Below, piece after piece: positions 1 to 64,000 of a stretch of 64,000 nucleotides of DNA (its first letter is position 1; the number at the start of each line of letters is the position of its first letter). A program made the translations under genes and the position numbers. The notes below the pieces were generated by a model that worked only from the letters and a program-made list of their open reading frames with translations, ran no database searches and was not told the origin of the DNA. The stretch covers positions 92,963 to 156,962 of the forward strand of contig JANQNB010000010.1 of NCBI GenBank assembly GCA_028279755.1, read 5' to 3'. The stretch comes from Candidatus Nanoarchaeia archaeon. Lineage in GTDB: Archaea > Nanobdellota > Nanobdellia > Woesearchaeales > UBA525.

Positions 1-812
1 TTCGTTGCGCCTTTGATGTAGCGCTTCATGATGCCTTCGTCGATGTCGTCCATCGTGGCAGCGAAGATCGTGTGCTTGCAATGCTCGCTCCACGTTTGTG
101 CAATACTTTCGAGCTCGATGTCTGTCGGTTTTCTCCCTTCTTTTGCGAAGTAGGCTTTGATCGCGGTGAGATAGTCAAGGTCAAGCGCCAAGGGGCCACG
201 ACGTTCTCCTGTTTCCGGGTCCTTGATGCCCTGCTTGCCGAGCGCGAGCAGCTCTGCTTCAGGCACGTCCAGGTCGATTTCGATGGCTTCCGGCTCTTTC
301 GTGAGCTTCACGAGCGGGGCGACCTTGTCGAGACCCTCCTCCTGCTTGTATTCAGTGTTGCTCTTGATATGATAGCGCTCGATCAGGATGTTGATGAGCT
401 CTCTTGCCATGTTCTCGACTTCTTCCCTGCTGAGCGCGCCGGTGAGGAAGAGCACTTTCGAGCTGAACACCCTGTTGCGGCCGAGTCGCATGCTGAGCAG
501 GTCGTCGATGATCTCTGTCGCGGTGTTCGCCACGTTGTCAGTCACGCCTGGGAGAAAACCGAGCTCCAGGGCCCAATCGAATGCGAGCGTGCTCGGCTCG
601 TTGATTCTCGCAGTCTCCGCTACAGGATTGTGCAGTGCCGCAGCGACCTTCTCCAGTTGTTCTGCTGTGAAATCCTGCCTGAGTGTGTATGCCTTGCTGA
701 TCCGTGCTTTGACCTGGTGACCTAACGCTGCCAGTTTCTTCTCGAGCACTTGCGCTTCTGAGCCTTGCTCCTTGGTATCGATCTCTATTCTATGGATTGT
801 CTCACTCGGCAT
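1..812 (-). CDS. purL: Phosphoribosylformylglycinamidine synthase PurL, 5' part (partial; C-terminus lies beyond the window start). N-terminal PurS-like domain(s) fused upstream of the FGAM-synthetase N-domain.
   Basis: Hand translation of the minus strand from the ATG at ~812 gives MPSETIHRIEIDTKEQG...PTDIELESIAQTWSEHCKHTIF. The 'SEHC(K/S)H/Y' motif is the PurL N-domain signature, and the first ~160 aa resemble PurS. The frame stays open to position 1. This gene is not in the ORF track because it is truncated; the plus-strand ORFs 72..725 and 388..720 are antisense to it. Confidence 0.7.
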   Translation of the reverse strand, partial: MPSETIHRIEIDTKEQGSEAQVLEKKLAALGHQVKARISKAYTLRQDFTAEQLEKVAAALHNPVAETARINEPSTLAFDWALELGFLPGVTDNVANTATEIIDDLLSMRLGRNRVFSSKVLFLTGALSREEVENMARELINILIERYHIKSNTEYKQEEGLDKVAPLVKLTKEPEAIEIDLDVPEAELLALGKQGIKDPETGERRGPLALDLDYLTAIKAYFAKEGRKPTDIELESIAQTWSEHCKHTIFAATMDDIDEGIMKRYIKGAT

Positions 813-984
813 CAGCGGCACCCTCGGCCTTTTAAAGCGCTCTCGTCAGAACCATGTGTCCAAGAAAAAGTATAGGGTATTACGAATCTCAACGCCACCC
901 CCCAAAAATGGCGAAAGCTCGGCAGCTTATAAAGATTCCTGTGCGAGAAGCTCTATATCCTGCCGCTAGCCGGTTTGTGGATAC

Positions 985-2148
985 TTAGCCGAAAATGCCG
1001 CGGAACCAGCCCAGGAGCTTCTGGAGCATGCCTTTGCTCTCTTCGATGTCCTTGTCCAGGCTCTTGCACTCGGCGTTGTAGCACTGATTACTGGCGCATT
1101 CGTAATCGTTCTGGCACGAGCTGGCGTCGCTCTTCTGCCCTGTGAAGCTGCCGTCGATCGAGCAATAGCTGCCATCAATCCTTGTGCCGTAGGGCAGGCA
1201 GCGCTCTCCTTGTTCGCAGCCGTCGCATTCCTGCACTGGTGGTTCGACTACAGGACAAGCCTCAAACTCGCAGCTCGGCCAGATCCTGGCGACAAAGCTG
1301 CCGTCAGGGCATTGCTTCATCTCCTCTGTGCATCCGGGCACGTCTGGGCATGGCCGGAACGCGCAGTTGTTGTCTGGATCCCGCCCGACGCTCGTGCCGT
1401 CAGGGCAGAGCTTTGCGTCAGCATCGCAGGCAACAGGCTCTGGACACGGCGCCCAGTCGCAATCAGGACCGACACGGCCGACAAAGCTGCCGTCCGGGCA
1501 CATCTTCGCGTCAGCAGTGCAGGCGACTGGGGGAGGATTCACAGGTTCATTTGAGTCTGTGAGCCATTGCAGCGAGATCTCAACCCTGCCTGGATCGCCA
1601 GGCATGATGTCAAAGATGGTGAGCATGATGTCGTCAGGGCTGACCCACTGTTCGCGTTCTTCGAGTGTGGGTGAGGCATGGCCGTTCAGGAGGAACTTAG
1701 CCTCTTTTCGCGTATCGTGGATGTAGGCCGGATTCGCTTCGACTTCGATGCCGTCAAGCCAGAAGACCTTGAGTTCGCCTTCTTCGAATTCAGAGCTTAT
1801 ATAGTGCGGGGCTGGTTGAACTGGAAGGCCGTCCACGCATTCTGTGCCGAAGAATTCGAAGGTGACCTTTCCTTCACGGGATGAGGGGTCGATATCAAGG
1901 ATGACGATTTTCGCACAATGGAGCATATCATACTGGCCTTCGCTTAATGAGCGGGTGACCTCGCCGTTGACCGTGAACTTGCATTCAGGATCCTCGACAG
2001 CAGGATCGCTTACGAAAATCAGGGTCAGCTCGAATTCCATCCCGTTCGAGGTATAGACGTTCGTCTCGCCTTCGCTCATCGTATCTTCGATCGCGAGGCT
2101 TGTTTGTGCGAGTATGACGCAGAGAAATATGATCATCAGTTTCTTCAT
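985..2148 (-). CDS. Secreted cysteine-rich repeat protein. Signal peptide, 3x 'DAKxCPDGSxVGR..PCP' repeats, C-terminal module shared with the 2307..5108 product.
   Basis: N-terminus MKKLMIIFLCVILAQTSLA is a signal peptide. Three tandem ~28-aa Cys repeats (…DAKMCPDGSFVGRVGPDCDWAPCPEP / DAKLCPDGTSVGRDPDNNCAFRPCPD / MKQCPDGSFVARIWPSCEFEACP). The C-terminal tail …CQNDYECASNQCYNAECKSLDKDIEESKGMLQKLLGWFRGIFG is paralogous to the C-terminus of the next gene. Confidence 0.6.
   Translation of the reverse strand: MKKLMIIFLCVILAQTSLAIEDTMSEGETNVYTSNGMEFELTLIFVSDPAVEDPECKFTVNGEVTRSLSEGQYDMLHCAKIVILDIDPSSREGKVTFEFFGTECVDGLPVQPAPHYISSEFEEGELKVFWLDGIEVEANPAYIHDTRKEAKFLLNGHASPTLEEREQWVSPDDIMLTIFDIMPGDPGRVEISLQWLTDSNEPVNPPPVACTADAKMCPDGSFVGRVGPDCDWAPCPEPVACDADAKLCPDGTSVGRDPDNNCAFRPCPDVPGCTEEMKQCPDGSFVARIWPSCEFEACPVVEPPVQECDGCEQGERCLPYGTRIDGSYCSIDGSFTGQKSDASSCQNDYECASNQCYNAECKSLDKDIEESKGMLQKLLGWFRGIFG
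1279..1554 (-). repeat. Coding tandem repeat (3 copies, ~28 aa each) of the CPDGS-type cysteine motif inside the 985..2148 CDS
   Basis: Repeated protein motif visible in the translation; repeated GC-rich DNA segments ('ctgccgtcagggca...', 'gcagagctttgcgtc') at ~1290-1330, ~1390-1430 and ~1480-1520. Confidence 0.5.
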
Positions 2149-2306
2149 GCTTTCACCCGTGACTCTTTTTTGCTTTACCTGTTAAAAAACTTGTCAAAAG
2201 AGTCGTACTCTTCCAGCTCGAGCATGACGAATTCGTACCAGTCCGTTGTTTCCATTTTCCTCTCCAAAAAATGTTGGGAAAAAGGTTTAGGGGTTTTCGG
2301 GGGAGT

Positions 2307-5108
2307 TCAGCCGAATATGTTCCTGATCCAGCTCGCGATGCGCTGGAGCAGGTTGGTGTTCTCTGCGATGTCCAGGTCGAGGCTCTTACAGACTGCGTTG
2401 TAGCATTGGTTGCTGACGCACTCGTAGTCGTTCTGGCATGCGCTGCCGTCCCGTTGCTGGTTCACGAACTCGCCGAAGATGCTGCAATAGGTCGCAACTC
2501 CATTCGCCAGCCGGGTTCCGTATGGGAGGCATCTGCCGTTTGATGCGCAGCCGTCCATGCATTCGGTGGTCGGCTCCTCGTCGTCAGGAGGTGGCATGTC
2601 ATTGTCGTAGCACACGCAGTTCTCGTAGCCCTGGCCGTAGCAGACGAGCTGTCCGTCACACTCAGGGGTTTGCTCCTCGTCGTAGTAGCAGTCGCAATGG
2701 CCCTGGCTGTCGCAATACAGAGTGCCGCCATCCTCGCATTCAGGCTCTGGAACAGCCGGGCAGGGGTAGAATGCGCAGTTGTTGTTCGGATCGCGTCCGA
2801 CAGAGCTGCCGTCAGGGCAGAGCTTTGCGTCGCTGGTGCAATAGGTCGGGTTTGGTGTGGTCCGGTGGCCAGTGATCCAGAACACGACAACGCGGTTGTC
2901 GATGTCCTTGACTGACAAGGCACCGCGGAAGTTGCCGCTGGTGAACCTGCTCGTGCCGCCTTCAGCCACTTGCACTCGTTGCCCGTTCACGCTGAACACG
3001 ACCTGATTGGGAGAAGGCAAGCACTTGCCTGCGCCGGTGCCTGGCTCGCAGTTCGCGACAAAGCCGTAGAACACGCCGTCCACGCACACCTTGAGCTCGT
3101 AGTCGTACAGCTCATAGGTCTCGCATTCGCCTTGCTTCAGCTTACCCTCGACGCCTTCATCAGTGGGCTCGTCGAACAGGGTGATCATGTTCTCAACGAG
3201 CAGGTACTTCCTGCTTGTGCCTGGATAGCCCCTTGAGATTGTCTCGAATCCGTCTCCACGGAGGTGGTGCCAGCCGACATTCGCGAGCTGGTGTTCCTCG
3301 CCGGACATCTTCTTGCCCTTGAGCAGCATGGCGTGCTTCTTGTACAGGACGAAGACCAATCCCGCGGTCAGCTCGCTGTCGTCAAGCTGCTCATACGCGT
3401 CGATGTCAAGCATTGCCATGCCGACCGCGATGGGGTTGACGACTTCCTCATCAGCATGGATAATATCCACTTCAGGTCCTGCTTCCTGGAGTGCTCGCGC
3501 AAGATCGATCGCGTCCAGGATGTCGCTGGTGGGCGCCTGGTGGCCGACAACGATGGTGACATCAGGTTCGTCATTCGGCACGATGTCTGGACACGCTTTT
3601 GGCCAGAGCTCGAAATGCGCAACGCCGACCTGCTCGTCAGCGCTCGGGCTGATGCCGTGGTCGATGCGTGTCACCTTGATGGTGCCGCACCGCAATTCCT
3701 GCTTCTCGCCGACGTGCAATGCGCGGGAGACTTGGCCTTCGAGCATGAACTTCGCGCTTGGCCTGTTATCAAGGCTTGGCGCGTCCTCTGCTGCGCCAGC
3801 ATACTTGTCTTCCCAGTACAGCGGGTTGCTCACCCAGGTGAGAGTGAGCTCGTAGTTGCGGTTGTTGTGCCAGTAGTTCTCAGTGTCGCCTTCTCTGAGG
3901 CTGTCTTCGATTGGCGCAGGCGTGCTGGTCGCGCTGAATTTGCCGATGACTGCCCAGCCAGTGACGTAGTCAGTGTCCAGGAGGTGGAATTTCATACCTT
4001 CTGCTTGACCGTACTGGCCGACACGTACAGTGACTTCCTGGCCCTCGTACTCGCTCGCCCAGACGCTGAACGTGGCGTGGTTCTGCTCTGCGTCTTCGAG
4101 CATGATCTGGTAGCGCTTCCCGTCCAAGTACACAGCGTGCACATCGCCTTCATAGAGTTTGACATAGCCGTGAGGCACAGTGCTGCAGCTGCGTGGCCAG
4201 AAGGTGAATTCTGCCTGTCCCTGGTCGCCGCTCGCTGTCACGCTGTTGCCGATGCTCTCGACCTTGATCGTGCCGCACTCTGTGCTGTCTCGCTCGCCAG
4301 GATGGAGCGCTGCTGTCAGCTCGTCGTTGATCACGAACTTCGCGCTCGGCTGGTTGTCGAGTGGTTGTGCATCAGCAGCCTGTCCGCTTTCATGTTCTTC
4401 ACCGTCTTCCCAGTAGAGGGCGTTGCTCACCCATGCGAGGGTGATCTCGTATTCTTCGCCGCCCCAGTGGTAGGTCTTGGTCTCGCCCTCGCGGAGCGTG
4501 TCCCGGAACGCGTCGTCCATTGGTGGCTCGTCATCGTCCAGCAAGGCTTCGATCTTCTCCTCGAAGGTGCTGTACGGGTGTGCGCCGCTGACAAGCTCGC
4601 CGTTGATGAAGAATGCCGGTGTTCCTCGTACGCCGCGGCCTTCGCCTTCTTCGATGTCATCCTCGACGTCTTCGGCAGTGGAATCCTTGTCCAGGCAATG
4701 GGCCATGCTGCTCTCGTCCATGCCGACCCAGCCAGCCCAGCGGAGATAGTAGTCATAGTCGAGCTGATCCTGGTTATTGTAGACATATTCGATGTATTCG
4801 TACATCACGTCCTTGTCTGCTGCGCATTCGATGGCTTTGGAAGCGTCGAACGCGTTCTGGTGGAAGCTCAGCGGGAAGTGTCGATAGACGATCTTCACGT
4901 CGCCGTCTTCTACGTAGTTCTCATAGATCTCTGGGAATGTGTCGCGGTACCATCTGCCGCAGAACGGGCATTCGGGATCGCTGTACCATTCGATCGTGAC
5001 CGGCGCGTCTTCGTCGCCGAGTGTCTTGTATTTCTCCTGGTATGCGAGCGCTGCTGGCGCGACCATGAGCGCCACTGCGATGAGTGCTATCCATTGTGTC
5101 CATTTCAT
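2307..5108 (-). CDS. Large secreted protein: signal peptide + DsbA/thioredoxin-like domain (CPFC) + two internal ~90-aa repeats + CPDGS cysteine repeat + shared C-terminal module
   Basis: MKWTQWIALIAVALMVAPAALA is a signal peptide. 'WYSDPECPFCGRWY…RHFPLSFHQNAFDA…GTPAFFINGELV' is a DsbA-family thioredoxin fold with a CxxC. Duplicated block (…LREGETKTYHWGGEEYEITLAWVSNALYWEDG…QPLDNQPSAKFVIN…ECGTIKVESIG vs …LREGDTENYWHNNRNYELTLTWVSNPLYWEDK…PSLDNRPSAKFMLE…RCGTIKVTRID). The C-terminus …SDAKLCPDGSSVGRDPNNNCAFYPCP…CQNDYECVSNQCYNAVCKSLDLDIAEN…WIRNIFG matches the 985..2148 product. Confidence 0.65.
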   Translation of the reverse strand: MKWTQWIALIAVALMVAPAALAYQEKYKTLGDEDAPVTIEWYSDPECPFCGRWYRDTFPEIYENYVEDGDVKIVYRHFPLSFHQNAFDASKAIECAADKDVMYEYIEYVYNNQDQLDYDYYLRWAGWVGMDESSMAHCLDKDSTAEDVEDDIEEGEGRGVRGTPAFFINGELVSGAHPYSTFEEKIEALLDDDEPPMDDAFRDTLREGETKTYHWGGEEYEITLAWVSNALYWEDGEEHESGQAADAQPLDNQPSAKFVINDELTAALHPGERDSTECGTIKVESIGNSVTASGDQGQAEFTFWPRSCSTVPHGYVKLYEGDVHAVYLDGKRYQIMLEDAEQNHATFSVWASEYEGQEVTVRVGQYGQAEGMKFHLLDTDYVTGWAVIGKFSATSTPAPIEDSLREGDTENYWHNNRNYELTLTWVSNPLYWEDKYAGAAEDAPSLDNRPSAKFMLEGQVSRALHVGEKQELRCGTIKVTRIDHGISPSADEQVGVAHFELWPKACPDIVPNDEPDVTIVVGHQAPTSDILDAIDLARALQEAGPEVDIIHADEEVVNPIAVGMAMLDIDAYEQLDDSELTAGLVFVLYKKHAMLLKGKKMSGEEHQLANVGWHHLRGDGFETISRGYPGTSRKYLLVENMITLFDEPTDEGVEGKLKQGECETYELYDYELKVCVDGVFYGFVANCEPGTGAGKCLPSPNQVVFSVNGQRVQVAEGGTSRFTSGNFRGALSVKDIDNRVVVFWITGHRTTPNPTYCTSDAKLCPDGSSVGRDPNNNCAFYPCPAVPEPECEDGGTLYCDSQGHCDCYYDEEQTPECDGQLVCYGQGYENCVCYDNDMPPPDDEEPTTECMDGCASNGRCLPYGTRLANGVATYCSIFGEFVNQQRDGSACQNDYECVSNQCYNAVCKSLDLDIAENTNLLQRIASWIRNIFG

Positions 5109-5267
5109 GCTTTCAACCTCGTATCCGTTGTACTGCTGATCTGTGCTGTACAGGGTGTTGGTGACCGCGTACTTAAACTCTCGCCGGTCACAGAGGTAGA
5201 AAAAAGGATAAAATAGTCCCCAAATAATAAAAATAGATAAAAATAATACCCAAAAGAAAGAAGAAGC

Positions 5268-6157
5268 TTATTTCTTTATCAATTCGACGCTTTTCTTCCC
5301 GTTATCGTCGATTTTCAGCAATAATCCGCGTTGCTCCAATCCTTCGAGCGTGCGCAACAGGCTGGTGCGTGGAATCCGGGTGGCGCTCTTGAGCGAGGCG
5401 ATCGTCGCCTTGCCGTCCTGGACGATGAGCTGGTCAGCGATCATGCGCTCTTTCGGCCGGAGCGCGTCGAGGTGGTGCTCAATGGCAAAGCGCTTCTTCG
5501 CCGGCTTCGGGACCTCATCGCCTGGCAGGTCGCTCCGCTTTGTCGTGAAATAGGCCGCTACAGCGAGCACCATGAGCAGCGCGAACACGTAGAAGCTCCA
5601 GTGCAGGCTTTCTTCCGGCGCTGGCGGTGCGCTCACGCTCTGGTTGATGGTCATCGTCGTCTGCAGCACCACGCCTTGTTCGATCACGATGTCGAGGCTG
5701 CCTGCCTTGCCCTGCGCTGCGCTGGTGATCACGCAGCTCTCAGCCGGCAGGAAGGTGCGGAAACGGCCGGTGCCGTCGGTCTCGACAGCGACCTGGCGCG
5801 AGGGGCAGTCGACGACCAAGGGCGTGTGGATGATGAGGTTGTCAGTCGCGTCCCGGAGCTCTCCGAGGAGCAGGCCTGCTGGATGCAAGATCAGCGCGGG
5901 CGGCACCTCGCCAGGAGGAATACGGGCGTAGTACTCGTACGTCTCGGACGCGTTCTCCCGGACGAGCACGAGGAGTTCGTGCGCAGTCTGGTTCGGTAGC
6001 ACTGCCGGTTGTCCAGGCTCGATAAGGTATTCAGTCGCAGTCGCACCCTCAATCCTGACGAAACCGGCAGTGATCTCGCTGCCAGTCTGCGCGTCGATCA
6101 AGACAGTGGCTTCAGCCAGTGGTGCTAAGAGTATGACAAACAGCAATGCGTAGCGCA
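5268..6157 (-). CDS. Membrane-anchored putative transcriptional regulator (signal/TM – extracytoplasmic domain – TM helix – cytoplasmic winged-helix)
   Basis: I start the gene at the internal Met (MRYALLFVILLAPLAEA…) because the longer track ORF (to 6575) runs through the ferritin gene. TM helix WSFYVFALLMVLAVAAYF, then …RMIADQLIVQDGKATIASLKSATRIPRTSLLRTLEGLEQRGLLLKIDDNGKKSVELIKK, a TrmB/MarR-like wHTH. Confidence 0.55.
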
Positions 6158-6202
6158 TTACAATCAAAGAAAGAAGTCGGAATAAAAAAGTTTCGTAGAA
6201 TG

Positions 6203-6706
6203 CTACTCCTTTCCACGCTTTCCGAGCTTGTGGTCGAACATCAGCAAGGAGCCGGCGCTGCCCTTGACCATCTTGAGCTTCTGCACGATCTCGTCCACGC
6301 TCGCCTCTTCCTCGACCTGCTCGTCGATAAACCACTGGAGCAGGCTTTGGCTCGCGTAGTCCTTGGCTTTGACTGCCATGTCCATGAGCTTGTTGATCCT
6401 GCCGGAGATGTACTGTTCGTGCTTGTAGCTGGCTTGGAACGCCGCTAAGGGGCTTTGCCAGCTCTTCGGCGGCGCCTTGATCGCAGTAAGCGTTGGCGTG
6501 CCGCCGCGCTCGACGATGTGTTCGAAGAACTTCATCGCGTGCTCGGTCTCCTCCTGCGCCTGTGCCCGCATCCATTGCGCAAATCCTGGGAAGTTCGCGC
6601 TCTCGAGCCAGGCAGCCATGCCGAGGTAGAGATAGGCTGATTCGAACTCTGCGTTGATCTGGTCATTCATCGCTTTTTCCATTGAAGTACTGAGTGCCAT
6701 GAGCAT
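6203..6706 (-). CDS. Ferritin (ferritin-like di-iron protein)
   Basis: …MNDQINAEFESAYLYLGMAAWLES…FAQWMRAQAQEETEHAMKFFEHIVERGG…ISGRINKLMDMA…LLQWFIDEQVEEE carries the ferritin ferroxidase-centre motifs (E…ExxH…E…QxxEE). The ATG is 3 nt inside the GTG-initiated track ORF. Confidence 0.8.
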   Translation of the reverse strand: MLMALSTSMEKAMNDQINAEFESAYLYLGMAAWLESANFPGFAQWMRAQAQEETEHAMKFFEHIVERGGTPTLTAIKAPPKSWQSPLAAFQASYKHEQYISGRINKLMDMAVKAKDYASQSLLQWFIDEQVEEEASVDEIVQKLKMVKGSAGSLLMFDHKLGKRGKE

Positions 6707-6882
6707 CACCTCTGTTGTACGGAAGGGTGTTGTATTTAAGAATATTTAGTTGAAGTGCGGAAATCGTCGGAGAATCTTCACGCGCGCGGACGCTCTCCGG
6801 ATTCCTGCCTGGCAAGCGAATCTGATCCGATCACGTGCAAGAATCTTCCGTTTTTCCCGTCGAAAGCGAGTTATAAGCTGGA

Positions 6883-8070
6883 ATGCATACGACAGGCATG
6901 GCAACGATCCTCCTGAACGGCATACCCGGCATGCGGAAAGGCGAGCTCGTGCGGCGAGTACAGGCAAACGCAACCCTGTTCGGCGTCGATCGCACGATCC
7001 ATTCGATCTCCCTCGGCGACATCGTCGGCAAGCGGGCGCAGCAGCTTTTCGGAACCCGTCCGGAAGACGTTTGCCGTGCAGACTATTCATATCAGCAAGC
7101 CCTTCGGCGCCTGGCGCAAAGAGAAGCCCTCGAACAATTGGCACGCCTGCCAAGCGATGATCACGTCCTCTTTGATCTGCCGTTCACGCTCTCGACAGAG
7201 CATGGCTCTGTCCCTGACCTTGTCTTCCACCAGGCAGAGATCCAGGAATGGCACGACGCGCGATCGATCGATCATGTCATCTCGCTGCTGGACATTCCTG
7301 AACGTGTCGCTGACCGCCTTGTCGGCACGATCTATCCGAATGATGCGACGAGCAATGCGGATGTCAACAAGATCCTCGATTGGATGGTGTACGACGGGCT
7401 CATGGCCCGCTCCTTGGCACCGTATGATCACACGACATACAATAGCGCGGTTCCAACGCTCGCGATCCCGCGCGACGAAGCAGAGATCACCTTGCTCAAG
7501 ATACTGCACGAAGACGAGCGCGGACAACGCATGCACCAGGATTATCCTGTTGTTTATCTCGCCGGTCCGATCTCGAAGCTGAAAGAGGACCAGAAGGACA
7601 GGCCAAAGGTTCGTGATGAGAAAGCCATGCTTCGCGCCCGTCTTGATCGTTTCCAGGCGAAGATGCAACGCTACGCCATCACGATCGTGCCGATGAAGAT
7701 CGCGGATGCGCGAGCCCACGACGCGACCCAGATCGCGAACACAGTCTATCGCGACAAGCACTTCTTCGTGACTGGCGCAACCTTCACGGTCGCGTACTAT
7801 CCGAGCGCGAACAAGAGCTATCAGAGCGCGGGAACCATGGAGGAGTTGCGCCACGGCCTCCGCCTGGGCAAGCCGGCTGTGCTGATCCATCCAGGCATCA
7901 AGGACGGCGTGACTGCAGACGGTGAGGTCTTCGGCGTCAGGCCGCGCTTATGCTTCCGTAACCAGACACGGTTCTTCGACGCGCTGGAAGAGCACGGGCT
8001 CTTGCAGTCAATGAAGTCAGAAGGGGCTCCGCGCTATGATTGCATGCGCGACGCGATGAGGGTTATATGA
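6883..8070 (+). CDS. Hypothetical protein. N-terminal P-loop-like segment; C-terminal half has a nucleoside 2-deoxyribosyltransferase-like 'VVYLAGPI' Rossmann motif.
   Basis: Long ORF with typical codon usage. 'ILLNGIPGMRKGELV' is a degenerate P-loop; 'YPVVYLAGPISKLKED' resembles the NDT/LOG-fold motif. The function call is an inference only. Confidence 0.5.
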   Translation: MHTTGMATILLNGIPGMRKGELVRRVQANATLFGVDRTIHSISLGDIVGKRAQQLFGTRPEDVCRADYSYQQALRRLAQREALEQLARLPSDDHVLFDLPFTLSTEHGSVPDLVFHQAEIQEWHDARSIDHVISLLDIPERVADRLVGTIYPNDATSNADVNKILDWMVYDGLMARSLAPYDHTTYNSAVPTLAIPRDEAEITLLKILHEDERGQRMHQDYPVVYLAGPISKLKEDQKDRPKVRDEKAMLRARLDRFQAKMQRYAITIVPMKIADARAHDATQIANTVYRDKHFFVTGATFTVAYYPSANKSYQSAGTMEELRHGLRLGKPAVLIHPGIKDGVTADGEVFGVRPRLCFRNQTRFFDALEEHGLLQSMKSEGAPRYDCMRDAMRVI

Positions 8071-9121
8071 TCTTCGAGATGATCCCTTTGTCAGCGTCAA
8101 CCGCGACCTTGTCGCCAGTCTTGAAGTTCCTGGTGGCGTTGAATGCCTGGATGATGCACGGCACGCCGAGCTCGCGCGAGACGACTGCGGCGTGGCTCAA
8201 GAACCCGCCTTGCTCAGCGACGATGGCGCTCGCTTTCTTGCAGAGCAGAATAATGTCAGGGCTGGTGGATTCTGCGATGAGGATGTCGCCTTCGTGCATG
8301 GTCTTGTTGGCTGCAGCGATAGCCTCCTCGTTGTTCAGCATCGGGACCACGACAGCACGGCCCTTCGCCACGCCCGGGTTCGCCGGCACACCCGTGATCT
8401 TGGATGCTGGCTCGTATTTCGTGAAGTCGTCGAACAGCTGCTGCGCTTCCGCTGAGGAGAAGTGGGTTATCTTCCCGTCGATGACTGTGGCTGCATAGCA
8501 TTCCTTGCGTTCCAGAATCAGCTGTTCTGGTGGTAGTTCGCCGCTGAAAAGCGCGAGCAGCTCTTCTCGGTAGAGGTAGCGCGCCCAGTCTTCCTTGAGA
8601 AAGGTCTTTGACAGGTATGCGAGGAGATTGTCGATCACCCCGTCCTTGAAGAAATACGCGTTCATGATTTCGCGCGCAGTGAACTTGAACGTGCTCATGC
8701 GCTCCAAGCGCTCCTTTATTCCCTCGTCTGCTACGCTATAGGCTTCATCAAGGTATGGGAACTCGGCAAAGCCGTAGTAGTACCAAAGCCTGCCGAGAAA
8801 TTCGGAGACAGAGGAGAATTCCTCGAGGGTCATTGTCTCAGGAACCGTGTTGTAGTGCGCGATGACCTCTTTGGCTTCTTCGACATAGTCTTGGAATTCC
8901 TGAAAGAGCGCTTCGAAGCGTTGGGGAGTTCCGTACAGCGCTATCCCTGCCTTGCCAAGCGCTGGCAATTGTTCGCTCTGAAAGAATATGTGATAGTCCT
9001 GGCCCTTGCTCACGAGCAGCAAGTGTGCCTTGGCGAGGCTGCTGTGCAGCAGGAAGTCGTTGTGCAGACAGCTCACTTGTGCTGCAATGCTGAAGAACTT
9101 GGTGTAGTCCGCAGGATCCAT
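8063..9121 (-). CDS. PEP-utilizer 'swivel' phospho-His domain protein, paralog 0 (unknown N-terminal helical domain + C-terminal PEP-utilizers mobile domain)
   Basis: C-terminus …GDILIAESTSPDIILLCKKASAIVAEQGGFLSHAAVVSRELGVPCIIQ matches the His-domain of PpsA/PPDK (E. coli PpsA: GDVLVT.MTDPDW…[29 protein letters not shown]). There is no ATP-grasp domain and no PEP-binding domain. The start overlaps the PCNA stop (ATGA). Confidence 0.7.
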   Translation of the reverse strand: MDPADYTKFFSIAAQVSCLHNDFLLHSSLAKAHLLLVSKGQDYHIFFQSEQLPALGKAGIALYGTPQRFEALFQEFQDYVEEAKEVIAHYNTVPETMTLEEFSSVSEFLGRLWYYYGFAEFPYLDEAYSVADEGIKERLERMSTFKFTAREIMNAYFFKDGVIDNLLAYLSKTFLKEDWARYLYREELLALFSGELPPEQLILERKECYAATVIDGKITHFSSAEAQQLFDDFTKYEPASKITGVPANPGVAKGRAVVVPMLNNEEAIAAANKTMHEGDILIAESTSPDIILLCKKASAIVAEQGGFLSHAAVVSRELGVPCIIQAFNATRNFKTGDKVAVDADKGIISKII

Positions 9122-9858
9122 CAGTCGTTGTCGACTCGTGGCGCCAGGATGAACATGAGCTGCATCTTGTCCTTGACCGTGTAGTCGAGCTTGAGCGGGT
9201 AGTCCTTGCTGAACTGGAGCGAGGCCGTATCTGCGAGCTTGGCACCTTGGATCATCTTCTTGAGATACTCGATCGAGTACTTGCTCTTGGTCTCTTCCTT
9301 GGCCTCGATAGAGGTGCTCTCGTCCGGCAGGATCTCGACTTCCGCCTTGCTCAGGTCAGAAGAGCTGCTGATCCGGAAAGCCTTGCTGTCAGCCATGAAC
9401 GCGACGCTCTCGCCAATGATGTCCACGTCTTCGACCGCGTCGTTGATCACAGCCGCGTCGGTCGAGACTTTTGCTGCGAACTCCAGCGAGGGCACTTTCT
9501 GCTCCTTCTCCTCGACGTCGATGAGCGGCAGCAGGAATTCTCGCTTGCTCTTGCCTTTCAGCGTGACTTTCAGCTTCGCCTCGGGATTCTCGAGCGTGAT
9601 CGTATCGCTCGGCTTCACTCTGCGCAGGACCTGCTTGAGATCGTTGAGATTGATCGCCAAGGTGCGCTCGGTCTTTGCGTCGTATTCGACGAAGCAGCTG
9701 CTCAGGAGCTTGTACACGACCATCGCGACATTCGCCGGGTCCATGGCGATGAGCTCCATGCCGTTCTTGGTCACCTGGAACCGTACTTCTGTGACAAGGT
9801 CTGCGATGATGCTGACGCTCTCCTTGAGAAATTTCGTATCTGCAAGCGTGAGTTTCAT
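9121..9858 (-). CDS. pcn: DNA polymerase sliding clamp PCNA
   Basis: 245 aa. MKLTLADTKFLKESVSIIADLVTEVRF…MELIAMDPANVAMVVYKL…KVSTDAAVINDAVE… has the archaeal PCNA fold signature and length. Confidence 0.85.
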   Translation of the reverse strand: MKLTLADTKFLKESVSIIADLVTEVRFQVTKNGMELIAMDPANVAMVVYKLLSSCFVEYDAKTERTLAINLNDLKQVLRRVKPSDTITLENPEAKLKVTLKGKSKREFLLPLIDVEEKEQKVPSLEFAAKVSTDAAVINDAVEDVDIIGESVAFMADSKAFRISSSSDLSKAEVEILPDESTSIEAKEETKSKYSIEYLKKMIQGAKLADTASLQFSKDYPLKLDYTVKDKMQLMFILAPRVDND

Positions 9859-9946
9859 TATTTCCCCCTCAGTTACCCTTAGAAGAGCGGAGCGCGCGAC
9901 GCTATTTAAAGGTTTTTACAGAATATAAAGCCACAAACGCGTCATC

Positions 9947-10333
9947 TCACTGGAAGAGCTGATCTAGTTCGTCTACGAGGTCACCTTTCTCTATCATGGT
10001 TTTGGGATTCAGGTTGTATTCCTGCGCGACTGCATTGTCGTTCTCAGAGATGTGATTGGACATGAGGATGATCCGCTCTTTGCCAACACCCTGCTCTATC
10101 AGGAATTTCCGCATCTCAGGACCGGCGCGGTAGCTTGGTCCATCTACCCGATCCAAATAGCCGCACATGTCAAGCAAATACAGATCGTACACGTCGCCCA
10201 TTTGCATGAAGAGGTCCTTGCCGGCGGCGACATCCGAGACGCCCGCGACGCTGGTATCAGTCCACCTCATCAACTCGCCAATAATGAAGATCCAATCAGG
10301 ATCATCATCTAGGACAAAAACGTCGATACTCAT
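9947..10333 (-). CDS. Stand-alone CheY-like response-regulator receiver domain protein
   Basis: Started at the internal Met MSIDVFVLDDDPD…, whose ATG overlaps the stop of 10330..11736 (ATGA). Receiver hallmarks present: DD pair (LDDD), phospho-acceptor Asp in 'LYLLDMCGY', S/T in 'ILMSNH', Lys in 'NLNPKT'. No output domain. Confidence 0.6.
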   Translation of the reverse strand: MSIDVFVLDDDPDWIFIIGELMRWTDTSVAGVSDVAAGKDLFMQMGDVYDLYLLDMCGYLDRVDGPSYRAGPEMRKFLIEQGVGKERIILMSNHISENDNAVAQEYNLNPKTMIEKGDLVDELDQLFQ

Positions 10334-11736
10334 ACGATCGCCACCGTACCGTTTTCCGCATCCACGCGGATCCTGTCGCCGTCCTTGATCAGCGTTGTCG
10401 CGTGTCTCGTGCCGATCACACACGGTTTCTTCAGCTCGCGCGCGACGATTGCTGCGTGGCAGGTGATCCCGCCTTCGTCAGTCACGAATGCTGCAGCGCG
10501 TTCCATGGCTGGCAGGTAATCAGGCGTGGTCATTGCGGTCACGAGAATCTCGCCTTTCTGCAAGCGCGCGTTCTCTTTCGGCTCCTGTATCAAGCGGGCG
10601 ACACCTTCAACTGTGCCTGGGAACGCGGTCTGGCCCTTGATCGCCTTGCCTTGCTGGACTTCTTCTCGCAAGGGCTTTGCCGGTGCGTAGATTTGGCGCT
10701 TTTGGATCGTGTTTGTGCCGCCAAAGCTCTGCTTGCGAGCTTCCTTCTTCTGCTCAAGAAGCGCGAGGTCTTGTTTATGGATCGTACAAAGCTCGTCGAA
10801 TGTCAGCCAGTGTATCTCCTGTGCTGGCCAGCCGATCTTCTTGCCGATGAGTTCCAACAATGGCAGGAGCTTGTACGCTGCGAGGTTGATGTTGTCCTTG
10901 ATGAACGTCGGGAAGAAGATCCATTCGCGATATTCCTTGATCAGCTGCTGCTCGTCCTCAGATAATGAGAGTTTTGCGATTGCTGCATTGATTTTTTCTT
11001 CAGTTTTTCTTGACCCTTCTTTGAATTCCTGCAGTTCTTTTTTCGGGTTTTGTATTCCTTTAGCTCTTTTTTTCAGTTCAGCCTGTGTCAACGGCGATCC
11101 CCTGAACCAGTGATAGTTGAGCCAATCAAAATCCCTGATGAACTGTGCATATCCTTCCTCGCTTGGCGCTATTGCGAGTCGCAGCAAGGCTTCTTTCTGC
11201 GCTGTCACGACGGTTTTCTTCAATGGCTCTTGGAACAAGCGCATTGTCGCGTCGAATTCTTCAAGGCGCTCTTGTTCTGCGAGACGTGTGGCGACGATCG
11301 CGCGCACTTGTTCGCCGAGCACTGCGCTCATCTGGACAGAGCCGCGATAGCTGATATAGCCGGTCATCCAGAGGAAGGCTTCGATTTCTTGCTTGAACAA
11401 TGCTGCGAGCTCCTTGAGCGTCTTGTCCTTATGCTGTGCTGGATCGAATGCATACCCCTCAATTGCTTTCACGCGCGCGTAGACTTTCGCAGCCATCTTT
11501 TTTGCATATGTTGTATCTTTCAGCATCAGACGCAGCTCGTCTTCGATCATCCTGATCTCTTCTGCGTCAAAGTAGATGTCGCCGTTCTCATACCTCGTTG
11601 CAGTCAGCCCTTGCGGGATCTCGAACTCCAGAGCACTACGACGCACGCTCTCGTTGTAGATCGACACTGAGAGCACGCTGTTTGTCTTGTTCATGGTCCA
11701 GTGCCATTGGAGCTCGTTTCCTAACGCATTCATCAT
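10330..11736 (-). CDS. PEP-utilizer 'swivel' phospho-His domain protein, paralog 1
   Basis: C-terminus …GEILVTAMTTPDYLPAMERAAAFVTDEGGITCHAAIVARELKKPCVIGTRHATTLIKDGDRIRVDAENGTVAIV. The ~330-aa N-terminus is helical with a W/Y-rich block (…NYHWFRGSPLT…) shared with the paralogs. Confidence 0.75.
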   Translation of the reverse strand: MMNALGNELQWHWTMNKTNSVLSVSIYNESVRRSALEFEIPQGLTATRYENGDIYFDAEEIRMIEDELRLMLKDTTYAKKMAAKVYARVKAIEGYAFDPAQHKDKTLKELAALFKQEIEAFLWMTGYISYRGSVQMSAVLGEQVRAIVATRLAEQERLEEFDATMRLFQEPLKKTVVTAQKEALLRLAIAPSEEGYAQFIRDFDWLNYHWFRGSPLTQAELKKRAKGIQNPKKELQEFKEGSRKTEEKINAAIAKLSLSEDEQQLIKEYREWIFFPTFIKDNINLAAYKLLPLLELIGKKIGWPAQEIHWLTFDELCTIHKQDLALLEQKKEARKQSFGGTNTIQKRQIYAPAKPLREEVQQGKAIKGQTAFPGTVEGVARLIQEPKENARLQKGEILVTAMTTPDYLPAMERAAAFVTDEGGITCHAAIVARELKKPCVIGTRHATTLIKDGDRIRVDAENGTVAIV

Positions 11737-11791
11737 GAAGAAGGAGTGGCATCCGAAACATTTATGTATTCGCTCTCCATTTTTAGAGAGT

Positions 11792-12535
11792 ATGGAGCCT
11801 TCTTTCCTCGAGGAACTCGGCCTGACGCCTGGCGAAGCAAGGATCTACCTCGCATTGCTCGAGCTTGGCGAGAGCAAGGTCGGCAAGGTGATCGAGAAGA
11901 CCGGCATGGCGAGCAGCGCTGTGCACAACGCGCTGAACACAATCGCGGAGAAAGGCCTTGTCACCCATATCCTGCGCGGCAAGATCAAGAATTACCGTGC
12001 AGTCCCGCCGAAACAGCTCCTCGACTATATCGACGACAAGCGGCGGCGCGTCAAGCAGCAGCTGCCTGCATTGCAGAGCCTGCACGCTGCCGCTGATCAG
12101 AAGACTGAAGCTGAGGTATATGAAGGCACGAAAGGCCTCATCACCATGCTCCACGACCTGATCAGCGAGATGACCAAGAAGGACACCTATCGCTTCTTCG
12201 CGCTCGAGCAGGCTGGTCGCAATGAAGAGATCCAGCGCTTCTTCCGGCGCTATGATGTGCTCCGCGCAGAGCGGTGCAAGGCAGTGAAGGGCATCGCGCC
12301 GAGAAAGATCAAGCGCGTTTTCGAAAAGCGGCCACACCTCACAATGCGCTATACAGAGGAAGCCTTGCCGAACAACATGATCATCTGCCGCGACAAGATG
12401 GCCTTCATCAACTGGGATGACAAGCCCAGCGGCGTGCTGATCAGGTCAGCGCAGCTCGCTGCGAAGTACACGCGCTTCTTCGACGCGATGTGGACTAGGC
12501 GATCTTCACGCGCTCGCCGTTCTTCACGATCCTGA
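11792..12535 (+). CDS. TrmB-family transcriptional regulator, divergently transcribed from the PEP-utilizer gene at 11736
   Basis: Started at MEPSFLEELGLTPGEARIYLALLELGESKVGKVIEKTGMASSAVHNALNTIAEKGLV…, the TrmB N-terminal wHTH. The upstream part of the track ORF (from 11687) is a likely over-extension. The 55-bp divergent intergenic region has AT-rich TATA-like sequence. Confidence 0.7.
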   Translation: MEPSFLEELGLTPGEARIYLALLELGESKVGKVIEKTGMASSAVHNALNTIAEKGLVTHILRGKIKNYRAVPPKQLLDYIDDKRRRVKQQLPALQSLHAAADQKTEAEVYEGTKGLITMLHDLISEMTKKDTYRFFALEQAGRNEEIQRFFRRYDVLRAERCKAVKGIAPRKIKRVFEKRPHLTMRYTEEALPNNMIICRDKMAFINWDDKPSGVLIRSAQLAAKYTRFFDAMWTRRSSRARRSSRS

Positions 12536-13922
12536 TCTGGTTGGGCTTGTAGCCGACCTCTTTCGCGAGTTCCTTGAACGCCACGAGTTGTTTCATCTCG
12601 CCGTGCGTCGGGATGATGTTCTTCGGCTTGAGCATGTTCAGGAAGTCGCGGCCGTCCTCGCGCGCGCCGTGCCCGCTGACGTGGATATTGTCGAAGATGC
12701 GCACGTGACGCGATTGCAGCTTCGCGTCCAATCGCTTCCTGTTCTCCAGGCTCACCGGCACCGGAATCGTCTTTGAGGAGAACACGACCATGTCGTTGTC
12801 AGTCAAGCGCAGCAGGTTCTCGTTCACGATGCGTGACAAGACCGCTTTCGGCTCGCCCTGGTGCCCGGTCGCGACGAAGAGGAATTTGCCCGGATCGGTG
12901 ATCTTCTTCAGGTAGCTCTTCACCTTGCTGCCGTAGCGCACCTTCTCCACATCTGAGAAGTCTGCGAGGTCGACTGCTTCGGCTGCGTCGGTGTACTTCG
13001 AGAGCGAGCGTCCCAAGAACACTGTCTGTCGTTTCATCATCTTCGCCACGTTCACGATCGCGCGCAAGCGTGCGATATGGCTCGAAAATGTCGAGACGAT
13101 GATCGTCGCGTCACGCGATTGCGTCCCCAGAAGCACGTCTTTCAGCATCTCCTCAGCGATCTTTTCAGAAGGCGTCTTGATTGGCTGGTCTGCGTACAAG
13201 GTGTCGAGGATCAAATAGTCCACTTGCCCTTCGAGCTCGCGCAGGCGTGCATAGTTCGGCTTTGGTCCTAAGGTGGGATTGTTGTCGAACTTGAAGTCGT
13301 TCGCGTACAGCACCTTACCATAGGGTGTGTGCACCAAGGCCATCACGGTGTGCGGTGCGCTGTGCGTGATGTAGATGAACTCGATCTCGAATTTCGTTCC
13401 GACGCGGAAGCGGTCGTTCACGTCGTGCTCGACCAGCGTGCCCCGTGGCATGCGCTTCTCGTCGTCGTACATGCGGTCGACGAGCTCGATCGTGAATGGC
13501 GCTGCGTGGATGTCGCAGTCGAACTTGTTCGCGATGTATGGCACTGAGCCGATGTGGTCCAGGTGCGCGTGCGTGAGCACGATGCCGACCACATTCTTCT
13601 TCAGCTTTCCCAGGATGTCGACGTTCGGCGCCGCCCCGATCTCGATCAGTTTCCTTCCTGAGATCTCAACGAACTCGTCAGTGTCGGTGTATTCGATGTA
13701 CTTGTCCATCATGAGCCCGAGATCGAGCACCACGACTTCGTCGTCTGCGCGGATCGCGACGCTGTTGCGGCCGATCTCTGAGAAGCCTCCTAATGGGATG
13801 ATCTCCATCTTGGCCTTGCTGTTCTCGATCGCTTTTGTTGTCAGTTCTTTGATCCGTTTCTTGAACGGACGTCTTTTAGTCTTCTTTCTATGTGGTTTCT
13901 GTCTATTTCTTTGTCTATTCAT
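12495..13922 (-). CDS. rnj: Ribonuclease J (archaeal beta-CASP metallo-beta-lactamase RNase) with an unusual ~38-aa Lys/Arg-rich N-terminal extension
   Basis: …MEIIPLGGFSEIGRNSVAIRADDEVVVLDLG…VLTHAHLDHIGSVPY…YITHSAPH…ATGHQGEP…HVSGHGARED… carries MBL motifs 1-4 and the beta-CASP A/B/C motifs. N-terminal MNRQRNRQKPHRKKTKRRPFKKRIKELTTKAIENSKAK precedes the canonical MEIIPLGG start. Confidence 0.8.
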   Translation of the reverse strand: MNRQRNRQKPHRKKTKRRPFKKRIKELTTKAIENSKAKMEIIPLGGFSEIGRNSVAIRADDEVVVLDLGLMMDKYIEYTDTDEFVEISGRKLIEIGAAPNVDILGKLKKNVVGIVLTHAHLDHIGSVPYIANKFDCDIHAAPFTIELVDRMYDDEKRMPRGTLVEHDVNDRFRVGTKFEIEFIYITHSAPHTVMALVHTPYGKVLYANDFKFDNNPTLGPKPNYARLRELEGQVDYLILDTLYADQPIKTPSEKIAEEMLKDVLLGTQSRDATIIVSTFSSHIARLRAIVNVAKMMKRQTVFLGRSLSKYTDAAEAVDLADFSDVEKVRYGSKVKSYLKKITDPGKFLFVATGHQGEPKAVLSRIVNENLLRLTDNDMVVFSSKTIPVPVSLENRKRLDAKLQSRHVRIFDNIHVSGHGAREDGRDFLNMLKPKNIIPTHGEMKQLVAFKELAKEVGYKPNQIRIVKNGERVKIA

Positions 13923-14100
13923 TTTCTAACTCCGAGAGAATCCGAATGGTTTAGGTGCTTCAAAAGCCGCCCAGGCCTCCCGGGCTTTACCCCTATGGGT
14001 TCTCTCTCACAGCGATGCTGTGTATTGCGCTGGAAAAACTGCCAGTCCTTTATAAACCTATGCTTTTTATCGCTTGGAACCTATGTTTTGAAGAATAATT

Positions 14101-14110
14101 TTCTATATAG
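14101..14110. promoter_or_regulatory. Perfect palindrome TCTATATAGA embedded in an extended AT-rich near-palindrome (GAATAATTTTCTATATAGAAATTTATTTC); candidate TATA/operator element between PEP-utilizer paralog 2 and rnj
   Basis: Seen directly. The same 10-mer, in a ~25-bp similar context, recurs at 45955..45964. Confidence 0.35.
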
Positions 14111-14114
14111 AAAT

Positions 14115-15359
14115 TTATTTCAGCTTACGCACAATGCCCTTCTCAGCGTCGACTTCGATCATCTCGCCGTCTTTGAAGGCCCGTGTCGCTAGCTCTGTAC
14201 CGATAATGCAAGGCTTCTGCATCTCCCGTGCAACGATCGCAGCGTGACAGAGAATGCCTCCCTCGTCAGTCACGAACGCAGCAGCGCGATGCATAGCCCC
14301 GATCAGCTCCGGTGTGGTATTGCCTGTGACGAGGATTTCGCCTTCTCGCAACGCGTTCGCATCAGCCTGCGATAACACGATCCTGGCCTTTCCCTGCACC
14401 TTGCCGGCAAAAGCAGGCTCTCCACGCACTTCATCAACAGCCACTGGATCATATTCGGTAAGCTGTTCGTCAGCGATCAACTGCTCCACAGCATCCTTGC
14501 CTTCACAGGTGGAATAGGTATCATCACGCAAGAGGATTCCGTAGTGCTCGCTACGAATCTTATTCTGCGGAAGCCCGCCGCCATCAAGCCACGCGAAGAA
14601 TTCGTCCTCGAAGCAATTCATCACTGCTTCCTCATCCAGGTTCATCGCTTCCAAGGTCTTGCGCATCGCCCAGCTCGCGCGCACCACAGCGGCCTTTCCC
14701 TGATCAAGCACGTACAATGATTTCTGTGCGCACTGCACAAGCCACGAATCCTCTTTGCCATCTTCTTCATGCACGTGTTTCTTGACACTTTGCAGAGCTG
14801 CCGTGTACTCTTCGATACCCCATTCCTGTGCCATATATTCGGAGTGCAACCAGCCAAAACGGGAAGCCAAGGATGCGACATCATCTTTGTCCGCATCAAT
14901 GATTGCCTGGTGTTCCTGTTGCACCATGGTTGACTTGAACGGACGAGCCAAACGAAGATTAATATCGCTTGGACACCCAGGTTCTTGTTTGACCAAAGCA
15001 ACAAAATCCTTACCAATCCAATGGCCCATTGCCATGACTGCCATGACCCGACCAAATGTTTCGTAACAGACACGAATATGTTCTTTGTCCTTTCCTGGTT
15101 TGAGCTTGAGCACTTCTTCGATGAATTTCATGTGGTGATCGAAAAACGCGTCAACATCTTCTTGAGAAGAGGTTGTGATATTTGACACAGTATTTCTCTC
15201 AGGATAGAACATAATGCTCGCGCTCTGGTTCTTCACCACAAGCCCGTGCTTGATTTGCCAGAAGACAGGGTCATGCTTGTTTCCCTTGCGGGATTCGATA
15301 AGAAACTTATGCCATTGCAGCGGATAGATATTCCGTTGCACCACCTTAATCCATTTCAC
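14115..15359 (-). CDS. PEP-utilizer 'swivel' phospho-His domain protein, paralog 2
   Basis: C-terminus …GEILVTGNTTPELIGAMHRAAAFVTDEGGILCHAAIVAREMQKPCIIGTELATRAFKDGEMIEVDAEKGIVRKLK. The 5' end overlaps the stop of paralog 3 by 4 nt. Confidence 0.75.
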   Translation of the reverse strand: MKWIKVVQRNIYPLQWHKFLIESRKGNKHDPVFWQIKHGLVVKNQSASIMFYPERNTVSNITTSSQEDVDAFFDHHMKFIEEVLKLKPGKDKEHIRVCYETFGRVMAVMAMGHWIGKDFVALVKQEPGCPSDINLRLARPFKSTMVQQEHQAIIDADKDDVASLASRFGWLHSEYMAQEWGIEEYTAALQSVKKHVHEEDGKEDSWLVQCAQKSLYVLDQGKAAVVRASWAMRKTLEAMNLDEEAVMNCFEDEFFAWLDGGGLPQNKIRSEHYGILLRDDTYSTCEGKDAVEQLIADEQLTEYDPVAVDEVRGEPAFAGKVQGKARIVLSQADANALREGEILVTGNTTPELIGAMHRAAAFVTDEGGILCHAAIVAREMQKPCIIGTELATRAFKDGEMIEVDAEKGIVRKLK

Positions 15360-16654
15360 AGCTTCTTCACCACTCCCTTACTTGCATCGAGTAGGAGTGT
15401 ATCGCCATTCTTGAAGATTCCGGTCGCATCTTTCGTGCCGATCACGCACGGTTTGCGCATCTCGCGGGAAACAATCGCTGCGTGGCAGGTGATTCCGCCT
15501 TCGTCTGTGACGAACGCAGCTGCCTTGTGCATCGCCGGCATCATGTCAGGGGTTGTCATGCTTGTCACGAGGATCTCGCCGTCCTGGACCTGTGCCAAGT
15601 CCTTGTGCGAAAAGATGAGCCGTGCTGTACCGCGGATCGTGCCAGGGTAGGTGCCCCGTCCCTCAACCTTGTTGCCCGTGGCGCTGCTCTTGAACAAGAC
15701 TTTAATCTCCTTGTTCTCTTTCCCGGTGAGGATGGTCATCTGGTGCTCTTCGCCGATGAACGCGAATTCCTCCTGGCGTTCCTTGAGGTCTTTCGGCGGG
15801 GTTTCGAGCTCGTCCACCATGCAATGCAAGAGCTCGTCATAGGTCAGGTCTTTCTCTTTCGCGATCACTTTGAGCTTGTCTGCGTACTCATAAGCGACGC
15901 GGTTCATCACGTCGGTGCGTTGCGTCCGGTAATAGATGAAGAACTGCATCAGGTCGACAAGGAAGGCCTTGTCGCCCATCACGCTTTTCGCTTTCGCGAT
16001 CGCAGCGGTGATCGCCGCTTTTTCCTTCTCCTGCGTTTCGAGATAGTTCGAGGCTTTGAGATCCTTCAGCAGGATCTCTGCATCGTTCTCAGTGAGTTCG
16101 ACGATGCGGCCGTAGCGTGAGTGGAGAAACGGAAATTGCTCCATGAATGCTTGCTTGTCCTTGAGAATGAGCTGGTTCGCGAGCTTGTGATAGTTATCAA
16201 GAAGCGGCGTTGACAGCAATGTCATGAGCTCTGCAATCGTTTCCTCATCGAAATGCGGGCTGAGCAGGCTTTTCACCTTATTCTCGATCTGGCTGTCGCA
16301 GATGAAATAGACGCCTAAGCAGGGGATATACTCCCGATATGCCTGGCAGAAGGTCTGCAGATCCTCCTTCACCGCTGCGAGCAACGCGGCTTCTTTCTTG
16401 AGCGTGACTTTTTTCAGCATCTGCCAGAACTCTTCGTTCTTGAACAGCCTGACCTTCAGCTTCTTGGGAAATTCTTGCATGTAATAGCGCGTGTAGTACC
16501 AGACCCGGTCGATATTGATCAGATCGTTCACGACTTCATCGATGTCGAACGCTTGCCAGATTTCCCTGCTCTGATACGCTTGGAAGATGAGCGAGATATA
16601 GAACGGCGGATACGGGCGCCTGACCGTCTTCTGGAACTTCGCAGGATCAACCAA
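15356..16654 (-). CDS. PEP-utilizer 'swivel' phospho-His domain protein, paralog 3
   Basis: C-terminus …GEILVTSMTTPDMMPAMHKAAAFVTDEGGITCHAAIVSREMRKPCVIGTKDATGIFKNGDTLLLDASKGVVKKL. The 5' end overlaps paralog 4 by 8 nt. Confidence 0.75.
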   Translation of the reverse strand: MVDPAKFQKTVRRPYPPFYISLIFQAYQSREIWQAFDIDEVVNDLINIDRVWYYTRYYMQEFPKKLKVRLFKNEEFWQMLKKVTLKKEAALLAAVKEDLQTFCQAYREYIPCLGVYFICDSQIENKVKSLLSPHFDEETIAELMTLLSTPLLDNYHKLANQLILKDKQAFMEQFPFLHSRYGRIVELTENDAEILLKDLKASNYLETQEKEKAAITAAIAKAKSVMGDKAFLVDLMQFFIYYRTQRTDVMNRVAYEYADKLKVIAKEKDLTYDELLHCMVDELETPPKDLKERQEEFAFIGEEHQMTILTGKENKEIKVLFKSSATGNKVEGRGTYPGTIRGTARLIFSHKDLAQVQDGEILVTSMTTPDMMPAMHKAAAFVTDEGGITCHAAIVSREMRKPCVIGTKDATGIFKNGDTLLLDASKGVVKKL

Positions 16655-18068
16655 TGCGCCTCACCACACCTTTCTCTGCATCGACCTCGACAAGATCGCC
16701 GTCTTTGAAGACTTCTGTCGCGATCCTTGTCGCGATCACGCAGGGCTTCTTCAGTTCGCGCGCGACGATGGCTGCGTGGCACGTGATGCCGCCTTCGTCT
16801 GTGACGATGGCTGCCGCTCTTTTCATCGCTGGCACGTATTCCGGCAAGGTCATGCCGCAAATCAAGATGTCGCCATCTTCGACCTTCGCGAGCGCTTCTC
16901 TGGCGCCAGCGCAGACTTTTGCTGTTCCTCGAGCCGCGCCAGGGCTTGCACTCTCTCCTTTCACTTCTGTGATCGTATCATCGACTGAGGGCACGACCTC
17001 TTCTTTCTTGCGAAGCGCTTCTTCGCCACTCCATCGCTCGATAGCGCCTTTTGACGCGATCCCACCAACAGCCTTTTTGCGAATCTCGATTTCATTCGTG
17101 TCAGTCTTCCCGGTTCTCATGAGTTCCAAGAGTTCATCATGCCACAACCATTCAAGGTCATCATGTTCGAAGCCATGACGGCGCGCAGTTTCAGTCACGA
17201 ACAAATCAGTTGCGTGCACAGTCTTGCATTGCATCTCTTTGCGCATGTCGTGCCAGTAGGTATACTCTTCAAACAAGTCTATTTGGTATTGTGTTTCTTC
17301 AGAAAGCTTGTATTGCTCAAACAGTGTTCGCTTTTCTTTCTTGATCCGCTCGACGTATCCTTGAATCTCCTCAAGTTCTGTTGTGCCAGTCTTCTCAATT
17401 TCTTTGATCTGCGCAAGATAGCTTCCTTTGGTGTTCAGCGCAAGCGTTTCCCATCCGAGCACTGTCCACCAGTATTTCTCGACGATCTCATTGATCTTTT
17501 TGTAGTCTTTGCTCTGCGCGACTTCGAGCAGCATCTTTTTTTCCGCTTGCAGATAACTTTCATATGCTGGCGAGCTCAAGACACGCCAGAGTTTGACAAA
17601 CTCTTCCTCGCTCACGCCCAATTCTCGTTTGACGCGCGCTTTCAATCGCTCTGCTGGCAAGATGTCAACAGCGTCAACGTCACTGTTGAGGAATCCGTGC
17701 GGTGGCCAGACCGCTTCAAGGAATGCTTCATATGCACTGGCGAGTTCTTCATCACTGAGACTTGTCAAGTCCATTGCGCGGATCTTCTCAACAGCTGCAA
17801 CTGCCTGGTCAAAGGCTTGCTGCATCTTGGCAAAGTGTCGCTTTCGCTTCTCTGGCGTGCTCGTCTGCGCAAGAATGTGTTTTCCTGTCGCTTCGAGCTC
17901 GTCACGGTCCCAGGCAAACCACATCTTCGGCCCAAGGTTGCAATAGAACGTGCTTCCTGCTTCACCACCATTATACTCTGCGCCGTACTTGGCCGCGCCA
18001 AACAACACCATGCTCAGCTTGATCGGATGGATGGTTCCACGGGTGTACATCTCCCAGTTATGTTTCAT
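16647..18068 (-). CDS. PEP-utilizer 'swivel' phospho-His domain protein, paralog 4
   Basis: C-terminus …GDILICGMTLPEYVPAMKRAAAIVTDEGGITCHAAIVARELKKPCVIATRIATEVFKDGDLVEVDAEKGVVRRIG. The N-domain shares the 'LSDEELA..' and 'KYWWTVLGW' blocks with paralog 5. Confidence 0.75.
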   Translation of the reverse strand: MKHNWEMYTRGTIHPIKLSMVLFGAAKYGAEYNGGEAGSTFYCNLGPKMWFAWDRDELEATGKHILAQTSTPEKRKRHFAKMQQAFDQAVAAVEKIRAMDLTSLSDEELASAYEAFLEAVWPPHGFLNSDVDAVDILPAERLKARVKRELGVSEEEFVKLWRVLSSPAYESYLQAEKKMLLEVAQSKDYKKINEIVEKYWWTVLGWETLALNTKGSYLAQIKEIEKTGTTELEEIQGYVERIKKEKRTLFEQYKLSEETQYQIDLFEEYTYWHDMRKEMQCKTVHATDLFVTETARRHGFEHDDLEWLWHDELLELMRTGKTDTNEIEIRKKAVGGIASKGAIERWSGEEALRKKEEVVPSVDDTITEVKGESASPGAARGTAKVCAGAREALAKVEDGDILICGMTLPEYVPAMKRAAAIVTDEGGITCHAAIVARELKKPCVIATRIATEVFKDGDLVEVDAEKGVVRRIG

Positions 18069-19471
18069 ACGCGCCTCACCACGCCTTTTGTCGTATCTAC
18101 TTCAATAGTGTCGCCGTCCTTGAAGATCTTCGTCGCGACGCGCGTGCCGACGATGCAGGGCAAGCCGAGTTCGCGGGAAACGATCGCAGCGTGCGACGTC
18201 ATTCCGCCTTCGTCTGTCACGATCGCACTTGCTTTCCGCATCGCGACCACGTAGTCAGGCGAAGTCATCGGCGCGAGCAAGATCTCGCCGTCTTTCATCT
18301 TTTCCACATTGCGCGGCGTGAGCAGAATCCGCGCCTTTCCCTGCACGATCCCTGTGCCCTGACTCACCACGATGCCGGAAGCTTCGTCTTCGTTTTCGAT
18401 CTCGACTTCCTGGTATGGCTCGATCATCCGTCGCGCTTCGTTACCCACATGATAGGTGAGGGTATCACCTTCGTCGTAATGGCAGAGATAGCCACGATAG
18501 CGTTCTTGCGCATTCTCCACTGTTTCTCCCTTGTTGGCGAGCGCTGAAATCTCTGGCACGTTGTAATAGCAGAGCTCCTTGAACGGAATGCCTTTACGTT
18601 TGCCCAGTTCTTCGAGAATCTTCGAAACGACGTGGTTGCTGATGAAGATGAACTGCTTGCGATAGTCCTGCCACCAGATGCTGTAGCTCAAGCGGCGCGC
18701 GACCTCATAGACCTCGTCAGCGATATTGTACTTCTCCCTGACTCTCTCTTTTTCCTCAAGAACCTTGACTTTATATTCTTCGATCGCTGCGACTTTCTTT
18801 TTCGCTTCGTTCAGGGAGATATTGTTAAGCTCTTCCTGGAATTCCTCTTTTGTCTTCTCAAACGTGAATCCATAGCTGTTCCTGATCCAGTAGTATTTCT
18901 TCTGGTGCTCTTCAAGCGTCGTCTCGCCGAGCTTCACCTTGAGCAAGTCCAGCTCTTCTGTCTGGTAAAAACTCAAATCCTCAGGTGTTGACAGTTTCTC
19001 GAATAGTTCGATAAAGGCCTCATGCCCTTCCAACAATCGTTTCAGTTTTTGTTCCCCGCCCCAGTTGGAGAATTCAGGCAATAAGCCGGTGATCCAGAAG
19101 TCCATGTCCCAGTCGCAGAGATTGTTCCACACGCCAGCGAGCTCTTCGTCAGACAGTCTTGTCAGGTCTGCATTGACTTGCTCTTCAAGTTCACGGAGAC
19201 GAACCAAAGTTGCTTCCCACTTCTTGAAATGCTGCTCTGCACTTTCCTTGTCCATGAGATGCGCGTTGAACAGTTTCTCACCGTAGTCGCGCAGCTTCCA
19301 GTATTCGACCACGAAGAGCACCTTGTCATCTTCGAAATACGCGAAGGATTCAGGCCAGGGGACTTCCCATACTTTGCCGTACTTGGGAAAGCTGTGGTTG
19401 AAGAAGTCTGGATAGATCGGCCGGCCGTCGATAGGCCCCCATTTGAAGAGTTCCTTGTTTAGGTCGATCAT
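18065..19471 (-). CDS. PEP-utilizer 'swivel' phospho-His domain protein, paralog 5
   Basis: C-terminus …[74 protein letters not shown]. The N-domain has …[13 protein letters not shown]… and …[12 protein letters not shown]…. Confidence 0.75.
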   Translation of the reverse strand: [468 protein letters not shown]

Positions 19472-19504
19472 GCGTCGGAGGAGAAAAAAGACTGTTTTAA
19501 ATCT

Positions 19505-20001
19505 TTAGTCTTTGGGCAAGTGTTCTGCAAACAACCCTGTATACTCGCTGAGATGACTGAGCTGCCATCCGGGAAGCGTCAGCATGCTGCGGGACATGGG
19601 GACGAGCAGTCCGGGCAGTCCCCTGACCAGTTCTGCAATGCCCCATTCGTCAGCGATCAGGCGCGCGCACTCGTTCGTCTTGGCAAGCGCTTGTGAGAAT
19701 ACCTGTTCGTGCAGGCTGCCGTCTTTGCTGACGAGCAGATGGGCAGTTCCCCGCAGATTCACCTCGCTGATTCTCTCTCCAGAAAAGCTGAGGAGTGTCG
19801 GTTGCCAGCTATAGTAATGGTCCACTCCTCTCGCTGTAATGGTTTTGTGAAGGTAAGGCATCAGGACCTGGTTTGTCACTGTCTGCAGCCGGGCGAAGAG
19901 CTGCGGAGCATTTGCCGGCGGTCTCCTTTCCAGTGAGTCGGCGAGCCCCTGACTATATATTGTGCTCGCGAAGGAATACGTTAAATCCCGTGGATTAATG
20001 T
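19505..20001 (-). CDS. Hypothetical protein (~165 aa)
   Basis: Started at MSEDINPRDLTYSF…, because the longer track ORF (to 20188) would run through the tRNA gene at 20093..20194. No recognisable motif. Confidence 0.4.
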
Positions 20002-20092
20002 CTTCTGACATGCTATGCCTCCTCCAGAACTCGCTGGAGTGATTGCTCACCCCCTCTTTTTGGTCAGGAATCTGTTTGGAGTATTTAATACA

Positions 20093-20194
20093 TGAGGGGA
20101 CTGGGATTCGAACCCAGGTAGGCACTAAGCCGACGGCTTGCACATCAATAACCGACTTTGAGGCCGTTCCGTTTGACCGCTCCGGCATCCCCTC
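20093..20194 (-). tRNA. tRNA, type II (long variable arm), predicted anticodon CAA (Leu), with a predicted ~18-nt intron 3' of position 37; CCA not encoded
   Basis: Minus-strand read: GAGGGGA-UG-CCG(GAGCGGUCAAA)CGG-A-ACGGC-CUCAAA[GUCGGUUAUUGAUGUGCA]A-GCCGU-(15-nt variable)-CUGGG-UUCGAAU-CCCAG-UCCCCUC-A. The 7-bp acceptor stem is perfect (GAGGGGA/UCCCCUC), the T-loop UUCGAAU is canonical, the D-stem has 3 bp with GG in the loop, and the discriminator is A73. The anticodon stem ACGGC/GCCGU only forms if 18 nt are removed; the intron contains UUG, complementary to the anticodon CAA as expected for a bulge-helix-bulge. Confidence 0.6.
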
Positions 20195-20259
20195 ATGGTT
20201 TTGACCACTTCGCTACCCCCACGAAGTTCTATGGAGAATCAGAAGGTGTTTTATAAATA

Positions 20260-20644
20260 TTACAGCTTGCTCAACCGTTCGTTGATGTTCGCGAGCGCGC
20301 GTTCGAGTCGTTCCGCTTCTGTGGCTGAGTCGACCGGTGCAGGCGCTTCCTCAGCAGCCTTCTCCAACGAGCTCTTCTTCGCTTTCTTGGCCTTTTTCGG
20401 CGCTTTTGGCAGGAACTCTTCGACTTCCTTCAGCGATTTCTCAGGCATGAGCTTCTCCAGCTGCGCGCACAGGCGCGCGAGCTCGCCCATGGTGTCGCTC
20501 AGCGCTTCTGCTGTCTCTTTCTTCTGGTCGCGGATCTCGAGCAGCTCGTGATAGCTCTTCAGGCTGTGCAGCAGGTCCTTGCTGCTTTCCAGCACGCGCT
20601 TGCGCATCGCGACTGGCTCGTTGATCCGGACGAAGTATGTCATT
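20260..20644 (-). CDS. Hypothetical coiled-coil, Lys-rich protein (~127 aa), third gene of a 3-gene minus-strand operon
   Basis: Started at MTYFVRINEPVAMRKRVLESSKDLLHSLKSYHELLEIRDQKK…KAPKKAKKAKK…; its ATG overlaps the stop of the 71-aa ORF (ATGA). Confidence 0.45.
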
Positions 20645-20855
20645 TGAACAGGCTTGCGTGCAGTTCGCCGCTGCGGGCTTTCACGTCCTCGAGCGAGGCT
20701 TCCCACGCTGCTATCTGTGCATCCTCTTGCTGCTTCAGTTTCTGGAGCTGCTCGAGCTGCTTGCTCGCTTCCTTGATCTTCTCGTCCACTTGCGAGAGGA
20801 CTTCGGTGAGCTCCTTGTACTTGTCGATCTTGACGAAGAGTGGCGCTTCTTCCAT
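20640..20855 (-). CDS. Small coiled-coil protein (71 aa)
   Basis: MEEAPLFVKIDKYKELTEVLSQVDEKIKEASKQLEQLQKLKQQEDAQIAAWEASLEDVKARSGELHASLFK. Spacing is tight: 4 nt after the 297-aa gene, ATGA into the next. Confidence 0.4.
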   Translation of the reverse strand: MEEAPLFVKIDKYKELTEVLSQVDEKIKEASKQLEQLQKLKQQEDAQIAAWEASLEDVKARSGELHASLFK

Positions 20856-20859
20856 GCGT

Positions 20860-21753
20860 TCACCTCGTGGCTAGGGTGTTGTCCAACTGGACAAGCTGTT
20901 CTTGTATTGTGTTGAGCGTATCTGCATACTTGCCGAACTTCTCCTTGTGCTGCGCGATGCTCTGGTTGAGCTTGTCCATCGCGGCATCGCCTTTCTGTGC
21001 TGCTTTCTTCAGATCACGGACTGTCGTGAGCGCTTCCCGATAGCCGATGGCAGGAACATACAGGGATTCCATGGTGAGCTTGGGCGGCAAGGTCATGTCG
21101 TCCAGGCTGGGAAGCTCTTCCTGCCTGTGCACTGGCTCGACTGGCTGGCTCATCTTCTCTGCAGCTTCGATCTCTGCCTCGCTGAAGTCCGGGAGTTCGA
21201 CTGGCGCGGGTTTCTTCTCTTCCACGACTGGCTCTGGCTTGTCGTCGCCGATCGGCAAAGCGCTGTCGTCGCTTTCCATAATCCCTGGCGCGTCCCAACG
21301 ATCAGGCAAATCTGTTGCGGCGCTCACCGGAGCGGCAGGAGGTTTCTCAGGCGCTGGGCTAGTTTCAGGGAGTGGAGCATCGCTTGTGTCCGCAGGCGCA
21401 GCCAGTTGGTCCGGCGCTGTTGGCGCATCTGTTGGAGGTGATTCTGGTGCAGGCGGCTTGAACTCTGAGAGATCGTCGTCGTTGTGCACGTCGTCGTGAA
21501 CCGGGAGCTCGTCCGGCGCTATGGGGTGATCAGGCGTTTTCGGCGTGTCAGCTCCGAGCTCGCCGAAGCTGTCATCAGGGATTTCCGGAGTTTGTGAGAC
21601 TTCAGGGCTGGCCGGGGGAGTATCTGGCACGCTGGGCGCTGGTTGCGGATCGCCAGGTGGTGGAGGAATCGACGGTTGCAGATTTTCCGGAGGCTTTGCT
21701 GGGGCGATTATGTCATCCTCCGGCTTCTTGTTCAAGAATCCAAAAAATCCCAT
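20860..21753 (-). CDS. Pro/Asp/Glu-rich low-complexity protein with N-terminal amphipathic segment (MGFFGFLNKK) and C-terminal helical domain
   Basis: 297 aa. Central region is PxxP-rich (PPPGDPQPAPSVPDTPPASPE…); the C-terminal ~90 aa are predicted helical (…YREALTTVRDLKKAAQKGDAAMDKLNQSIAQHKEKFGKYADTLNTIQEQLVQLDNTLATR). A TATA-like 'AAATATATAAAAAAG' lies ~35-45 bp upstream. Confidence 0.5.
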   Translation of the reverse strand: MGFFGFLNKKPEDDIIAPAKPPENLQPSIPPPPGDPQPAPSVPDTPPASPEVSQTPEIPDDSFGELGADTPKTPDHPIAPDELPVHDDVHNDDDLSEFKPPAPESPPTDAPTAPDQLAAPADTSDAPLPETSPAPEKPPAAPVSAATDLPDRWDAPGIMESDDSALPIGDDKPEPVVEEKKPAPVELPDFSEAEIEAAEKMSQPVEPVHRQEELPSLDDMTLPPKLTMESLYVPAIGYREALTTVRDLKKAAQKGDAAMDKLNQSIAQHKEKFGKYADTLNTIQEQLVQLDNTLATR

Positions 21754-21784
21754 GACTCACCCCCTCGGCGTGAAGGCTTCGTTG

Positions 21785-21799
21785 AAATATATAAAAAAG
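21785..21799 (-). promoter_or_regulatory. TATA-box-like element upstream of the 20860..21753 operon
   Basis: 'aaatatataaaaaag' sits 30-45 bp upstream of the ATG at 21753, between two minus-strand operons. Confidence 0.3.
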
Positions 21800-21830
21800 T
21801 TTCTCACTATTTTGGAATGGTTACTCTGAA

Positions 21831-22691
21831 TTATCGTCGAGAAGCGAGTTCGCGTCCGAGTGTTCTGGGGTCGCGAATTCCCTGCTCGGTGATGACCGCT
21901 GTGACAAAGCTCGGATTGAGGAATTCGAACGCGTTGTTCAGCACGGTCACGTTCTTCGGCGCTTTGTCCCAGACCTCATCGCTGCTCCTGATCTCAAGGT
22001 GCTTCTTGTAGTGCGCTGCGTCTGCGTGCGCATATTTCCACGAGGAAGCGAGCACGTACACCGGGATGTCGCGTTCGTGGGCGAGCTCTGCGATGACTTC
22101 GCTGCCGATCTTGTTGACGATCTTGCCGTCGCTCAGGAGCGCGTCTGCGCCGATGAGCACTGCCTTGCAGTTCTTGACCGCTACCCGTGCAGCGCTGTCG
22201 ACCATGTGCACGACAGGGATGCCGGCTTTTGCAAGGTCCTTTGCTGTTTGCCGTCCCTGGAAACGCGGCCGAGTCTCGGTGTTGTGCACCTCAAAGCGCT
22301 TCCCTTGCTTTTTTGCAGTGAGAAAGGCGTGCACGACCGTGCTGCTGTGGCAGTGTGTGAAGTATGTGCCCTTGTTCTTGATCAGATGGCTGGCGAAATC
22401 AGCGATGCGTTTGTCAGCGCGATCGAATTGTGTCAGCAAGTGCGCCAGGATTTTGTCCGCGTTCTTCGGTTCCGCGTGCTTCAAGAAGTACTCGATCGCG
22501 TTCTGCATCATCGGCTCTGTGCTGCGCGTCTTGAGCAATTGGTTCACGAATTTTTTCGGCACTGCTTTCTTCGTTTCTTTCAGGTATCGTGCGAGCCCCT
22601 TGACAGCGGCGCGCGCGATGTTCTCAGCGCCTTGGATCTTGAGCGACTTGATGTCTGCGACGAGCTGGTCAAACCATTTCACATGCATCAC
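21831..22691 (-). CDS. Ribose-1,5-bisphosphate isomerase (eIF-2B alpha/beta/delta-like; AMP-salvage pathway)
   Basis: …HCHSSTVVHAFL…GIPVVHMVDSAARVAVKNCKAVLIGADALLSDGKIVNKIGS…IPVYVLASSWKY… is the e2b2/MtnA-family fold. It lies directly downstream of AMP phosphorylase and RuBisCO; the start overlaps the deoA stop. Confidence 0.8.
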   Translation of the reverse strand: MMHVKWFDQLVADIKSLKIQGAENIARAAVKGLARYLKETKKAVPKKFVNQLLKTRSTEPMMQNAIEYFLKHAEPKNADKILAHLLTQFDRADKRIADFASHLIKNKGTYFTHCHSSTVVHAFLTAKKQGKRFEVHNTETRPRFQGRQTAKDLAKAGIPVVHMVDSAARVAVKNCKAVLIGADALLSDGKIVNKIGSEVIAELAHERDIPVYVLASSWKYAHADAAHYKKHLEIRSSDEVWDKAPKNVTVLNNAFEFLNPSFVTAVITEQGIRDPRTLGRELASRR

Positions 22692-24178
22692 CGAATCGTG
22701 TAGGGTTCCAGTTCCTTATCGTATTTCTTCACGTGCCGGATCTTCTCGGCGCTGTCAGCGTAGGCGGTGTATATCGGCTCGCCCTTCCTGACCTTGTCGC
22801 CGACGATCTTGTGCAAATACAATCCCGCGCCTTTCGTGATCGGCGCGCCAGCCATGCGCGCGAGCTTTGAGATCGCCTTGTTGTGGATGGCGATGACTGT
22901 CCCTTTTTTCGCCGCTTTCAGCACGAGCCGTTTGCGTCCGAGCCGAAACTGCTCTTTCGGCGGCCCCTGCGCGTCGATGATCTCCTGCATCTTCTTCCAC
23001 GCGCTGCCGCTCTCGAGGATATCCTTCGCAACCTCGTAGCTCGCCTTCTTCGACAGCCTGCCAGCGAATTCCAGGAGCTCTGCCGCGAGCAGTAAGGCTT
23101 TCTCTTTCAGGCGCTGCGGCGCATTCTCCTTGTTCTGCAGCACGGCAAGGACGTCCTTGGCCTCGAGCACCGGACCGATGCCGCGCCCGATCGGCTGGTT
23201 GCCATCGGTGATCATCACGTTGACCTTCATGCCAAGCAGGGTCCCGAGGGACAAGAAGTGCTGCTTGAGCTCCTCTGCTTCGAAGCGCTTCTCTGCCTTG
23301 GCGTGCCTGCCATACGGGATGTCGATGAGCACGTGCGTCGCGCCAACGCTGAACTTCTTAGCCATCACGCTGGAAAGCATCAGGCCCATTGCGTCGATGC
23401 TCATCGGCTTCTCGATCCTGATGATTTTGTCGTCAGCAGGCGCAAGTCCTAATGAGCCGCCCCAGGTCATGCACGCGCCGGTCTTCGCGACAACGTGCTC
23501 CATCTCCTCGAGAGTGAGCTCGACGTTCGTCAATGTTTCCATCGTGTCCGCAGTCCCTGCAGGCGAGGTGATGGCGCGACTGCTTGTCTTCGGCACCGTC
23601 AGTCCGAAGGCTGCGAGTATTGGGATGACGATCATGGTCGTCCGGTTCCCGGGCACGCCGCCGATGCTGTGCTTGTCCACGACTGGCCGTTTCCGCGTCT
23701 TGAAACGCGAGCCGTGGCGCGCGACCGCTTTAGTCAGGCCGGTGATCTCTTCAAGATTGAGTTCCTGCATCGCCACTGCCGCGACAAAATACGTGAGCTC
23801 GATCTCTGTGAGCATGTCGTCCACGATATCCTTGACGATCTTGCTCAGCTCGTTGCTCGTCAGCGTCTTGCCTTCCATCTTCTTCTTGATGAAACGCAGG
23901 CTGTCGGGCTTCGGCGCGGGGTGGAGGTCGACGATATCGTTGTTGTGCGCGCCGAGCGCGTTCGCAGCCTCGAAGAGCACGCCGACCTCGCCGGGCTTGA
24001 CGTTCTCGTCGGTCTTGATCACGTCCACGACCGCGATGATCTTTTTCTTCTTCCCGATTGTCTCGACCATGACACGGTCGCGTGGGTGCAGGTCGTACTT
24101 GATCGCGTCGCGATGGTTGATGATCACGACTTCAGTGAAGCCTGTCTCGATCCTGACATTCCGAACCTTGAGTTTCAT
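22688..24178 (-). CDS. deoA: AMP phosphorylase (thymidine phosphorylase family, DeoA-like)
   Basis: 496 aa. …DKHSIGGVPGNRTTMIVIPILAAFGLTVPKTSSRAITSPAGTADTMETL… is the phosphate-binding/glycosyltransferase family-3 core, with an N-terminal extension typical of archaeal AMPpase. Confidence 0.85.
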   Translation of the reverse strand: MKLKVRNVRIETGFTEVVIINHRDAIKYDLHPRDRVMVETIGKKKKIIAVVDVIKTDENVKPGEVGVLFEAANALGAHNNDIVDLHPAPKPDSLRFIKKKMEGKTLTSNELSKIVKDIVDDMLTEIELTYFVAAVAMQELNLEEITGLTKAVARHGSRFKTRKRPVVDKHSIGGVPGNRTTMIVIPILAAFGLTVPKTSSRAITSPAGTADTMETLTNVELTLEEMEHVVAKTGACMTWGGSLGLAPADDKIIRIEKPMSIDAMGLMLSSVMAKKFSVGATHVLIDIPYGRHAKAEKRFEAEELKQHFLSLGTLLGMKVNVMITDGNQPIGRGIGPVLEAKDVLAVLQNKENAPQRLKEKALLLAAELLEFAGRLSKKASYEVAKDILESGSAWKKMQEIIDAQGPPKEQFRLGRKRLVLKAAKKGTVIAIHNKAISKLARMAGAPITKGAGLYLHKIVGDKVRKGEPIYTAYADSAEKIRHVKKYDKELEPYTIR

Positions 24179-24182
24179 GCCG

Positions 24183-25568
24183 TCATCTCCGCTTCTTCTT
24201 CACCTTCTTTTTGACTTTCTTGGCCTTTTTCTTGATTTTTTTCTTGGGTTGTTCAACGCGCCGCTTGGCTTTGCCCCATTTCATCAATGCGCGTGCCAGT
24301 TCCTGGTGGTCTTTCGCGTACTGGCTCAGGGAGATGCCTTTCTCTGTCGCTTCCCAGGCCTGCCTGATCGCTTTCGCGCCTGCGAACGTGCCGTCCGGGT
24401 GCCCGTGGCAGCCCCCGCCGAACTGCATGACGATGTCAGTGCCCATAAGCCTGACGATCTTGGGAATGCTGAGCGGGCTCAAGCCCCCTGAGGCGACTGC
24501 AAGCACTGGCTTGATCTTGCCCCATTTCTGGTGCAGCACGTGGTGGAACTCGTCAGCGAACACTTCCTGCTTCTCGACCATGCGTTCGATAGCCAAGACT
24601 TCGTCGGGCGCGCCTTCCATCTTGCCGATGTTCGCCGTGCCGATGTGCAATTGGTCGACGCCGATGAGCCGTGAGATCTTCGCGATGGCGAACATGTCGA
24701 TGCCATGGCGCTTGTCGCGCGTGAGCGCGCCGTGCATCGCCCGGTGCGCGTGGATCGCCATCTTGTGCTTCTGGCACCAGTCACGCATGGTCTGCACTGC
24801 AGCCCAGCCCACTGTCAAGATGTCGATCATGATGTACTCGCCGCCGAGCTTCTTCACGAGCTTTGCGCGTCGTTTCATTTCCTCGGTTTCGGCAGTGACG
24901 TTGCACAGGTAGATTTTGATCTCGTTCGTCACCCGTTCTGCTCTGTCTCGTGCCGCGAACGTGAGCTTTGCGCGTTTCTTGAACCGGTTGAAGGACATGC
25001 TCGTGAGGTTCTCGTCGTCCTTCACCACGTCGAGGCCGCCGGTCCATGCTTGCCACGCGACGTCTGCGTGCTGCTCGCTCGTGAGCCCGACTTTTGGCTT
25101 GACGATCGTGCCGAGCAATGGCCGATTCTTCACTTTCGTGATTTTCCTGATGCCTTCGATGCCGAACTGCGGCCCTTTGAAGCTCTTCAGGATCGTGTCG
25201 GTGAACCTGATGTCTTCCAATCGGAGTTTCGCGAGCTCTTTCATGCCGTAGATGTTGCCGGCGATGCTGCTCAGTATACCGGGCATGTTGCCGGGCTCGA
25301 ACAAGTGCTCTGGATACGCGATCTTGACTTCGCCGTTCTTCTTGATCGAGTAGACGTGCGGTTTGAGCGTTTTTGCGATGGTCGGGTTCATGGTCTGGAT
25401 CTTGGTCCACGTGCCGATCGAGCTTTCGCCGGCGATGTATTCTGCCGCGCGCTCTATCGTCGTTCCTTTGATTGGCGTGACGATGTAATTGAGCAGCACG
25501 TCGGTCTTTTTCGGTTTGTATTGTTTGTCCACGAAATCCAGATTGCCGTAGATGGTCATGATTCTCAC
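24183..25568 (-). CDS. rbcL: Ribulose-1,5-bisphosphate carboxylase large subunit, form III (archaeal type), with a 25-residue poly-Lys C-terminal tail
   Basis: …GTIVKPKVGLTSEQHADVAWQAWTGGLDVVKDDENLTS… (active-site Lys in KDDE), …MAIHAHRAMHGALTR…, …VASGGLSPLSIPKIVRLMGTDIVMQFGGGCHGHPDG…; the C-terminus is …QPKKKIKKKAKKVKKKVKKKRR. Confidence 0.9.
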   Translation of the reverse strand: MRIMTIYGNLDFVDKQYKPKKTDVLLNYIVTPIKGTTIERAAEYIAGESSIGTWTKIQTMNPTIAKTLKPHVYSIKKNGEVKIAYPEHLFEPGNMPGILSSIAGNIYGMKELAKLRLEDIRFTDTILKSFKGPQFGIEGIRKITKVKNRPLLGTIVKPKVGLTSEQHADVAWQAWTGGLDVVKDDENLTSMSFNRFKKRAKLTFAARDRAERVTNEIKIYLCNVTAETEEMKRRAKLVKKLGGEYIMIDILTVGWAAVQTMRDWCQKHKMAIHAHRAMHGALTRDKRHGIDMFAIAKISRLIGVDQLHIGTANIGKMEGAPDEVLAIERMVEKQEVFADEFHHVLHQKWGKIKPVLAVASGGLSPLSIPKIVRLMGTDIVMQFGGGCHGHPDGTFAGAKAIRQAWEATEKGISLSQYAKDHQELARALMKWGKAKRRVEQPKKKIKKKAKKVKKKVKKKRR

Positions 25569-25569
25569 C

Positions 25570-26874
25570 TCATAGTTCTATTTCATCTCCGAGTTCCGGG
25601 CCGTACACCTTGAAGGGTGTCTCTTTCTTCGCCCATGCAAGCATGTTGGTGACGCTTTCCTCATCCCCGTGCTGGATGATGAGTGTTTCCGGCTCGATCT
25701 GCCAGATGGTCTTCTTGATGTCTTCGATGTCTGCGTGTCCTGAAAAATCGAACTTCTTCACCTCGCATTTCACCGGGGTCTTCCAGCCGTCGATGTGCAC
25801 ATAGCCTTCGTCGATCAGGTGCCGGCCGTTCGTGCCCTCTACTTGATACCCTGTCAGGAAGACCGCGTTCTTCGGGTCGTGCCACATGTGCTTTATGTAG
25901 CCCACGGCTGGCCCGCCCTGCATCATGCCGCTGGTGGTGACGAAGATGGCTGGCTGCTGCTGCGCGATTTGCATCCGCCGTTCCTGGCTGGAGATGAGCT
26001 CGACGCGTTCGAACAGCATCTTGTGCAATTTGTCCTTATTGATGACGTAGTCGCTCCTGTTCGCGAGGATCTTTCTCGTGATCTCCTTGCACATCCCGTC
26101 GAAGTAGATCGGGCAGCCGAAATCCTCGTCGGCAAGCATGATGAGTATCTCCTGCGATCGCCCGAGCGCGAACACGGGGACGAGGACCGAGCCGCCGCGT
26201 TGCAGGACTTTCTTGATCTCCTGGACAAAGGTCTGCTCCAAGCCTTTGCGTGGCGGCAGCTTCCTATGGCCGTACGTGCTTTCGGTGATGAAGATGTCGA
26301 TTGGCCCATGCTCGTTCTTGATTTGCTCGCCGTTCGCCGGTTCCATCAGTCTCGTTGTGCGGGTGTTGAAGTCGCCAGTATACAGGATGCGCTTTCCTTC
26401 TGCTTCGCAGAGGATCATCGCGCTTCCCGGGATGTGGCCTGCGTTGAGGAACATGAATTTCAAGTGCCGGTGCTTGTACCAGCGGTTGTAGCTGACCCGG
26501 TGCGCGTCTTTCTGGACTTCTTTCAGGTCGCGCTTGCCCCATGCTGGGTGGAGATGTTTGACATGCGCGATCTTATAGCTGTCCTTGAGCAGGATCTTGG
26601 TGATCGCCAAGGTCTCGTGCGTGAGGAAGATCGGGCAGACGAGGTTGTAGTGCTCCATGAAGGGCAGCGCGCCGGTGTGGTCAAGGTGCGCGTGGCTGAT
26701 GAGCACGCCGTCGATCTTGGGCACGTCGAAGACCTTGTCCGGGTATTTGTAGCCGTGGGTGCAGAACTTGACCCCGCAGTCGAGCAGGTAGCGGTCGCCG
26801 TGCGTCTGTATCTCGATGCAGCTTCTGCCGACTTCTCGCGCTGCGCCATGGAAAATGAGCTTCACACCCTGCAC
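25570..26874 (-). CDS. Metallo-beta-lactamase / beta-CASP family nuclease (aCPSF2-like), first gene of the rbcL operon
   Basis: …LISHAHLDHTGALPF… (HxHxDH), …GHIPGSAMI…, …ILYTGDF…, …FSGHADIEDI…HGDE… are beta-CASP motifs A-C. It ends 1 nt before the rbcL start. Confidence 0.75.
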   Translation of the reverse strand: MQGVKLIFHGAAREVGRSCIEIQTHGDRYLLDCGVKFCTHGYKYPDKVFDVPKIDGVLISHAHLDHTGALPFMEHYNLVCPIFLTHETLAITKILLKDSYKIAHVKHLHPAWGKRDLKEVQKDAHRVSYNRWYKHRHLKFMFLNAGHIPGSAMILCEAEGKRILYTGDFNTRTTRLMEPANGEQIKNEHGPIDIFITESTYGHRKLPPRKGLEQTFVQEIKKVLQRGGSVLVPVFALGRSQEILIMLADEDFGCPIYFDGMCKEITRKILANRSDYVINKDKLHKMLFERVELISSQERRMQIAQQQPAIFVTTSGMMQGGPAVGYIKHMWHDPKNAVFLTGYQVEGTNGRHLIDEGYVHIDGWKTPVKCEVKKFDFSGHADIEDIKKTIWQIEPETLIIQHGDEESVTNMLAWAKKETPFKVYGPELGDEIEL

Positions 26875-26963
26875 CTCTCACGTGCATCCACGAGGAAGAG
26901 GGTATTTAAAGCTTCCGTAGGTAGAAGGGTAAAAAGTGTTTAGTGAGGCAATTCCATGGCAAA

Positions 26964-27109
26964 AGGCTTAGACTGCGTATTGGCTGTTGAACACGACGCC
27001 GCTGTAGTTCGCGATCTGGTCCGGATCCTCGCTGTACTTCTCAGCGTTGATGCGCGCCCGGTCTTCCATCAGGTCGTACGGGCTCTGGCGTGGTTCGCGT
27101 CGTGTCATC
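26964..27109 (-). CDS. Candidate small ORF (48 aa) with upstream TATA-like box (not in ORF track)
   Basis: Hand translation: MTRREPRQSPYDLMEDRARINAEKYSEDPDQIANYSGVVFNSQYAV*. 'AAAAATATAAAG' lies ~35 nt upstream. Speculative. Confidence 0.2.
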
Positions 27110-27148
27110 GTCAGCTCTGTGTTCGCTTGTTTTCTTTATATTTTTCGC

Positions 27149-27424
27149 TTATACGTTCGGTCCTGGGACTGGTCGTGGCAATTCATAATTGCCAGAACCG
27201 AATGCGGGATCTGTAGGCGAGCGTGGCGCTGCCGTGCGTGCGCGAAGCGACTGGAAGACTGCGGCTCGTGCTCGATGGTCTCGCCGCGTGAGCACTTCTC
27301 CGAAGGCAGGTTCCATCGAGCCTCCGATGATCTCATCGTCGAGCGTTAATCCGCCGCCTGATCCTGCGCCACTGTCTGCTGCGTAAAACACTGTTGGGCG
27401 ATATCCAAGGTTGTGTCCGATCAT
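27149..27424 (-). CDS. Candidate small ORF (91 aa), Gly/Ser-rich, preceded by GGAGGA Shine-Dalgarno-like sequence
   Basis: MIGHNLGYRPTVFYAADSGAGSGGGLTLDDEIIGGSMEPAFGE…; 'ggaggaatacATG' context. It is low complexity with no known motif, in an otherwise ~670-bp gene-poor gap. Confidence 0.25.
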   Translation of the reverse strand: MIGHNLGYRPTVFYAADSGAGSGGGLTLDDEIIGGSMEPAFGEVLTRRDHRARAAVFQSLRARTAAPRSPTDPAFGSGNYELPRPVPGPNV

Positions 27425-27542
27425 GAGTATTCCTCCAGCTCAGCTTGAGCTAGGTATGAGAGTTTCTCCACAGACATATTAACTTAATGTTATTATATTT
27501 ACAGAAAAGCTTATAAAGTGTTAGTATTCTCTTCATACTGAT

Positions 27543-28196
27543 ATGGCCAGTATTGCGCAGATTGTCGAGGAACTCGTGCTCCAGCAGCCCTTCCTGGCCG
27601 ACGCGCTCCAGCGCGGCATCGTGAACTACGGCGCAGTCGCTGAGGAATTGCTCCCCCGAGTCCAGCGCGAGACCAAGCGCCTGGTGAAGCACGCTGCTGT
27701 CATGATGGCCTTGCGCCGCTTCAGCGAGAAGCTCGAACAGCAGGAGCTGAAGGCTCCAAGGTTCGACCGCAGCGACATCACGATCAAGAGCAACCTGTTC
27801 GAGCTCACGGTCGCGAACACTAAGACAGCGTTCGACGCAGTGCACAGCTTCCGCGACAAGATCAGGCATGAGCAAGGCGAGTTCCTTACTGTGACGCACG
27901 GGCTCTACGAGCTCACGATCATCAGCAATAAGAGCCATTACGAGGACCTGCAACACTTGCTCAAGAACGAGACTGTGAAGAACACCATTGCCGATCTCAG
28001 CTTGCTCACTGTGCACATTCCTGAAGATGCCATCGGCACGCCCGGCTATTTCTACGCGCTGACAAAGGCGCTCGCATGGGAGAACATCACTGTGCTCGAG
28101 ATCGTCAGCACGTTCACAGAATTGACGTTCGCGCTCCACGACAAGGACGTGCCCAGAGCCTACCGCATCGTGAAAGACGTCGTGGCTGGCGAGTAA
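27543..28196 (+). CDS. Hypothetical protein (217 aa), possible ACT-like C-terminal fold
   Basis: Clean ORF with an AT-rich promoter-like region upstream ('gcttataaagtg' ~45 bp 5'). No confident motif; the C-terminal half has alternating beta-alpha pattern (…ITVLEIVSTFTELTFAL…). Confidence 0.5.
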   Translation: MASIAQIVEELVLQQPFLADALQRGIVNYGAVAEELLPRVQRETKRLVKHAAVMMALRRFSEKLEQQELKAPRFDRSDITIKSNLFELTVANTKTAFDAVHSFRDKIRHEQGEFLTVTHGLYELTIISNKSHYEDLQHLLKNETVKNTIADLSLLTVHIPEDAIGTPGYFYALTKALAWENITVLEIVSTFTELTFALHDKDVPRAYRIVKDVVAGE

Positions 28197-28229
28197 TTTT
28201 ATAAACATGGTTTTCTTCCACAACGCGGG

Positions 28230-30491
28230 GTGATGCGGATGCGTCGTGTAATCATTGCATTGTTCATACTTCTCTCATTGCTTGTTTCCTGCTCCTGTGG
28301 TGGACCTGACGCAGGCGGCGGCGTATGGGCTGGTGGTGACGACGAAGAATGGTTGTTCGACGACGAAGCGGAGTATGACGAGCCTGACGATGGCAAGTCC
28401 CGCATTGTCGAAGCCCTGGAGAACGAGGAGATCACTGAAGACGAATATCTGCTCCTCCGTTTCCAGGAGGCATACGAACCGGAAAGCCTTCCTGAAGAGT
28501 ACCAAAGCGAGGACGAGACGACAGCGGTGGACGAGACCTTCCTCTTCTACATGCTGAATCATCGTTGGGATGAACTCGATAGCGCGACCCAGGCTGCGCT
28601 GGAGCAGTATCACCTTCCGGGCTGGGATCCTGGCAGCTATTGGTATGACCCTGAGATGGAAAACGACGAAACCCTGATGGGGACATTTGGCGAAGAAAGC
28701 GAACTCGCTGGCACTGTCGAGAAAACCATCGACTGGCTCACCATCGTGCCGGCAGTGGAAGCGGTGCAGAACAAGCATCCGAGCGGCACGGATTATATGA
28801 TCCGTTTTCAGACAGGCTACAACGCACAAGCACTGATCGTCAAGGCGGCGATGGACAAGGCTTATGCCAAGTTTAAGGCGGCAGGCTTCAAGGAACCGAA
28901 GGATTGGATCTGGGTCCGTCTCCAGGATATCAGCGACGGCAGCCTCGGCGTGGAAGAGCTGGACAACATCATGAATGACGGCGTGCAGCGCTGCACGATC
29001 CGCATCGAGCGAGACTTGTCGAAGAAGCGCATGGAGTCAGTCACTGCGCATGAACTGTTCCATTGCTTCCAGGAATACATGGACCTCATGCCGTATAGCA
29101 GTGAGGAATGGATCTGGGAAAGCACTGCCGTGTGGAGCGAGGAGTTTGTCTATCCTGAGAACAACCGGGAGCATGAATACGATTCCGACATTTTCCCGAA
29201 GCTGAACGCGTGGTTCTTCGACCGGCAAGGCGTTCGGCATTACGGCGCCTATATCTGGTGGTACTATCTCTACCAGGAGGCAGGCAAGAGCCATGTGCCG
29301 ATCAAGAGCATGCTCGAAGCAGCGAAAAAGCCGAACGGCCAGCTGAAAGCGCACAAGGCACGCCCGAAATTCTACGAAGAGCACAAGGAATGGGCCCTCT
29401 GGAATTTGAACATGGAGGCGTTCTACAAGTTCTACAAGGACCATGCGAACATGCCGACGTATATTCCGCAACCTCCCTCTTTGGATAAATCGCGGTTGTA
29501 CAACGACATCACCATGCCGCAGGATCTTGCTGTCGACGCTGGCGGTATGCACTACTACACGTATCGCGTGAACAACGACGTGGACAAGGTGAAGATCAAG
29601 CTCGAAGGCGCGAACAAGAAAGTACACGAGCAGCTCGGCGTCCAATTATTGTACAAGATCGACGACAACTGGCTGTACCTCGACGTCTCTGAGGAAGATG
29701 AGGTAGTATTCTGCAGGAAGCGCGCGAGCGAGCGGGTCAAGTTCCTGATCCTGATCTTCAACAACGCAGACCTTGACGACATGTTCTTCAGCCAGTTCGA
29801 AGTGGATGGGACTGACAAATGTGCGCCAGAATGGAGCGGCTACACCCGCGTGACCTGGACAGACGCAGGATCGGCGAACGACCTGCCGACGCTGTCCGGC
29901 GATCCGACCTCCGGCAATTGGCACGAGCGGGGCTCGTTGACGATCAGGGACACGCTCGTGTACGACAGCGAGAACGACGAGTTCCTCATCAAGAAGACGC
30001 ACTACAGCTATTCGCACAGCGAAAAGCAGACCATCACGTATTCGCGCGATTGCGGCCTGCAGCACGAGATCGATTACGACTCCTACCAGGGCGCTGGCTC
30101 GAAAGAATGGGAGATCGACCCTGGCAAGCTCTGGCAGAGCAATGCACCGACACGTCTGGAGAATTCTGGCGAGGGCCCTGGGGTCTACGAACTGGACCTG
30201 GATCCTGCTGTCGGAACATTCACCAGCTATAGCTTCAAGATCGACCAGCAGAAGACCTGCCCGTTCTGGGGCATCGCGACGCCGGTCGGCGCTGAATTGC
30301 AGCGTCAGGAATGGCACGACACCCACAACTCTGAAGAGGAAACTGTGTTCGGCCCTGATCCGAACATGTACGAATACCGGGTGCAATTGAGCGAGGACCG
30401 GAAGCGGCTCACTGGTCGCGGCGAAGCGAACTTTGTTTACGACGGCAGAGAAGTGCCGGTGTACATCGATGTGGATTACAGCTATGGTTAA
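28230..30491 (+). CDS. Secreted putative zinc metalloprotease (HExxH) / lipoprotein-like large protein
   Basis: N-terminus MRRVIIALFILLSLLVSCSCGG is a signal peptide with a Cys near the cleavage site. 'VTAHELFHCFQEY' is an HExxH zinc-binding motif. An acidic region follows the signal peptide. Confidence 0.6.
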   Translation: MMRMRRVIIALFILLSLLVSCSCGGPDAGGGVWAGGDDEEWLFDDEAEYDEPDDGKSRIVEALENEEITEDEYLLLRFQEAYEPESLPEEYQSEDETTAVDETFLFYMLNHRWDELDSATQAALEQYHLPGWDPGSYWYDPEMENDETLMGTFGEESELAGTVEKTIDWLTIVPAVEAVQNKHPSGTDYMIRFQTGYNAQALIVKAAMDKAYAKFKAAGFKEPKDWIWVRLQDISDGSLGVEELDNIMNDGVQRCTIRIERDLSKKRMESVTAHELFHCFQEYMDLMPYSSEEWIWESTAVWSEEFVYPENNREHEYDSDIFPKLNAWFFDRQGVRHYGAYIWWYYLYQEAGKSHVPIKSMLEAAKKPNGQLKAHKARPKFYEEHKEWALWNLNMEAFYKFYKDHANMPTYIPQPPSLDKSRLYNDITMPQDLAVDAGGMHYYTYRVNNDVDKVKIKLEGANKKVHEQLGVQLLYKIDDNWLYLDVSEEDEVVFCRKRASERVKFLILIFNNADLDDMFFSQFEVDGTDKCAPEWSGYTRVTWTDAGSANDLPTLSGDPTSGNWHERGSLTIRDTLVYDSENDEFLIKKTHYSYSHSEKQTITYSRDCGLQHEIDYDSYQGAGSKEWEIDPGKLWQSNAPTRLENSGEGPGVYELDLDPAVGTFTSYSFKIDQQKTCPFWGIATPVGAELQRQEWHDTHNSEEETVFGPDPNMYEYRVQLSEDRKRLTGRGEANFVYDGREVPVYIDVDYSYG

Positions 30492-30493
30492 GA

Positions 30494-30921
30494 TGAGAGT
30501 ATGTTTGGGACTCCTGGCGATCGCACTACTTGCAGGATGTGTCGATCCCTGTGCTGACGAGCGGCAGGTATTCGATGATTTTGTGAGCGATCCGAACAGC
30601 TTCACCACCTTCAGTGCTGTCGTGACAGTGCATGGTTATTCTCGCGGCTGCCTGTTCGGCGGGTCTGGGGTTGGTGAATGCACGCATGCGCTTGACGTGC
30701 AAGGCCTGAAGGAAAACGCGGGGATATCTCTCACGTCCACAGCATGCAAGTCTTTCGGTCCGTGCACAGACTACAATACGCACATCAACGAGTCGATCGT
30801 CGGCAAGACAGCGAGAATCACGTGCGATACTGAGAACGCTTTGAAGTATTTCAGGCAGCCAATGTCTGACAAGAATCTCATCGCGCGATCGTGCGACACC
30901 CTCGAGATCATTGAGTGCTAA
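30494..30921 (+). CDS. Small secreted cysteine-rich lipoprotein-like protein (~143 aa)
   Basis: Started at MRVCLGLLAIALLAGCVDPC (LAGC lipobox-like), immediately after the stop of the metalloprotease gene. It has 12 Cys. The overlapping minus ORF 30526..31020 is rejected. Confidence 0.5.
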
Positions 30922-30963
30922 CCTCTCGTAAAACATAAATATGTCGGAGTATTCCTGAGCTGC

Positions 30964-31245
30964 ATGGTAGTCACTTCCATACCTCTGGTTTTTCGGGAGA
31001 ATCGTCGCGTGCTTTCTCATCTAACCCGCACGATGGCAGCACGGCCTGAAGGCGTGACACGGGAAGAATTGACTTACCGACTCGAAGAGCAAACAGGATC
31101 CACTCACATTGATGGCACTGCAACAGTCGGAGATCATTTGAAAGGTCTGGAACACGCAGGAGTGTTATATTGCCGTGCAGGAGTGTATCGCCTGAACGAT
31201 CCGGTCCCGACACCACGGCGACGCGTGTTAAGAATTCCACAATAG
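30964..31245 (+). CDS. Small putative winged-helix DNA-binding protein
   Basis: …VLSHLTRTMAARPEGVTREELTYRLEEQTGSTHIDGTATVGDHLKGLEHAGVLYCRAGVYRLND is a MarR/PadR-like wing pattern. Start uncertain (M1 or M24). Confidence 0.4.
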   Translation: MVVTSIPLVFRENRRVLSHLTRTMAARPEGVTREELTYRLEEQTGSTHIDGTATVGDHLKGLEHAGVLYCRAGVYRLNDPVPTPRRRVLRIPQ

Positions 31246-31941
31246 GTTGAAATAGTTCAGATGACTCTTGGTTATTTCTTTGTTCTCTATCTTTATCGCT
31301 AAAGGCTCTTTTGACCATTGAATCAAAAGTGTTGTGTCGCCGTAGATGATCGTTGTTGTGGGATTCGTGAACGCGTCGTCGACGAACTTGTACGAGAGTA
31401 GTTTGCGTTCCTTCACTTTTTCCTTCATGCTTCTGGGAAATATCGAGCATTGCTTGATACCTTTCTCTGCCCGTTCCTTATGCCATAATTCGAAATATGG
31501 CCCGAAGAGCTTCTTGAACTGTAGTTCTGCAGCCATAATGGAGATTGGTTTCTTCTTTTGCAGGATTTCCTCAAAGAGCATCCTCAGTCCTTTCTTGCCG
31601 ACGAATATATTCGCTTCGAGTGGAGGACTGTGTGAAGGTTTCAAGGCTTTGATTTCCTTTTGCAGATTTTTCTTACTCCTTTCCAACTCATCCTTCTGGT
31701 TGTCAAGCAGAGTCAGAAGAGATTCCGGCGCCTTCGCTTCAAACCATTTGACTTTGTTTCTCGTGACAAAGGAAACAACTCCCTTGCGTATCAGCCTATC
31801 AAGCGCCTCATAGACATTTGTCCGGTTCAGCTTTGTCTCAGTGCTCAACTTGTTGGCATAGCTCTTGCCGTTGCTGAGCAGGTGCAGGTAGAGCTCGCGT
31901 TCCGATGGTGAGAAACCGAGATGCGCAAGGCTGTTTTGCAT
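31228..31941 (-). CDS. TrmB-family transcriptional regulator (second copy in the window)
   Basis: Started at MQNSLAHLGFSPSERELYLHLLSNGKSYANKLSTETKLNRTNVYEALDRLIRKGVV… (TrmB wHTH), with a C-terminal TrmB-like effector domain. Lower-GC DNA. Confidence 0.65.
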   Translation of the reverse strand: MQNSLAHLGFSPSERELYLHLLSNGKSYANKLSTETKLNRTNVYEALDRLIRKGVVSFVTRNKVKWFEAKAPESLLTLLDNQKDELERSKKNLQKEIKALKPSHSPPLEANIFVGKKGLRMLFEEILQKKKPISIMAAELQFKKLFGPYFELWHKERAEKGIKQCSIFPRSMKEKVKERKLLSYKFVDDAFTNPTTTIIYGDTTLLIQWSKEPLAIKIENKEITKSHLNYFNLLWNS

Positions 31942-32026
31942 GAGATCGGGATCCTGGGAGAAATTAAAAGTGTTGTGGTGTAGAACCACATCTACTCTTT
32001 AAGAACTTGGAAGCATCCTCCTCCGC

Positions 32027-32992
32027 ATGAACAAAAAAATTGCGATAGGGGCTATCGCTGTTGTGCTTATTATAGCACTATATCTCTTCTACCAGCCAGC
32101 CGATACTGAACCTGCCATGACAGTGGGCTACCTTCCTGTACTCGTCAACCTTCCACTCTTTGTCGCGTTGGAGCAAGGGTACTTTTCACAGCAAGGCATC
32201 GTTGTTGAGGCAGTAGAGGCGCAGTCACCGAACCACGTGGTAGAAGGTATCATCTCTGGCCACCTGGATGGCGCAGGTATACTCGCGTATCCCATACTGT
32301 TCGCTGCGGAAGAAAAGTATCCGGGCGAGCTCAAACTGTTCGCTTCAACTGATGAAACCAACAATGAGTATGTGGCGGCGATCATCGTCCGGAACGACTC
32401 GGGGATAAAAGATATCGCTGATCTGGAAGGAAAGCGCGTGGGAGTATACACAGGATTGGTGCAGGTTCTCTTCCTGAAAGGAATCCTTGCCGGGATGGGC
32501 TTTGATCCTGAATATGTGGAAATCGTCCAGATATCTCCTCGTCTGCAACTCCAAGGCCTTGAAGCCGGACAATATGATGCATTATCGACTGTCGAACCCT
32601 TTGTGACCATTGCGAGAAACAAGAACATCGGACGAGTCCTGGTGAGCAACCCAAGAGTCGTGTATATCCAGGAACCCTTCCCCTCAGTCGCCACTCCATT
32701 ATCAGCAGAGTTCATTGAAGAACACCCGGACATCGCAAAAGCCTATCTCCTGGCGTACCGTGATGCGGTAGAGTATATTCGACAGTATCCTGTTGAGGCC
32801 AAGGGAGTTCTCGCGAAATACACGCCAATCGAAGAAGCTGTTGCCCAGGACGTGCGGCTGCCGAGATTCAATCAGTACGGGGAAGAAGACCGGGAAAATG
32901 TCCAGAAGTATGCGGATTGGATGCTTGAGAATGGCTTATTGGAAAAGAGAATCAACGTCACTTCTCTGTTCGGCACTATGATTCTGGACTGA
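32027..32992 (+). CDS. ABC transporter substrate-binding protein, NMT1/THI5 – SsuA/TauA-like (nitrate/sulfonate/taurine class)
   Basis: N-terminal TM/signal MNKKIAIGAIAVVLIIALYL; …TVGYLPVLVNLPLFVALEQGYF…VEAVEAQSPNHVVEGIISGHLDGA… is the SsuA-type periplasmic binding fold. Confidence 0.75.
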   Translation: MNKKIAIGAIAVVLIIALYLFYQPADTEPAMTVGYLPVLVNLPLFVALEQGYFSQQGIVVEAVEAQSPNHVVEGIISGHLDGAGILAYPILFAAEEKYPGELKLFASTDETNNEYVAAIIVRNDSGIKDIADLEGKRVGVYTGLVQVLFLKGILAGMGFDPEYVEIVQISPRLQLQGLEAGQYDALSTVEPFVTIARNKNIGRVLVSNPRVVYIQEPFPSVATPLSAEFIEEHPDIAKAYLLAYRDAVEYIRQYPVEAKGVLAKYTPIEEAVAQDVRLPRFNQYGEEDRENVQKYADWMLENGLLEKRINVTSLFGTMILD

Positions 32993-32999
32993 GGCGCAC

Positions 33000-33737
33000 A
33001 TGTCATTGCTGGCTGTTTCCAAAGTATGGAAGAGTTTCCCGAAGAAACCAGTCTTGAGGAACATAGATATTGAGATCAAGAAAGGAGAATTTGCCACCTT
33101 GTTCGGTCCAAATGGCTGCGGCAAGACAACTTTATTGAATCTCATTGCCGGAATACTTGAACCGGACAAAGGAGATATTGCAATAGATAACAAGTTGCCA
33201 CAAGAGCAAGTTGTTGGCTATGTCTTCCAGAATTACCGTGATTCTCTGCTTCCCTGGAGGACAAACCTGGAGAACATCGCGTTCCCGCTGGAATTGCAAG
33301 GGGTCGCTCAGGAGGAACGAGCCAGAAAAGTGAAGAAATTAGTGAGAAGCCTGGAGTTAAAAATCCCCTTGCACAACTACCCGTATCAGAGCAGTGGAGG
33401 CGAGCAACAGCTTGTCGCGTTCTTGAGAGAGATCATCACCCAGCCGAAACTCATTCTCATGGACGAGCCATTCTCCTCTTTGGATGCTGAAAGCAGGGCA
33501 TATCTGCGGGTGAAGATACAGGAGATAAGCGAAAAAATGGATCTTACCATTCTCTTTGTCTCTCACGACATCGATGAAACGATCCAATTGGGCGACACTA
33601 TCCTCCTCTTCGACGCCAAGAAGAGAACCATTGCCAAGAAGCTGAGCGTCACTCTTGGCAGACCGAGAACTGAAGAGATCATCTACACAGAACCTTTTCA
33701 CAGGATGAAGAAGATACTGCAACGGTATGAAGAATGA
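33000..33737 (+). CDS. ABC transporter ATP-binding protein (SsuB/TauB-like)
   Basis: Walker A 'GPNGCGKTTLLN', signature 'LSGGEQQ', Walker B 'LILMDEPFSSLD', H-loop 'VSHD'. Confidence 0.85.
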   Translation: MSLLAVSKVWKSFPKKPVLRNIDIEIKKGEFATLFGPNGCGKTTLLNLIAGILEPDKGDIAIDNKLPQEQVVGYVFQNYRDSLLPWRTNLENIAFPLELQGVAQEERARKVKKLVRSLELKIPLHNYPYQSSGGEQQLVAFLREIITQPKLILMDEPFSSLDAESRAYLRVKIQEISEKMDLTILFVSHDIDETIQLGDTILLFDAKKRTIAKKLSVTLGRPRTEEIIYTEPFHRMKKILQRYEE

Positions 33738-34480
33738 AAAAATTCGCTGGTTTGGTAGCGATTCTAATCATATGGTTGATTGCCGTCCAGCTTGAGCTCG
33801 TGAAACCCATTTTTCTTCCACCCTTATCTGACGTTGCACTCTCAGTCAAAGAGTCTGTACTGACACTTAATGGTGTGATAACGATTTTCCAGACACTGAA
33901 GAGAACTATTATCGGTTTCTTCTTCGGGCTCTTGTTCGGAATATCCTTTGGTATGTTTCTCGGGCTGAACAAGAAGCTATACGAAACGTGCGAGTGGTTT
34001 GTCGATTTCTTCAGATCAGTCCCAGTAACAGCAATGTTTCCCTTGTTCTTGATTTTCTTCGGTTTCGGAGACCTGTCAAAAATCGCGATGGGTGCGTGGG
34101 CAAGCGGTTTTGTCATCCTGGTAAACACGATCCATGGCGTCTGGAACGTCAAAAAGAATAGGAAACTAATGGCAATGACCAAAGGCGCGTCCAGGACTCA
34201 GATTCTGACAAAGATAACACTCTTTGAAACCTTACCCTACACGTTCGCAGGAGCGAGAATCGGCATTTCCTGGAATCTCATTGTTGTCATTGTGGCAGAG
34301 ATGTTCATAGGGACGGAACAAGGTATAGGCAAGCAGATCTATGATGCAAGCGTGATATTCGATACTGCAACAGTGCTGGGAATGATATTTGTTATTGGGA
34401 TGATAGGCTATGGTCTTAACCAGATGATGCTCTCGCTGGAAAAGAGAGTCGTGCACTGGGAAGGAAATCCTGCTGCTTGA
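33734..34480 (+). CDS. ABC transporter permease (binding-protein-dependent inner-membrane component)
   Basis: 6 predicted TM segments; the start overlaps the ATPase stop (ATGA). Confidence 0.8.
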   Translation: MKKFAGLVAILIIWLIAVQLELVKPIFLPPLSDVALSVKESVLTLNGVITIFQTLKRTIIGFFFGLLFGISFGMFLGLNKKLYETCEWFVDFFRSVPVTAMFPLFLIFFGFGDLSKIAMGAWASGFVILVNTIHGVWNVKKNRKLMAMTKGASRTQILTKITLFETLPYTFAGARIGISWNLIVVIVAEMFIGTEQGIGKQIYDASVIFDTATVLGMIFVIGMIGYGLNQMMLSLEKRVVHWEGNPAA

Positions 34481-34520
34481 AGAGCGCAAACTATTAGAAT
34501 CCTGACGTCTTCACACGCTC

Positions 34521-35534
34521 ATGCACGAAGCGCTCCATTGGAAAGCGGATGGTGAGACAATCACCTGCGAGCTCTGTCCGCGTTTGTGCGTCTTGAAGGA
34601 TGAGCAGATCGGTGCGTGCGGCGTGCGCCAGGTTCGCGATGGGAAACTGTACGCGATGACGTATGCGAAGCCGTGCGCGATCCACGTCGATCCAGTGGAG
34701 AAGAAACCCTTGTATCATTTCTATCCTGGCGAGCCGATACTTTCCCTTGCAACAATTGGCTGCAATTTGTTCTGCGATTTCTGCCAGAACTGGCAGATTA
34801 GTAAAGAAAGATATGATGATATGTTCGACCAGGAAGAAGTTTCGCCAGAAAAGATCATTCAAATGACAAAAGACGCGGGCTGTCGCCTGATCGCGTTCAC
34901 GTACACTGAACCGACTGTCTATTACGAATACATGCTTGACATCGCGAAATTGGCAAAGAAAGAAGGTATGGAGTGTGTGATAGTCAGTAATGGGTATATT
35001 AGTGAAAAACCCCTCAAGGAATTGATCCCATACATTTCTGCAGCCAACATTGACATGAAAGGCACGAAGGAATTCTACAAGAAACGCTGCAAGGTTCCGG
35101 ATTATGAATTCATCAGGAAAACGATTTTGACATTGAAAGGAGCGGGCGTGCATGTCGAGATGACCAACCTGATCATTCCAGAAGAGAACGACAGCGATGA
35201 AGAAATCGAAAAGATGGCACAATGGGTCGCTGAAAATGTCGGGAAAGACACGCCTTTGCATTTCAGCGCGTTCCATCCCGACTACAAGATGATGGACACG
35301 CCGCACACGCCACCTGCAACTTTGATGAAAGCGCGGAAGATTGCTGCAAAACATGTCGATTACATCTATCTCGGCAACATCACTGGTGCTGACAACGATA
35401 CGATCTGCCCGAAATGCGGCGAACTCTGCATCGAACGCCCAGTCTATGGCGGCACAAGCCATCTGAAAAACGGCGAATGTCCGAAATGCGGGCTTGAGAT
35501 TAACGGACGTTTTTCCGGCAAAGGGAAAAAGTGA
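34521..35534 (+). CDS. AmmeMemoRadiSam-system-type radical SAM enzyme (PflA-like activase family)
   Basis: N-terminal Cys cluster 'CELCPRLCVLKDEQIGACGVRQVRDGKLY' and radical-SAM 'CNLFCDFCQNW' (CxxxCxxC). Length and layout match the TIGR04337-type family. No AMMECR1/MEMO1 partner genes are adjacent. Confidence 0.75.
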   Translation: MHEALHWKADGETITCELCPRLCVLKDEQIGACGVRQVRDGKLYAMTYAKPCAIHVDPVEKKPLYHFYPGEPILSLATIGCNLFCDFCQNWQISKERYDDMFDQEEVSPEKIIQMTKDAGCRLIAFTYTEPTVYYEYMLDIAKLAKKEGMECVIVSNGYISEKPLKELIPYISAANIDMKGTKEFYKKRCKVPDYEFIRKTILTLKGAGVHVEMTNLIIPEENDSDEEIEKMAQWVAENVGKDTPLHFSAFHPDYKMMDTPHTPPATLMKARKIAAKHVDYIYLGNITGADNDTICPKCGELCIERPVYGGTSHLKNGECPKCGLEINGRFSGKGKK

Positions 35535-35592
35535 TTCTGTAGCGCGCAGCGCTTTCGTTTTTTCTTCACAAAGCCATTTCTAAGCTTTCGCA

Positions 35593-37614
35593 ATGCAACT
35601 CCGCATGCGTGCCAGCATACTCTTCGGACTGCTCATCCTGACCGAGCCAATAAGCGCGATGCAGTTCACTGAAGTCATGTACGATCCGCCAGGCAGCGAC
35701 AACAATAAGGAATTCATAGAAATCCACGGCGAGAGCAATCTTTCCGGCTGGATCATCGGCGATCTCGCGAGCAACGACACGCTTGTTCCACTGTTCATCA
35801 ACGCCTCCAGCAACTACTCGATTATTGTTGAAGAAGGCTTTGAGTATGAGAATTTATCCTGTAACGTGTATTCGGCTGGCGCAACGATCGGCAACAACCT
35901 GAACAACGCTGGCGACGCGATCAGGCTCTACGCGCCGAATGGTTCGCTCGCGCTGGAATTCTGGTTCGATGACAGCCTGGCGAAGAACAATGGTATGGCG
36001 CTTGCGCTGCTGAATGGCACGTGGCAGGAAGCGCTGCCAACACCCTGTGTTTTAAATATTTACTATATGGAAAATAATTCAAATATCACAGATTCCAGCG
36101 CGTATGACCTCAGTTTGACCCCCGCATTACCCACGACCATATACGCCGGTGTCTCGTACGACAGCTTGTTTCGCATCAGGAACGAGCTGTACGAGACCGG
36201 CGTTTCGGGCTATGTGAACGCTTCTGCGGTCTACAATCTCTCCCAGAACGGCTCAGTGCTGGTGAATGGCAGCTTCTCTGTAGTCCTCAAGAGCTACAAG
36301 ACAGCAGGCACAGGCAGGCTTCAGATCAATGCCACGGGAAATTACACGCTCTGCGCGAGGATCGCTTGGACCAATGTCACTGATGAGAACCCTGAGAACG
36401 ACGCGATCTGCCAGGAAATCACTGTGCTGGATCCTTTTGCTCAACCCTGCAACGTTTCCCTAGAACTCCAAATCAAAGAACCACAGCTATACTATGAATC
36501 AGGAAATAAAATAAAATTCTGGAACAAGTTATTGCGACATGACAACAATACAGAACTCCCACCCTATATTATCCGCTACGAGATCCAGGACTTGCAAGGC
36601 AAAACAGTGCGAGTCACAACGACAGAAAACCAGAACCTGAAGACCTGGACACCGAAGTTGAAAGATGCATTAGGAGTATTCATACTCACAAACCAATTCG
36701 ACATGCTTGCGTGCAACAATAGTAACAATGACACTCAAAACAAACAACTCATAGTGGTTCAGGGAGAAAAAGTAATTCCTGAGAATGAATCTTCAATTGA
36801 AATCACCAATCTGCACATTCCGAAAAAAGGGTATCGGTTCGGCGACATCGTGAAAGTGAGTATGCATGCCTACAAAGGCAATACTTCAAAGTATAGTATC
36901 AAACTCTACGTCGAGGATGTGAAAGGCCGCAAGGTTTCAAGCACGACATCGTTCCATGCCAAGCAGAAATTCCAAGATTATCAAGTAACTATGCCGATTG
37001 TACTCAAAGATTCGACAAAAAGCGGCCAGCACAAGGTCGTGATTGAAGGTTTAGGCAAACAACGCAGCAAGAATCTATGGATAAAGACGAAGGAAATCAA
37101 AATTGTACAAAATGTAACTGCTCACAAACCCAAGAAACAATTTTCAATCGCGTCTTTCTACACAAGGAGTAAAAAGGCGAACAAGAAAATCAACGTGTAT
37201 GCGAGAATCAAGGGAAAAGGCAACGCAACGCTTGAATTGGTCGGACTTGAAGATCACGATAGCGTTCCAATCAGTATCAACAAGTCATTTTCGTACAAAA
37301 AAGAGGTCGCAATGCAAAACGGTCCAAATGTTTTCCTCCTCAAAATACTCGAAAAAGAAAAAATCCTCGATCAAAGAACTCTCTTGCTCGAAATGGACAC
37401 AGAGATACAAGAAGTCCAGTTCTTTTCAGGAAAAAGAAAAACACTGACTCGCCCCAATTCCCCGAGCCAAGCAACAAACTCCACACCGAACAAGACCTCT
37501 CTCCTCACAGGCGCCGCCACCTACACGACAAAGAGCACGACACGCACCGTGCCAATCCTGCTCGGCATCATCGGCACGCTCCTGCTCGGCATCATCCTTC
37601 AACACAAGCGTTAA
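35593..37614 (+). CDS. Cell-surface protein: signal peptide + lamin-tail-domain (LTD)-like N-terminus + long Asn-x-Ser/Thr-rich region + C-terminal TM anchor
   Basis: MQLRMRASILFGLLILTEPISA is a signal peptide. 'FTEVMYDPPGSDNNKEFIEIHG' is the LTD consensus (…NP.G.D…EFIEL.N). There are more than 30 N-glycosylation sequons. The C-terminal TVPILLGIIGTLLLGIILQHKR is a TM anchor plus basic tail. Confidence 0.6.
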   Translation: MQLRMRASILFGLLILTEPISAMQFTEVMYDPPGSDNNKEFIEIHGESNLSGWIIGDLASNDTLVPLFINASSNYSIIVEEGFEYENLSCNVYSAGATIGNNLNNAGDAIRLYAPNGSLALEFWFDDSLAKNNGMALALLNGTWQEALPTPCVLNIYYMENNSNITDSSAYDLSLTPALPTTIYAGVSYDSLFRIRNELYETGVSGYVNASAVYNLSQNGSVLVNGSFSVVLKSYKTAGTGRLQINATGNYTLCARIAWTNVTDENPENDAICQEITVLDPFAQPCNVSLELQIKEPQLYYESGNKIKFWNKLLRHDNNTELPPYIIRYEIQDLQGKTVRVTTTENQNLKTWTPKLKDALGVFILTNQFDMLACNNSNNDTQNKQLIVVQGEKVIPENESSIEITNLHIPKKGYRFGDIVKVSMHAYKGNTSKYSIKLYVEDVKGRKVSSTTSFHAKQKFQDYQVTMPIVLKDSTKSGQHKVVIEGLGKQRSKNLWIKTKEIKIVQNVTAHKPKKQFSIASFYTRSKKANKKINVYARIKGKGNATLELVGLEDHDSVPISINKSFSYKKEVAMQNGPNVFLLKILEKEKILDQRTLLLEMDTEIQEVQFFSGKRKTLTRPNSPSQATNSTPNKTSLLTGAATYTTKSTTRTVPILLGIIGTLLLGIILQHKR

Positions 37615-37639
37615 AAACACCACGTTCTTCGCACTTGTC

Positions 37640-38395
37640 ATGAAGGACTTCGCAGTCGAAGTGGCCAAGAAAGCCGGGAAGTACCTGCTCGACAACTTCC
37701 GGAACGACGAGACCCTGCTGAAAGAGCGCGGCAGCTCGAAGGAAGTCGTGACGAAATACGACAAGGAAGCGGATAAGATCATCGTTGATGCAATCAAGGA
37801 AAAATACCCTGAACATAATCTCCTCACCGAGGAAAGTGGCAGTATCAAGAACGACAGCGAGTATATCTGGATCGTCGATTCCCTGGACGGCTCTGGCAAT
37901 TTCAGCGCCGGTAACCCATACTTCAGCGTCTCGATCGCACTCATGAAGGATAACGAGCTCGTCCTCGGCGTCATCTACGCTCCCTACCTCAACGAACTCT
38001 ATGTCGCGGAGAAAGGCAAGGGCGCGACCATGAACGGAACATCAATCACTGTTTCTGACATCGCTGACTTGGCGCACGCGTACGTCGTCACGTGCGAAGG
38101 CAATAACAACAAACATGATCGCATGGCCGATGCCTACGCAAAACTCGTGCCGAAAACAAAGGATTACCGCAAGATCGGCTCTGCAGCGCTGGAATGCTGC
38201 ATGGTCGCGTGCGGACGCGCGGACGCGTACGTCACCTTTGAGATTGACCCCTGGGATGTCGCTGCTGGACTGCTCATCGCGCAAGAAGCTGGTGCCAAAG
38301 CTTCGGATTTCAGCGGCAATCCCTGGAAGCCAGAGCGGCAAGACTTGGTTGTCACGAACGGCAACGTGCATGAAGAATTCTTAGCAGGGCTGTAA
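37640..38395 (+). CDS. suhB: Inositol monophosphatase family protein (archaeal IMPase/FBPase-type)
   Basis: …LLTEESG… / …IWIVDSLDGSGNF… / …GSAALE…WDVAAG… are the IMPase metal-binding motifs. Confidence 0.8.
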   Translation: MKDFAVEVAKKAGKYLLDNFRNDETLLKERGSSKEVVTKYDKEADKIIVDAIKEKYPEHNLLTEESGSIKNDSEYIWIVDSLDGSGNFSAGNPYFSVSIALMKDNELVLGVIYAPYLNELYVAEKGKGATMNGTSITVSDIADLAHAYVVTCEGNNNKHDRMADAYAKLVPKTKDYRKIGSAALECCMVACGRADAYVTFEIDPWDVAAGLLIAQEAGAKASDFSGNPWKPERQDLVVTNGNVHEEFLAGL

Positions 38396-38396
38396 C

Positions 38397-38861
38397 ATGG
38401 ACGTTTTCGCGCATGCGCTGTGGACCTATCTCTTCTTCAACAATCAGGAATGGGTCTGGATCGGCGTGCTTGTCAGCTTCCTCATCGATGCGATCACTTT
38501 CGTGCCGATCATGATCGCGATGTGGATCCGCGGCGACAAGATGCGCGGGCCGCCGACACTGAAAGGCACCTTCGCAAAGCGATGGGCAAAACTCTACAAC
38601 GCCACGCACAGCCTGATCGTCTTGGCTGCTGTCGGGCTCATCATCTACGTCATCACTGGCTCGCTCTGGGGACCGCTCCTGGCATGGCTGGTGCACATCA
38701 TCATGGACATCCCCACGCATTCCAAGGAATTCTTCCCCACGCCGATCTTCTGGCCGATCAGCTCGTGGACCTTTCCTGGCTTCAGCTGGGCGCAACCGTG
38801 GTTCATGGCGCTCAACTACGGCGCGCTCATCCTCGGCTTTGTCTGGTTGCTCCTAGCGTAA
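38397..38861 (+). CDS. Integral membrane protein (4 TM), hypothetical
   Basis: Hydrophobic segments WVWIGVLVSFLIDAITFVPIMIAMWI, LIVLAAVGLIIYVITG, LLAWLVHIIMDI, ALNYGALILGFVWLLLA. Confidence 0.55.
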   Translation: MDVFAHALWTYLFFNNQEWVWIGVLVSFLIDAITFVPIMIAMWIRGDKMRGPPTLKGTFAKRWAKLYNATHSLIVLAAVGLIIYVITGSLWGPLLAWLVHIIMDIPTHSKEFFPTPIFWPISSWTFPGFSWAQPWFMALNYGALILGFVWLLLA

Positions 38862-38894
38862 CCTTTTTAAGCGCTGCCACGTGACGTTCTCAGC

Positions 38895-39569
38895 ATGTTC
38901 TTCAAGAAGAAGAAAGAGGAAGAGCCTGAGGTGGACCCTGTCGACGCTCCTGAGGAGCAGAAGGGCCCTGAGACCCTGACTGAGTCGAAAGTCAAGGAGA
39001 AGCTCGCAGACGGCTGGATACGCGCTTTGGTGACGTTCGAGCTGGTGGGCAAGCCCCGCGAGCATATTGAAAACACGTTGAAATCCTATCTCGCGAACAT
39101 CAAGAACGACTCGCGCATCATGACGATCAGGGAGGAATTCGCAGACGCGATCGAGCAGGACGACGGCTTCTTCAGCGCGTTCTGCGAATACGAATGCGTT
39201 GTCGAAACAATGGAAGTCATGACCTGGCTCGCGATCAACTTCATGCCAGCAAGCATCGAGATCCTCGATCCTGAGCACATCAAGCTCGAAGGCCGGATCA
39301 TTGGCAATTGGTTCAACGACCTCTTAGCAAAATTGCACGAGGTCTCGAACGTGCTGCGCGAAGAGCGTGGCGTGAATGCGCACATCACCCAGGGCATGAA
39401 CGCCCTGATCAAGAACGCGATCGTCCTCGCGCTCAAAGGCGGCGAGAAGACCTCGAAGCAACTCGAGAAAGTGCTTGGCATCCCTGCGAAGCAGCTTGAG
39501 CCATTCCTCACCCATCTTGTGGACAAAGGCGGTATCATCCAGAAAAACAATAAGTATGCGCTCCCATGA
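38895..39569 (+). CDS. Hypothetical protein with C-terminal winged-helix; possible ScpA-like kleisin partner of the downstream ScpB
   Basis: Overlaps the scpB start by 4 nt. The C-terminal 'TSKQLEKVLGIPAKQLEPFLTHLVDKGGIIQKN' is a wH. I see no canonical ScpA N-motif, so assignment rests on synteny only. Confidence 0.35.
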   Translation: MFFKKKKEEEPEVDPVDAPEEQKGPETLTESKVKEKLADGWIRALVTFELVGKPREHIENTLKSYLANIKNDSRIMTIREEFADAIEQDDGFFSAFCEYECVVETMEVMTWLAINFMPASIEILDPEHIKLEGRIIGNWFNDLLAKLHEVSNVLREERGVNAHITQGMNALIKNAIVLALKGGEKTSKQLEKVLGIPAKQLEPFLTHLVDKGGIIQKNNKYALP

Positions 39570-40555
39570 CACTCAAGAATCAAGTCGAAGCGCTCCTCTT
39601 TTCCAGCGGCAAAGCCATGGAGGAGGAGCAGCTCGCCTCGCTCACTGAGAATGAGAAACGCGACGTGCGCAACGCGCTCAAGACTCTGCAGAAGGAGTAT
39701 GCAGCGCACGAAGGCGCGCTGAAGGTCTTCAATGAAGGCTCGCTGTGGAAATTATTGGTGAAAGACGACTACATCTCGCTTGTGCGACGCATTATTGCCG
39801 ATACAGAACTGACAAAGGCGACGTTGGAGACGCTCGCTGTTGTCGCGTACAACCAGCCGAAGGTCTTGCAGTCGAAAGTCGTGGAGATGCGCGGCGGGAA
39901 CGCGTACGAGCATGTCAAGGAATTGCTCGAGCTCGGCTTCATCACCAAGCAGAAAGAAGGACGAAGCTTTGCGATCAGGCTCACTGAGAAGTTCTATGAA
40001 TACTTCGATGTCGAAGGCCAGGATTCCATCAGGCGCGTGTTCAAGGACGCGAAGCACCCGGTGCCGAAGGAATTGCAGCAGCAATTGGGTAAATTGCAGG
40101 TTGTTGACGAGCTGCCGGTCAAGCCGAACGGCAAGATCACCCGGCCTGGCGAAGACAAGCTGGCTGGCTTGGAAGTGATCGACGAGCCGGAACAGGAAGA
40201 AGCGCCTGAGGAAGAGACCCAGCCGCGCCGCCTGGAAGTCACTGAGGAAGAAGTGAAGGAGAACAACGACTTCCTGTCGAAGATCGAGAACCAGATCGAA
40301 CAGCTTGCGGGCAAGAACGACGAGCGCGACAGCGACGACGACTTCAAGCCAGCGAGCAGGGATGAAGAAGAGACTGCAGAAGGAAGTGAAGAAGGCGCAC
40401 GTGAGGAGTCTACCGAAGAGACAGCGGAAGAAACAGGAACAGAAACTCCTGAAACCCAAGACTCTGAACCGGAAGAACTAACTGACGATCAAGAAAGCGA
40501 AGAACCATCTGAAGATCAAGAAACTCCAGAACTTGAAGAACCTAAAACCGCTTGA
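39566..40555 (+). CDS. scpB: Segregation and condensation protein B (ScpB) with a ~150-aa acidic C-terminal extension
   Basis: N-terminus MTLKNQVEALLFSSGKAMEEEQLASL… and …ETLAVVAYNQPKVLQSKVVEMRGGNAYEHVKELLELGFI…GRSFAIRLTEKFYEYFDV align with ScpB (cf. B. subtilis …VEALLYAAGDEGLSL… / …[23 protein letters not shown]…). The tail is E/D/T-rich (…EETAEGSEEGAREESTEETAEETGTETPETQDSEPEELTDDQESEEPSEDQETPELEEPKTA). Confidence 0.8.
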   Translation: MTLKNQVEALLFSSGKAMEEEQLASLTENEKRDVRNALKTLQKEYAAHEGALKVFNEGSLWKLLVKDDYISLVRRIIADTELTKATLETLAVVAYNQPKVLQSKVVEMRGGNAYEHVKELLELGFITKQKEGRSFAIRLTEKFYEYFDVEGQDSIRRVFKDAKHPVPKELQQQLGKLQVVDELPVKPNGKITRPGEDKLAGLEVIDEPEQEEAPEEETQPRRLEVTEEEVKENNDFLSKIENQIEQLAGKNDERDSDDDFKPASRDEEETAEGSEEGAREESTEETAEETGTETPETQDSEPEELTDDQESEEPSEDQETPELEEPKTA

Positions 40556-40558
40556 GGG

Positions 40559-41347
40559 GTGAGACTCATGGAACGCGTCGAATACGACAACGGCAACGGC
40601 GGCAAGCTCGTCGGCGTCTTGGACATGCCGAGCAATCATTCTCCGATCGTCATTCTCTGCCACGGCCTGGGCAGCTCGAAGGATTCAGCGACCTATCGCG
40701 GCATCCAGCACGGGCTCGAGCTCCACGGTATCGGCACGATCCGCTTCGACTTCTACGCCCACGGCGAAAGCGACGGGCATTTCGATCATCTCACCCTGAC
40801 AGAAGGCATCCGGAACATCAAAGCCACGTATGATTATCTCAAATCTCGCTATCCGCACAGCCACATCGGCATCCAAGGCTCGAGCTACGGCGGCGCAGCA
40901 GCATTCTTCGCTGCTCCTGACCTGAAACTCGAAGGCGTGGCGCTCTGCTGTCCAGCCTTGTATTACCAGAAAGGCAAGAAGAAGCGCATGGGCCCTGCGA
41001 AGATGAAGGAATGGGAGAAAAAAGGCTTTGTGTACTACACCAACTTCGCTGGCCGCAAACTGAAGCTTGGTTATGGCTTCTACGAAGACCTTGCAGACTA
41101 TGATCCTGAAAAGGTCACATTCGACGCGCCCTTCATGATTGTGCACGGCGACAAGGACCAGAACTGGCCAGTCACGGATTCGAAGAAGATCGCCAAGCTG
41201 CGAAAAGCCAAGATGCATGTGATCAAAGGAGCAGACCACAACTACACCGGCAAAGGCCAGAAGGACAAGATGATCGACCACGTCGTGCACTTCTTCATGG
41301 ACATCTTCGCCATGGATCCCGAACATACGCACGGGCATAAGTTGTGA
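40559..41347 (+). CDS. Alpha/beta-hydrolase fold protein (dienelactone hydrolase/esterase-like)
   Basis: Nucleophile elbow 'GIQGSSYGG' (GxSxG); …IVILCHGLGSS…; …MIVHGDKDQ…; …GADHNY… is a Ser-Asp-His arrangement. Confidence 0.7.
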   Translation: MRLMERVEYDNGNGGKLVGVLDMPSNHSPIVILCHGLGSSKDSATYRGIQHGLELHGIGTIRFDFYAHGESDGHFDHLTLTEGIRNIKATYDYLKSRYPHSHIGIQGSSYGGAAAFFAAPDLKLEGVALCCPALYYQKGKKKRMGPAKMKEWEKKGFVYYTNFAGRKLKLGYGFYEDLADYDPEKVTFDAPFMIVHGDKDQNWPVTDSKKIAKLRKAKMHVIKGADHNYTGKGQKDKMIDHVVHFFMDIFAMDPEHTHGHKL

Positions 41348-42073
41348 TTATTTCACGATCACCATCCCAAGATTCGTTCTCGGTTGATCATAGTCTCCCG
41401 CGATGAACTTGTCCATAATCCATTTCTGGTAATACTGATATGCAAGACGATCTGCGTTGAACATTTCAGGCGCTGCAGTCACAAAGGCGAACTCTTCAAG
41501 GGTGTAAGGGGTGCCGATCTCGATGCGTTTGGGAAGCGTGAGGAGTTTCCCCGCTTGTCGAGCGATGTATCCTGGTCCGAAACGACGCAGCCGGTCCAGT
41601 GTGAGTCGTTGCCTGAACTGTCCCATCAAGACATGCTGTGTTTCGCTCTGAACTGCGCGCCTGAATGCAGCATTTGACTGGTACAGTGCATGATGATATG
41701 CCAGCTGTTTCTGATATTCTGGGTGTTGCTCAATTTCTGGCCAGCGATGCACGGTGAACTTCTTTGGGAGTTCTCCGCTATAGAGTTTCTTTGCCATGTT
41801 GATGAGCCGGTTTCCTTCTAAACGCGCTTTTGCTGCGATGGGTTTGCTGATGCCAATCGCGCGATAGGTATGCTCTGTTGGTGTGTCAGGGATAAAGAGT
41901 TCTATACGATCAAACAAGCAATCAGCTATGTCCAAGAAGGCTGCAACCCTATCTCGCTTGAAGTAACCGTTGCCAGGGCACAAGGGAACAAGCCCAACGC
42001 CCTTGTTATTGATGATGTCATAGCCTGTCTCGTAAGCTGGCCCTCGCAATCCGCACATAACATCTATAGTCAT
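41348..42073 (-). CDS. tRNA-dependent cyclodipeptide synthase (CDPS, AlbC-like) homolog; Cys at the position of the catalytic Ser
   Basis: Started at the ATG (MTIDVMCGLRG…) inside the GTG-initiated track ORF. '…GVGLVPLCPGNGYFKRDRVAAFLDIADCLFDRIELFIPDT…' parallels AlbC '…ALIGISAGNSYFSQKNTVMLLQWAGQRFERTDVVYVDT…'. '…EEFAFVTAAPEMFNAD…' parallels AlbC '…YVLAEAPLFADS…'. Size (~240 aa) fits the family. AT-rich gene next to an Lrp regulator. Confidence 0.5.
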   Translation of the reverse strand: MTIDVMCGLRGPAYETGYDIINNKGVGLVPLCPGNGYFKRDRVAAFLDIADCLFDRIELFIPDTPTEHTYRAIGISKPIAAKARLEGNRLINMAKKLYSGELPKKFTVHRWPEIEQHPEYQKQLAYHHALYQSNAAFRRAVQSETQHVLMGQFRQRLTLDRLRRFGPGYIARQAGKLLTLPKRIEIGTPYTLEEFAFVTAAPEMFNADRLAYQYYQKWIMDKFIAGDYDQPRTNLGMVIVK

Positions 42074-42137
42074 TACTGAATAGTAGATATTCGACACTAT
42101 AATAAATATTTCATTCGAAAATACGACAAATGAGGAA

Positions 42138-42150
42138 TTTTTATATAATA
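42138..42150 (+). promoter_or_regulatory. TATA-box-like element (TTTTTATATAATA) ~25 bp upstream of the Lrp-family gene start; the intergenic region is shared divergently with the CDPS-like gene
   Basis: Seen directly; matches the archaeal TATA consensus. Confidence 0.4.
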
Positions 42151-42170
42151 AATGCTATATTAATCGTAAA

Positions 42171-43184
42171 ATGGACAAGCGAGACCTCCAATTGATGGAA
42201 ATCCTCGCGCAAAACTGCCGGATTTCCCACACCACACTAGCACAAGCGCTCAGAGTCTCGAAAGACACAGTCGCATACAAGATCAAGAAGCTGGAGGAAA
42301 CTGATTACCTTACCCAATACGTCCTGTTCATTGATGCGCGCGTCCTCGGACTAACAAGATATCACTTGCTGATCCAGTTCGACGCAGGTATAGACAAGCA
42401 AGCAACGTACGACAAGATCATCAACCATAAAAATGTCATGTGGGTGAACACCTTCATCGGTCGCTTCGACATCCAGATCATAGTCGATGCTCATGACGGC
42501 TTTCATCTCAACAAGATACGGGAAGAGCTCTTCGAACTCTGCGAACATAAGGTGAAGGAATACATTGTGTTGACCTGTCTCTACGATCTCGAATTCACGC
42601 AGCTCAACCCAGTGCTTGATCTGAAAACACCTTTCCAAAAAAAACTTGATCATTCTTTCAGCGAACTCCTCACGACAAGGAATTTTCCTGTCAAACCCAC
42701 GTTTGTCAAATACACACCAACAAAGACTGAAACTGAAATCCTGAAAATCCTAGCAGATAATCCTCGTGAATCATTGACAAACATCAGCAGACAACTGAAA
42801 ATCGACAGGAACACAGTAAAACAGCGTATCATCAATCTGATCAAGAATAAAGTCATCATCAACTTTGGCGCAATTCCAAACTTGTCAAAGCTGGGTTTCG
42901 TAACATATTACATGCTGGTGAGAATTGCGCAAGATACTCCTTATGAGGTCTTCAAGAAGCCCTTTACCAAGCTGCAGAACATCTTCTACGCTGGCAGGAT
43001 GATTGGTGATTATGACATGATCCTCTATCTCAACGCACGAACTCCTGAAGAGCTCAACTCCAGCATCGAATTGTTCAAAGCAGAGATAGAACAGCACATT
43101 GTCCACTACGACCTCCTTGTCCAAGACAAAGTGCATTACTGGCGCCAGTTCACGCCCGGAATCTATGAAGGATTGCAACATTAA
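42171..43184 (+). CDS. Tandem Lrp/AsnC-family transcriptional regulator (two HTH+RAM modules fused)
   Basis: Module 1: MDKRDLQLMEILAQNCRISHTTLAQALRVSKDTVAYKIKKLEETDYL… + RAM-like. Module 2: …TETEILKILADNPRESLTNISRQLKIDRNTVKQRIINLIKNKVI… + RAM-like. Both are AsnC-type HTH signatures. Confidence 0.75.
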   Translation: MDKRDLQLMEILAQNCRISHTTLAQALRVSKDTVAYKIKKLEETDYLTQYVLFIDARVLGLTRYHLLIQFDAGIDKQATYDKIINHKNVMWVNTFIGRFDIQIIVDAHDGFHLNKIREELFELCEHKVKEYIVLTCLYDLEFTQLNPVLDLKTPFQKKLDHSFSELLTTRNFPVKPTFVKYTPTKTETEILKILADNPRESLTNISRQLKIDRNTVKQRIINLIKNKVIINFGAIPNLSKLGFVTYYMLVRIAQDTPYEVFKKPFTKLQNIFYAGRMIGDYDMILYLNARTPEELNSSIELFKAEIEQHIVHYDLLVQDKVHYWRQFTPGIYEGLQH

Positions 43185-43237
43185 GCACTGGTCATCCACG
43201 CGGAGCACATATAAACATCCATGCTTTTGTTCTCGTC

Positions 43238-43393
43238 ATGTTCCTCGTGAAGTGTCCGCGCTGCGGCAAGAACCAGAAGTGCCAGCCAAAGCCAGGCCTC
43301 GTCACAACGAAAAGCAAGCGCTGCGTCTACTGCGGACGAACATTCAAGATCCATTCTAACTTAGAAAAGAGCAGGATTGTGAGAAAGCTCTAA
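43238..43393 (+). CDS. Candidate small zinc-ribbon protein (51 aa; not in ORF track)
   Basis: Hand translation: [51 protein letters not shown] has two CxxC pairs (CPRC…CVYC). TATA-like 'catataaaca' ~20 bp upstream. The 3' end overlaps the gyrA stop convergently. Confidence 0.35.
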
Positions 43394-45876
43394 GCCTCTG
43401 TTTCCTGTATCTCTTCGCCTTCTTCTTTGGCGATCTTGGCGCACGCGACGACCTGGTCGCCGCTGTTGAGGTTCATGACTCGGACTCCTTGGGTGTTGCG
43501 TCCGATCACGCGAATATCCTTTGTATCGGTTCGTATCACGATGCCGTTCTTGGTGCTGAGCATGATGCCGTCGCCGCCGTTCGTGCTCCGGATCGCGACG
43601 ACGTCGCCGTTCCTGCTGGAGCAGATGATGTTGCGCACGCCAAGCCCACCACGATTGATCAGTCGGTAATCAGCGATCGGCGATCGCTTGCCATAACCGT
43701 TCGCAGTCACGGTCAAGACGCTCATCTCGTCAGCTGCCTTGATCGCGCCGACGACGTGGTCGCCAGGCCGTAATTTGATGCCGCGCACGCCGGTCGCGGC
43801 GCGTCCCATGGCCCTGACATCGGTCTCGTGGAACTTGACTGCCTGCCCTTTCGCGCTGCCAAGCAATATCTGGTCGCCGCCGCTGGTCTTGAGCACAGTA
43901 ACGAGCGAATCGCCCTGCGCGAGATTGATCGCGATGATCCCGCCCTCGCGTGGCCGGGAATAATCAGACAATGGCGTCTTCTTCACTGTGCCCTTCCTGG
44001 TCGCGAACAAGAGATACTCTGTTGCGCTGAACTGCTTGATCGGGATCACGGCATTGACAAGCTCGCCAGGCTGCAGCTTCACGAGATTGATGATAGCTTT
44101 GCCTTTGCTCTGCCTGCTCGCTTCTGGCAGGAAGTAGACTTTTTTCCAGTAGACCTTGCCTTTGTCAGTGAAGATCATGAGGTAATCGTGCGTGTTCGCG
44201 ACAAAGAGGTGCTCGATGAAGTCGTCTTCGCGCGTTGTCGCGCCGATCACGCCTTTCCCGCCGCGTCGCTGTTCGCGATAGAGTGAGATTGGCATGCGCT
44301 TGGCATAGCCAGCATGAGAAATTGTAACGACCTGCTCCTGCGGATCGATCAGGTCCTCGAGGTCAAGCTCTTCGTCTTCGACGTCGACGATCTGGGTCTT
44401 GCGCTCGTCGCCGTATTTCTCGACCAGTTCCTGCAGTTCTTTCTTGATGATGGTCAGGATCTTGGCTTCGTCAGCCAGGATCGCGTTGAGTTGCGCGATG
44501 CGCGCTTTCAGTTCCTCGAGCTCTTGCTTGATCTTCTCGCGCTCAAGCGCTGCGAGCTTCTGCAGCTTCATGTCGAGGATGGCGTTCGCCTGGATCTCAG
44601 TCAATTGGTAGCCTGACATCAGGCCGGCGCGTGCTGCCGCAACGTCTTTCGCTTTCTTGATCAGTGCGACGACCGCGTCGATGTTCTGCAGCGCGATCGT
44701 CAAGCCTTCGAGGATGTGCGCCCGCTCTTTGGCTTTCTTGAGCTCATATTCTGTTCGTCGACGAACGACCTTGCGCCGGTGCAGGACATACTGCTCCAGT
44801 ATCGGCTTCAGACCAAGCGTCTTCGGCTTGCCGTCCACGAGCGCGACCATGTTGATGCCGAAGGTCACCTGCAAGCGCGTGTGCATGAACAATTGGTTCT
44901 CAACGATCTCAGGATTCGCGTCTTTCTTCAGTTCGACGACAATGCGCATGCCTTTGCGATCGCTCTCGTCGCGCAGGTCAGAAATCCCGTCAACGCGTTT
45001 TTCACGGACACAGTCTGCGATCTGTTCGACCAGGTGCGATTTGTTCACAAGATAGGGGATTTCACTGACAACAAGGCGCTTCTTCCCGGCTTTCTCTTCC
45101 AGCTCGACAACGCTCTTCACCCGGATCCTGCCGCGACCTGAGCCGTACGCTTGCGCGATCCCTGCCTTGCCAGCAATGATGCCGCCTGTGGGGAAGTCTG
45201 GGCCGTGGACATGCTCGAGCAGTTCTGTCGCTTCGAGCTGCGGATTCTCGATGAGCGCGATGACTGCCTTGCTCACTTCTTGGAGATTATGCGGTGGAAT
45301 GTTGGTTGCCATGCCGACTGCGATGCCTGCTGAGCCGTTGATGAGCAGGTTTGGCAGTTTCGCTGGCAGCACGCTTGGCTCTTGGAGCGAGCCGTCGAAG
45401 TTCTCCTGGAAGTCCACCGTGTCCTTGTCGATGTCCTGGAGCAGCTCTTCGCTGATCTTCGCCAGTCGCGCTTCGGTATATCGCATTGCTGCTGCAGAAT
45501 CGCCGTCCACGCTGCCGAAGTTGCCCTGGCCATGGATCAGCGGGTATCGCAATGAGAAGTCCTGTGCCATGCGGACGAGGGTGTCGTACACTGCTGAATC
45601 GCCGTGTGGGTGGTACTTACCAAGGACCTCACCCACGATACGGGCGCATTTCTTGAACGGCGCGCTGTGCTTCATGCCCAGCTCGTTCATCGCGTAGAGG
45701 ATGCGGCGGTGCACTGGCTTGAGGCCGTCGCGCACGTCTGGCAATGCGCGGCCGACGATGACGCTCATGGCATAGTCCATATAGGAGCGTTTCATCTCGT
45801 CTTCGATGACTTGCGGGACGACTTTTTCGTCCGGTTCGCTGGCTGCTTCGTATTCCTTGTCTGCCATGGTGCGCAC
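43390..45876 (-). CDS. gyrA: DNA gyrase subunit A
   Basis: …[29 protein letters not shown]… (active-site Tyr region); 828 aa with C-terminal beta-pinwheel repeats. gyrB is not in the window. Confidence 0.9.
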
Positions 45877-45954
45877 AGGAGAATTTTTCTCTGTTTCTCG
45901 ACGATAAAGAGGGTCGTAAATTTGTTTATAATGCTTTGGATTTGTGAATAATTA

Positions 45955-45964
45955 TCTATATAGA
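45955..45964. promoter_or_regulatory. Second copy of the palindrome TCTATATAGA in an AT-rich context (AATTATCTATATAGAAAATAATAAC), in the divergent gyrA / membrane-protein intergenic region; separate TATA-like 'TTTATAAT' (45925-45932) and 'AATTTAAAAA' (~45990) flank it
   Basis: Seen directly; compare 14101..14110. Confidence 0.35.
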
Positions 45965-46055
45965 AAATAATAACTTTCTTCACACCAAAATTTAAAAACA
46001 CCGCCAGGATGAACCCTTGTAGAAACCTGGTTATTCCAGGGAGTGGGGTGATTGC

Positions 46056-46601
46056 GTGACATTTGGAAAGATATTCAGTAACTTCTTCGGCATGGTCAAG
46101 CTGGAAGACGCAGCCTATGACGAGACCACGAAGGCGAACTTTGGCATGGCAGCATTGAACCTTGTTATGGTGGCAGTGGCCATGGCCCTGGGCACCTTCT
46201 GGGTGATGGGAGGAGCTTTAAGCTTGATCACCAACCTGGTCGGCACCTTTATCGGGTTGCTCCTGGGATACTTTATCCTGACCCTGGTGTTCTGGGTCTT
46301 TGCCAAGATCTTCGGCGGCACTGGCGGCTACATGCCACACTACATCGGCCTGACTTTCGTGGGCCTCTGGGGTCTCCTGTACATCATTCCCTGGGTTGGC
46401 ACCTATCTGGCAAGCCTTGGCGGCCTGTGGGGCATCGTCATGAACATCCTGTATGTCAGGAAGCTCCACCAGATCTCGACAGGCAAGGCGGTTGCAGCTG
46501 TGCTGATCCCGTACGCGCTGATCATCATCCTCGTGGTGATCATCATGGTCGCGGTGCTGGCAACGATGTTCGCAGGCTTGGGTATGGCTGGCGGCTTCTA
46601 G
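46056..46601 (+). CDS. Integral membrane protein, Yip1-like (5 TM)
   Basis: Hydrophobic profile; Gly-rich TM helices (…GGALSLITNLVGTFIGLLLGYFILTLVFWVFAKIFGG…). Confidence 0.5.
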   Translation: MTFGKIFSNFFGMVKLEDAAYDETTKANFGMAALNLVMVAVAMALGTFWVMGGALSLITNLVGTFIGLLLGYFILTLVFWVFAKIFGGTGGYMPHYIGLTFVGLWGLLYIIPWVGTYLASLGGLWGIVMNILYVRKLHQISTGKAVAAVLIPYALIIILVVIIMVAVLATMFAGLGMAGGF

Positions 46602-46636
46602 CAAGATTTTTAAACCCCTTTTCTCAGATTCTTTCA

Positions 46637-47113
46637 ATGCAAGTCAACGACAAGCTCAAGACGAAAGGCTGGTCTGCCAAGGAGATCAAGCACGCACACC
46701 GTGTGTTAAAACGGGCTGACAAGAAGAAGCACCCGGCCTACAAGTTCTTGGAAGTGGCGGTCTTCTGGGCCCTGCTCTTCATCACCGTGCTCGGCATGTT
46801 CCTGATCAGCCTGGTCATCATGCCCCTGCTTCTCGTGCTGCCGCTCGGCCTGCTCATCCTCATCCTTGCCATCTTCGGATTGTGCCTCGGCTCCTTGTTC
46901 GCCATCCTCATTCCTGATATCGAATGGCTCGAGAAGAAGCATCACGCGTTTAACATCATCATCCTGGCGGCGCTTGCCGTGCTGAACGTCTGGCTGATCG
47001 TCACGAAAGTGGACGCGATCGCCGGCAGCGAGCATCCCGGCCTGCTCCTGGGCGCGATCTTCGCCCTGGCTCTCTTGCTCCCCTACATATTCCATCTCTG
47101 CACGCGAAAATGA
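46637..47113 (+). CDS. Small membrane protein (3-4 TM), hypothetical
   Basis: Started at the internal Met MQVNDKLKTKGWSAKEIKHAH…; the upstream part of the track ORF overlaps the previous gene and is Arg/His-rich junk. Confidence 0.45.
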   Translation: MQVNDKLKTKGWSAKEIKHAHRVLKRADKKKHPAYKFLEVAVFWALLFITVLGMFLISLVIMPLLLVLPLGLLILILAIFGLCLGSLFAILIPDIEWLEKKHHAFNIIILAALAVLNVWLIVTKVDAIAGSEHPGLLLGAIFALALLLPYIFHLCTRK

Positions 47114-47502
47114 CACTCACTGACTGGGCGACCGCCTATATCAAGCACCGCGACCTGTTCGAGCGGAAAATCGCACGCATCGAGCAAAAGGAACAGGAAC
47201 TCCTCATAACGCACAAAGACGACTCTGTCCATCCCTGTTTTGTCCTCGACACCCTCGACGAACCCATACTGGAGAAACTCGGCAGAATCCACATCGTCAC
47301 CAAGAACCTGAAAGACAACGTCGCGTTCGTCGCGAAGCACTGGAAGGAATTCTCGCAGCACGAAGGACTCAAGCTCATCTTCGCGAACGAAGCGCGCAAT
47401 GAGAAATGGGTTCTGATCCCGCACGGCCATGCCAAGATTGCCGATCCGGCAAGCCTGAAAACTGGTCTCTTAGCGATGCACGACGCAGTGCCAGAAGGCT
47501 AA
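47110..47502 (+). CDS. Hypothetical cytoplasmic protein (130 aa)
   Basis: ATGA overlap with the preceding gene; no recognisable motif. Confidence 0.45.
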   Translation: MTLTDWATAYIKHRDLFERKIARIEQKEQELLITHKDDSVHPCFVLDTLDEPILEKLGRIHIVTKNLKDNVAFVAKHWKEFSQHEGLKLIFANEARNEKWVLIPHGHAKIADPASLKTGLLAMHDAVPEG

Positions 47503-48404
47503 TTCTCCAGGCTGGAGTCATGCACTGGGAGTTCTGGCTGTGGTGGCTCTCGTGGCGGCGCCTGCCTCTTCTTCTCGAAGATGAAGGCGAGCACAGCCAC
47601 GATGATGAAAGCCGCGATGAGTCCCATCCAGAGAATCATGCGCAGCTGGCTTTTCTCAGGTGCTTCAACAGGGGTTTCGATCTCGTCAACAACGCTTCCG
47701 GTCGACGCTTCCGGCGCAGTCTCCTCTGGCGGCGCCACGATGATCGTCTCGTTCGGCTCTGGCTCAGTCTCGTTCGTTGGCCATTCGAACTGCTCTTCCA
47801 GCTCTTCCATCTCGAAGTCAGCGCCAGCCTGATCGACCTTGATGACCCTGATGAGGATATCGTTGACTGTGTCAGCGTCGAGATCGACCTCCTTCTCCTC
47901 ACCTTCAGCAACCTCAACCTCAAGCGGCTCTGATTCGAACAGGAACGTAACGACCTTGTTCACGATGCGCTTGATCGTCACCCGATGGCTGTGCGTGCCG
48001 ACAGTGAAATCCCTGCTGGTCTGCAACGAGAGCCGCACCGGCGCAGGCGTCTCGCTCAGCACGAGATCTGCGAATTCAGCGCCGCCTCCACCCCCACCAC
48101 CCCCGCTGGGGATGTCGACAGTCTGGTTGGAGTCATTCGTGGGGCTCGCAGTCGCGAGCGCGGTGAGGAAACCGACTGTGCCTTCATACCCGCCACCGCT
48201 GCCGATCGCGACAGGGCTTGTCGTGAAACTGTAGCGCCCGGTGTAATTGCTGCTGTTCAGCTCGCCGCCAGACAAGGAAGTGGTGAACAAAGGGACTGTG
48301 TAATTGCCCCCGCTCGCGTTGATCGCAGTCGCGACAGGAAGCGCAAGAAGGAAGAGAAGCACAATGATTACACGCATGTTCCGTTGCCCCCGATCACCTC
48401 CCAC
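47499..48404 (-). CDS. Secreted, C-terminally membrane-anchored protein with poly-Gly stretch and acidic region
   Basis: Signal-like MRVIIVLLFLLALPVATA (internal to M1). N-glyc sequons, 'GGGGGGGG', and a C-terminal TM LRMILWMGLIAAFIIVAVLAFIF + KKRQ. Immediately downstream of the giant surface-protein gene. Confidence 0.5.
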   Translation of the reverse strand: MGGDRGQRNMRVIIVLLFLLALPVATAINASGGNYTVPLFTTSLSGGELNSSNYTGRYSFTTSPVAIGSGGGYEGTVGFLTALATASPTNDSNQTVDIPSGGGGGGGGAEFADLVLSETPAPVRLSLQTSRDFTVGTHSHRVTIKRIVNKVVTFLFESEPLEVEVAEGEEKEVDLDADTVNDILIRVIKVDQAGADFEMEELEEQFEWPTNETEPEPNETIIVAPPEETAPEASTGSVVDEIETPVEAPEKSQLRMILWMGLIAAFIIVAVLAFIFEKKRQAPPREPPQPELPVHDSSLEN

Positions 48405-51400
48405 GCGGTGCTGTTGTAGAAGCAGAGGGCGTTGGAACTGTCGACATAAAGATCGCCCAGACCACCGGCTCCTGGAGCGCTAGCACGTGGCGTCAGGGAA
48501 AGCACATCGTTGATTGTCACATTATTTGTTGAATTGATCATTCCCGTCGAATTGGTCCAGCCGGCAGCGCTGCTCTGATACGGCACGCTCGTCAGGTAGG
48601 TCGCGTTGCCGAGTGTTTCGTTCCATGCGAGCACGCCGCTGTTGTTGTAGAGCCATTCGCTTCCTGTGATGCTCCATTTGCTGCCGCTGCCACCGACGGT
48701 GCTGAGGCAAGTCGTGCTGTTGATGCAGATGTCACTTGTCGCGTTGATGACGCCCACGACATGCAATGCAGTCTGCGGGGAAAAGGTGCCGATGCCGACA
48801 TTCCCGCCAAGCACAGTCAGGTTACCAGTGCTGATGTTCACGTCAAGATTTGTCCAGATCTGCGTCGTCGTGTTCGACCAGCCAGCTGCACTGTTCTGGT
48901 ATGGCACGCTCGTGAGATAGGTGCTGTTCGCGAGCGTTTCGTTCCATTCGAGTATTCCTGAGTTGTTGATGAGCCATTCGCTTGTGCTGATGTCCCAGAC
49001 AGTGTCTGTGCTGCCGCTTTGGTTGCAGAGTCCGTTAGTTGGTGTGCATACTTGGCTGCCGTTGACTGTCAGGTTCTGTGTGAATGCCCAGGTTCCAGTG
49101 ATGTTCTCGTTCTGTGCGAGGAATGGCACGAGGCTGAGATTTGCTGCCCATAATGGGTCGCTTTCTGTGTAGCTGGTGAGGTATCCTGCTGCGCTGTGGT
49201 TGCCCCACGCGTATGCCGTGTCCCAGCTTGTCTTGTTGTAGCCGGAATAGTTCGCTGCCCAGAGCGGGTCGCTTTCTGTGTAGCTCGTCAAGTAGGTTGC
49301 GTTTCCTCGTGTGTAGTTCCAGTCGAGGACACCGCTGTTGTTGATGAGCCAGCCGCTTGTGGTGATGTTCCATTTGCTGCCGCTGCCACCGACGGTGCTC
49401 AGACAGGTCGTGCTGTTGATGCAGATGTCGCCTGTCGCGTTGATCGTGCCGATGACATGCAACGTACTGTTTGGGTCCGACGTACCGACTCCGATGAAAT
49501 TACTGCCGTTCTCGAAACTGAGCACGTCGTAATTGGAAGCATTCTTCACGAGTAGGTCGCCGTTGATCGTCTGGAACTCCCATTCCTGGTTCCCACCTGA
49601 CATGAAGGTGAGACCGTGGCCATTGTTGGCGCTGTTCGCATCGATGAGGACATAGACGCTGCCAGCCGAGCTGAAGAAGCGATGATTGAGACCCTGCACA
49701 TCGAGTTCGTAGCTTGGCGTGTTGGTGTTGATTCCCACCCTGCCGTTTTTGTTGTCGACGAACAGATTTGGTTCCAGCAAGCTACCATCAAAGCCGATGC
49801 TGACATTGGTCGAGTTGCTGACAAGCGAAATCAATGAGCTCGTGTTCTGCCAACCGCCGGTGCCGTCTGCGCTTCCTCCGCTTGCGTTAATCTCGATGGT
49901 GCTGCCGCTTCTCGTGACTGTCACGCCAGAGCCGCCGGTAAGGTTGACGGTCGTACCGTTGGTGATGCTTGTGCTGCCACTCGTGCCGCTAGCTGCGAGG
50001 AGCCAGCCTGTGTAGTTGCCGCCTCCGCCGCTTCCGTTGCACAGGCCGTTGTTCTGCGTGCACACTTGGCTGTCGTTGACGTAGAGCGTTCCGGTGATGT
50101 TTGTTGTGCTTGCGTTGAGGTAGATGTCGCCGCCTGCTGAATAGATCGCCCAGTTGTTGTCTGCGCCTGCGACGTTGTCGAGGTAGATGCCGTAGAGGTT
50201 GTGCGTGCCAGCGCCGGCGTTGTCGATGTGACCGATGTTGAGGTGCAGCCCGTAAGTGTTGATCGTTCCGCCGGTCGCGCCGGTGCGGTTCGTAACGCTA
50301 GCGCGAAGTGCGTAGGTGTTATCAGTCCCTGAAGAGATTGGCGCCCTATTGACGACGTAGAAGTGTCCGGCTGATGTATTGCCATTCCCAATCGTGGAGC
50401 TGCCCCTGTCGGCCCACGCCTGAATGCCTGTTGTTGTATCATTCGCGTCCCAAGCTGCAGCTCTGATACCGTAGATATCGTCGACAGAACCGCTGCCTGT
50501 ATTTGCGGCAAAGCTGTCCATGGCATACATGATGGTGACATTGCCAGAGCCTTGGTGCCGGATGTCGTTGTAGATGCCCGCGATCTCGCCGATGTTCTGC
50601 GAGTTTGCGCTGTGTGTGAAGATCTCATTGTCGATGCCGAAGAAGCTCTGCGCCGTAGCGTCAGCTTGTGGACTGAGCAGGTGGTAATTGATGATGCCTT
50701 CTGTGTACCCGGCAGTGAGGTTTGTGTGGTTCTCACCAATATTCAGCGTGACATCCACAACGCCAGGCCAGAGGACCAAGATTTGATCGATCGATGCGTC
50801 GCTACCGAGCGCCATGTGCTCGGCCACGTCGAGCGTGCCGTTGATGCTGACGTTCAGACTCGTATTGGTCTGTGTCGAGCCGTTTGTCCAGCCGCCGGTG
50901 CCGTTTGCGGAGCCGCCGCTGCACAAGCCATTGCTTGCGGTGCAGACGCGGTTGCCTGATTCCACAAAGAGCGAGCCTGAAGCGTTGACATACGCCACGG
51001 TGGTGTTCGTGCCGTTCTTCCACTCAGTCAGATTGGCGGCTTGAGAAGCAACACCCCTGATGGCAAGAGGTACGACAGTAGTATTCATCGTCTCGATCTC
51101 TACTTGCGCGGTAGGAGCGGTTTCGACCACGCCCAGCTTACCATCACTGAGCACGGTGAGATACCTATCAGTTCCGACGTATGGTCGTATCTGGAAAAGC
51201 TCTGCTGTTTGTCCATTCGCTCCGCGAATAACAAAGGTTTTCTTTGACACATTCGTCGAGCCTGCAGTTGTTCTCGCATCGCTGACTGGAGTCGTGCTTC
51301 CCAAGCCAATTCTGTTATTGATGGGATCTACGAAGAGTAAATCGAAGTCATCGTGGCTGCTGAACACCAGCCCTCCAGTGTTTTGTTGGTGGAGCGCGAC

Positions 51401-52453
51401 GAAATCATCGCTGCCGGATTGTGCGTTCTTGAACACTACTGACCAATACGACTGGCTGGGCACCTCAAAGGCTGCGACGGTACCGATGCCGCCCCAACTT
51501 CCATTTGTTCGGTTAACATGCAAGCCTCCCTGAGGATTAGACGTGCCGATACCGACATTCAAGGTTGTTGATGTGTTCTGGCTGCTGTTGGTCCATCCGC
51601 CGGTGCCGTCTGCGCTGCCACCTGATTGGTTGCACAAGCCGTTTGCTGGCGTGCAGACTTGCGAGCCGTTCACCCAGAGCCGTGAGTTGTTGCCTGAGAA
51701 GTTGCCAGAACCGACCACGTGGAGTGCTTGAGTCGGACTGCTCGTGTTGATGCCTACTCTACCTGTTCCTGATTCGAGGAAGAGCACTGTGCCAGCGCTG
51801 CCGAAGATGTCTTGAAATGTCAGATGCCGGTTTCCAGCATAGATTCTCCATTCCTCTGCCGCTGCCCCGTAGAGTCTGAACCCGTGCCCGTTGTTTGCGC
51901 TGCCTGATTCAATCGAAATGTACGCGCTGCCAGTCGGCGATAAAACCTGGATCTGATTGAACGTGTCGCCCTGGAATGTTAGGAGATTGCTACCTCCCCC
52001 GTTCACTGTGACTTCTCCAGTGATGTTCACGTCCTGCGTTGTTGTCGTCATGGTCCCGTTCGTGCTCCAGCCTGTGACTGTGCTCTCGTTCACCAGACTC
52101 TGATTGTTGATCAAGCCAAGGGAGGAATACCAGGTGAGCCGTTCGCTGCCGTCGAAGTCAAGATCGGTGCCGTCGATCGCGTAATCCTTCCAGTACTGCT
52201 TGCCGAACTCAGCATTAGTCAAATTTACCTGTACGTTCCACGAGCCATTCACGATCGCGCCAGTATAGGTGTTATTGAAGAGCGCAGTCCCGCCAGTGGC
52301 CGCATCCCAGAGTGTGATGGTCAAATCTGCGCTCGCCACTGTCGTGCCGTTGAGCGTCACGCCGCTGCCTTGGTCAGTGAAGAAGACATCGAGCGCCATG
52401 ACAGGCGTCACGAGCATGAGAAACATGAAGAGTATCCAGAGCTGTCTCACCAT
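48368..52453 (-). CDS. Giant (1361 aa) secreted repeat-rich cell-surface protein (possible S-layer/adhesin-like)
   Basis: Signal peptide MVRQLWILFMFLMLVTPVMA. Dispersed repeats '…V(N/E)GSQVCTP(A/T)NGLCNQSGG(S/T)(A)DGTGGWTN(S/G)S…' and '…LHV(V/I)G.(I/G)N(A/F)…' occur at least 4 times, with abundant NxS/T sequons and very high Thr/Asn/Gly/Ser content. Confidence 0.65.
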   Translation of the reverse strand: MVRQLWILFMFLMLVTPVMALDVFFTDQGSGVTLNGTTVASADLTITLWDAATGGTALFNNTYTGAIVNGSWNVQVNLTNAEFGKQYWKDYAIDGTDLDFDGSERLTWYSSLGLINNQSLVNESTVTGWSTNGTMTTTTQDVNITGEVTVNGGGSNLLTFQGDTFNQIQVLSPTGSAYISIESGSANNGHGFRLYGAAAEEWRIYAGNRHLTFQDIFGSAGTVLFLESGTGRVGINTSSPTQALHVVGSGNFSGNNSRLWVNGSQVCTPANGLCNQSGGSADGTGGWTNSSQNTSTTLNVGIGTSNPQGGLHVNRTNGSWGGIGTVAAFEVPSQSYWSVVFKNAQSGSDDFVALHQQNTGGLVFSSHDDFDLLFVDPINNRIGLGSTTPVSDARTTAGSTNVSKKTFVIRGANGQTAELFQIRPYVGTDRYLTVLSDGKLGVVETAPTAQVEIETMNTTVVPLAIRGVASQAANLTEWKNGTNTTVAYVNASGSLFVESGNRVCTASNGLCSGGSANGTGGWTNGSTQTNTSLNVSINGTLDVAEHMALGSDASIDQILVLWPGVVDVTLNIGENHTNLTAGYTEGIINYHLLSPQADATAQSFFGIDNEIFTHSANSQNIGEIAGIYNDIRHQGSGNVTIMYAMDSFAANTGSGSVDDIYGIRAAAWDANDTTTGIQAWADRGSSTIGNGNTSAGHFYVVNRAPISSGTDNTYALRASVTNRTGATGGTINTYGLHLNIGHIDNAGAGTHNLYGIYLDNVAGADNNWAIYSAGGDIYLNASTTNITGTLYVNDSQVCTQNNGLCNGSGGGGNYTGWLLAASGTSGSTSITNGTTVNLTGGSGVTVTRSGSTIEINASGGSADGTGGWQNTSSLISLVSNSTNVSIGFDGSLLEPNLFVDNKNGRVGINTNTPSYELDVQGLNHRFFSSAGSVYVLIDANSANNGHGLTFMSGGNQEWEFQTINGDLLVKNASNYDVLSFENGSNFIGVGTSDPNSTLHVIGTINATGDICINSTTCLSTVGGSGSKWNITTSGWLINNSGVLDWNYTRGNATYLTSYTESDPLWAANYSGYNKTSWDTAYAWGNHSAAGYLTSYTESDPLWAANLSLVPFLAQNENITGTWAFTQNLTVNGSQVCTPTNGLCNQSGSTDTVWDISTSEWLINNSGILEWNETLANSTYLTSVPYQNSAAGWSNTTTQIWTNLDVNISTGNLTVLGGNVGIGTFSPQTALHVVGVINATSDICINSTTCLSTVGGSGSKWSITGSEWLYNNSGVLAWNETLGNATYLTSVPYQSSAAGWTNSTGMINSTNNVTINDVLSLTPRASAPGAGGLGDLYVDSSNALCFYNSTAWEVIGGNGTCV

Positions 52454-52539
52454 ACCAACCCATGCGTTTTCCGCATCACGCCTTTATATAGTTATCCACC
52501 CTGACAAACTATTTAAACGCCCTGGTGTAGGGGTGCTGC

Positions 52540-53862
52540 ATGGCCTATGACATCGTTGTCGGGCGCAACAAGCGCGACACGAAGAAATACGGGACTGAAG
52601 GCACGATCTATCTCGGCAAGCACTACGTGAAGATGGGCCGAACTACGAGCTTGAGCAATAAGGTCTATCTCGACATGATACGCAGCCACGTCGTGTTCGT
52701 CTGCGGCAAGCGCGGCGGCGGCAAGAGCTACACGATGGGTGTCATCGCCGAAGGCATGGCTGACCTGCCAGAGCACATCAGGCAGAACATCAGTATCATC
52801 ATGCTGGACACGATGGGCATCTACTGGACCATGAAGTACCAGAACATGAAAGACAAAGAACTGCTTGGTGAGTGGGATCTCAAGCCGCACCAGCTCGATC
52901 CGATGATCTTCACGCCGAAAGGCTTCTACAACAAGTACAAGGAGGAAGGCATTCCGACAGACAAGCCCTTCAGCATCAAGCCAAGCGAGCTCCAAGGCAC
53001 TGACTGGACAACGACGTTCGACGTCAACCCGAACGATCCCATCGGCGTGCTGATCCAGCGGACGATCCACGCGTTCCGGGACGCGGACGATAACGATTAC
53101 GACATCGACGACCTCATCGCTGCTATTGAGAAAGATCCTGACGCGTCCAAGGACGTGAAGAACGCCGCGAAAACGCACTTCGAGGCAGCGAAAGGCTGGG
53201 GCGTGTTCGACCGGCAAGGCACAACGCTGAAAGAGCTGGCAGCGCCAGGCCAGATCACAGTCCTTGATGTGAGCTGCTACGCGACTGAAGAGAACGGCTG
53301 GGCGATCAAGGCCTTGGTGATCGGGCTCGTCGCGCAAAAATTGTTCAATCAGCGCATGCTCGCGCGAAAAGACGAGGAATTCCAGGATGTGGAAGAGCAG
53401 ACCAGCTATTTCTCAGAGGAGAAAGGCGACAAGCAGGACTTTCCCATGGTCTGGCTTGTTGTGGATGAAGCGCATGAGTTCATGCCGAACAAAGGAAAGA
53501 CTCTCGCGACCGATCCGCTCGTCACGATCCTGCGCGAAGGCCGGCAGCCAGGCATCTCCTTGATCCTCGCGACCCAGCAGCCGGGCAAGATCCACACCGA
53601 TGTCATGACGCAATCTGATACGATTATCGCCCATAGAATTACTGCGAAGCTCGACACTGACGCCTTGGGCATGCTGATGCAGAGCTACATGCGCTCGGGT
53701 TTGGACGTCGAGCTTGATAATCTCCCAAGAACCAAGGGCGCTGCTCTCATTCTCGACGACAATAACGAGAAGATGTACCCGATACAGATCCGGCCGAGAT
53801 TCACCTGGCACGGCGGCGAAGCCCCGACCGCGCTGAAGAAGAAAAAAGAACTGTTTGATTAA
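52540..53862 (+). CDS. HerA/FtsK-superfamily P-loop ATPase (DUF87-type)
   Basis: Walker A 'VFVCGKRGGGKSYTMG' at ~aa 55; Walker B 'VWLVVDEAHEF' at ~aa 300 (the long A-B spacing is typical of HerA/VirB4-like ATPases); 'ILATQQP' is sensor-like. Confidence 0.7.
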   Translation: MAYDIVVGRNKRDTKKYGTEGTIYLGKHYVKMGRTTSLSNKVYLDMIRSHVVFVCGKRGGGKSYTMGVIAEGMADLPEHIRQNISIIMLDTMGIYWTMKYQNMKDKELLGEWDLKPHQLDPMIFTPKGFYNKYKEEGIPTDKPFSIKPSELQGTDWTTTFDVNPNDPIGVLIQRTIHAFRDADDNDYDIDDLIAAIEKDPDASKDVKNAAKTHFEAAKGWGVFDRQGTTLKELAAPGQITVLDVSCYATEENGWAIKALVIGLVAQKLFNQRMLARKDEEFQDVEEQTSYFSEEKGDKQDFPMVWLVVDEAHEFMPNKGKTLATDPLVTILREGRQPGISLILATQQPGKIHTDVMTQSDTIIAHRITAKLDTDALGMLMQSYMRSGLDVELDNLPRTKGAALILDDNNEKMYPIQIRPRFTWHGGEAPTALKKKKELFD

Positions 53863-54152
53863 CGAACTGCACGCTTTGGCGGATACGCAGTCGCGGGTGA
53901 TGGTCTGTCCCGTATTAGCTGCCTTTCGCGGTCCAGTCGTCCTTTCGCTGCCTGCCACGCTTCCCGTAATTCTGGACTATAGGGCCGATCCCAGAAGGCT
54001 CGTTCTGCGTGATGTGCTGTAACTACTGCTGTTCGATATGCATCCATGTTTTCCCCCCGTGTTACTGTGGCTGCGCGGACTTGCTGGTCATTTATATATT
54101 TGTCTAACAATTGACTTGGCGAAGCGTCCACAGCGCTCAAGGAATTGTTTGA

Positions 54153-54986
54153 CTAGGCGAGCTCGACGAGCCTGACCAGGTCATCGAGCGGAACGCGTGC
54201 TACCAATTCACCAAAGAACTGGAGGCTTCTGGCGTGGTCGAGTGTCTGCAACTGCTGTGAATCGACCACCACTGAGGTGATGAGATTTCTGAGATTGGTG
54301 ACTTCTGAGATGATGCGTTCCGGGCTCATGAGATTAAGGCTGCAGACGATGATGCTATGTGCGGCGCGTGCGTCTTTTGGCAGGTCAGCGTGTTCACTGC
54401 CGAGCCTGTCTTCTACGTATCCTGCTGTCTGTTCGAGCAGCCTGTCCATGTCGAGAAAGTCGCTGAGGGGAAACAGTCCGAGCCTGCCATTCATGGCGCC
54501 GGTTCTCATGTACTCGGCGATGTTGCCAGCCCATCGTTGCGCTTTGTAGGGAAGCGTCAATGCGCTGATCCTCGGCCCGAGCTCTTGCGGCAGTGTCGTG
54601 GTGAAATAGTATGTGAAGGTGCGGAGCGATTCCTGCGCCAGTATGGTATCGCGACCGGCTCCGTGGAGAAGACGCCATGCGCTTCGTTTCAGCTCTCGCA
54701 AAGCCGTGATGTTTGTTGGCATCCCGTACTCTTCGTGAACAGTTCGTGTCACTTGGTATGCAGCCCATGCTTGATCATTTTCACGGTCCAAGGTGTCCTG
54801 TTTGATTGCCCTTGCCACACCTTGCGCATCTATGAACATGTTCCGCAATTCCAAGATATCGAACGCGCGTATATCATAGGGCCTGTTCATTTCAGCGTTC
54901 GCGAACAAGCCGTTCAGCCTGCTTGCCGCGACTTTCATGTCCAAGGCATACCGCCCTGCATCGACCCCCATGACCGTAGGAGCCAC
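54153..54986 (-). CDS. Hypothetical protein (277 aa)
   Basis: Clean ORF, no recognised motif. Confidence 0.45.
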   Translation of the reverse strand: MAPTVMGVDAGRYALDMKVAASRLNGLFANAEMNRPYDIRAFDILELRNMFIDAQGVARAIKQDTLDRENDQAWAAYQVTRTVHEEYGMPTNITALRELKRSAWRLLHGAGRDTILAQESLRTFTYYFTTTLPQELGPRISALTLPYKAQRWAGNIAEYMRTGAMNGRLGLFPLSDFLDMDRLLEQTAGYVEDRLGSEHADLPKDARAAHSIIVCSLNLMSPERIISEVTNLRNLITSVVVDSQQLQTLDHARSLQFFGELVARVPLDDLVRLVELA

Positions 54987-55072
54987 CTTGGTGTTTTAAT
55001 GCTTTACCATTCCGGAGGGTTGACAATATAAACGGCCAAAGCTTTATTAAAAATCCCAATATCCCCCAGGCT

Positions 55073-55372
55073 ATGGCATTCAGCAGACGCTTTCCGCGCG
55101 ATGTCAAGGGCTCACCCTATCCGGTCTGGGAAGAAGTCTATCTTTCAGCAGAGGAAGAGCGAAAGCTGGAGGAAGACGCTCGAAAAGAGAACCTGAAGAT
55201 CATGCAGGAATGCCTGGCCGACGCGAAGACGATCGCCTCGGAAAAGCATGACGAAGAGGACATCGTCGCGCTCGCCATCGCCTTGTTCGAGAAGCGAGCG
55301 AGCCACGCCGTCTACTGGAAGGAAGAGGCGGTCAAGGAGAAGTTCGATAAGGCCTATCGTCCTAGTTCTTGA
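55073..55372 (+). CDS. Small hypothetical protein (99 aa), charged/helical
   Basis: ORF in an otherwise non-coding gap; weak. Confidence 0.3.
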   Translation: MAFSRRFPRDVKGSPYPVWEEVYLSAEEERKLEEDARKENLKIMQECLADAKTIASEKHDEEDIVALAIALFEKRASHAVYWKEEAVKEKFDKAYRPSS

Positions 55373-56378
55373 GCTTGAACGCGCGTAAGTGCTCGCTGGC
55401 GTATTCGCTGATGATCGCGTTCTTCGCGTGCATCGCAACCAGGTCCTGTTCCTTGATGATGCTGCGATGCTCTTTCAGGTATTTCTTCAGCTTGTCGATA
55501 TATTCGAAGCAGGAATGGACGAGGTCTGTCTGCGTGAGGAAGCCGACGACCTTCTTGTCGTCGACGACAAGCAGGCGACGCACCTTCTCGAAGAGCATGA
55601 TCATGTTCGCGTCGAAGATGTTGATGTCTGACGGGATGACTTTCACTGGTGATTTCATGACTTCCGGCAGTGTCTGGATGTCGATCTTGCCGCCAGTGTC
55701 GTAGAACTGCGCCACGACATCGTATTCTGTGAAGATCCCGACGACCTCGCCTTTGTCCGTCACCGGCAGGCTGCTCATGTTCTTCTTGGTCAGCAAGGCT
55801 TTTGCCGTGGTGAACCCCTTGCCCTTGTCGATCGTTTGGAACTTGGGGTTCATCACGTCCTTGACCAGGAAGGGCACTTTATCCATGCGCGCAACCGCGT
55901 GCACACGCTCGTAGATGGCTTTGCTCAGGTCGGTCTGCGTCACGATGCCCGCGATTCTGCCATCCTTATCCACGATCACGAGCTTCCTGATGTGCTTGTC
56001 CTTGAGGATGGCCTTGGCTTCGAGCAGGCTCGCTTCCGGCGGCATGGCCTCGACTGCGCAGTCCTTGCGGACCTTCTCGCCGCCGCGATACATGCAACTC
56101 ATGATATCCTTGACTTTCAGCTTGAAGACCGCGCTGCTCAAGGGCACTTTGGTGATGAAATCGCGCTCGGTGAGGATGCCGATCGGTTTGCCCTCAGCCT
56201 CGACCACCAGACCAGAAACAGCTTCGCCGATCATCACAGACGCGGCGTCGATCACGCTCTTGTCAGCGCCGATCGTGACGACATAATCGGTCATGATCTC
56301 GCCGGCAGGCGTGGTGAGCAGGTTCTCCACGCCTTTGTGTGCCTTGCGCAGGAGTTTTCGTCGGCGGATACCAAACAT
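55362..56378 (-). CDS. CBS-domain protein (four CBS motifs)
   Basis: Repeated '…IMT..V.T…GLVV…G..G.G(I/F).T..D…' CBS pairs across 338 aa. Confidence 0.75.
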   Translation of the reverse strand: MFGIRRRKLLRKAHKGVENLLTTPAGEIMTDYVVTIGADKSVIDAASVMIGEAVSGLVVEAEGKPIGILTERDFITKVPLSSAVFKLKVKDIMSCMYRGGEKVRKDCAVEAMPPEASLLEAKAILKDKHIRKLVIVDKDGRIAGIVTQTDLSKAIYERVHAVARMDKVPFLVKDVMNPKFQTIDKGKGFTTAKALLTKKNMSSLPVTDKGEVVGIFTEYDVVAQFYDTGGKIDIQTLPEVMKSPVKVIPSDINIFDANMIMLFEKVRRLLVVDDKKVVGFLTQTDLVHSCFEYIDKLKKYLKEHRSIIKEQDLVAMHAKNAIISEYASEHLRAFKLKN

Positions 56379-56424
56379 AGTCCTGTCTGCGGATCAGTGG
56401 TATTTAAGAATATTGAAAAATGGT

Positions 56425-57252
56425 TTACGGAGCAGTCACGTCCGCGTCCTTCACGAAGTTGTACGCGATGTCGTGGTACTCGACGCCACCCTCGAGGTCA
56501 GTGCGCGCCTCGTCAGCGTAGTATGCGACGTGCATCGGGACACCCATGAAGGGATCGAGGTACACCTCGTAGTACGAGCCGTCCATCTCGAATTGCACTA
56601 CTTTGACTTCGCGGCTCTCGTGCTGGCGTGTCTCCTTGATGAAGGCGCTGTTCGGGATCCTATCGACCCAGTCAAGGGGGTACTCGATGTCGTAGTCGCT
56701 GAACTTGGCGGTGCGTTCTTCCCCAGGCGTGGAGCAGATGCTTGACCGGTCGCTGAGACAGTAGGCCTTGACTGTCTTGGTCGCCAGGTTCAGGTAGATG
56801 GTGTCGACATGCGTCTCCCTGTCGTATTTCGGCGGCAGGATGGTCTCGACCTTGACCAGGTCTCCCCTGACTGAATACGTGTCGCGGGCGAGCGTCACGA
56901 TCCCGGTTGAGGTCACCTCGATCGGCGCGTGGACGAACTGCATGCTCTGCACTGTCCCGGCCTTGTCGAGCAGGTCGCCGATCACCGGATCCATGGAGCT
57001 GGGAGCGGCGTCCTGATCACCCGTCGAGTCATCTGAATCGTCAGTGCCAGCGTCATCGCTCGGCAGGTCGCTGAAGTCTGTCGGCAGGTTCTCCATCTGC
57101 CGCTCGAGCTCGTCAAGCTGTTCCTGCGCCTGCTGCACCATCGGGCAGTCCTCAGCCTTCTTCACGAATGAGCCGTCCGGGCATCTCGTCGGTTTGACAA
57201 CGCAGGCTGTCACGAAGAGCGCAATAACCAGTAATGCTATGATCGCTTTCAT
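56425..57252 (-). CDS. Secreted lipoprotein-like protein carrying one 'CPDGSFV' cysteine motif
   Basis: Started at MKAIIALLVIALFVTAC (lipobox-like) inside the GTG track ORF. '…KPTRCPDGSFVKKAEDCPM…' shares the CPDGS motif with the 985..2148 and 2307..5108 products; an acidic Asp/Ser-rich linker follows. Confidence 0.55.
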   Translation of the reverse strand: MKAIIALLVIALFVTACVVKPTRCPDGSFVKKAEDCPMVQQAQEQLDELERQMENLPTDFSDLPSDDAGTDDSDDSTGDQDAAPSSMDPVIGDLLDKAGTVQSMQFVHAPIEVTSTGIVTLARDTYSVRGDLVKVETILPPKYDRETHVDTIYLNLATKTVKAYCLSDRSSICSTPGEERTAKFSDYDIEYPLDWVDRIPNSAFIKETRQHESREVKVVQFEMDGSYYEVYLDPFMGVPMHVAYYADEARTDLEGGVEYHDIAYNFVKDADVTAP

Positions 57253-57297
57253 ACAATCCACCCCCTGAGAAGACTATAGAATGCGGAGCCCTTTATA

Positions 57298-57543
57298 TTA
57301 CTTTTTGCGATGCTCAGCGCGCCGCACTTTGGGATGGTGCACCGCGAGCTCGACCAACTCTTCCTCGCTCGTGCCCGCGCCTGACATGCTGACAAGGCTT
57401 GCGATGAAGAGGATGATGAAGAAGATGAGCAGCGTGACGCCCCAGGTCTTGTTCCAGCCGTAGACCTGGAACACGGTGACGAAGAAGCCGATGATGCTGA
57501 TCAACATCCACTCGTGCGGGAGCGGAGCCATCTTCAAAGCCAT
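57298..57543 (-). CDS. Small membrane protein (~81 aa, 2 TM)
   Basis: Started at the internal Met MALKMAPLPHEWMLISIIGFFVTVFQVYGW…LLIFFIILFIASLVSM…; the longer track ORF overlaps the convergent + gene. Confidence 0.4.
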   Translation of the reverse strand: MALKMAPLPHEWMLISIIGFFVTVFQVYGWNKTWGVTLLIFFIILFIASLVSMSGAGTSEEELVELAVHHPKVRRAEHRKK

Positions 57544-57645
57544 GGTGCACCTCTCTCTATGATGGATAAGGATTTGGAGGGTTTTAATGATTTTCGGTTT
57601 CCACAACGCACTGTGCATAAGAAGCCAGGAGTCCTTTTTCAGGGC

Positions 57646-58137
57646 ATGGCGACCCTGATAAACATCCACGGACCTGTCGCTGTCGGCAAGAGCACGACAG
57701 TCGAGAAACTGCTTCCTCAGCTGAAAAACTATGTGTTCATCGACCGCGCCTACATCAAGCATCACCTCAGCGCACTTGGGAGAGAGGAACGCAAAGTCGT
57801 GTCGAAGAAAGCGGTGTACCTCCTACTTGAGCAATGTATTTACCGTGATGCAAATATTCTCACTCAAGAACTGAATCCTGAGAGCCTTTACAGACATGTT
57901 GGCTTGCTGCTCGAAAAGCACAAATATCGCTTCCTCAGCTTTCGCCTTGCAGCCCGGTGGGAAACAACCATCGCGAGAAGCAGGGCCAGGCAGAAGAACG
58001 CTCACGAGGGACGGATGCGCAAGATCTGGGACAGTTATCCGCAGCCCTCAAAGTTTGACATCATCATCGACACTGAACAGCTTTCCGAGGAGGAAGTGGT
58101 CGAGCGGATCCTCGCTCACACCTTGTACACAGTGTAG
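57646..58137 (+). CDS. P-loop NTPase / small-molecule kinase-like protein (AAA_33/zeta-toxin-like fold)
   Basis: Started at MATLINIHGPVAVGKSTTVEKL (Walker A GPVAVGKST); …FIDRAY… is Walker-B-like; 164 aa. Confidence 0.5.
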   Translation: MATLINIHGPVAVGKSTTVEKLLPQLKNYVFIDRAYIKHHLSALGREERKVVSKKAVYLLLEQCIYRDANILTQELNPESLYRHVGLLLEKHKYRFLSFRLAARWETTIARSRARQKNAHEGRMRKIWDSYPQPSKFDIIIDTEQLSEEEVVERILAHTLYTV

Positions 58138-59297
58138 CTCCAGATTGCGTAGACGCCCATGATCGCGCCGATAATGATGAAGAGCGTGTTCATCGGCAGG
58201 AAGAACAGGACCAGGCCGCCGATGAGCTTGCCGAGCATGGAGAACACCTGCGTGTGGGTCATGAACGGCCCGTAAAAGCGATTCTCCTCTTCCTGGCTCA
58301 CCGTCCGGAAGAAGTAGGTCTCGCGCGTTCCCTCGATGAAGGCAGCGCCGATGCTGGCGATGATGAAGAAAGTGATGACCATGAAAACAGAGGAAGCGAT
58401 GCCGGCGAGATAGGCGAAAACGGCGATGATGCCATAGCCTGCGATGAACATCCAGCGGATGGTGTGCTTGTTCGTGACGCGACCGATCGGATATTCCAGC
58501 AGCACGAGGGGCACGACCACGCCGAAGAGCGTGTACCCAACCCATTCCCCGCCAAGGCCGTTCCGGATGATGACAAGCGGCAGGTAGATGTAAACGATCG
58601 CCCAGTAGATGTTGATGCCGCCGGCGATCGCGTAGGCGTTGAGCCGCTCTTTTTTCCTGAAGAACTCGACGAGGTGGCCGAGGCATCGCTTCAATGTCGA
58701 GTAGTCGCCCTTGTGATGGTGGAAGTCCCTGATCTTCAATGCCCTGTACATCAGCACGGTGAGCAATGCGAAGAGCGCCGAAAACAGGAAGGTGGCATTC
58801 GTGCTGTAGCGGGCGATGACAAAGCCGCCGAGCAAGGGGCCGACGAGCCAGCCCACGTTGCTCATGACGTATCTGATGCCTTCAGCGCTTCCCAGCTCGT
58901 CGCTCGACGAGCTGTCCCGCACGAGCACGCCGAGCGTTGCTGAATAGATCGTCTGGCAGAAGACTGTGAAGACCGCGACGATGAGCAGGACGATGATGTT
59001 GTGGGTGAAGGCGAACGCGACATAGCCCAGCACCAAACCGAGGAGACTTGTGCCGATGATCCTTGTTTGCGCATTCCGTTCGAGGAGCGGCGCTGCGAAG
59101 ATGTAGTAGAGCAAGGCCAGGAGGTTCAGGGAGCCGCTGACCAGGCCGACGAGCGAAGCGTTGTGCAGGAAGGAATCGAGATGCACTGCCCAGACCGCGT
59201 CGAAGATGGCGAAGCCGATGCAGACGAACAAATGTGCCACTGACACCCTGAAGAACTGGCTCTGCAAGACGCGTCGTTTGTGCAGATTTGGGATCAT
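58116..59297 (-). CDS. MFS transporter
   Basis: 12 predicted TM segments; …GPLLGGFVIARYS… resembles MFS signature motif A. Confidence 0.8.
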   Translation of the reverse strand: MIPNLHKRRVLQSQFFRVSVAHLFVCIGFAIFDAVWAVHLDSFLHNASLVGLVSGSLNLLALLYYIFAAPLLERNAQTRIIGTSLLGLVLGYVAFAFTHNIIVLLIVAVFTVFCQTIYSATLGVLVRDSSSSDELGSAEGIRYVMSNVGWLVGPLLGGFVIARYSTNATFLFSALFALLTVLMYRALKIRDFHHHKGDYSTLKRCLGHLVEFFRKKERLNAYAIAGGINIYWAIVYIYLPLVIIRNGLGGEWVGYTLFGVVVPLVLLEYPIGRVTNKHTIRWMFIAGYGIIAVFAYLAGIASSVFMVITFFIIASIGAAFIEGTRETYFFRTVSQEEENRFYGPFMTHTQVFSMLGKLIGGLVLFFLPMNTLFIIIGAIMGVYAIWSYTVYKV

Positions 59298-59401
59298 CCG
59301 CGCAGTCCTTGTTCTTGCTCCTTATAAGGTTTATTCAATTCGTTCAAGCACATTTCCTTTGTCTTATGTCTAGCGAAAATAATTAATACACAAGCTGACG
59401 A

Positions 59402-59815
59402 TTGCTCATTATGAAAAACAAACTCATCATTGAAAAGGCGTCTGCGGAAGACCTCGGATGGGTTCGGACGAAGCTCCGGGAGAATGAGTGGGGATATGAC
59501 AGCTTGGATCACGTGTTTGTTGCGAAAACAGACGGGAAACTGATAGGTATGGCCCGGGTGGAATTCTTCCGGAACAAAGCGTTAGCGACAATTGCAGGGG
59601 TGTATGTCGAGCCGGAAGCGAGAGGAAATGATATTGGCTTTCAGCTTATACATGCAATTCTTGAAGCGTTTCCGGAAGTGATTGAATGGTATTTGGCAGG
59701 TCACTCCTGGATCGAGGCCTATTACTCAAAAATGGGATTTGTAAAGATCCAAGCAGTGATTCCTGAGCTGAAAAGAAGCTTCGATAATCAGGTTTTCATG
59801 GTTTTAAGGAGATGA
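59402..59815 (+). CDS. GNAT-family N-acetyltransferase
   Basis: …KLIGMARVEF…IAGVYVEPEARGNDIGFQLIHAILE… is the acetyl-CoA-binding motif A (Q/RxxGxG/A pattern). Confidence 0.7.
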   Translation: MLIMKNKLIIEKASAEDLGWVRTKLRENEWGYDSLDHVFVAKTDGKLIGMARVEFFRNKALATIAGVYVEPEARGNDIGFQLIHAILEAFPEVIEWYLAGHSWIEAYYSKMGFVKIQAVIPELKRSFDNQVFMVLRR

Positions 59816-59833
59816 GAGTGTCCTTAGCTATTC

Positions 59834-60970
59834 TCAACTGAACTCTTCAGGAGTCGCCAGGTATTTCTTCAGGTTCTTCCGCGCTGCTTCGCGCTTCTTC
59901 TGGTGGTTCGACAGGCAGACGTTGAGCTTGTCGATGAGGATGGTTTTCAGCTCGCCGGAGAGGAGCTTTCCTGCCTTGTAGTCCTTGTAGTATTGTTCGA
60001 GTTTCTTGTCATCTTCTTCGAAGAATGTGAGGTATTGATACGCGACGTCGATGTCAGGGTTGCCGCCTTTCTTCCGGTGTTCCTCGACTGTGTCCTTGCC
60101 GCCGGAGAACGCGTACTTGTTGATCTTCTTCTTCACTGTCTTCGGATCATCCGTCGTCCAGATCACCTGGGTGTCAGGATCGCCGTCAGTCGTGCTCATC
60201 TTGCCCTCGGCGCTTTGCAGTCCAGGCAGGAAGCGCGCGTGCAATATTGCCGGCTTGGGATAGCCGACTTTCTGGATGATGTCCCGTGTCACTCTGAAAT
60301 GCGGATCCTGGTCGATCGCGAGCGGGATCAGGCAGGGTAATTTCTTTTTTGCCGCAATGCTCGGCAGAAAGGCGGGTACCGCTTGCATGCACGTGTAGAA
60401 GATGCTGCCCACGTTGGTGCTGTTGTCGAAGCCGAACACCGCTTTGGTCGTGGAAAACGTCAAGCGCTTCGCGATCTTGATCGCTTCCGGGTACATGACG
60501 CCGCTCATCTTGGTGTCGATGATGATGCGCAACTGCTCTGGCGTAAACCCGAGCGCGATGATGTCGAGCGCGTTCTCAAGCGCGTAATTCGTCGCTTCCT
60601 CAAGGGACAGGCCTTCCTTGAACAGGAACTTCTCGTCGTCAGTCATCTGGAAGTACAGCTTCAGTTTCAGCTTTTCAGCCAGCCACTTGGTGAGGATCCA
60701 GGGGATCATATGCCCCAGGTGGGTCTTGCCGCTCGGGCCGCGCCCGGTATAGAGGAATCCCTTGTTGCCTTTCTCGTATTCCTTCAGGAACCAGTCCAGA
60801 TCACGATGAGAAAAGAAGACCTTGCGGCGAATGAGGTGGTGCAGCTCGCCGGTGTGCTTCTCCAGGCGTTTGAGCAGCTTGGCATCGAGTTCTTGCGTGC
60901 CGAATTCCTTCACCAGCCGCTTATAATCGATCTCGCCTGAGACCTCCCACGGCGTTACAACAAAGGCCAT
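59834..60970 (-). CDS. trpS: Tryptophanyl-tRNA synthetase (archaeal/eukaryotic type)
   Basis: 'GRGPSGKTHLGHMIPWILTKWLAEKLKLKLYFQMTDDEKFLFK' carries the HIGH-class motif plus the QMTDDEK block characteristic of euk/archaeal TrpRS (human: …[36 protein letters not shown]). KMSKS-like 'KMSTT'. Confidence 0.85.
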   Translation of the reverse strand: MAFVVTPWEVSGEIDYKRLVKEFGTQELDAKLLKRLEKHTGELHHLIRRKVFFSHRDLDWFLKEYEKGNKGFLYTGRGPSGKTHLGHMIPWILTKWLAEKLKLKLYFQMTDDEKFLFKEGLSLEEATNYALENALDIIALGFTPEQLRIIIDTKMSGVMYPEAIKIAKRLTFSTTKAVFGFDNSTNVGSIFYTCMQAVPAFLPSIAAKKKLPCLIPLAIDQDPHFRVTRDIIQKVGYPKPAILHARFLPGLQSAEGKMSTTDGDPDTQVIWTTDDPKTVKKKINKYAFSGGKDTVEEHRKKGGNPDIDVAYQYLTFFEEDDKKLEQYYKDYKAGKLLSGELKTILIDKLNVCLSNHQKKREAARKNLKKYLATPEEFS

Positions 60971-61000
60971 AGTTCTCGAGTCGTGTGGGAGAATAAAAAG

Positions 61001-61747
61001 TTATTCCTTCTTGAACAGCGTGCTCTCAGTAACTGGCGGCGGCGCTTCCTTCGCCAGCTTCTCACGCTCTTTCTTGCTGCCTTTGTACTTGGGCTCGAGC
61101 AGGTGGATGATGCCGAAGCAGAAGCGCAGCACGACAAAGAGGACGATGGCCGCGAGCAGGGTATACCAGTCGACCGGGACAGGATCCGCGCCGGCGTTAT
61201 GGCTGTACACGATGGCGATGCCGACATAGGCGAGGAGATGGATCTGCAGGTTGCCGCTGATGAAGAACGCGAACCTCTTGGGCAGCCAGTGCAGGAAGTC
61301 GAGGAAGAGCAACAATAAGCCGTAGATGCCGATCGCGGCTGCGATCAGGGTGCTGACAGCGCCGCCAGTCTCTGCGCTGAAATGCGTGATGTTGAACCAG
61401 ATATCGCTGAGCATCGTGCTCGGCGCCACGCCGGGATAGATCGTCTTGAGCAAGTCAACGCTAACGAAAATAAGCACGAGCGCGTGGCCCACTGCTGAGT
61501 TCCAGCCAAGCTCTTCCTTCGTGTACCGGCCTTCGTAGAGCTCCAGAACGACGAGCGTGATGATCATGGGCAGGATGATGTAGAACATCTGCGGGTGGAG
61601 GAATGGCGCGAAGAGGAGGTCGACGATCCGCTCGCCGAGGATAGCGAAGAAGCCGCTCACTGTGCCGGTCGAGACGACGGGTGCTGTTGCATTGATTGTC
61701 GCATTCAAGGTTTCGTTCAGTGCCATTTTGTTCTCGGATTTCACCAC
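61001..61747 (-). CDS. Integral membrane protein, hypothetical (6 TM)
   Basis: Hydrophobicity pattern; N-terminal NxT-rich segment. Confidence 0.5.
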   Translation of the reverse strand: MVKSENKMALNETLNATINATAPVVSTGTVSGFFAILGERIVDLLFAPFLHPQMFYIILPMIITLVVLELYEGRYTKEELGWNSAVGHALVLIFVSVDLLKTIYPGVAPSTMLSDIWFNITHFSAETGGAVSTLIAAAIGIYGLLLLFLDFLHWLPKRFAFFISGNLQIHLLAYVGIAIVYSHNAGADPVPVDWYTLLAAIVLFVVLRFCFGIIHLLEPKYKGSKKEREKLAKEAPPPVTESTLFKKE

Positions 61748-61791
61748 CTTGGCGCGGCATACGAAGTGAGAGCGCCGTGGTGAAATCCGTC

Positions 61792-62307
61792 CTATTCATC
61801 ACCCAGTATCTCGCGCGCGACCGCGACGCAGCTGTCCCAGTTCTTCGGATATGCTGCCAGGTTGATGCGCGCCATAACCTTCTCCGCAGTGCCACCTAAT
61901 AAGAGTTTTCCTTCTGCTAATGCTTTCTTGTCAAATTTCAGTTTCAGTTTTCCTTCACTGTCGAGATTGTTCTCGATATTATTCAAGAGGCCCTGGCGCG
62001 CATCCTTTGGAAGCTCTTGTACCTTATCAACAAAAGCCTTGACATCCCGTTGCTTGTCGAAGCGATACGTGTGCACTGTCAACGCGCCGTCCTCGCCTGG
62101 CGTCTCGCTCTCGACGTAAAGTATGCCTTTCTTCTGCAGATCGTAGACTTTCGTGTGCTTTTTCTCCGGATGCCACTTCCACTGCGTTTCGAGCACAATT
62201 TTCATCGGCACTGGCGCGAAGAAATCGAGACAGCGATACGCGCTTGCGACAGAATCATGCGCTTTGGTGAAGACTTCGAGTGTGACATGATGCGCCAGTT
62301 TTGGCAT
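61792..62307 (-). CDS. 2H-phosphoesterase superfamily protein (LigT/ThpR-like 2'-5' RNA ligase / cyclic phosphodiesterase)
   Basis: Two H-x-T-x motifs ('LAHHVTLE' and 'LTVHTYRF') at the expected ~80-aa spacing; 171 aa. Confidence 0.6.
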   Translation of the reverse strand: MPKLAHHVTLEVFTKAHDSVASAYRCLDFFAPVPMKIVLETQWKWHPEKKHTKVYDLQKKGILYVESETPGEDGALTVHTYRFDKQRDVKAFVDKVQELPKDARQGLLNNIENNLDSEGKLKLKFDKKALAEGKLLLGGTAEKVMARINLAAYPKNWDSCVAVAREILGDE

Positions 62308-62381
62308 GGATTTGTCCAGGTTGGCGGGTTAATAAATATTTGGACAGAAGTATTATAAACGCTGGCCTGGCTTGAACACGC

Positions 62382-63437
62382 ATGAAACACCCGGTCAAGA
62401 TCACGCTCGTGCTTCTCGGATTGTTCGTGGTTTCGCAGCTCGTCGGCCTCGCGCTCATCAGCAGCTCAGTCACCGGCGTCGTCGTCGAGGACGACAGGGC
62501 GCGCTTGTCGCACAAAGTGACTGCGTTGGGTGAGACCCCTGATTTCATCGGCCAGCACACTGTGCCAGTCACTGTAGAAAACGGCACGGTCAGTGTCGAG
62601 AACCGGACCACGATCGAGATCGTGGTCGAGGAATACGACGATCCCTGGCCGATCCTCTACCTGATCATCGGCGTCACGATCGGCACGCTCTTATTGCTCG
62701 TGCTCATCAAGTTCCGCCAGATACAGTTGTGGAAGCTCTGGTTCTTCCTCGCCGTCTTCCTCGCGCAGGCGGTCGCGTTCGGCGTGGTCCTCTCGCAGCT
62801 TGTCGCGTTGATACTGGCGTTTGTCCTTGGCTTGCTGAAGGTGTACAAGCCCAACCCCTGGGTGCATAACATCACTGAAGTCTTCATGTATGCGGGCATC
62901 GCGGTCCTGCTCGTGCCGAACTTCACACCGTTCTGGGTGATCTCCCTGCTGCTCGTTGTGAGCCTCTACGACGCCTGGGCGGTGTGGCGCTCGCGGCACA
63001 TGATCAAGCTCGCCGAGTTCCAGAAGAGCAGCGATGTTTTTGCCGGCTTGCTCGTCCCCAAAAAAACCAAAATCCCCAAACCAATCAAGAAATCAGCGAG
63101 TAAGACAGCGAAGAAAGTCAAGATACCACCGCAGCACGTGCCTCCGCCAAAGATGGGTGGCCACGCCATCCTCGGCGGCGGCGACATCGCCTTCCCGCTC
63201 ATCTTCGCTGGCGTGTTCGTCGAGGACATGCTCTTGAAAGGCGCGGTCGCTTCGGGATTGACGATCACGAGCAGCGTGCGCAATCTTGCGCTTGTGCACG
63301 GCGCAGTCATCCTGCTCGGCGCGCTTGTCGCGCTCGCTCTCCTGTTCTTCTACGCCAAGAAAGACCGATACTATCCAGCCATGCCCTACATCACCGCGGG
63401 TTGCCTTGCTGGCTGGCTGGTGACGTTCTTACTGTAA
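62382..63437 (+). CDS. Presenilin/signal-peptide-peptidase-family intramembrane aspartyl protease (A22-like)
   Basis: Multi-TM protein with 'SLYDAWAV' (YD), 'AILGGGDIAFP' (GxGD) and a C-terminal 'YPAMPY' (PAL-like). The Lys/Pro-rich loop sits between the YD and GxGD helices, as in presenilin homologs. Confidence 0.6.
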   Translation: MKHPVKITLVLLGLFVVSQLVGLALISSSVTGVVVEDDRARLSHKVTALGETPDFIGQHTVPVTVENGTVSVENRTTIEIVVEEYDDPWPILYLIIGVTIGTLLLLVLIKFRQIQLWKLWFFLAVFLAQAVAFGVVLSQLVALILAFVLGLLKVYKPNPWVHNITEVFMYAGIAVLLVPNFTPFWVISLLLVVSLYDAWAVWRSRHMIKLAEFQKSSDVFAGLLVPKKTKIPKPIKKSASKTAKKVKIPPQHVPPPKMGGHAILGGGDIAFPLIFAGVFVEDMLLKGAVASGLTITSSVRNLALVHGAVILLGALVALALLFFYAKKDRYYPAMPYITAGCLAGWLVTFLL

Positions 63438-64000
63438 TGCCGTGCGGTACACTTCGACACGGCGCTCGCTGATGTGCGGGACTGCGACTGCAGTGCCGTC
63501 CTGGCTCACTGCCGGACTGCGGAGATAGACAGGCACGTGCGGATCAGGCCGCATCGAGATGCGGACAGCCCGGCAATTCTCCTTGGTATCAGTGCGCCAC
63601 GCGCTCACTTCATCGCCTCGTCCGTCGAGTGCAGGCGCGACAGTCCAGAGCAACTTGCCGTCTTCATCGAGCGCGAACCGGGTGGGCATATTTTTGAGCT
63701 TTCTCTCCGAGACGACAACTCGGGGTGATGGCGTGCCGAGTTGGTGACGGACAATGCCGCCATTGTGCTTGTAGTAGATGTTCGGCTGCTCTGGCGACGT
63801 GAATTGCCGCTCAAGTCCTCTGTCTACCTGGACTGATTGCCCGCCGAGGGCGTCGCGTATCATCTGTTGCCCGATGTCAACAGTGCTGTAATAGCCGTCC
63901 TCGACTGCGAGGACAAGCCATTTCGGTGTATGGTCTTCTCTGAAGTCAGCGAACTCAAAATCGTCAAAATCATCATTTTTCCAGCGTCGCAGCACCAGGT
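63429..64000 (-). CDS. Hypothetical protein, partial (N-terminus probably beyond window end)
   Basis: Open frame to the window edge; the track start is a GTG. Confidence 0.4.
   Translation of the reverse strand, partial: LVLRRWKNDDFDDFEFADFREDHTPKWLVLAVEDGYYSTVDIGQQMIRDALGGQSVQVDRGLERQFTSPEQPNIYYKHNGGIVRHQLGTPSPRVVVSERKLKNMPTRFALDEDGKLLWTVAPALDGRGDEVSAWRTDTKENCRAVRISMRPDPHVPVYLRSPAVSQDGTAVAVPHISERRVEVYRTALQ

Follow-up and report, generated by a model that had tools for sequence, protein, structure and literature searches.

What is a ribonuclease gene doing at the head of the genes for a RuBisCO-based nucleotide-salvage pathway, and why should the RuBisCO itself end in a long run of lysines? 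Both questions are raised by a gene cluster within the 64,000-nt stretch of DNA analysed here (hereafter the window), which belongs to a very small, Woesearchaeota-like archaeon of the symbiotic type. DPANN archaea are thought to live on host or environmental nucleotides or nucleic acids, with form III RuBisCO turning ribose into glycolytic intermediates, and we know of no established route by which nucleic acid enters the DPANN AMP pathway.

Gene layout and transcription signals

An earlier note on this DNA had placed four ORFs on the minus strand, and all four are present at the coordinates and in the order that it gave, with the beta-CASP nuclease gene first, ahead of rbcL. Its further claims that the genes are tightly packed and that the cluster holds a complete AMP shunt were likewise supported. 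The features of the cluster and its surroundings are as follows:

26903..26910, minus strand: archaeal TATA-like box TTTAAATA, preceded by GGAAGC and placed ~30-40 nt before the start codons of the nuclease gene; predicted operon promoter
25570..26865, minus strand: beta-CASP ribonuclease, 431 aa (434 aa from an alternative GTG at 26874)
24183..25559, minus strand: form III RuBisCO large subunit (rbcL), 458 aa
24186..24275, minus strand: polybasic C-terminal tail, RbcL residues 429-458, 20 K/R in 30, predicted disordered
22688..24178, minus strand: AMP phosphorylase (AMPpase), DeoA-type with AMPpase-specific N-terminal domain, 496 aa
21831..22691, minus strand: ribose-1,5-bisphosphate (R15P) isomerase, e2b2 / IF-2B family (e2b2), 286 aa
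21788..21798, minus strand: T6 run, then overlapping TTTATATA, within the 77 nt that separate e2b2 from the next gene; predicted operon end and promoter of the next unit
20260..21753, minus strand: three conserved genes (297, 71 and 127 aa; the downstream trio) found by tblastn; separate predicted transcription unit

The beta-CASP ORF spans 25570-26874, its likelier start being the GTG at 26865, which has a GAGGTG Shine-Dalgarno sequence 7 nt upstream, and the rbcL ORF spans 24183-25568, with a likelier ATG start at 25559 preceded by GGTGA. The 1-nt gap previously described between these two genes holds only if rbcL starts at the upstream GTG and becomes 10 nt with the ATG start, whereas the 4-nt gap between rbcL and AMPpase stands as described. 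The junction between AMPpase and e2b2, previously given as an ATGA overlap, instead reads cgGTGATGcat, so that a GTG start yields a GTGA overlap and an ATG start yields TGATG with one base shared. The proteins of the downstream trio matched no Pfam family.

The cluster's coding strand has no TATA-like octamer before 21795 apart from the box TTTAAATA; the AT-rich filter used to find such octamers also matched two lysine-codon A-runs. One TATA-like box upstream of the nuclease gene, together with a T6 run and a new TATA box after e2b2, fits a single transcription unit, and we predict that the four genes are co-transcribed. In more distant members of the clade described below, the spacer between the nuclease gene and rbcL measures 47-85 nt (~190 nt in L003); these longer spacers hold AT-rich, TATA-like stretches such as CCTTTAAATTAC in L026, so rbcL may have a promoter of its own in such genomes.

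Assignment of the pathway enzymes

RbcL scored 576.4 bits against the form III family TIGR03326 (cutoff 497.45), with the RLP families scoring far lower. Both PF02788 and PF00016 (RuBisCO_large_N and catalytic domains) matched, as did PDB entries 6hun and 1geh over residues 7-431. We checked the catalytic set that separates carboxylases from RuBisCO-like proteins (equivalents of K175, K177, K201, D203, E204, H294, R295, H327, K334, S379, G381, G403 and G404), and found that K154-P155-K156, K180-D181-D182-E183, H272-R273, H305, K313, S357-G358-G359 and G381-G382-G383 of RbcL are invariant in an alignment of 34 sequences (A1). This points to a form III RuBisCO, predicted to act as a carboxylase on ribulose-1,5-bisphosphate (RuBP).

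AMP phosphorylase scored 561.8 bits against TIGR03327 (cutoff 535), and its residues 1-491 align to residues 1-488 of the Thermococcus kodakarensis AMPpase 4ga5, i.e., over the full length. It carries the extra N-terminal domain of ~85 aa that marks this family and is absent from pyrimidine and thymidine phosphorylases, the latter aligning from about residue 95 only. For e2b2 the best family was TIGR00511, yet at 178.5 bits it falls below the cutoff of 314.1, and the Pfam match is IF-2B. Its best PDB matches are the R15P isomerases 5yfj and 3a11 (E ~1e-39), with MTR-1-P isomerases and eIF2B subunits ranking lower, and its THCHS and GADA/GADS motifs align with those of R15P isomerases, including the Cys and Asp that we take, following the T. 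kodakarensis literature, to be catalytic.

The archaeal AMP (pentose bisphosphate) pathway has been characterised in T. kodakarensis, and its genes are reported to be clustered in both CPR bacteria and DPANN archaea (PMC5113843, PMC6389311). The cluster in the window shares with it the same three enzymes, also clustered, which match the solved proteins of T. kodakarensis and Pyrococcus over their full length and have conserved catalytic residues, but differs in being led by a beta-CASP ribonuclease gene and in the polybasic tail of RbcL. Text searches of PMC6389311 turned up neither nuclease nor extension nor lysine; the pathway is already known, and what is new is the tail and the nuclease linkage.

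Identity of the nuclease

The Pfam matches of the nuclease are limited to Lactamase_B, Beta-Casp and RMMBL, with no KH domains, and its best PDB matches are 2ycb, 2i7t and 2dkf. It aligns with the core of the aCPSF1 2ycb (residues 182-610), and the metal-binding and beta-CASP motifs (1-4 and A-C) are present in this alignment, namely HAHLDH, NAGH, YTGDF, ITESTYG, FSGHAD and IIQHGD. Its best NCBIfam match is the aCPSF1 core. We rejected its assignment as aCPSF1 / FttA (TIGR03675), since the score of 298 bits lies below the cutoff of 580, the match is confined to model positions 175-628, and the two N-terminal KH domains required are missing. Cas14 of Type VII CRISPR systems (NF045584) was rejected as well, at 255.7 bits against a cutoff of 800 with only model positions 1-425 of 612 covered; no CRISPR context was seen around the nuclease gene.

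At 431 aa, the protein has the architecture that defines aCPSF2 (COG1236), i.e., an MBL plus beta-CASP core of ~420 aa without N-terminal KH domains. A separate KH-bearing aCPSF1 of 630 aa is encoded in the related genome L024, and JGI gives some homologs of the nuclease COG1236-type names ('Cft2 family RNA processing exonuclease', 'putative mRNA 3-end processing factor'). We regard the protein as a putative KH-less CPSF73-type beta-CASP ribonuclease; it is a candidate member of the aCPSF2 clade, for which the JGI names are indirect support, but may instead be a KH-less offshoot of aCPSF1. Archaeal enzymes of the aCPSF2 type, such as Sulfolobus Sso0386 and Saci-aCPSF2, are 5'-3' exoribonucleases (PMC3553952, PMC3792030). 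The characterised relatives of the nuclease in archaea release 5'-NMPs, and the same activity and products are predicted for the nuclease. It is like this group in its core-only length (~420-430 aa, no KH) and in having all MBL and beta-CASP motifs, but unlike it in the linkage of its gene to nucleotide-salvage genes, of which we found no report in the literature for aCPSF2.

Conservation and origin of the linkage

The order nuclease-rbcL-AMPpase-e2b2 occurs in 11 independent contigs of one Woesearchaeota clade (the window, L001, L002, L003, L020, L022, L025, L026, L031, L032 and the P0010 contig), with nuclease identities of 57-81%, a locus GC of 0.32-0.64, and upstream neighbours that differ from locus to locus. 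The linked nucleases fall within one clade of an NJ tree. One of these loci (L032) has kept the four genes and lost the downstream trio, and in L029, outside the 11, the nuclease gene adjoins that of AMPpase alone. Orthologs of the nuclease (54-63% identity) are found in many Woesearchaeota with no rbcL next to them, such as L027 and L028, where the neighbours are unrelated, and L024 and L030, where the trio (~320-350, 71-72 and 141-166 aa) follows the nuclease gene directly with no cassette between; a hyp71 homolog lies at the expected position in L024.

Because orthologs sit with unrelated neighbours or with the trio, apart from the cassette, the nuclease has a role independent of the AMP pathway, and because the trio directly follows it in L024 and L030, the nuclease gene, probably a housekeeping one, seems to have been in place before the cassette was inserted behind it. 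The most likely history, judging from these gene orders, is that the rbcL-AMPpase-e2b2 cassette was inserted in the ancestor of the clade and has been retained since. Other DPANN rbcL loci (L007, L021) have a HAD hydrolase instead, with no nuclease nearby; adjacency to the nuclease gene marks out a single Woesearchaeota clade.

Possible coupling of RNA decay to nucleotide salvage

Our preferred explanation, to which as a whole we give a probability of roughly 0.45, is that the four genes make up a true operon, found in a Woesearchaeota-like DPANN archaeon and conserved across a single clade, that arose by insertion of the cassette, funnels RNA into salvage, and encodes a RuBisCO whose tail binds a polyanion. 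The operon-encoded nuclease, a putative 5'-3' exoribonuclease, would break RNA down to NMPs; AMP phosphorylase would convert NMP and phosphate to R15P, which the e2b2 isomerase would turn into RuBP; and form III RuBisCO would combine RuBP with CO2 and water to give two 3-phosphoglycerate (3-PGA). The products of RNA breakdown would in this way be funnelled into central carbon and energy metabolism, while the polycationic tail, held on a polyanion (RNA being the best candidate), would keep RuBisCO near its nucleotide source. Such a flux from RNA into the AMP pathway is plausible, and a ribonuclease ahead of the three pathway genes would provide it with a concrete entry point, RNA giving NMP and this in turn R15P, RuBP and 3-PGA.

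The linkage could also be a matter of descent and promoter capture without metabolic coupling, a laterally acquired cassette having landed between a housekeeping nuclease gene and the trio in one ancestor and persisting there by use of the nuclease promoter. We consider this a serious contender, with a chance only somewhat short of even. It accords with the trio standing straight after the nuclease gene in L024 and L030 (and the hyp71 homolog in L024), with nuclease orthologs in genomes and contexts that lack rbcL, with the trio's own predicted promoter in the window, and with the part that lateral transfer plays in shaping the distribution of DPANN RuBisCO (PMC6389311). Capture alone does less well with the persistence of the adjacency through reshuffling of both flanks, change in GC, disappearance of the trio in L032 and reduction of the cassette to AMPpase beside the nuclease gene in L029, and with the fact that a 5'-3' exoribonuclease yields exactly the substrate class of AMP phosphorylase. 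A useful annotation would remain even if the coupling proposed in our preferred explanation and the tethering of RuBisCO both fail.

The polybasic tail of RbcL

RbcL continues for 30 residues past the conserved ...KWG end (GKAKRRVEQPKKKIKKKAKKVKKKVKKKRR), with 20 K/R and 1 E. The lysine-rich tail noticed earlier is real, but its length had been put at 25 residues, and the string then quoted counts 22. Solved RuBisCO structures end 2-4 residues past KWG, which bears out that the tail is extra, and comparable tails recur in related genomes: ~30 of the 120 closest homologs, from independent assemblies, bear polybasic, almost acid-free tails of 6-99 residues, with the other homologs stopping at KWG. 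The tailed homologs fall into two separate sequence clusters (cluster A, 44% K/R and 3.5% D/E; cluster B, 62% K/R and 0.5% D/E) from genomes of 31-64% GC, and the tails stay basic in genomes of 64% GC (L002, L003). Among the best 150 representatives of RuBisCO clusters at 50% identity, no further cluster showed a polybasic tail, and where representatives of more distant clusters were inspected, their extensions at the C-terminus are not polybasic. The AlphaFold model, with pLDDT < 50 and no secondary structure past about residue 428-430, predicts that the tail is disordered.

Tracts of such basicity are confined, among the ~58 ORFs of the window, to RbcL (16 K/R in 20) and the N-terminus of RNase J (12 in 20), whose basic extension had likewise been pointed out. 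Across 314 ORFs from 32 related loci, at least 12 K/R in 20 occurs only in RbcL ORFs, and a threshold of at least 9 in 20 picks out, besides RbcLs, a single ribosomal uL4 and some weaker cases. Within the nuclease-linked clade some RbcLs have no tail at all (L026, L032) and others have up to 99 residues, so the tail is dispensable, and since a tailed RbcL of the second cluster stands alone in L021 with no nuclease nearby, tail and nuclease linkage are independent features. We propose that the tail is selected for charge rather than sequence; most likely it binds a polyanion, for which RNA is the best candidate judging by the composition of the tail and the similar basic appendages on RNA-handling proteins of the same lineages, at the C-terminus of uL4 and the N-terminus of RNase J. 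The three pathway enzymes RbcL, e2b2 and AMPpase also lie near the basic extreme of the window's proteins (pI 9.96, 9.81 and 9.57 vs. a median of 6.7).

Lysine-rich disordered tails are known from nucleic-acid-binding proteins, such as the C-terminal domain of histone H1, actinobacterial HU/HupB and topoisomerase I. The RbcL tail resembles these in its K/R/A/P/T/V composition with almost no D/E, predicted disorder, fast sequence turnover and variable length, but sits on a metabolic enzyme, and its nucleic-acid binding is only putative. We found no literature report of a polycationic tail on RuBisCO. Reported variants include a 29-aa insertion in form II/III, an 11-aa insertion in 'III-like' and RuBisCO-isomerase fusions in form III-c (PMC6389311); these too are lineage-specific additions in CPR/DPANN, but they are internal insertions or domain fusions, whereas the RbcL tail is terminal, low-complexity and polycationic.

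A tail without a specific ligand, whether low-complexity sequence that is simply tolerated or an adaptation of overall charge or solubility, which would have arisen as the stop codon shifted into the spacer and only acidic residues were selected against, seems unlikely to us, if hardly negligible. Neither sequence nor length (0 to 99 residues) is conserved, in most DPANN homologs the core of RbcL is strongly basic to begin with (pI 9.2-9.8), and near-neutral cores (P0007, P0008, P0009, P0010, P0013) loosely tend to bear long tails; yet the tail's appearance in two separate clusters at 31-64% GC with 44-62% K/R and <4% D/E, the rarity of polybasic termini among neighbouring proteins, and the absence of polybasic character from the extensions inspected on more distant RuBisCO cluster representatives all speak against this view.

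A bolder version of the polyanion-binding reading is an RNA-to-3PGA catabolic metabolon in one DPANN clade, in which the operon's exoribonuclease would release NMPs while strongly cationic AMP-pathway enzymes are held on RNA by the RuBisCO polylysine tail, possibly in an RNA-protein condensate. We rate the metabolon as rather improbable; if true, this RuBisCO would be the first to carry its own module for binding nucleic acid or for condensation. The tail, which recurs in two lineages, offers a simple handle on whether the RuBisCO of such archaea is tethered to, or condenses with, RNA.

Speculative, and in our view quite improbable, is a tail that serves self-assembly or membrane association rather than RNA tethering, whether by polycation-polyanion condensates that concentrate RuBisCO (cf. 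the basic linker peptides of carboxysomes and pyrenoids) or by contact of a K3-4 / hydrophobic repeat (KKKIKKKAKKVKKKVKKK) with anionic lipids. The KKK-hydrophobic pattern recurs in the window tail, P0008 and cluster B, and predicted disorder would suit such a role, but the core of RbcL carries a positive charge too (net +18 in the window), which makes attraction between tail and core unlikely without a polyanion, and no genes for a scaffold or shell were seen around the cluster. Finally, an assembly or frameshift artefact, as the error-prone A7 run and AAG/AAA repeats of the tail-coding DNA might suggest, is effectively refuted by a reading frame that runs unbroken from the catalytic core into the tail and ends 4 nt ahead of the AMPpase start codon, and by the in-frame recurrence of such tails in independent NCBI, JGI, ENA and Logan assemblies; because the tail is real, tailed RbcLs should not be trimmed or flagged as frameshifts.

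Gene layout and transcription unit

The cluster consists of four head-to-tail ORFs on the minus strand, in a layout that is established as operon-like.

Genes of the cluster
25570-26874, minus strand: beta-CASP nuclease, 431 aa (likelier start GTG at 26865, with GAGGTG upstream)
24183-25568, minus strand: rbcL, 458 aa (likelier start ATG at 25559, with GGTGA upstream)
22688-24178, minus strand: AMP phosphorylase (AMPpase), 496 aa
21831-22691, minus strand: e2b2, IF-2B family isomerase, 286 aa

The earlier note had described gaps of 1 nt and 4 nt followed by an ATGA overlap. The 4 nt between rbcL and the AMPpase gene stand as claimed; the 1-nt nuclease-rbcL gap is obtained only with the upstream GTG of rbcL, and becomes 10 nt with the likelier ATG; and the AMPpase-e2b2 junction reads cgGTGATGcat, a GTGA or TGATG overlap in place of ATGA. 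Because the window has a GC content of 54%, AT-only octamers are rare in it, and the coding strand of the cluster holds only two TATA-like boxes: TTTAAATA at 26910, ~30-40 nt 5' of the nuclease start, and TTTATATA at 21795, within the 77-nt spacer past e2b2 and directly after a T6 run. Since these boxes are found only before the nuclease gene and after e2b2, we predict from sequence that the four genes share one transcript and that the three genes beyond them belong to another; the probability that the four form an operon in this genome we put at about 0.75.

We additionally observed a 46-aa ORF, MTRREPRQSPYDLMEDRARINAEKYSEDPDQIANYSGVVFNSQYAV (26967-27107, minus strand), flanked by the putative operon promoter and, on the other side, the divergent DUF7523 gene. 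This ORF has a TATA-like AAATATAAA of its own at ~27143, and a T5 run lies at 26935; small ORFs occupy the matching position in the related locus L020. Farther downstream, a tRNA gene (20093-20194, minus strand; Rfam match of 45.7 bits) is preceded by its own TATA-like TTTATAAA at 20257, and probably contains an intron, since it is 102 nt long and was missed by ARAGORN.

Enzyme identities

The gene identities are established, and the AMP-pathway enzymes named in the earlier note were borne out, RbcL and AMPpase by curated cutoffs and e2b2 by nearest structures and motifs. RbcL exceeds the cutoff of the curated form III model (TIGR03326, 576 bits vs. 497), its catalytic RuBisCO residues are invariant in an alignment of 34 relatives, and among solved structures the archaeal form III enzymes 6hun and 1geh come closest to it. 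AMPpase exceeds the TIGR03327 cutoff (562 bits vs. 535) and its full length is matched by the T. kodakarensis enzyme 4ga5; the match takes in the N-terminal domain absent from thymidine phosphorylases. For e2b2, TIGR00511 is the top family, yet its 178 bits lie below the cutoff of 314; among solved structures its top matches are two R15P isomerases (5yfj and 3a11), and the THCHS and GADA motifs are conserved.

The nuclease contains Lactamase_B, Beta-Casp and RMMBL domains with a complete set of metal-binding and beta-CASP motifs, and a Pfam search detected no KH domains. Its top structure matches are 2ycb, CPSF73 (2i7t) and TTHA0252, and it matches the aCPSF1 model in the core only (298 bits vs. 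a cutoff of 580). By this architecture it is a candidate member of the aCPSF2 (COG1236) group, of which the characterised members are 5'-3' exoribonucleases (PMC3553952, PMC3792030). An assignment to Cas14 of type VII CRISPR was rejected, as the score falls far below cutoff and the resemblance reflects shared beta-CASP ancestry only. Best matches for both RbcL and the nuclease come from Woesearchaeota/Nanoarchaeota MAGs, which marks the source as a member of the DPANN archaea.

A recurrent polybasic tail on RbcL

In all solved RuBisCOs, and in some 85 of the 120 closest homologs, the chain stops 1-5 residues past the conserved KWG, while the window RbcL runs 30 residues beyond it (GKAKRRVEQPKKKIKKKAKKVKKKVKKKRR; 20 K/R, 1 E), so that the tail is indeed extra relative to other form III enzymes, as the earlier note had proposed. 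Among the same 120 homologs, polybasic tails occur in two sequence clusters, comprising ~30 homologs from related genomes.

Clusters of tailed RbcL homologs
Cluster A, the window's own clade (P0001-P0016, P0030): tails of 10-99 residues, pooled 44% K/R and 3.5% D/E
Cluster B, ~60% identical to the window RbcL (P0043, P0044, P0048, P0049, P0050, P0059, P0064, P0066, P0069, P0070, P0075, P0080, P0086, P0091): tails of 6-53 residues, pooled 62% K/R and 0.5% D/E

A frameshift or assembly artefact is excluded, because these ~30 tailed homologs are independent and derive from separate NCBI, JGI, ENA and Logan assemblies. AT bias likewise does not explain the lysine tract in the window's clade: cluster A loci span 32-64% GC, tails remain basic at 59-64% GC (those in 64% GC genomes being richer in R, A, P and T), and a 32% GC member of the clade has no tail. 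The tail sequences cannot be aligned with each other, composition alone being conserved, and AlphaFold, run with a 34-sequence alignment, gave a confident RbcL core but pLDDT <50 and no secondary structure for residues 431-458. We consider it established that the tail is real, recurrent, charge-selected and predicted to be disordered. Among the best 150 representatives of the RuBisCO superfamily (50%-identity clusters), no polybasic tail was found elsewhere, and several carry other, non-polybasic C-terminal extensions.

A proteome-wide habit of polybasic termini is unsupported within the 64-kb window and the related loci. Only 2 of ~58 window ORFs have such termini, RbcL and the N-terminus of RNase J, and among 314 ORFs of related loci at least 12 K/R in 20 residues are reached by RbcLs only; when the threshold is lowered to 9, they are joined by one ribosomal uL4 and a few weaker cases. 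The RNase J extension noted earlier is present:

12495-13922, minus strand: RNase J (RNase_J_b_CASP, RMMBL), basic N-terminal extension MNRQRNRQKPHRKKTKRRPFKKR

Its ortholog in L029 has a longer, R/T/P-rich extension, and those in L020 and L031 have short, barely basic ones. The uL4 is that of a related Woesearchaeote (L024, 10828-11769), and its lysine-rich C-terminal tail, PVKTAKKVVKKSTKVKTAKKPVKKTKTKKE, is similar to the RbcL tails. Even without the tail, RbcL cores are unusually basic in most DPANN homologs (pI 9.2-9.8); in the window, where the median pI over 50 ORFs is 6.7, RbcL (pI 9.96), e2b2 (9.81) and AMPpase (9.57) rank with the most basic, and the nuclease has a pI of 7.8.

Our best guess is that the tail binds a polyanion, most likely RNA, a tentative reading to which we give slightly less than even odds and which draws on composition and on the similar appendages of RNA-handling proteins in the same lineages. 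The tail is not essential, given tail-less members inside the clade.

Clade-level linkage of the nuclease gene and rbcL

In the genome collection, the nuclease gene lies immediately upstream of rbcL in all three loci with RbcL identity of at least 70% (L001-L003), and in 0 of 16 more distant loci. We also sampled contexts from the nuclease side, across nuclease homologs; a metagenome scan with the nuclease as single query returned 2 loci only, its peptide patterns being too specific, and contexts were taken from exact-protein look-ups in its place.

Gene arrangements around the nuclease (trio, the three genes downstream of e2b2 in the window; cassette, rbcL-AMPpase-e2b2)
Nuclease-rbcL-AMPpase-e2b2: window, L001, L002, L003, L020, L022, L025, L026, L031, L032, P0010 contig
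Nuclease-AMPpase-trio-RNase J: L029
Nuclease-trio, without the cassette: L024, L030
Nuclease with unrelated neighbours: L027, L028

Another five nuclease/RbcL pairs are probably co-located too, as both members of each pair come from contigs of identical length. In other DPANN lineages no nuclease was found beside rbcL: in L004 and L006-L008 there was no match to it, though e2b2 and AMPpase genes are nearby; L007, alone among these in having Pfam annotation, shows the order e2b2-HAD hydrolase-rbcL with overlapping genes, and L021 a lone rbcL beside a HAD gene.

The trio (20260-21753, minus strand; 297, 71 and 127 aa in the window) follows e2b2 in most linked loci. Its homology was confirmed by tblastn inside the clade, with the 71-aa gene also found in L024, and Pfam searches returned no family for it, only coiled-coil noise. 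Neighbour joining of 120 nuclease homologs, a simple distance method without support values, places the linked genes in one clade with L029 and L030 nested inside and L024, L027 and L028 outside. The simplest history is that the nuclease-trio arrangement is older, that the cassette was inserted once between them, and that it was later lost in L030 and partially lost in L029.

Upstream neighbours vary within the linked clade (DUF7523, methyltransferase, HVO_A0114-like gene, Hjc, LTD protein) and L032 lacks the trio, yet the nuclease gene stays directly before rbcL despite these changing flanks and GC contents of 32-64%; linkage is thus established as conserved at clade level. In the window, L001, L002, L020 and L022, the spacer is very short, from -4 to +13 nt, and a Shine-Dalgarno sequence overlies the stop codon; it measures 47-85 nt in L025, L026, L031 and L032 and ~190 nt in L003. 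Since some of the longer spacers hold AT-rich, TATA-like stretches, co-transcription may not be universal in the clade.

From this co-location, a genuine metabolic coupling, in which the nuclease would supply 5'-NMPs to AMP phosphorylase, seems possible, though we lean slightly against it. Such coupling is appealing on chemical grounds, since the 5'-NMPs that a 5'-3' exoribonuclease releases belong to the class of substrates used by AMP phosphorylase, and it agrees with the proposal that DPANN archaea live by scavenging nucleotides. It is weakened by the wide occurrence of the nuclease ortholog without the cassette, which implies another, probably housekeeping, role; alternatively, the cassette may merely have captured the nuclease promoter.

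CPR and DPANN genomes are already known to carry deoA, e2b2 and form III/II-III RuBisCO genes as a cluster (PMC5113843, PMC6389311). A text search of the main DPANN/CPR RuBisCO survey found no mention of nuclease, extension, C-terminus or lysine, and our literature searches, of partial coverage and thus absence of evidence only, returned nothing relevant on lysine-rich or C-terminally extended RuBisCO in DPANN or on ties between the pentose bisphosphate pathway and ribonucleases. The pathway and the kind of organism are both known; two variants had so far gone unremarked, the recurrent polycationic tail of RuBisCO and the clade-conserved ribonuclease gene heading the operon. Both are of moderate interest, and only a demonstration of RNA tethering or of RNA-to-3PGA coupling would raise this to high.

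Other neighbouring genes

Across Woesearchaeota, the trio proteins measure ~230-360, 71-73 and 117-166 aa, are Pro-rich and coiled-coil, and adjoin a KH-less beta-CASP gene with or without the RuBisCO cassette (L024, 7378-9165; L030, 7364-8943; L020, 10060-11584). A HAD_2-family hydrolase, which may be a phosphoglycolate or sugar phosphatase, adjoins rbcL in Woesearchaeota without nuclease linkage (L007, 6563-9290; L021, 5313-7356; L030, 8975-9616). In a single case, a GNAT acetyltransferase gene lies on the opposite strand between the AMPpase gene and e2b2 (L031, 10211-10690), and the RbcL of this cassette also has a lysine-containing tail.

Finally, the window contains six paralogous minus-strand ORFs of 352-473 aa (8063-9121, 10330-11736, 14115-15359, 15356-16654, 16647-18068 and 18065-19471), four of them in tandem with small overlaps. 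Each has an unassigned N-terminal region of ~280-390 aa and ends in the 'mobile' phosphohistidine domain that Pfam lists as PEP-utilizers (E 1e-23 to 1e-28); ATP-grasp and PPDK_N domains were detected in none of the six. This expansion is unusual, and lies close to a pathway ending in 3-PGA.

Follow-up and report, generated by a model that had tools for sequence, protein, structure and literature searches.

A low-GC stretch of a Woesearchaeota chromosome: a probably inserted uptake cassette abutting a radical SAM gene and a surface glycoprotein gene

Within a window of 64 kb (the whole stretch of DNA analysed) from a Woesearchaeota (DPANN archaeon) chromosome, genes for a TrmB-family regulator and an ABC importer are followed by those for an AmmeMemoRadiSam-type radical SAM enzyme (rSAM) and a lamin-tail-domain (LTD) surface protein, all in one block of low GC. 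Did these genes arrive together, and does the transporter serve the enzyme? An earlier note, made from the sequence alone, had suggested a separate origin for the whole block and a different substrate context for the rSAM. Its gene identifications (TrmB regulator, NitT/TauT-type ABC importer, TIGR04337 rSAM, LTD protein) were all confirmed by profile matches. The low-GC stretch is overall ordinary, and we consider it likely that it consists of two independent abutting units, an inserted uptake cassette (31,228-34,480) and a resident rSAM/LTD pair (34,521-37,614).

Composition of the stretch

The segment 31,100-37,620 is the lowest-GC 6.5-kb segment of the window, with 47.3% GC vs 55.0% in the remaining window; the mean GC of 1-kb windows was 0.475 ± 0.023 within it and 0.550 ± 0.030 beyond. 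Its left edge falls at about 31.1-31.25 kb and its right edge at about 37.4-37.55 kb. The block seen by eye in the earlier note is thus real and was correctly placed, and its contrast (mid-40s vs high-50s percent) was right in direction, if slightly overstated in size. Further low-GC patches are present elsewhere in the window.

The codon check agreed with the GC windows. All six genes had a low GC3 (0.54-0.60, z -1.2 to -1.8) compared with the host mean of 0.706 ± 0.095, and a raised codon-usage distance from host genes. The two halves were similar in GC, 46.8% in the cassette and 47.4% in rSAM plus LTD (GC3 of the latter two genes 0.58-0.60). In the relatives, GC3 of rSAM and LTD is about the same as that of their neighbours. 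Because these two genes are here as low in GC and GC3 as the cassette, and in the relatives do not fall below their neighbours in GC3, resident status alone leaves their composition unexplained.

Such uniformly low values would also be expected if the whole 6.5 kb had entered together. The resident rSAM-LTD alleles could, for instance, have been replaced by homologous recombination with DNA of a lower-GC Woesearchaeon in which the cassette already preceded the rSAM gene. The edges at the 3' ends of the TrmB and LTD genes are sharp, and GC3 is back to 0.69 in IMPase, the gene after LTD. Against joint entry, GC inside rSAM and LTD is patchy (0.39-0.55), and the composition-normalised tetranucleotide signatures differ between the halves. 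The cassette was the strongest outlier of the window (r = 0.72 with the host, z ~ -2.5), rSAM and LTD were mild outliers (r = 0.79-0.81, z ~ -1.2), and the two halves were no closer to each other (r = 0.69) than either was to the host.

The TrmB-ABC uptake cassette

The region 31,228-34,480 is a self-contained unit of four genes, in which TrmB (- strand) is divergent from the genes of a binding protein, an ATPase and a permease (+ strand). The TrmB-family transcription regulator lies at 31228..31941, in an ORF open to 31,989; its homologs begin close to the position of Met 31,941. It matched the winged-helix model PF01978 with 49 bits (GA 25.6), and it showed 62-66% identity to TrmB genes located beside homologous transporters (L008-L013, L100, L115).

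A perfect, operator-like palindrome, TGTGGT-GTAGA-ACCACA (TGTGGT-N5-ACCACA), was found in the divergent TrmB/transporter intergenic region at 31974..31990, and a TATA-like box (CTTTAAGAA) follows it at a distance of 8 nt. No second exact match exists in the window, and there are two matches vs 0.07 expected when one mismatch is allowed. The palindrome is kept at the same place with perfect arms in L011-L013, L100 and L115, has one or two changes in L008 and L102, and is degenerate in the CPR bacterial locus L097. Judged from sequence, TrmB may bind this palindrome beside the TATA box of the transporter. It would then set expression of the transporter genes, and probably of its own gene, according to the solute taken up or a derivative of that solute.

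Thermococcales have TrmB-regulated ABC sugar-uptake loci, with TrmB beside the trehalose/maltose transporter, and their TrmB operators have a 6-N5-6 layout, as in TATCAC-N5-GTGATA. The cassette resembles them in having a TrmB-family winged-helix regulator beside an ABC importer that it presumably controls, and a 6-N5-6 inverted repeat at the transporter promoter. It differs in that its TrmB is short (~237 aa), reaches only 25-28 bits with the equivalog models of TrmB and TrmBL1 (cutoffs of 600-650) and gave no Pfam match to a sugar-binding C-terminal domain. The operator sequence is also different, the transporter belongs with the NitT/TauT (SsuA/NMT1) importers and not with the sugar CUT1 systems, and the cassette is distributed in DPANN archaea and CPR bacteria.

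The substrate-binding protein (32027..32992, + strand) has the NMT1/THI5/SsuA fold and an N-terminal membrane helix. It passed the cutoffs of the Pfam NMT1 models (NMT1 84 bits, NMT1_2 82 bits), whereas its 131 bits against TIGR01728 (SsuA_fam) are under the cutoff of 163.5. Its AlphaFold2 model (pLDDT 94.1) gave near-equal Foldseek scores for ThiY (3ix1), TauA (6ssy), Thi5, the thiamin-bound protein 4nmy and SsuA, with E ~1e-17 to ThiY, TauA and SsuA. The predicted fold equally resembles binders of thiamin-pyrimidine precursor, thiamin, taurine and alkanesulfonate, and because of this equal distance 'sulfonate/nitrate' is only a family label here.

The ATPase (33000..33737, + strand; PF00005 102 bits) had SaoA as top NCBIfam match (182 bits, under the cutoff of 360) and shows 55-62% identity to its counterparts in the L008 and L011 cassettes. 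The permease (33734..34480, + strand; PF00528 69 bits) starts in a 4-nt overlap with the ATPase stop, is 63% identical to the corresponding L008 and L011 proteins, and stays under the cutoffs of the SaoP, TauC and NtrB-type models. The importer thus has the three-component layout and the binding-protein fold in common with SsuABC, TauABC, ThiXYZ and NrtABC. In contrast to them, its binding protein is under every curated subfamily cutoff (TauA, SaoX and PhnD far below) and belongs to a clade confined to DPANN and CPR organisms. This family is small, with about 50 close homologs or clusters in Woesearchaeota, Altiarchaeota and CPR bacteria; beyond it we found two single outliers (38% and 31% identity), and ordinary NitT/TauT binding proteins reach at most 32%.

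The same cassette occurs at unrelated positions in other Woesearchaeota and in one CPR bacterium. It lies between rpS3Ae and GyrB in L008, between an M50 peptidase and glycine-cleavage genes in L011, and, in the CPR bacterium L097, beside Lgt, Zip and FUR; further copies are present in L100-L102 and L115. The four proteins co-vary: identity is 55-76% to L008-L013, lower to L100-L102, and only 24-48% when the CPR copy is compared. The nearest relatives of the cassette are in genomes of 26-38% GC, which is consistent with a lower-GC donor.

At the rSAM site, no TrmB or ABC gene was found in seven of seven related genomes (L001, L003, L005, L007, L094-L096), and therefore we consider the cassette to be inserted here. 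At the right-hand junction, similarity to the relatives resumes exactly with the promoter box of rSAM, which begins 8 nt past the permease stop. The cassette would be a horizontally mobile, self-contained uptake unit that entered this lineage alone, with the upstream genes on one side of it and the rSAM promoter on the other; we infer this direction of transfer. The closest genome has only ~75-78% protein identity, so timing and polarity of the insertion rest on parsimony.

Could the cassette instead be ancestral here and lost in the relatives, with the low GC reflecting local mutational or amino-acid bias? Neither a mobility gene, a tRNA nor a flanking repeat was found beside it, and the other low-GC patches of the window would agree with such a bias. 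However, several independent precise deletions would be needed in seven genomes, each time with the rSAM promoter left intact, and the cassette sits at unrelated sites elsewhere, also in a bacterium. GC3 and the tetranucleotide signature deviate too, beyond the codon positions driven by amino acids. We regard loss without transfer as very improbable. The separate origin suggested for the whole block thus has support for the TrmB-ABC half (31.2-34.5 kb), which is missing from this site in the relatives, recurs at unrelated sites and has the most deviant tetranucleotide signature, and not for rSAM and LTD, whose gene order with the flanking genes is conserved.

The radical SAM enzyme and its old neighbourhood

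The rSAM gene (34521..35534, + strand) was confirmed with the TIGR04337 HMM (363.8 bits, cutoff 220). The CX3CX2C motif is formed by C81, C85 and C88, and invariant cysteine clusters are present at the N-terminus (C16, C19, C23, C33) and the C-terminus (C296, C299, C320, C323). It is an ordinary family member that has all the conserved cysteines. Identity is 62-78% to the closest Woesearchaeota clade and 65-78% to the relatives whose contexts were read.

In L003 the order rSAM, LTD homolog, MJ0538, ScpB, hydrolase, ..., GyrA matches the window. L001 has a 765-aa protein, rSAM, LTD homolog, MJ0538, ScpB and hydrolase; L007 has rSAM, LTD homolog, IMPase, YdjM, MJ0538 and ScpB. L005 keeps the rSAM-LTD pair with both flanks different. 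In L094-L096 a DAGK-like gene, overlapping the rSAM stop by 4 nt, precedes the LTD homolog, MJ0538 and ScpB. The series rSAM, sometimes the DAGK-like gene, LTD protein, MJ0538 and ScpB is, on these comparisons of sequence, an old gene order found across the Woesearchaeota, and the second unit would be core-genome DNA in which rSAM is followed by a separately promoted LTD gene (promoters and transcripts are predictions).

These loci also bear on joint entry of the 6.5 kb. The LTD protein evolves fastest in the block (36-47% identity to its homologs vs 54-78% for most neighbours), as is typical of strain-exchanged genes. But by identity rSAM ranks the relatives L007 > L001 > L005/L003, MJ0538 and ScpB rank them alike, and no phylogenetic discordance is visible. 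Furthermore, ~20 further cassette loci and 7 + 80 loci of the rSAM gave no second case of the two side by side. Joint entry is in our opinion unlikely, and we prefer an inserted cassette beside resident genes.

The earlier note had read the adjacency as a hint at a different substrate context for the rSAM. Spelled out, the transporter, under TrmB control, would import the substrate of the enzyme or a precursor of it, and rSAM would have a new role that needs neither AMMECR1 nor Memo. The shared strand, a permease-rSAM gap of only 40 nt and the absence of AMMECR1 and Memo from the 64 kb would fit this idea. Among the loci compared, however, only this genome has the adjacency, and since none of the ~20 other cassette loci lies beside this rSAM, a substrate link between transporter and enzyme is not supported. 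The rSAM also has its own signals. A conserved promoter box (AAACTATTAGAAT, 34488..34500, + strand) begins 8 nt after the permease stop and stands at equal distance from the ATG in the cassette-free relatives L007, L005 and L001 (one variant). A terminator-like hairpin followed by a T-run (35541..35563, + strand; AGCGCGCAGCGCT + TTCGTTTTTT) comes after the rSAM stop; this T-run and the TATA-like box ...GCCATTTCTAAG... upstream of the LTD gene are kept in L007 and L001. With its own promoter and terminator-like hairpin, rSAM is probably monocistronic. Nothing supports a connection with the transporter, and we give a functional unit of the two hardly any credence.

The rSAM was also described as an 'orphan'. 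HMMs of AMMECR1 and Memo, built locally from Pfam-verified sequences, were run against all six reading frames of the 64-kb window and gave no match with E<=10, and neither partner was found within ±6-10 kb of rSAM in the seven related Woesearchaeota. So the description is correct for adjacency within 64 kb, but it is not a peculiarity: partners lie near rSAM in 27-28 of 80 sampled loci, about one third, and in 1 of ~10 archaeal loci. AMMECR1 was reported in 429 of 524 archaeal genomes, linked to other genes (PMC6393860). Compared with the three-gene AmmeMemoRadiSam systems (TIGR04337 rSAM, AMMECR1, Memo), the enzyme is a clear family member by score and cysteine clusters, but its conserved neighbour is the LTD surface protein, to which more distant Woesearchaeota add the DAGK-like kinase.

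The LTD surface protein and upstream ORFs

The LTD-domain surface glycoprotein is encoded at 35593..37614 (+ strand). Its PF00932 match (27.7 bits) is below GA (34.3), and 18 of 27 full-length homologs matched LTD at E<=1e-3. Homologs lie beside rSAM in L001, L003, L005 and L007 and one gene further away in L094-L096; full-length ones were found only in Woesearchaeota and Nanoarchaeota. The protein was noted to be rich in sequons with a C-terminal anchor, and this is well founded: it has 27 N-X-S/T sequons vs 8.5 ± 2.6 in shuffles (z ~7), a hydrophobic leader at the N-terminus, and at the C-terminus a TM segment (651-670) followed by QHKR. The enrichment is common to the whole family and to other surface proteins of the window.

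In the AlphaFold2 model (pLDDT 79) the predicted layout is a signal peptide, an LTD beta-sandwich, four further beta-sandwich domains, a Ser/Thr-rich stalk and the TM anchor; Foldseek found only macroglobulin/Ig-like domain arrays with TM scores <0.2. The predicted product is a heavily N-glycosylated, membrane-anchored surface protein. It resembles LTD-domain surface proteins, and those archaeal surface glycoproteins that are anchored at the C-terminus, in its signal peptide, N-terminal LTD sandwich, tandem beta-sandwich domains, stalk, TM segment with basic tail and strong sequon enrichment. It differs from them in that it matched neither PGF-CTERM nor another curated sorting-signal model, and in a conserved motif particular to its family (TG-x-VVYES...), which lies close to the membrane, just ahead of the TM segment.

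Two small ORFs lie upstream of the cassette. The one at 30964..31245 (+ strand, 93 aa) possibly encodes a winged-helix protein, as its match to HTH_20 is weak (20 bits) and does not reach GA. It runs towards the 3' end of TrmB and overlaps it by 18 nt; its GC3 is 0.43, its codon usage is strongly atypical, and it is doubtful as a real gene. The other (30484..30921, + strand; MVKMRVCLGLLAIALLAGC...) would encode a small lipobox-type secreted protein. It had no Pfam match and no counterpart in the relatives L001 or L007, and is specific to this genome. Its GC of 0.53 is host-like, and it lies outside the low-GC stretch, inside the 4-kb interval that is missing from the relatives.

Composition and gene order of the low-GC stretch

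The source of the window is a DPANN archaeon, a member of the Woesearchaeota. For the radical SAM enzyme (rSAM), the ABC binding protein and the lamin-tail-domain (LTD) surface protein, the closest relatives that have a name carry the label 'Candidatus Woesearchaeota archaeon' or 'Nanoarchaeota archaeon', and archaeal housekeeping genes and a form III RuBisCO/AMP-phosphorylase cluster are also present in the window. GC content per kb was 0.456-0.503 at 31-38 kb and about 0.54-0.60 over most of the remaining window. The stretch 31,100-37,620 had 47.3% GC against 55.0% elsewhere, with edges at about 31.1-31.25 kb and 37.4-37.55 kb, and no 6.5-kb segment of the window was lower. Its six consecutive genes showed GC3 of 0.54-0.60 compared with a host mean of 0.706±0.095 (z = -1.2 to -1.8), and their codon-usage distance to the host was raised. 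These values agree with the low-GC block described in the earlier note, at a contrast slightly below that claimed there, and the gene calls of that note were also correct by profile matches: a TrmB regulator (minus strand) divergent from the binding protein, ATPase and permease of an ABC importer (plus strand; 31,228-34,480 for these four genes, the cassette), the TIGR04337 rSAM gene (34,521-35,534) and the LTD protein gene (35,593-37,614). Every gene in the stretch can be assigned to a recognised family. Two small genome-specific ORFs lie between a 753-aa HExxH protein and TrmB (30,484-31,245), both with GC near that of the host: a lipobox-type secreted protein (30,484-30,921) and a doubtful 93-aa winged-helix ORF (30,964-31,245) which overlaps the 3' end of TrmB by 18 nt.

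Relatives with 62-78% identity form a tight clade with the rSAM, other Woesearchaeota stand at about 50-56%, and we compared its context with that of seven distinct relatives (loci L001, L003, L005, L007 and L094-L096). In L001 (rSAM 75%) the order is DUF7523, a 258-aa gene, a 765-aa HExxH protein, rSAM, a 577-aa protein, MJ0538, ScpB and a hydrolase; in L007 (78%) it is DUF7523, a 253-aa gene, rSAM, a 515-aa protein, IMPase, YdjM, MJ0538 and ScpB. L003 (65%) has ParA, rSAM, a 709-aa protein, MJ0538, ScpB, the hydrolase, rubrerythrin and GyrA, and L005 (66%) has PheRS, rSAM and a 724-aa protein, followed by unrelated genes. In L094, L095 and L096 (50-53%), rSAM is followed by a DAGK_cat-like gene, an LTD homolog, sometimes an insert, and then MJ0538 and ScpB. 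The large proteins downstream of rSAM in L001, L003, L005 and L007 are homologs of the LTD protein (36-47% identity by tblastn), and the window genes for DUF7523, the 753-aa protein, IMPase, YdjM, MJ0538, ScpB, the hydrolase and GyrA have counterparts in the same order, also by tblastn. Because rSAM and the LTD gene are syntenic in the relatives, their order is likely to be old and vertically inherited, and both are best read as resident genes. Thus the separate origin proposed for the whole block is supported for the regulator and transporter genes, none of which stands at the rSAM site in the seven related genomes, and is not supported for rSAM and the LTD gene.

We consider it quite probable that the low-GC stretch is composed of two units, the inserted cassette and resident genes. 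It could instead have come as a single imported block, for example by allelic replacement from a lower-GC relative that already carried the cassette, and the best argument for this is that the rSAM and LTD genes match the cassette in their low GC, whereas in the relatives they are not lower than their neighbours. But the composition-normalised tetranucleotide signature of the cassette is a clear outlier to the host (r 0.72, z about -2.5) and that of rSAM plus LTD only a mild one (r 0.79-0.81, z about -1.2), and the two halves, at r 0.69, are no more alike than each is to the host. The relatives also rank alike by identity for rSAM and for the flanking MJ0538 and ScpB, and GC is patchy inside the rSAM and LTD genes. 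These points make a single block unlikely. We therefore prefer two units, a reading which accounts only partly for the low GC of rSAM and LTD.

The junction is matched with an insertion of the cassette. The permease stop codon lies at 34,478-34,480, and 8 nt on there is a box, AAACTATTAGAAT (34,488-34,500), about 21 nt ahead of the rSAM ATG. The same box stands at equal distance in L007 and L005, with the variant ATCTTTTAGAAT in L001, and upstream of it the sequences of the window and the relatives are unrelated. It means that the insertion would have stopped just short of the promoter that belongs to rSAM, which it did not disrupt. A GC hairpin with a T-run behind it (35,541-35,563) comes after the rSAM stop codon, and downstream of this the LTD gene is preceded by a TATA-like box that is conserved, so rSAM looks monocistronic and the LTD gene looks to have a separate promoter. 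Such separate signals weaken the case for an operon-type link, whether of the transporter with rSAM or of rSAM with LTD. The idea that the adjacent transporter points to a new substrate context for rSAM is not sustained, since no rSAM was found near the cassette at about 20 other cassette loci fetched and the rSAM here keeps its own promoter. The compositional 'island' is then not one functional or evolutionary unit, which removes a tempting new-substrate inference for an uncharacterised radical SAM family. The case shows, and this is mildly new, that one compositional island can span both an insertion and genes that were resident.

The TrmB-ABC cassette

Close homologs of the binding protein form only about 50 clusters (at least 47% identity), in Woesearchaeota, Altiarchaeota and CPR bacteria; beyond them there are two single outliers at 38% and 31%, and ordinary NitT/TauT binding proteins reach at most 32%. 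The same unit, TrmB on the minus strand and binding protein, ATPase and permease on the plus strand, is located between ribosomal protein S3Ae and GyrB in locus L008, is flanked by an M50 peptidase and glycine-cleavage genes in L011, and adjoins Lgt, Zip and FUR on a Magasanikbacteria (CPR) contig, L097. Four loci from a metagenome scan (L100-L102 and L115) have the identical arrangement. All four cassette proteins co-vary, with 55-76% identity to the copies in L008-L013 and 24-48% to the CPR copy. The genomes of the nearest relatives of the cassette have a GC content of 26-38%, and a lower-GC donor would account for its composition in the window.

We searched for signs of mobility. The window has no tRNA gene, the genes that were scanned encode neither an integrase nor a transposase domain, the viral contigs searched contained no close copy of the cassette, and around the cassette there were only short, chance-level direct or inverted repeats, none of them significant. 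In the bacterial locus (L097 5,133-8,557), an archaeal-type TrmB regulator accompanies the ABC genes, with a degenerate copy of the predicted operator, and this suggests that the whole regulated unit moved between domains. Together with that operator, the cassette looks like a module for nutrient uptake that DPANN archaea and CPR bacteria have exchanged. A compact regulator-operator-transporter cassette that is confined to these two groups and was evidently exchanged among them is mildly new, and it offers a route to biochemical tests of what ultra-small auxotrophic archaea and bacteria scavenge.

The importer has the parts of the NitT/TauT family, namely NMT1 (84 bits), BPD_transp_1 (69 bits) and ABC_tran (102 bits) by Pfam, and the genes of the binding protein, permease and ATPase are contiguous or overlapping in one operon layout. 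The earlier label 'sulfonate/nitrate-type' agrees with this family. With TIGR01728 (SsuA_fam) the binding protein gave 131 bits, under the cutoff of 163.5, and the SaoX/SaoA/SaoP, TauA/TauC, PhnD and NtrB/nitrate-type models were far under their cutoffs. An AlphaFold2 model of the binding protein was confident (pLDDT 94.1), and Foldseek placed it at near-equal scores to ThiY (which binds formylaminopyrimidine), TauA, Thi5, SsuA and a binding protein with bound thiamin. The PDB sequence search and Foldseek together left binders of sulfonate, taurine, thiamin-pyrimidine, thiamin and nitrate/bicarbonate tied, so that none of these substrates is singled out by subfamily or fold. Because the curated models are under cutoff and the folds tie, 'sulfonate/nitrate-type' can be used as a family label only. 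A permissive Rfam search of 30-39 kb revealed no riboswitch, such as TPP, ahead of the transporter. For organisms with little biosynthesis of their own, plausible solutes would be, as a speculation, either a precursor of a vitamin or some small organic anion.

The cassette regulator carries the TrmB winged-helix domain (PF01978, 49.1 bits, GA 25.6, residues 21-88), and no solved structure was found for it by sequence at E≤0.01. It differs from the sugar-sensing TrmB/TrmBL1 regulators, which have about 340 aa compared with about 237 aa here and whose match includes a C-terminal sugar-binding domain that was not found in it. It also scored below the full-length equivalog models (28 vs 600 bits for NF040851 and 25.5 vs 650 bits for NF047390). 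In the 85-nt divergent intergenic region we identified a perfect palindrome, TGTGGT-GTAGA-ACCACA (31,974-31,990), 8 nt upstream of a TATA-like CTTTAAGAA. The exact palindrome occurs once in the window, and with at most one mismatch two were found where 0.07 are expected. An element of the same 6-N5-6 form has perfect arms at the same position in L011-L013, L100 and L115, and one or two changes in L008 and L102. Regulators of the TrmB family recognise 6-N5-6 repeats in the promoters of transporter genes next to them, and a TrmB regulator with an ABC importer is a known design which the cassette shares. By analogy we infer that the cassette TrmB would control the transporter through this operator-like palindrome, as a predicted operator, and probably its own gene too. 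A second TrmB-family paralog is encoded at 11,687-12,535 (PF01978, 48 bits), and it is closer than the cassette TrmB to the TrmB genes beside the rSAM block in L094 and L096.

The radical SAM enzyme and its partners

The rSAM scored 363.8 bits with TIGR04337 (cutoff 220) over residues 8-334 of 337, as the earlier note had expected, and all the conserved cysteine clusters are kept. The radical SAM CX3CX2C motif is formed by C81, C85 and C88 (GCNLFCDFC), and an alignment of 20 sequences showed further invariant cysteines at C16, C19, C23 and C33 and at C296, C299, C320 and C323. Judged by these features it is a typical TIGR04337 member. No solved structure was found for it by sequence at E≤0.001, and in the literature we found 'AmmeMemoRadiSam' only as an annotation label.

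HMMs for AMMECR1 and Memo were built from the rSAM-neighbour genes in 80 genome loci, with representatives confirmed by Pfam; these loci, among the matches listed, hold rSAM relatives at 42-49% identity and are mostly bacterial. The HMMs gave no match at E≤10 in the six frames of the 64-kb window and of L001-L013, and no match at E≤1e-3 in L094-L098, and a search for the AMMECR1 RGC[IVLM]G and Memo PHAG motifs returned nothing coding in the window. The window thus differs from AmmeMemoRadiSam systems, in which AMMECR1 and Memo are adjacent or fused. Either partner was located within 10 kb on either side of rSAM in 27-28 of the 80 loci, and 1 of about 10 archaeal loci had a partner nearby, both counts among the matches listed. 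In a survey of 524 archaeal genomes, 429 are listed with AMMECR1 (arCOG01336), which the survey links to another gene (PMC6393860). With partners nearby in so few loci, and with this survey, lack of adjacency is normal. The description of rSAM as an 'orphan' is right in that no AMMECR1 or Memo is adjacent within the 64 kb, but the status is not unusual, as the majority of the sampled loci are alike.

The only conserved neighbours of the Woesearchaeota rSAM are a DAGK-like lipid kinase and the heavily glycosylated, membrane-anchored LTD protein. The DAGK_cat/YegS-like gene (L094 7,002-8,147; L095 7,002-8,027; L096 7,026-8,141) overlaps the rSAM stop codon by 4 nt in these three genomes, which would couple the two genes in translation, and it stands ahead of the gene for the LTD protein. 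Neither the window nor the closest relatives have it, nor do the 80 broader rSAM loci among the matches listed, so the rSAM-DAGK link seems specific to a subgroup of Woesearchaeota. A proposal reportedly made by Burroughs et al. in J Biol Chem in 2019 relates Memo-AMMECR1-rSAM systems to nucleotide-base or isoprenoid modification, and with it the neighbour pattern would fit modification of an isoprenoid lipid or a lipid-linked carrier. The DAGK-like neighbour would likewise fit a lipid context, as a lead and not a finding. That the Woesearchaeota rSAM may act without AMMECR1 and Memo in a cell-envelope pathway is very doubtful. The conserved Woesearchaeota gene order, in which rSAM stands with the DAGK-like kinase and the LTD surface protein, is mildly new, and gives a modest new lead on the function of the AmmeMemoRadiSam family.

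The LTD surface protein and other features of the window

The earlier description of a sequon-laden LTD surface protein with a C-terminal TM anchor was borne out. There are 27 N-X-S/T sequons in the protein, where shuffled sequences have 8.5±2.6. It has a hydrophobic leader, and QHKR follows its C-terminal TM segment (651-670). Its PF00932 match is 27.7 bits, under the GA of 34.3; the domain was found at E≤1e-3 in 18 of 27 full-length homologs (best 3e-10), and precomputed Pfam annotation lists it for the near-identical P0181. The AlphaFold2 model (pLDDT 79) shows a signal helix, the LTD beta-sandwich (24-147), four further beta-sandwich domains, a disordered Ser/Thr-rich stalk (613-650) and the TM helix. 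Foldseek with this model returned only generic macroglobulin/Ig-domain arrays with TM scores <0.2, which are uninformative on function. Two motifs are common to the homologs, INEIMYNPxGxDNNKEF at the N-terminus and a conserved TG-x-VVYES close to the membrane, ahead of the TM segment. In the two closest relatives (L001 7,535-9,268; L007 2,655-4,202), the homologs are without the first ~160 residues, the LTD domain, and so the LTD module would have been gained or lost within the protein family.

Sequon enrichment is at z 4-9 across the LTD-protein family, and other surface proteins of the window are enriched as well; it is an ordinary trait of the envelope proteins of this organism. A 1,361-aa protein without Pfam match (48,368-52,453, minus strand) has 78 sequons against 31 expected, and is probably another major surface glycoprotein.

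A second and sharper low-GC patch (42-47% GC) is located at 41,348-43,184. It contains a cyclodipeptide synthase (CDPS) family gene (41,348-42,097, minus strand; Pfam CDPS 62 bits, GA 27) and, divergent from it, a regulator with two AsnC-type HTH matches (42,171-43,184). The patch stands at a synteny break, where L003 has rubrerythrin between the hydrolase and GyrA. A CDPS seems unusual in a DPANN archaeon.

Four tandem paralogs of 414-473 aa (14,115-19,471, minus strand) have somewhat lower GC (50-53%). They match only the C-terminal mobile domain of PEP-utilising enzymes (86-96 bits), with no N-terminal domain recognised, and a 519-aa gene near the cassette of L008 resembles them. The archaeal AMP-salvage cluster (21,831-25,568, minus strand) includes an IF-2B-family gene (ribose-1,5-bisphosphate isomerase-like), an AMP/thymidine-phosphorylase-like gene and RuBisCO, with a form III-type large subunit (321 bits).

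Follow-up and report, generated by a model that had tools for sequence, protein, structure and literature searches.

Enzymologists regard the active-site serine as a defining feature of the cyclodipeptide synthase (CDPS) family. In 2017, the record contained a single archaeal CDPS, and our literature search found no paper tying CDPSs to DPANN archaea. AlbC from Streptomyces noursei (PDB 3OQV) belongs to the NYH subfamily, and YvmC from Bacillus licheniformis (PDB 3OQI/3OQH) is a cLL-forming, NYH-type enzyme with a Ser nucleophile, whose gene lies in a bacterial pulcherriminic acid operon together with a P450. The nucleophile of AlbC has been altered by engineering: the S37C variant forms a Phe-thioester on C37 and retains part of the activity, below wild type, S37A is dead, and G35A is poorly active (PMC3105412). 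The 2018 census of the family used the catalytic serine for inclusion and dropped sequences "lacking the catalytic serine" (PMC5816076).

A natural counterpart of the engineered Cys variant is encoded in the window, by which we mean the whole 64,000-nucleotide stretch of archaeal DNA analyzed here. The first-pass annotation had placed three open reading frames between positions 41348 and 43393, and all three were found there (Table 1). For the minus-strand gene, alternative starts would give 249 aa from an upstream GTG or 236 aa as in the NCBI call. The same annotation proposed a CDPS and named two checks, profile scores and a predicted fold, both of which the protein passed. The 241-aa product scores 62.3 bits against PF16715 (cut-off 27, E 7e-17) and 86.1 bits against TIGR04539 (cut-off 45, E 2e-24). 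Its AF2 model (pLDDT 94.9, pTM 0.91) is a single-domain Rossmann-type fold related to the catalytic domains of class Ic aaRSs. A Foldseek comparison with the PDB returned CDPSs for all of the best 43 matches (TM 0.69-0.84), followed by TyrRS. YvmC is the best structural match (target-normalised TM 0.84, E 1.3e-11) at 16-17% identity, AlbC has the same fold (Foldseek probability 1.00) at only ∼17-19% identity, and by sequence the closest PDB entry is AlbC S37C (4Q24). By profile and predicted fold, the gene product is a member of the CDPS family. A word-indexed homolog search, whether started from the protein or from a 5-sequence profile, gave only the protein itself and one relative (P0022). 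The relatives discussed below come from an exhaustive HMMER search, in which the nearest has 37-39% identity. The annotation described CDPSs as uncommon in archaea, which holds for the literature but not for this archaeal lineage.

Table 1. Features of the CDPS-Lrp locus, in window coordinates.
Feature	Position	Strand	Description
CDPS-family gene	41348..42073	-	241 aa + TAA stop; ATG 42073-42071
Tyr190/Glu194/Tyr214/Tyr215 segment	41429..41506	-	Positions of AlbC Y178/E182/Y202/H203 in a family alignment anchored on AlbC; codons Tyr190 41504-41506, Glu194 41492-41494, Tyr214 41432-41434, Tyr215 41429-41431
Cys32 codon	41978..41980	-	TGC; position of AlbC catalytic Ser37
Pro30 codon	41984..41986	-	CCC; position of AlbC conserved Gly35
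Divergent control region	42074..42170	.	97 bp, 21.6% GC; common to CDPS and Lrp genes
Putative CDPS-promoter TATA box	42098..42106	-	TATAATAAA, minus-strand reading TTTATTATA; invariant in 14/14 loci
Middle element, candidate Lrp operator	42114..42129	.	Degenerate counterpart of the semi-conserved consensus AAGAAnnATGCGTAATATT (alignment A4)
Putative Lrp-promoter TATA box	42138..42148	+	TTTTTATATAA; core TTTATAT 42140-42146
Tandem (fused double) Lrp/AsnC regulator gene	42171..43184	+	337 aa
CxxC...CxxC zinc-ribbon ORF	43238..43393	+	51 aa; adjoins the CDPS-Lrp pair

The residue at the nucleophile position is Cys32. A phmmer alignment with the AlbC S37C structure 4Q24 and two family alignments put it at the position of Ser37, and the model places it in the strand-to-helix loop, in agreement with the nucleophile position, so that the Ser-to-Cys exchange suspected in the first pass is borne out. 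Reading of the whole N-terminal part found no Ser before residue 76. The loop motif x-G-N-x-Y-F after the nucleophile is common to AlbC and the window CDPS, and the equivalents of AlbC N40 (N35), Y178, E182, and Y202 are kept, the E182 and Y202 positions being invariant in a 68-sequence alignment. The Glu182 position, at first called ambiguous, is clearly Glu194. That ambiguity arose from the annotation's three-block alignment with AlbC, in which the first two blocks are correct and the third is ∼8 residues off (the true register pairs YTLEEFAFV with AlbC YVLAEAPLF). Position 203 is Tyr215, giving an "NYY" triad with N35 and Y214, and because it is not Pro the predicted enzyme is clearly not of the XYP type. 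Its relatives are overwhelmingly NYH. Thus Cys is natural in the window CDPS and engineered in AlbC S37C, and the window protein adds Tyr at His203 and Pro30 at the conserved Gly35 that lines pocket P1. The family's catalytic serine being replaced by Cys32, and the 2018 census having dropped serine-less sequences, we therefore file the protein as a Cys variant of the CDPS family, not as a canonical member. By analogy only, it may be likened to Cys-dependent NRPS thioesterase/cyclase domains such as MacB-TE, a class described as normally Ser peptide cyclisers with rare natural Cys members (PMC13288461); these domains differ from a CDPS in having an alpha/beta hydrolase fold and in using carrier-protein thioesters rather than aminoacyl-tRNAs. 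On the question of an alpha4 tRNA-binding helix, a simple count over residues 75-104, which span model helix 79-96, gives seven Lys/Arg and two Asp/Glu.

The divergent neighbor of the CDPS gene had been described as a fused double Lrp/AsnC regulator, and the domain searches agree. HTH_AsnC-type profiles match at 59.6 bits (cut-off 27) in two stretches, covering the HTH_AsnC/HTH_24 regions, and AsnC_trans_reg (RAM) matches at 27.2 bits (cut-off 25), also in two stretches. The HTH + RAM order of the Lrp/AsnC (FFRP) family is present, and both halves match solved FFRPs, residues 1-103 matching PH0061 and residues 185-302 matching FL11/PH1519. Each half is thus a full HTH + RAM unit like the archaeal proteins FL11 (PH1519), PH0061, LysM, and LrpA, from which the window regulator differs in having two units fused in one chain. 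All of the named equivalogs (LysM, LrpA, Lrp, AsnC) score below cut-off, e.g., LysM at 85.6 bits against 180. The search yielded 113 orthologs at 46 to 79% identity, the named ones from Woesearchaeota/Nanoarchaeota MAGs, a distribution that marks the tandem Lrp/AsnC gene as conserved in archaea of the Woesearchaeota type (DPANN). Together with archaeal marker genes, the names of these orthologs point to this lineage for the host of the window.

Members of the Lrp/AsnC family commonly lie divergent from a target gene and regulate their own expression. Of 17 Lrp loci, 12 have a divergent CDPS gene ∼96-121 bp from the Lrp gene, and all other neighbors differ. Aligned with its counterparts at 13 other loci, the control region of the window shows a mean column identity of 64%. 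The center of the CDPS TATA box lies 29 bp from the ATG at 42073; this conserved box supports that start, and its distance suggests that the CDPS transcript is leaderless or near-leaderless. The core of the Lrp TATA box is invariant or nearly so in 14/14 loci, with its center 27 bp from the Lrp ATG. Between the two boxes, the middle element is better conserved in relatives than in the window, and we infer an Lrp operator there only as a candidate. The recurrence of the pair, the invariant TATA boxes, and the differing neighbors support the view that the CDPS and the tandem Lrp form a regulator-target module; the pairing that was at first called plausible now has strong support from this synteny among unrelated flanks and the conserved control region. 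The adjoining zinc-ribbon ORF, in contrast to its initial listing with the pair, has no counterpart in any related locus examined. It matches Pfam zinc ribbons below threshold only and is called as a gene in a Logan assembly. On comparison of related loci, both this ORF and an alpha/beta hydrolase were rejected as module members. No tailoring or export genes were found beside the CDPS gene, and a tRNA scan of the window found no tRNA gene. The window CDPS stands apart from AlbC in its archaeal host, its Lrp pairing, and the absence of a nearby cyclodipeptide oxidase or other tailoring gene, and from YvmC in its genomic setting.

The closest syntenic systems are Lrp-paired Ser-type CDPSs in Woesearchaeota-type MAGs (e.g., GCA_004196315.1, SDBT01006044.1; GCA_053531095.1, JAIYRO010000113.1). 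These loci have the architecture and promoter boxes of the window, an orthologous regulator (74-78% identity), and a CDPS with NYH-type residues. Their enzymes carry Gly35/Ser37/His203 and the pocket motif IGMAWFLY, unlike LPFPWFVY in the window, and are 61-82% identical to one another. All eleven other Lrp-paired CDPSs carry Ser. The Ser codon was AGT in all of the orthologs read, a single transversion from the Cys codon TGT.

Starting from family membership, fold, residue identities, synteny, and promoter conservation, which were established directly, we infer enzyme activity, a thioester intermediate, a product, and regulation by the Lrp protein. Our current hypothesis, held with moderate confidence, is that the product of the minus-strand gene is a functional tRNA-dependent CDPS of NYH type with Cys32 as nucleophile in place of the canonical serine, that the gene forms half of a conserved Lrp module, and that it has diverged on a long branch. 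By analogy with AlbC, a first aminoacyl-tRNA would transfer its amino acid onto Cys32 as a thioester, with Tyr190 and Glu194 holding it in place. Reaction with a second aminoacyl-tRNA would then yield the dipeptidyl-enzyme, whose cyclisation to a 2,5-diketopiperazine would be aided by Tyr214. The other half of the two-gene module, conserved in Woesearchaeota-type DPANN archaea, would be the fused double Lrp/AsnC protein. Back-to-back TATA promoters ∼40 bp apart would drive divergent transcription of the two genes, and the regulator most likely controls both genes, with an amino acid or related small ligand as its signal. The window enzyme would be an unusually diverged copy within the module, having undergone on its long branch a nucleophile swap from AGT to TGY, a Gly-to-Pro change two residues upstream, a His-to-Tyr change beside the cyclisation tyrosine, and changes in its specificity pockets.

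The origin of the gene may have been different. A lateral, distantly related Cys-type CDPS could have displaced the ancestral Ser-type enzyme beside a native Lrp gene, a tentative possibility that would alter the history and leave the function unchanged. In pairwise comparison with the other pairs, the Lrp of the window is 60-75% identical and the CDPS only 30-37%, whereas other pairs at similar Lrp distance have CDPS identities of 42-78%. In the first NJ trees, the window protein grouped with P0003, P0004, and P0022, which are likewise Pro-x-Cys proteins and of which one comes from a Bryobacterales bacterium. In addition, GC3 of the CDPS gene (0.53; Lrp gene, 0.58) is below the mean for genes of the window (0.68 ± 0.10). 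At one other locus (L029), base composition clearly marks the whole pair as foreign, with GC3 of 0.29 against 0.45-0.64 in its flanks, and therefore lateral movement does occur in the CDPS-Lrp system. The tree grouping did not persist, however: once the three signature columns were removed, a monophyletic "Cys clade A" including the window protein received 9% bootstrap, and it was rejected. In 84% of bootstrap replicates, the sequence at the shortest distance is an Lrp-paired Ser-type CDPS; the other Pro-x-Cys proteins, at 35-39% identity, are no closer than the Lrp-paired orthologs; and the promoter architecture and ATG spacing are exactly as in the orthologous loci. A Cys-specific gene cluster was likewise rejected, because the neighborhoods of four Pro-x-Cys proteins (P0003, P0004, P0008, and P0022) lack Lrp and tailoring genes and have no neighbors in common.

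An unlikely alternative to a working synthase is a neofunctionalised or crippled homolog that makes no cyclodipeptide and instead has a stalled acyl-enzyme, forms linear products, or uses another acceptor, or is encoded by an incipient pseudogene. The very long branch of the window CDPS, the lack of an adjoining tailoring or export gene, and the harm done in AlbC by substitution of Gly35 and by S37C (PMC3105412) are all consistent with such a fate. So are the pockets, in which the window CDPS departs from the orthologs at four of eight positions in P1 and at most positions in P2. The P1/P2 residues are LPFPWFVY/EHVGQW- in the window CDPS as compared to LGVVLLFL/MAVNITP in AlbC; our guess from them would be Pro or Leu in P1, by motifs that their own source paper calls non-determinant. 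Against a loss of function stand the retention of all other catalytic residues, including the equivalent of the cyclisation Tyr202, an unbroken frame, a very confident model, and a conserved promoter. The exchange also recurs. Cys occupies the nucleophile position in 23 of 138 relatives, and one Cys-type clade (clade B, 98% bootstrap) lies apart from the window protein; as judged from these alignments, the Cys nucleophile is a recurrent natural variant with at least two origins. Position 35 is mostly Gly in Ser-type proteins and is Pro in 13 and Ala in 4 of 18 Cys-type proteins. This change from Gly35 to Pro or Ala (17/18) and that of His203 to Tyr (9/18) compare with ∼4% of Ser proteins. Such co-variation of Cys with positions 35 and 203, seen in independent lineages for Pro/Ala35, speaks for compensation and selection, not decay.

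It is very improbable that the CDPS and Lrp genes are merely unrelated low-GC genes, adjacent by chance and without regulatory meaning. Lrp/AsnC proteins are often global regulators, and in 5 of the 17 loci the Lrp gene stands without a CDPS, next to a small membrane protein in three (no Pfam family was found for this ORF) and other genes in two, so the Lrp protein is probably not exclusively a CDPS regulator. The recurring divergent layout and spacing amid unrelated flanks, and the two invariant promoter boxes with a semi-conserved element between them, nevertheless argue against coincidence. Finally, although the window comes from a metagenome-derived genome of one strain, it is scarcely credible that the Cys codon is an error of sequencing or assembly in an ordinary Ser-type gene. 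Two bases separate TGC from the orthologs' AGT and three separate the Pro codon CCC from GGA, an independent Logan assembly (SRR20820740) yields the identical 241-aa protein in the same gene order, and the 23 other natural proteins carry Cys here.

The serine filter of the main census (PMC5816076) may have concealed a natural Cys branch, which accounts for about one-sixth of the relatives of the window CDPS and shows a consistent compensating change at Gly35. Natural Cys-type CDPSs would offer enzymologists a ready comparison of ester and thioester acyl-enzymes. That many Woesearchaeota-type genomes, for all their minimal biosynthetic capacity, encode a CDPS together with its own highly conserved double Lrp regulator was not to be expected, and it suggests a regulated, possibly signaling role for cyclic dipeptides in the host-dependent lifestyle of these archaea. 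A bolder and rather improbable extension is that Cys-nucleophile CDPSs form a distinct mechanistic class, with other acceptors or products that Ser enzymes cannot reach, and that the CDPS-Lrp pair is a laterally mobile host-signaling cassette of genome-reduced DPANN archaea. The module is small enough for direct testing by expression and gel shift.

The base composition of the locus is also unusual. The segment 41348-43393 has 45.7% GC as compared to 54.2% for the whole window and 55-58% for its flanks, and no 2,046-bp stretch of the window is lower in GC (share at or below its value, 0.0008). The low GC reported in the first pass is therefore real. The drop is unequal by part (Lrp gene 44.5%, intergenic region 21.6%, CDPS gene 49.4%), and that of the Lrp gene is due in part to amino-acid composition, with a GC2 of 0.27. 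With more than 100 orthologs in the lineage, the Lrp gene gives no support to a recent foreign origin, and the "AT-rich islet" is not simply a foreign insertion. Another low-GC stretch of the window lies at 31.2-37.6 kb.

The 241-aa minus-strand protein can be assigned to the cyclodipeptide synthase (CDPS) family by homology and by predicted fold. It scored 62.3 bits against PF16715 (cut-off 27) and 86.1 bits against TIGR04539 (cut-off 45), which bears out the CDPS-like call of the first-pass annotation. An AlphaFold2 model, built from a 68-sequence input alignment, had a mean pLDDT of 94.9 and a pTM of 0.91. The 43 best Foldseek matches of the model in the PDB were all CDPSs, among them YvmC (TM 0.84), AlbC, Rv2275, and Nbra-CDPS; tyrosyl-tRNA synthetases came next. 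The structural side of that call was thus confirmed as well. The positions of the gene and of its neighboring elements are collected in the table.

Features of the CDPS-Lrp region, in window positions
Feature	Position	Strand	Description
CDPS ORF	41348-42073	minus	241 aa; ORF reading
CDPS-Lrp gap		divergent	intergenic, 97 bp, 21.6% GC
TATAATAAA	42098-42106	minus (as read)	TATA box; invariant in the 14-locus alignment
TTTATAT	42140-42146		invariant or nearly so in the 14-locus alignment
Lrp ORF	42171-43184	plus	337 aa; ORF reading
CxxC...CxxC ORF	43238-43393		51 aa; zinc-ribbon type

The active site departs from that of canonical CDPSs. The top PDB sequence match was 4Q24, the engineered S37C variant of the Streptomyces noursei CDPS AlbC (PMC12945691), with LVPLCPGNGYF aligned to LIGICAGNSYF. 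In AlbC-anchored family alignments, whose numbering was verified against the residues named in PMC3105412, Cys32 falls at the S37 position, Pro30 at G35, Asn35 at N40, Tyr190 at Y178, Glu194 at E182, Tyr214 at Y202, and Tyr215 at H203. The proposed replacement of the catalytic Ser by Cys therefore holds in both comparisons. Glu182, which had been called ambiguous, is conserved as Glu194; the doubt arose because the third alignment block of that annotation was in the wrong register by ∼8 residues. Since no Ser occurs before residue 76, the loop offers Cys32 as its sole candidate nucleophile. The model places Cys32 in the loop that joins strand 26-30 to helix 40-53, Tyr190 and Glu194 on the long helix 180-204, and Tyr214 at the end of strand 210-214; as modeled, these residues occupy the topological positions of S37, Y178/E182, and Y202 described for AlbC (PMC3105412). 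The protein is predicted to work like an NYH-type CDPS. Of the features conserved in the CDPS literature, it has neither Ser37 nor Gly35 and carries Tyr at position 203, so we classify it as a Cys variant and not as a canonical member.

By analogy with AlbC, Cys is plausible as a CDPS nucleophile. AlbC S37A is inactive, while S37C keeps partial activity, retains the [3H]Phe-tRNA label as the wild type does, and carries Phe as a thioester on C37, as determined by MS/MS (PMC3105412). The chemistry of this engineered Cys anticipates the natural Cys found here. An exhaustive HMMER search with the window CDPS returned 262 relatives (E ≤ 0.001), the closest of which are just 37-39% identical to it. 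Among the 138 listed relatives that cover position 37, 23 have Cys, 114 have Ser, and one has Asn; Cys is a recurrent natural state at this position. It arose at least twice, as Cys clade B (98% bootstrap) lies apart from the window protein and P0135 is a further Cys singleton. Other residues co-vary with it. Of the 18 full-length Cys proteins, a count that includes the query, 13 have Pro at the Gly35 position, four have Ala, and one has Gly, compared to Gly in 81 of ∼100 Ser proteins, and His203 is replaced by Tyr in 9/18 versus ∼4% of Ser proteins. A putative Cys nucleophile that occurs naturally, together with its co-varying residues, appears to be new; our literature search, which was not exhaustive, turned up no account of a CDPS of this type from nature.

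The gene for one Cys-type relative, P0022, is the last of an ABC-transporter operon in a Bryobacterales MAG (L001, 4962-5789, and L003, 8001-8783; PMSX01000186.1, JGI contigs), which consists of an ATPase, an SBP_bac_8 binding protein, and a fused permease whose gene overlaps that of P0022 by 4 bp; downstream are genes for a CHAT/TPR protein, an S41 peptidase, and an integrase. The contexts of P0003, P0004, and P0008 are unrelated and lack an Lrp gene. No cyclodipeptide oxidase, P450, or methyltransferase was found next to a CDPS at any locus read, window included.

The divergent neighbor is, as annotated, a fused double Lrp/AsnC regulator. Pfam detects two AsnC-type HTH and two RAM stretches, and the two halves each amount to a complete Lrp/AsnC unit, with a match to PH0061 over residues 1-103 and to FL11/PH1519 over 185-302. 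No named equivalog model reaches its cut-off. Its 113 orthologs are 46-79% identical, and every one with a named source comes from a Candidatus Woesearchaeota, Nanoarchaeota, or Nanoarchaeia MAG. We read 17 distinct loci of the Lrp gene with upstream sequence, the window's included. A CDPS gene lies divergently upstream of the Lrp gene in 12, at ∼96-121 bp (261 bp at L027); in three, a conserved membrane-like ORF of 120-130 aa without a Pfam family takes its place, and two have other genes. The remaining neighbors vary from locus to locus. The hydrophobic ORFs (L012 6500-6892, L013 6543-6905, and L030 195-581, all minus) are at Woesearchaeal loci with the promoter architecture of the CDPS loci.

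Intergenic regions from 14 loci aligned with 64% mean column identity and share the two boxes listed in the table. Their centers lie 29 bp from the CDPS start codon and 27 bp from the Lrp start codon, a spacing that implies two promoters arranged back to back, whose transcripts would be leaderless or nearly so. The 236-aa NCBI-derived product (P0001) begins at ATG 42058 and the 241-aa Logan call at 42073; the conserved TATA box upstream favors ATG 42073 over the NCBI start and over an upstream GTG. Between the boxes, abutting the Lrp TATA box, is a semi-conserved element, AAGAAnnATGCGTAATATT, degenerate in the window, which is a candidate operator. Taken together, the conserved pairing and control region are good comparative evidence for a functional CDPS-Lrp link, and the regulator-target pair first suggested from the window gains support; that the Lrp protein binds this region, and its ligand, we infer. 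This conserved module of DPANN archaea is previously undescribed. By 2017 the literature recorded one archaeal CDPS, of the XYP type, and our search found no paper mentioning CDPSs alongside Woesearchaeota, DPANN, or Nanoarchaeota.

Within the module the window enzyme is the exception. All 11 other Lrp-paired CDPSs carry Ser (codon AGT in 9/9 read at codon level), mostly with Gly at the Gly35 position (Trp at L014, Pro at L027), and His203 is present in all ten with an alignable C-terminal region (L022 is not alignable there). The L027 CDPS (2201-2977, minus) has the loop P-M-S-C-G-N, with Pro at Gly35, Ser37 kept, and Cys38, possibly an intermediate-like state; a second Lrp-like gene fragment is also present at that locus. 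At the other loci the two proteins diverge in step (CDPS identity of 61-78% with Lrp at 83-88%, and of 42-49% with Lrp at 58-70%), but window pairs show 60-75% for Lrp and 30-37% for CDPS. At L029, which has the nearest Lrp ortholog (78%) among those on readable contigs, the paired CDPS is of the Ser type and shares 82% identity with that of L017 and 33% with the window's. Such a mismatch might reflect replacement by a distant homolog, which we consider less likely, or accelerated divergence in situ, which we favor. With the three signature columns removed, bootstrapped NJ trees do not place the window CDPS: grouping with other Pro-x-Cys proteins has 9% support, and in 84% of replicates the nearest protein by distance is one of the Lrp-paired, Ser-type enzymes of L017, L011, and L028. 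AGT to TGT is a single transversion; in the window, Cys is encoded by TGC and Pro by CCC.

The product of the window CDPS probably differs from that of the main ortholog group, since four of eight P1 and most P2 residues differ (LPFPWFVY/EHVGQW- versus IGMAWFLY/TTVGDWE). Its P1 motif is nearest to LGFPWFMF and LGFPWLVF, of enzymes taking Pro or Leu in P1, a weak lead to the same residues here. The natural Cys CDPS and the module are directly testable and should be moderately surprising to specialists.

The AT-rich islet described initially is real as a drop in GC (45.7% versus 54.2% for the window, the minimum among all 2-kb windows), although a recent insertion is not favored. The Lrp gene (44.5%, GC2 just 0.27) and the region between the genes show it most strongly; GC in the CDPS gene is 49.4%, with GC3 of 0.53 (gene mean 0.68 ± 0.10). 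Part of the contrast reflects the conserved Lys/Ile/Asn-rich composition of the Lrp protein, and because of this and the milder contrast in the window, we take the islet to be older or partly ameliorated. Related Lrp loci have 26-48% GC, against which the window's 54% is unusual. In L029 (4154-5955; GCA_053531095.1, JAIYRO010000113.1), the pair has GC3 of 0.29 and six adjoining genes 0.45-0.64, a sharp break that indicates lateral acquisition as a unit; with the unrelated flanks at all loci, it suggests that the module moves between Woesearchaeal genomes.

Gene content and order of this region are identical in an independent Logan assembly. An alpha/beta hydrolase gene lies tail-to-tail with the CDPS gene, and gyrA lies beyond the opposite side, past the zinc-ribbon ORF, which is present as annotated. 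Convergent packing is very tight: the hydrolase gene ends at 41347, directly next to the CDPS stop codon at 41348, the zinc-ribbon ORF and gyrA overlap tail-to-tail by 4 bp (43390-43393), and neither junction has space for a terminator.

Elsewhere, the window encodes PCNA and a complete, consecutive AMP-salvage trio (21831-25568, minus) of an IF-2B-type ribose-1,5-bisphosphate isomerase, AMP phosphorylase (562 bits, above the equivalog cut-off of 535), and form III RuBisCO, with beta-CASP RNases nearby (25570-26874 and 12495-13922). PCNA and the trio mark the organism as an archaeon, and the named sources of the Lrp orthologs suggest that it is a DPANN archaeon of Woesearchaeota type. Six paralogous minus-strand genes of 352-473 aa (8063-9121, 10330-11736, 14115-15359, 15356-16654, 16647-18068, and 18065-19471), four in an uninterrupted tandem run, share a C-terminal PEP-utilising 'mobile' (swivelling phosphohistidine) domain as their sole recognisable part; their N-terminal parts have no Pfam match. 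A second low-GC stretch (31228-37614; 45-50% GC, GC3 0.54-0.59) encodes a TrmB-type regulator, an NMT1/THI5-like binding protein accompanied by an ABC ATPase and a permease, and a protein of 673 aa with a lamin-tail domain. A 1,361-aa ORF (48368-52453, minus) with unusually high second-position GC (0.50) has no Pfam match at E ≤ 1e-5, and neither does the 301-aa ORF that overlaps it (47499-48404).
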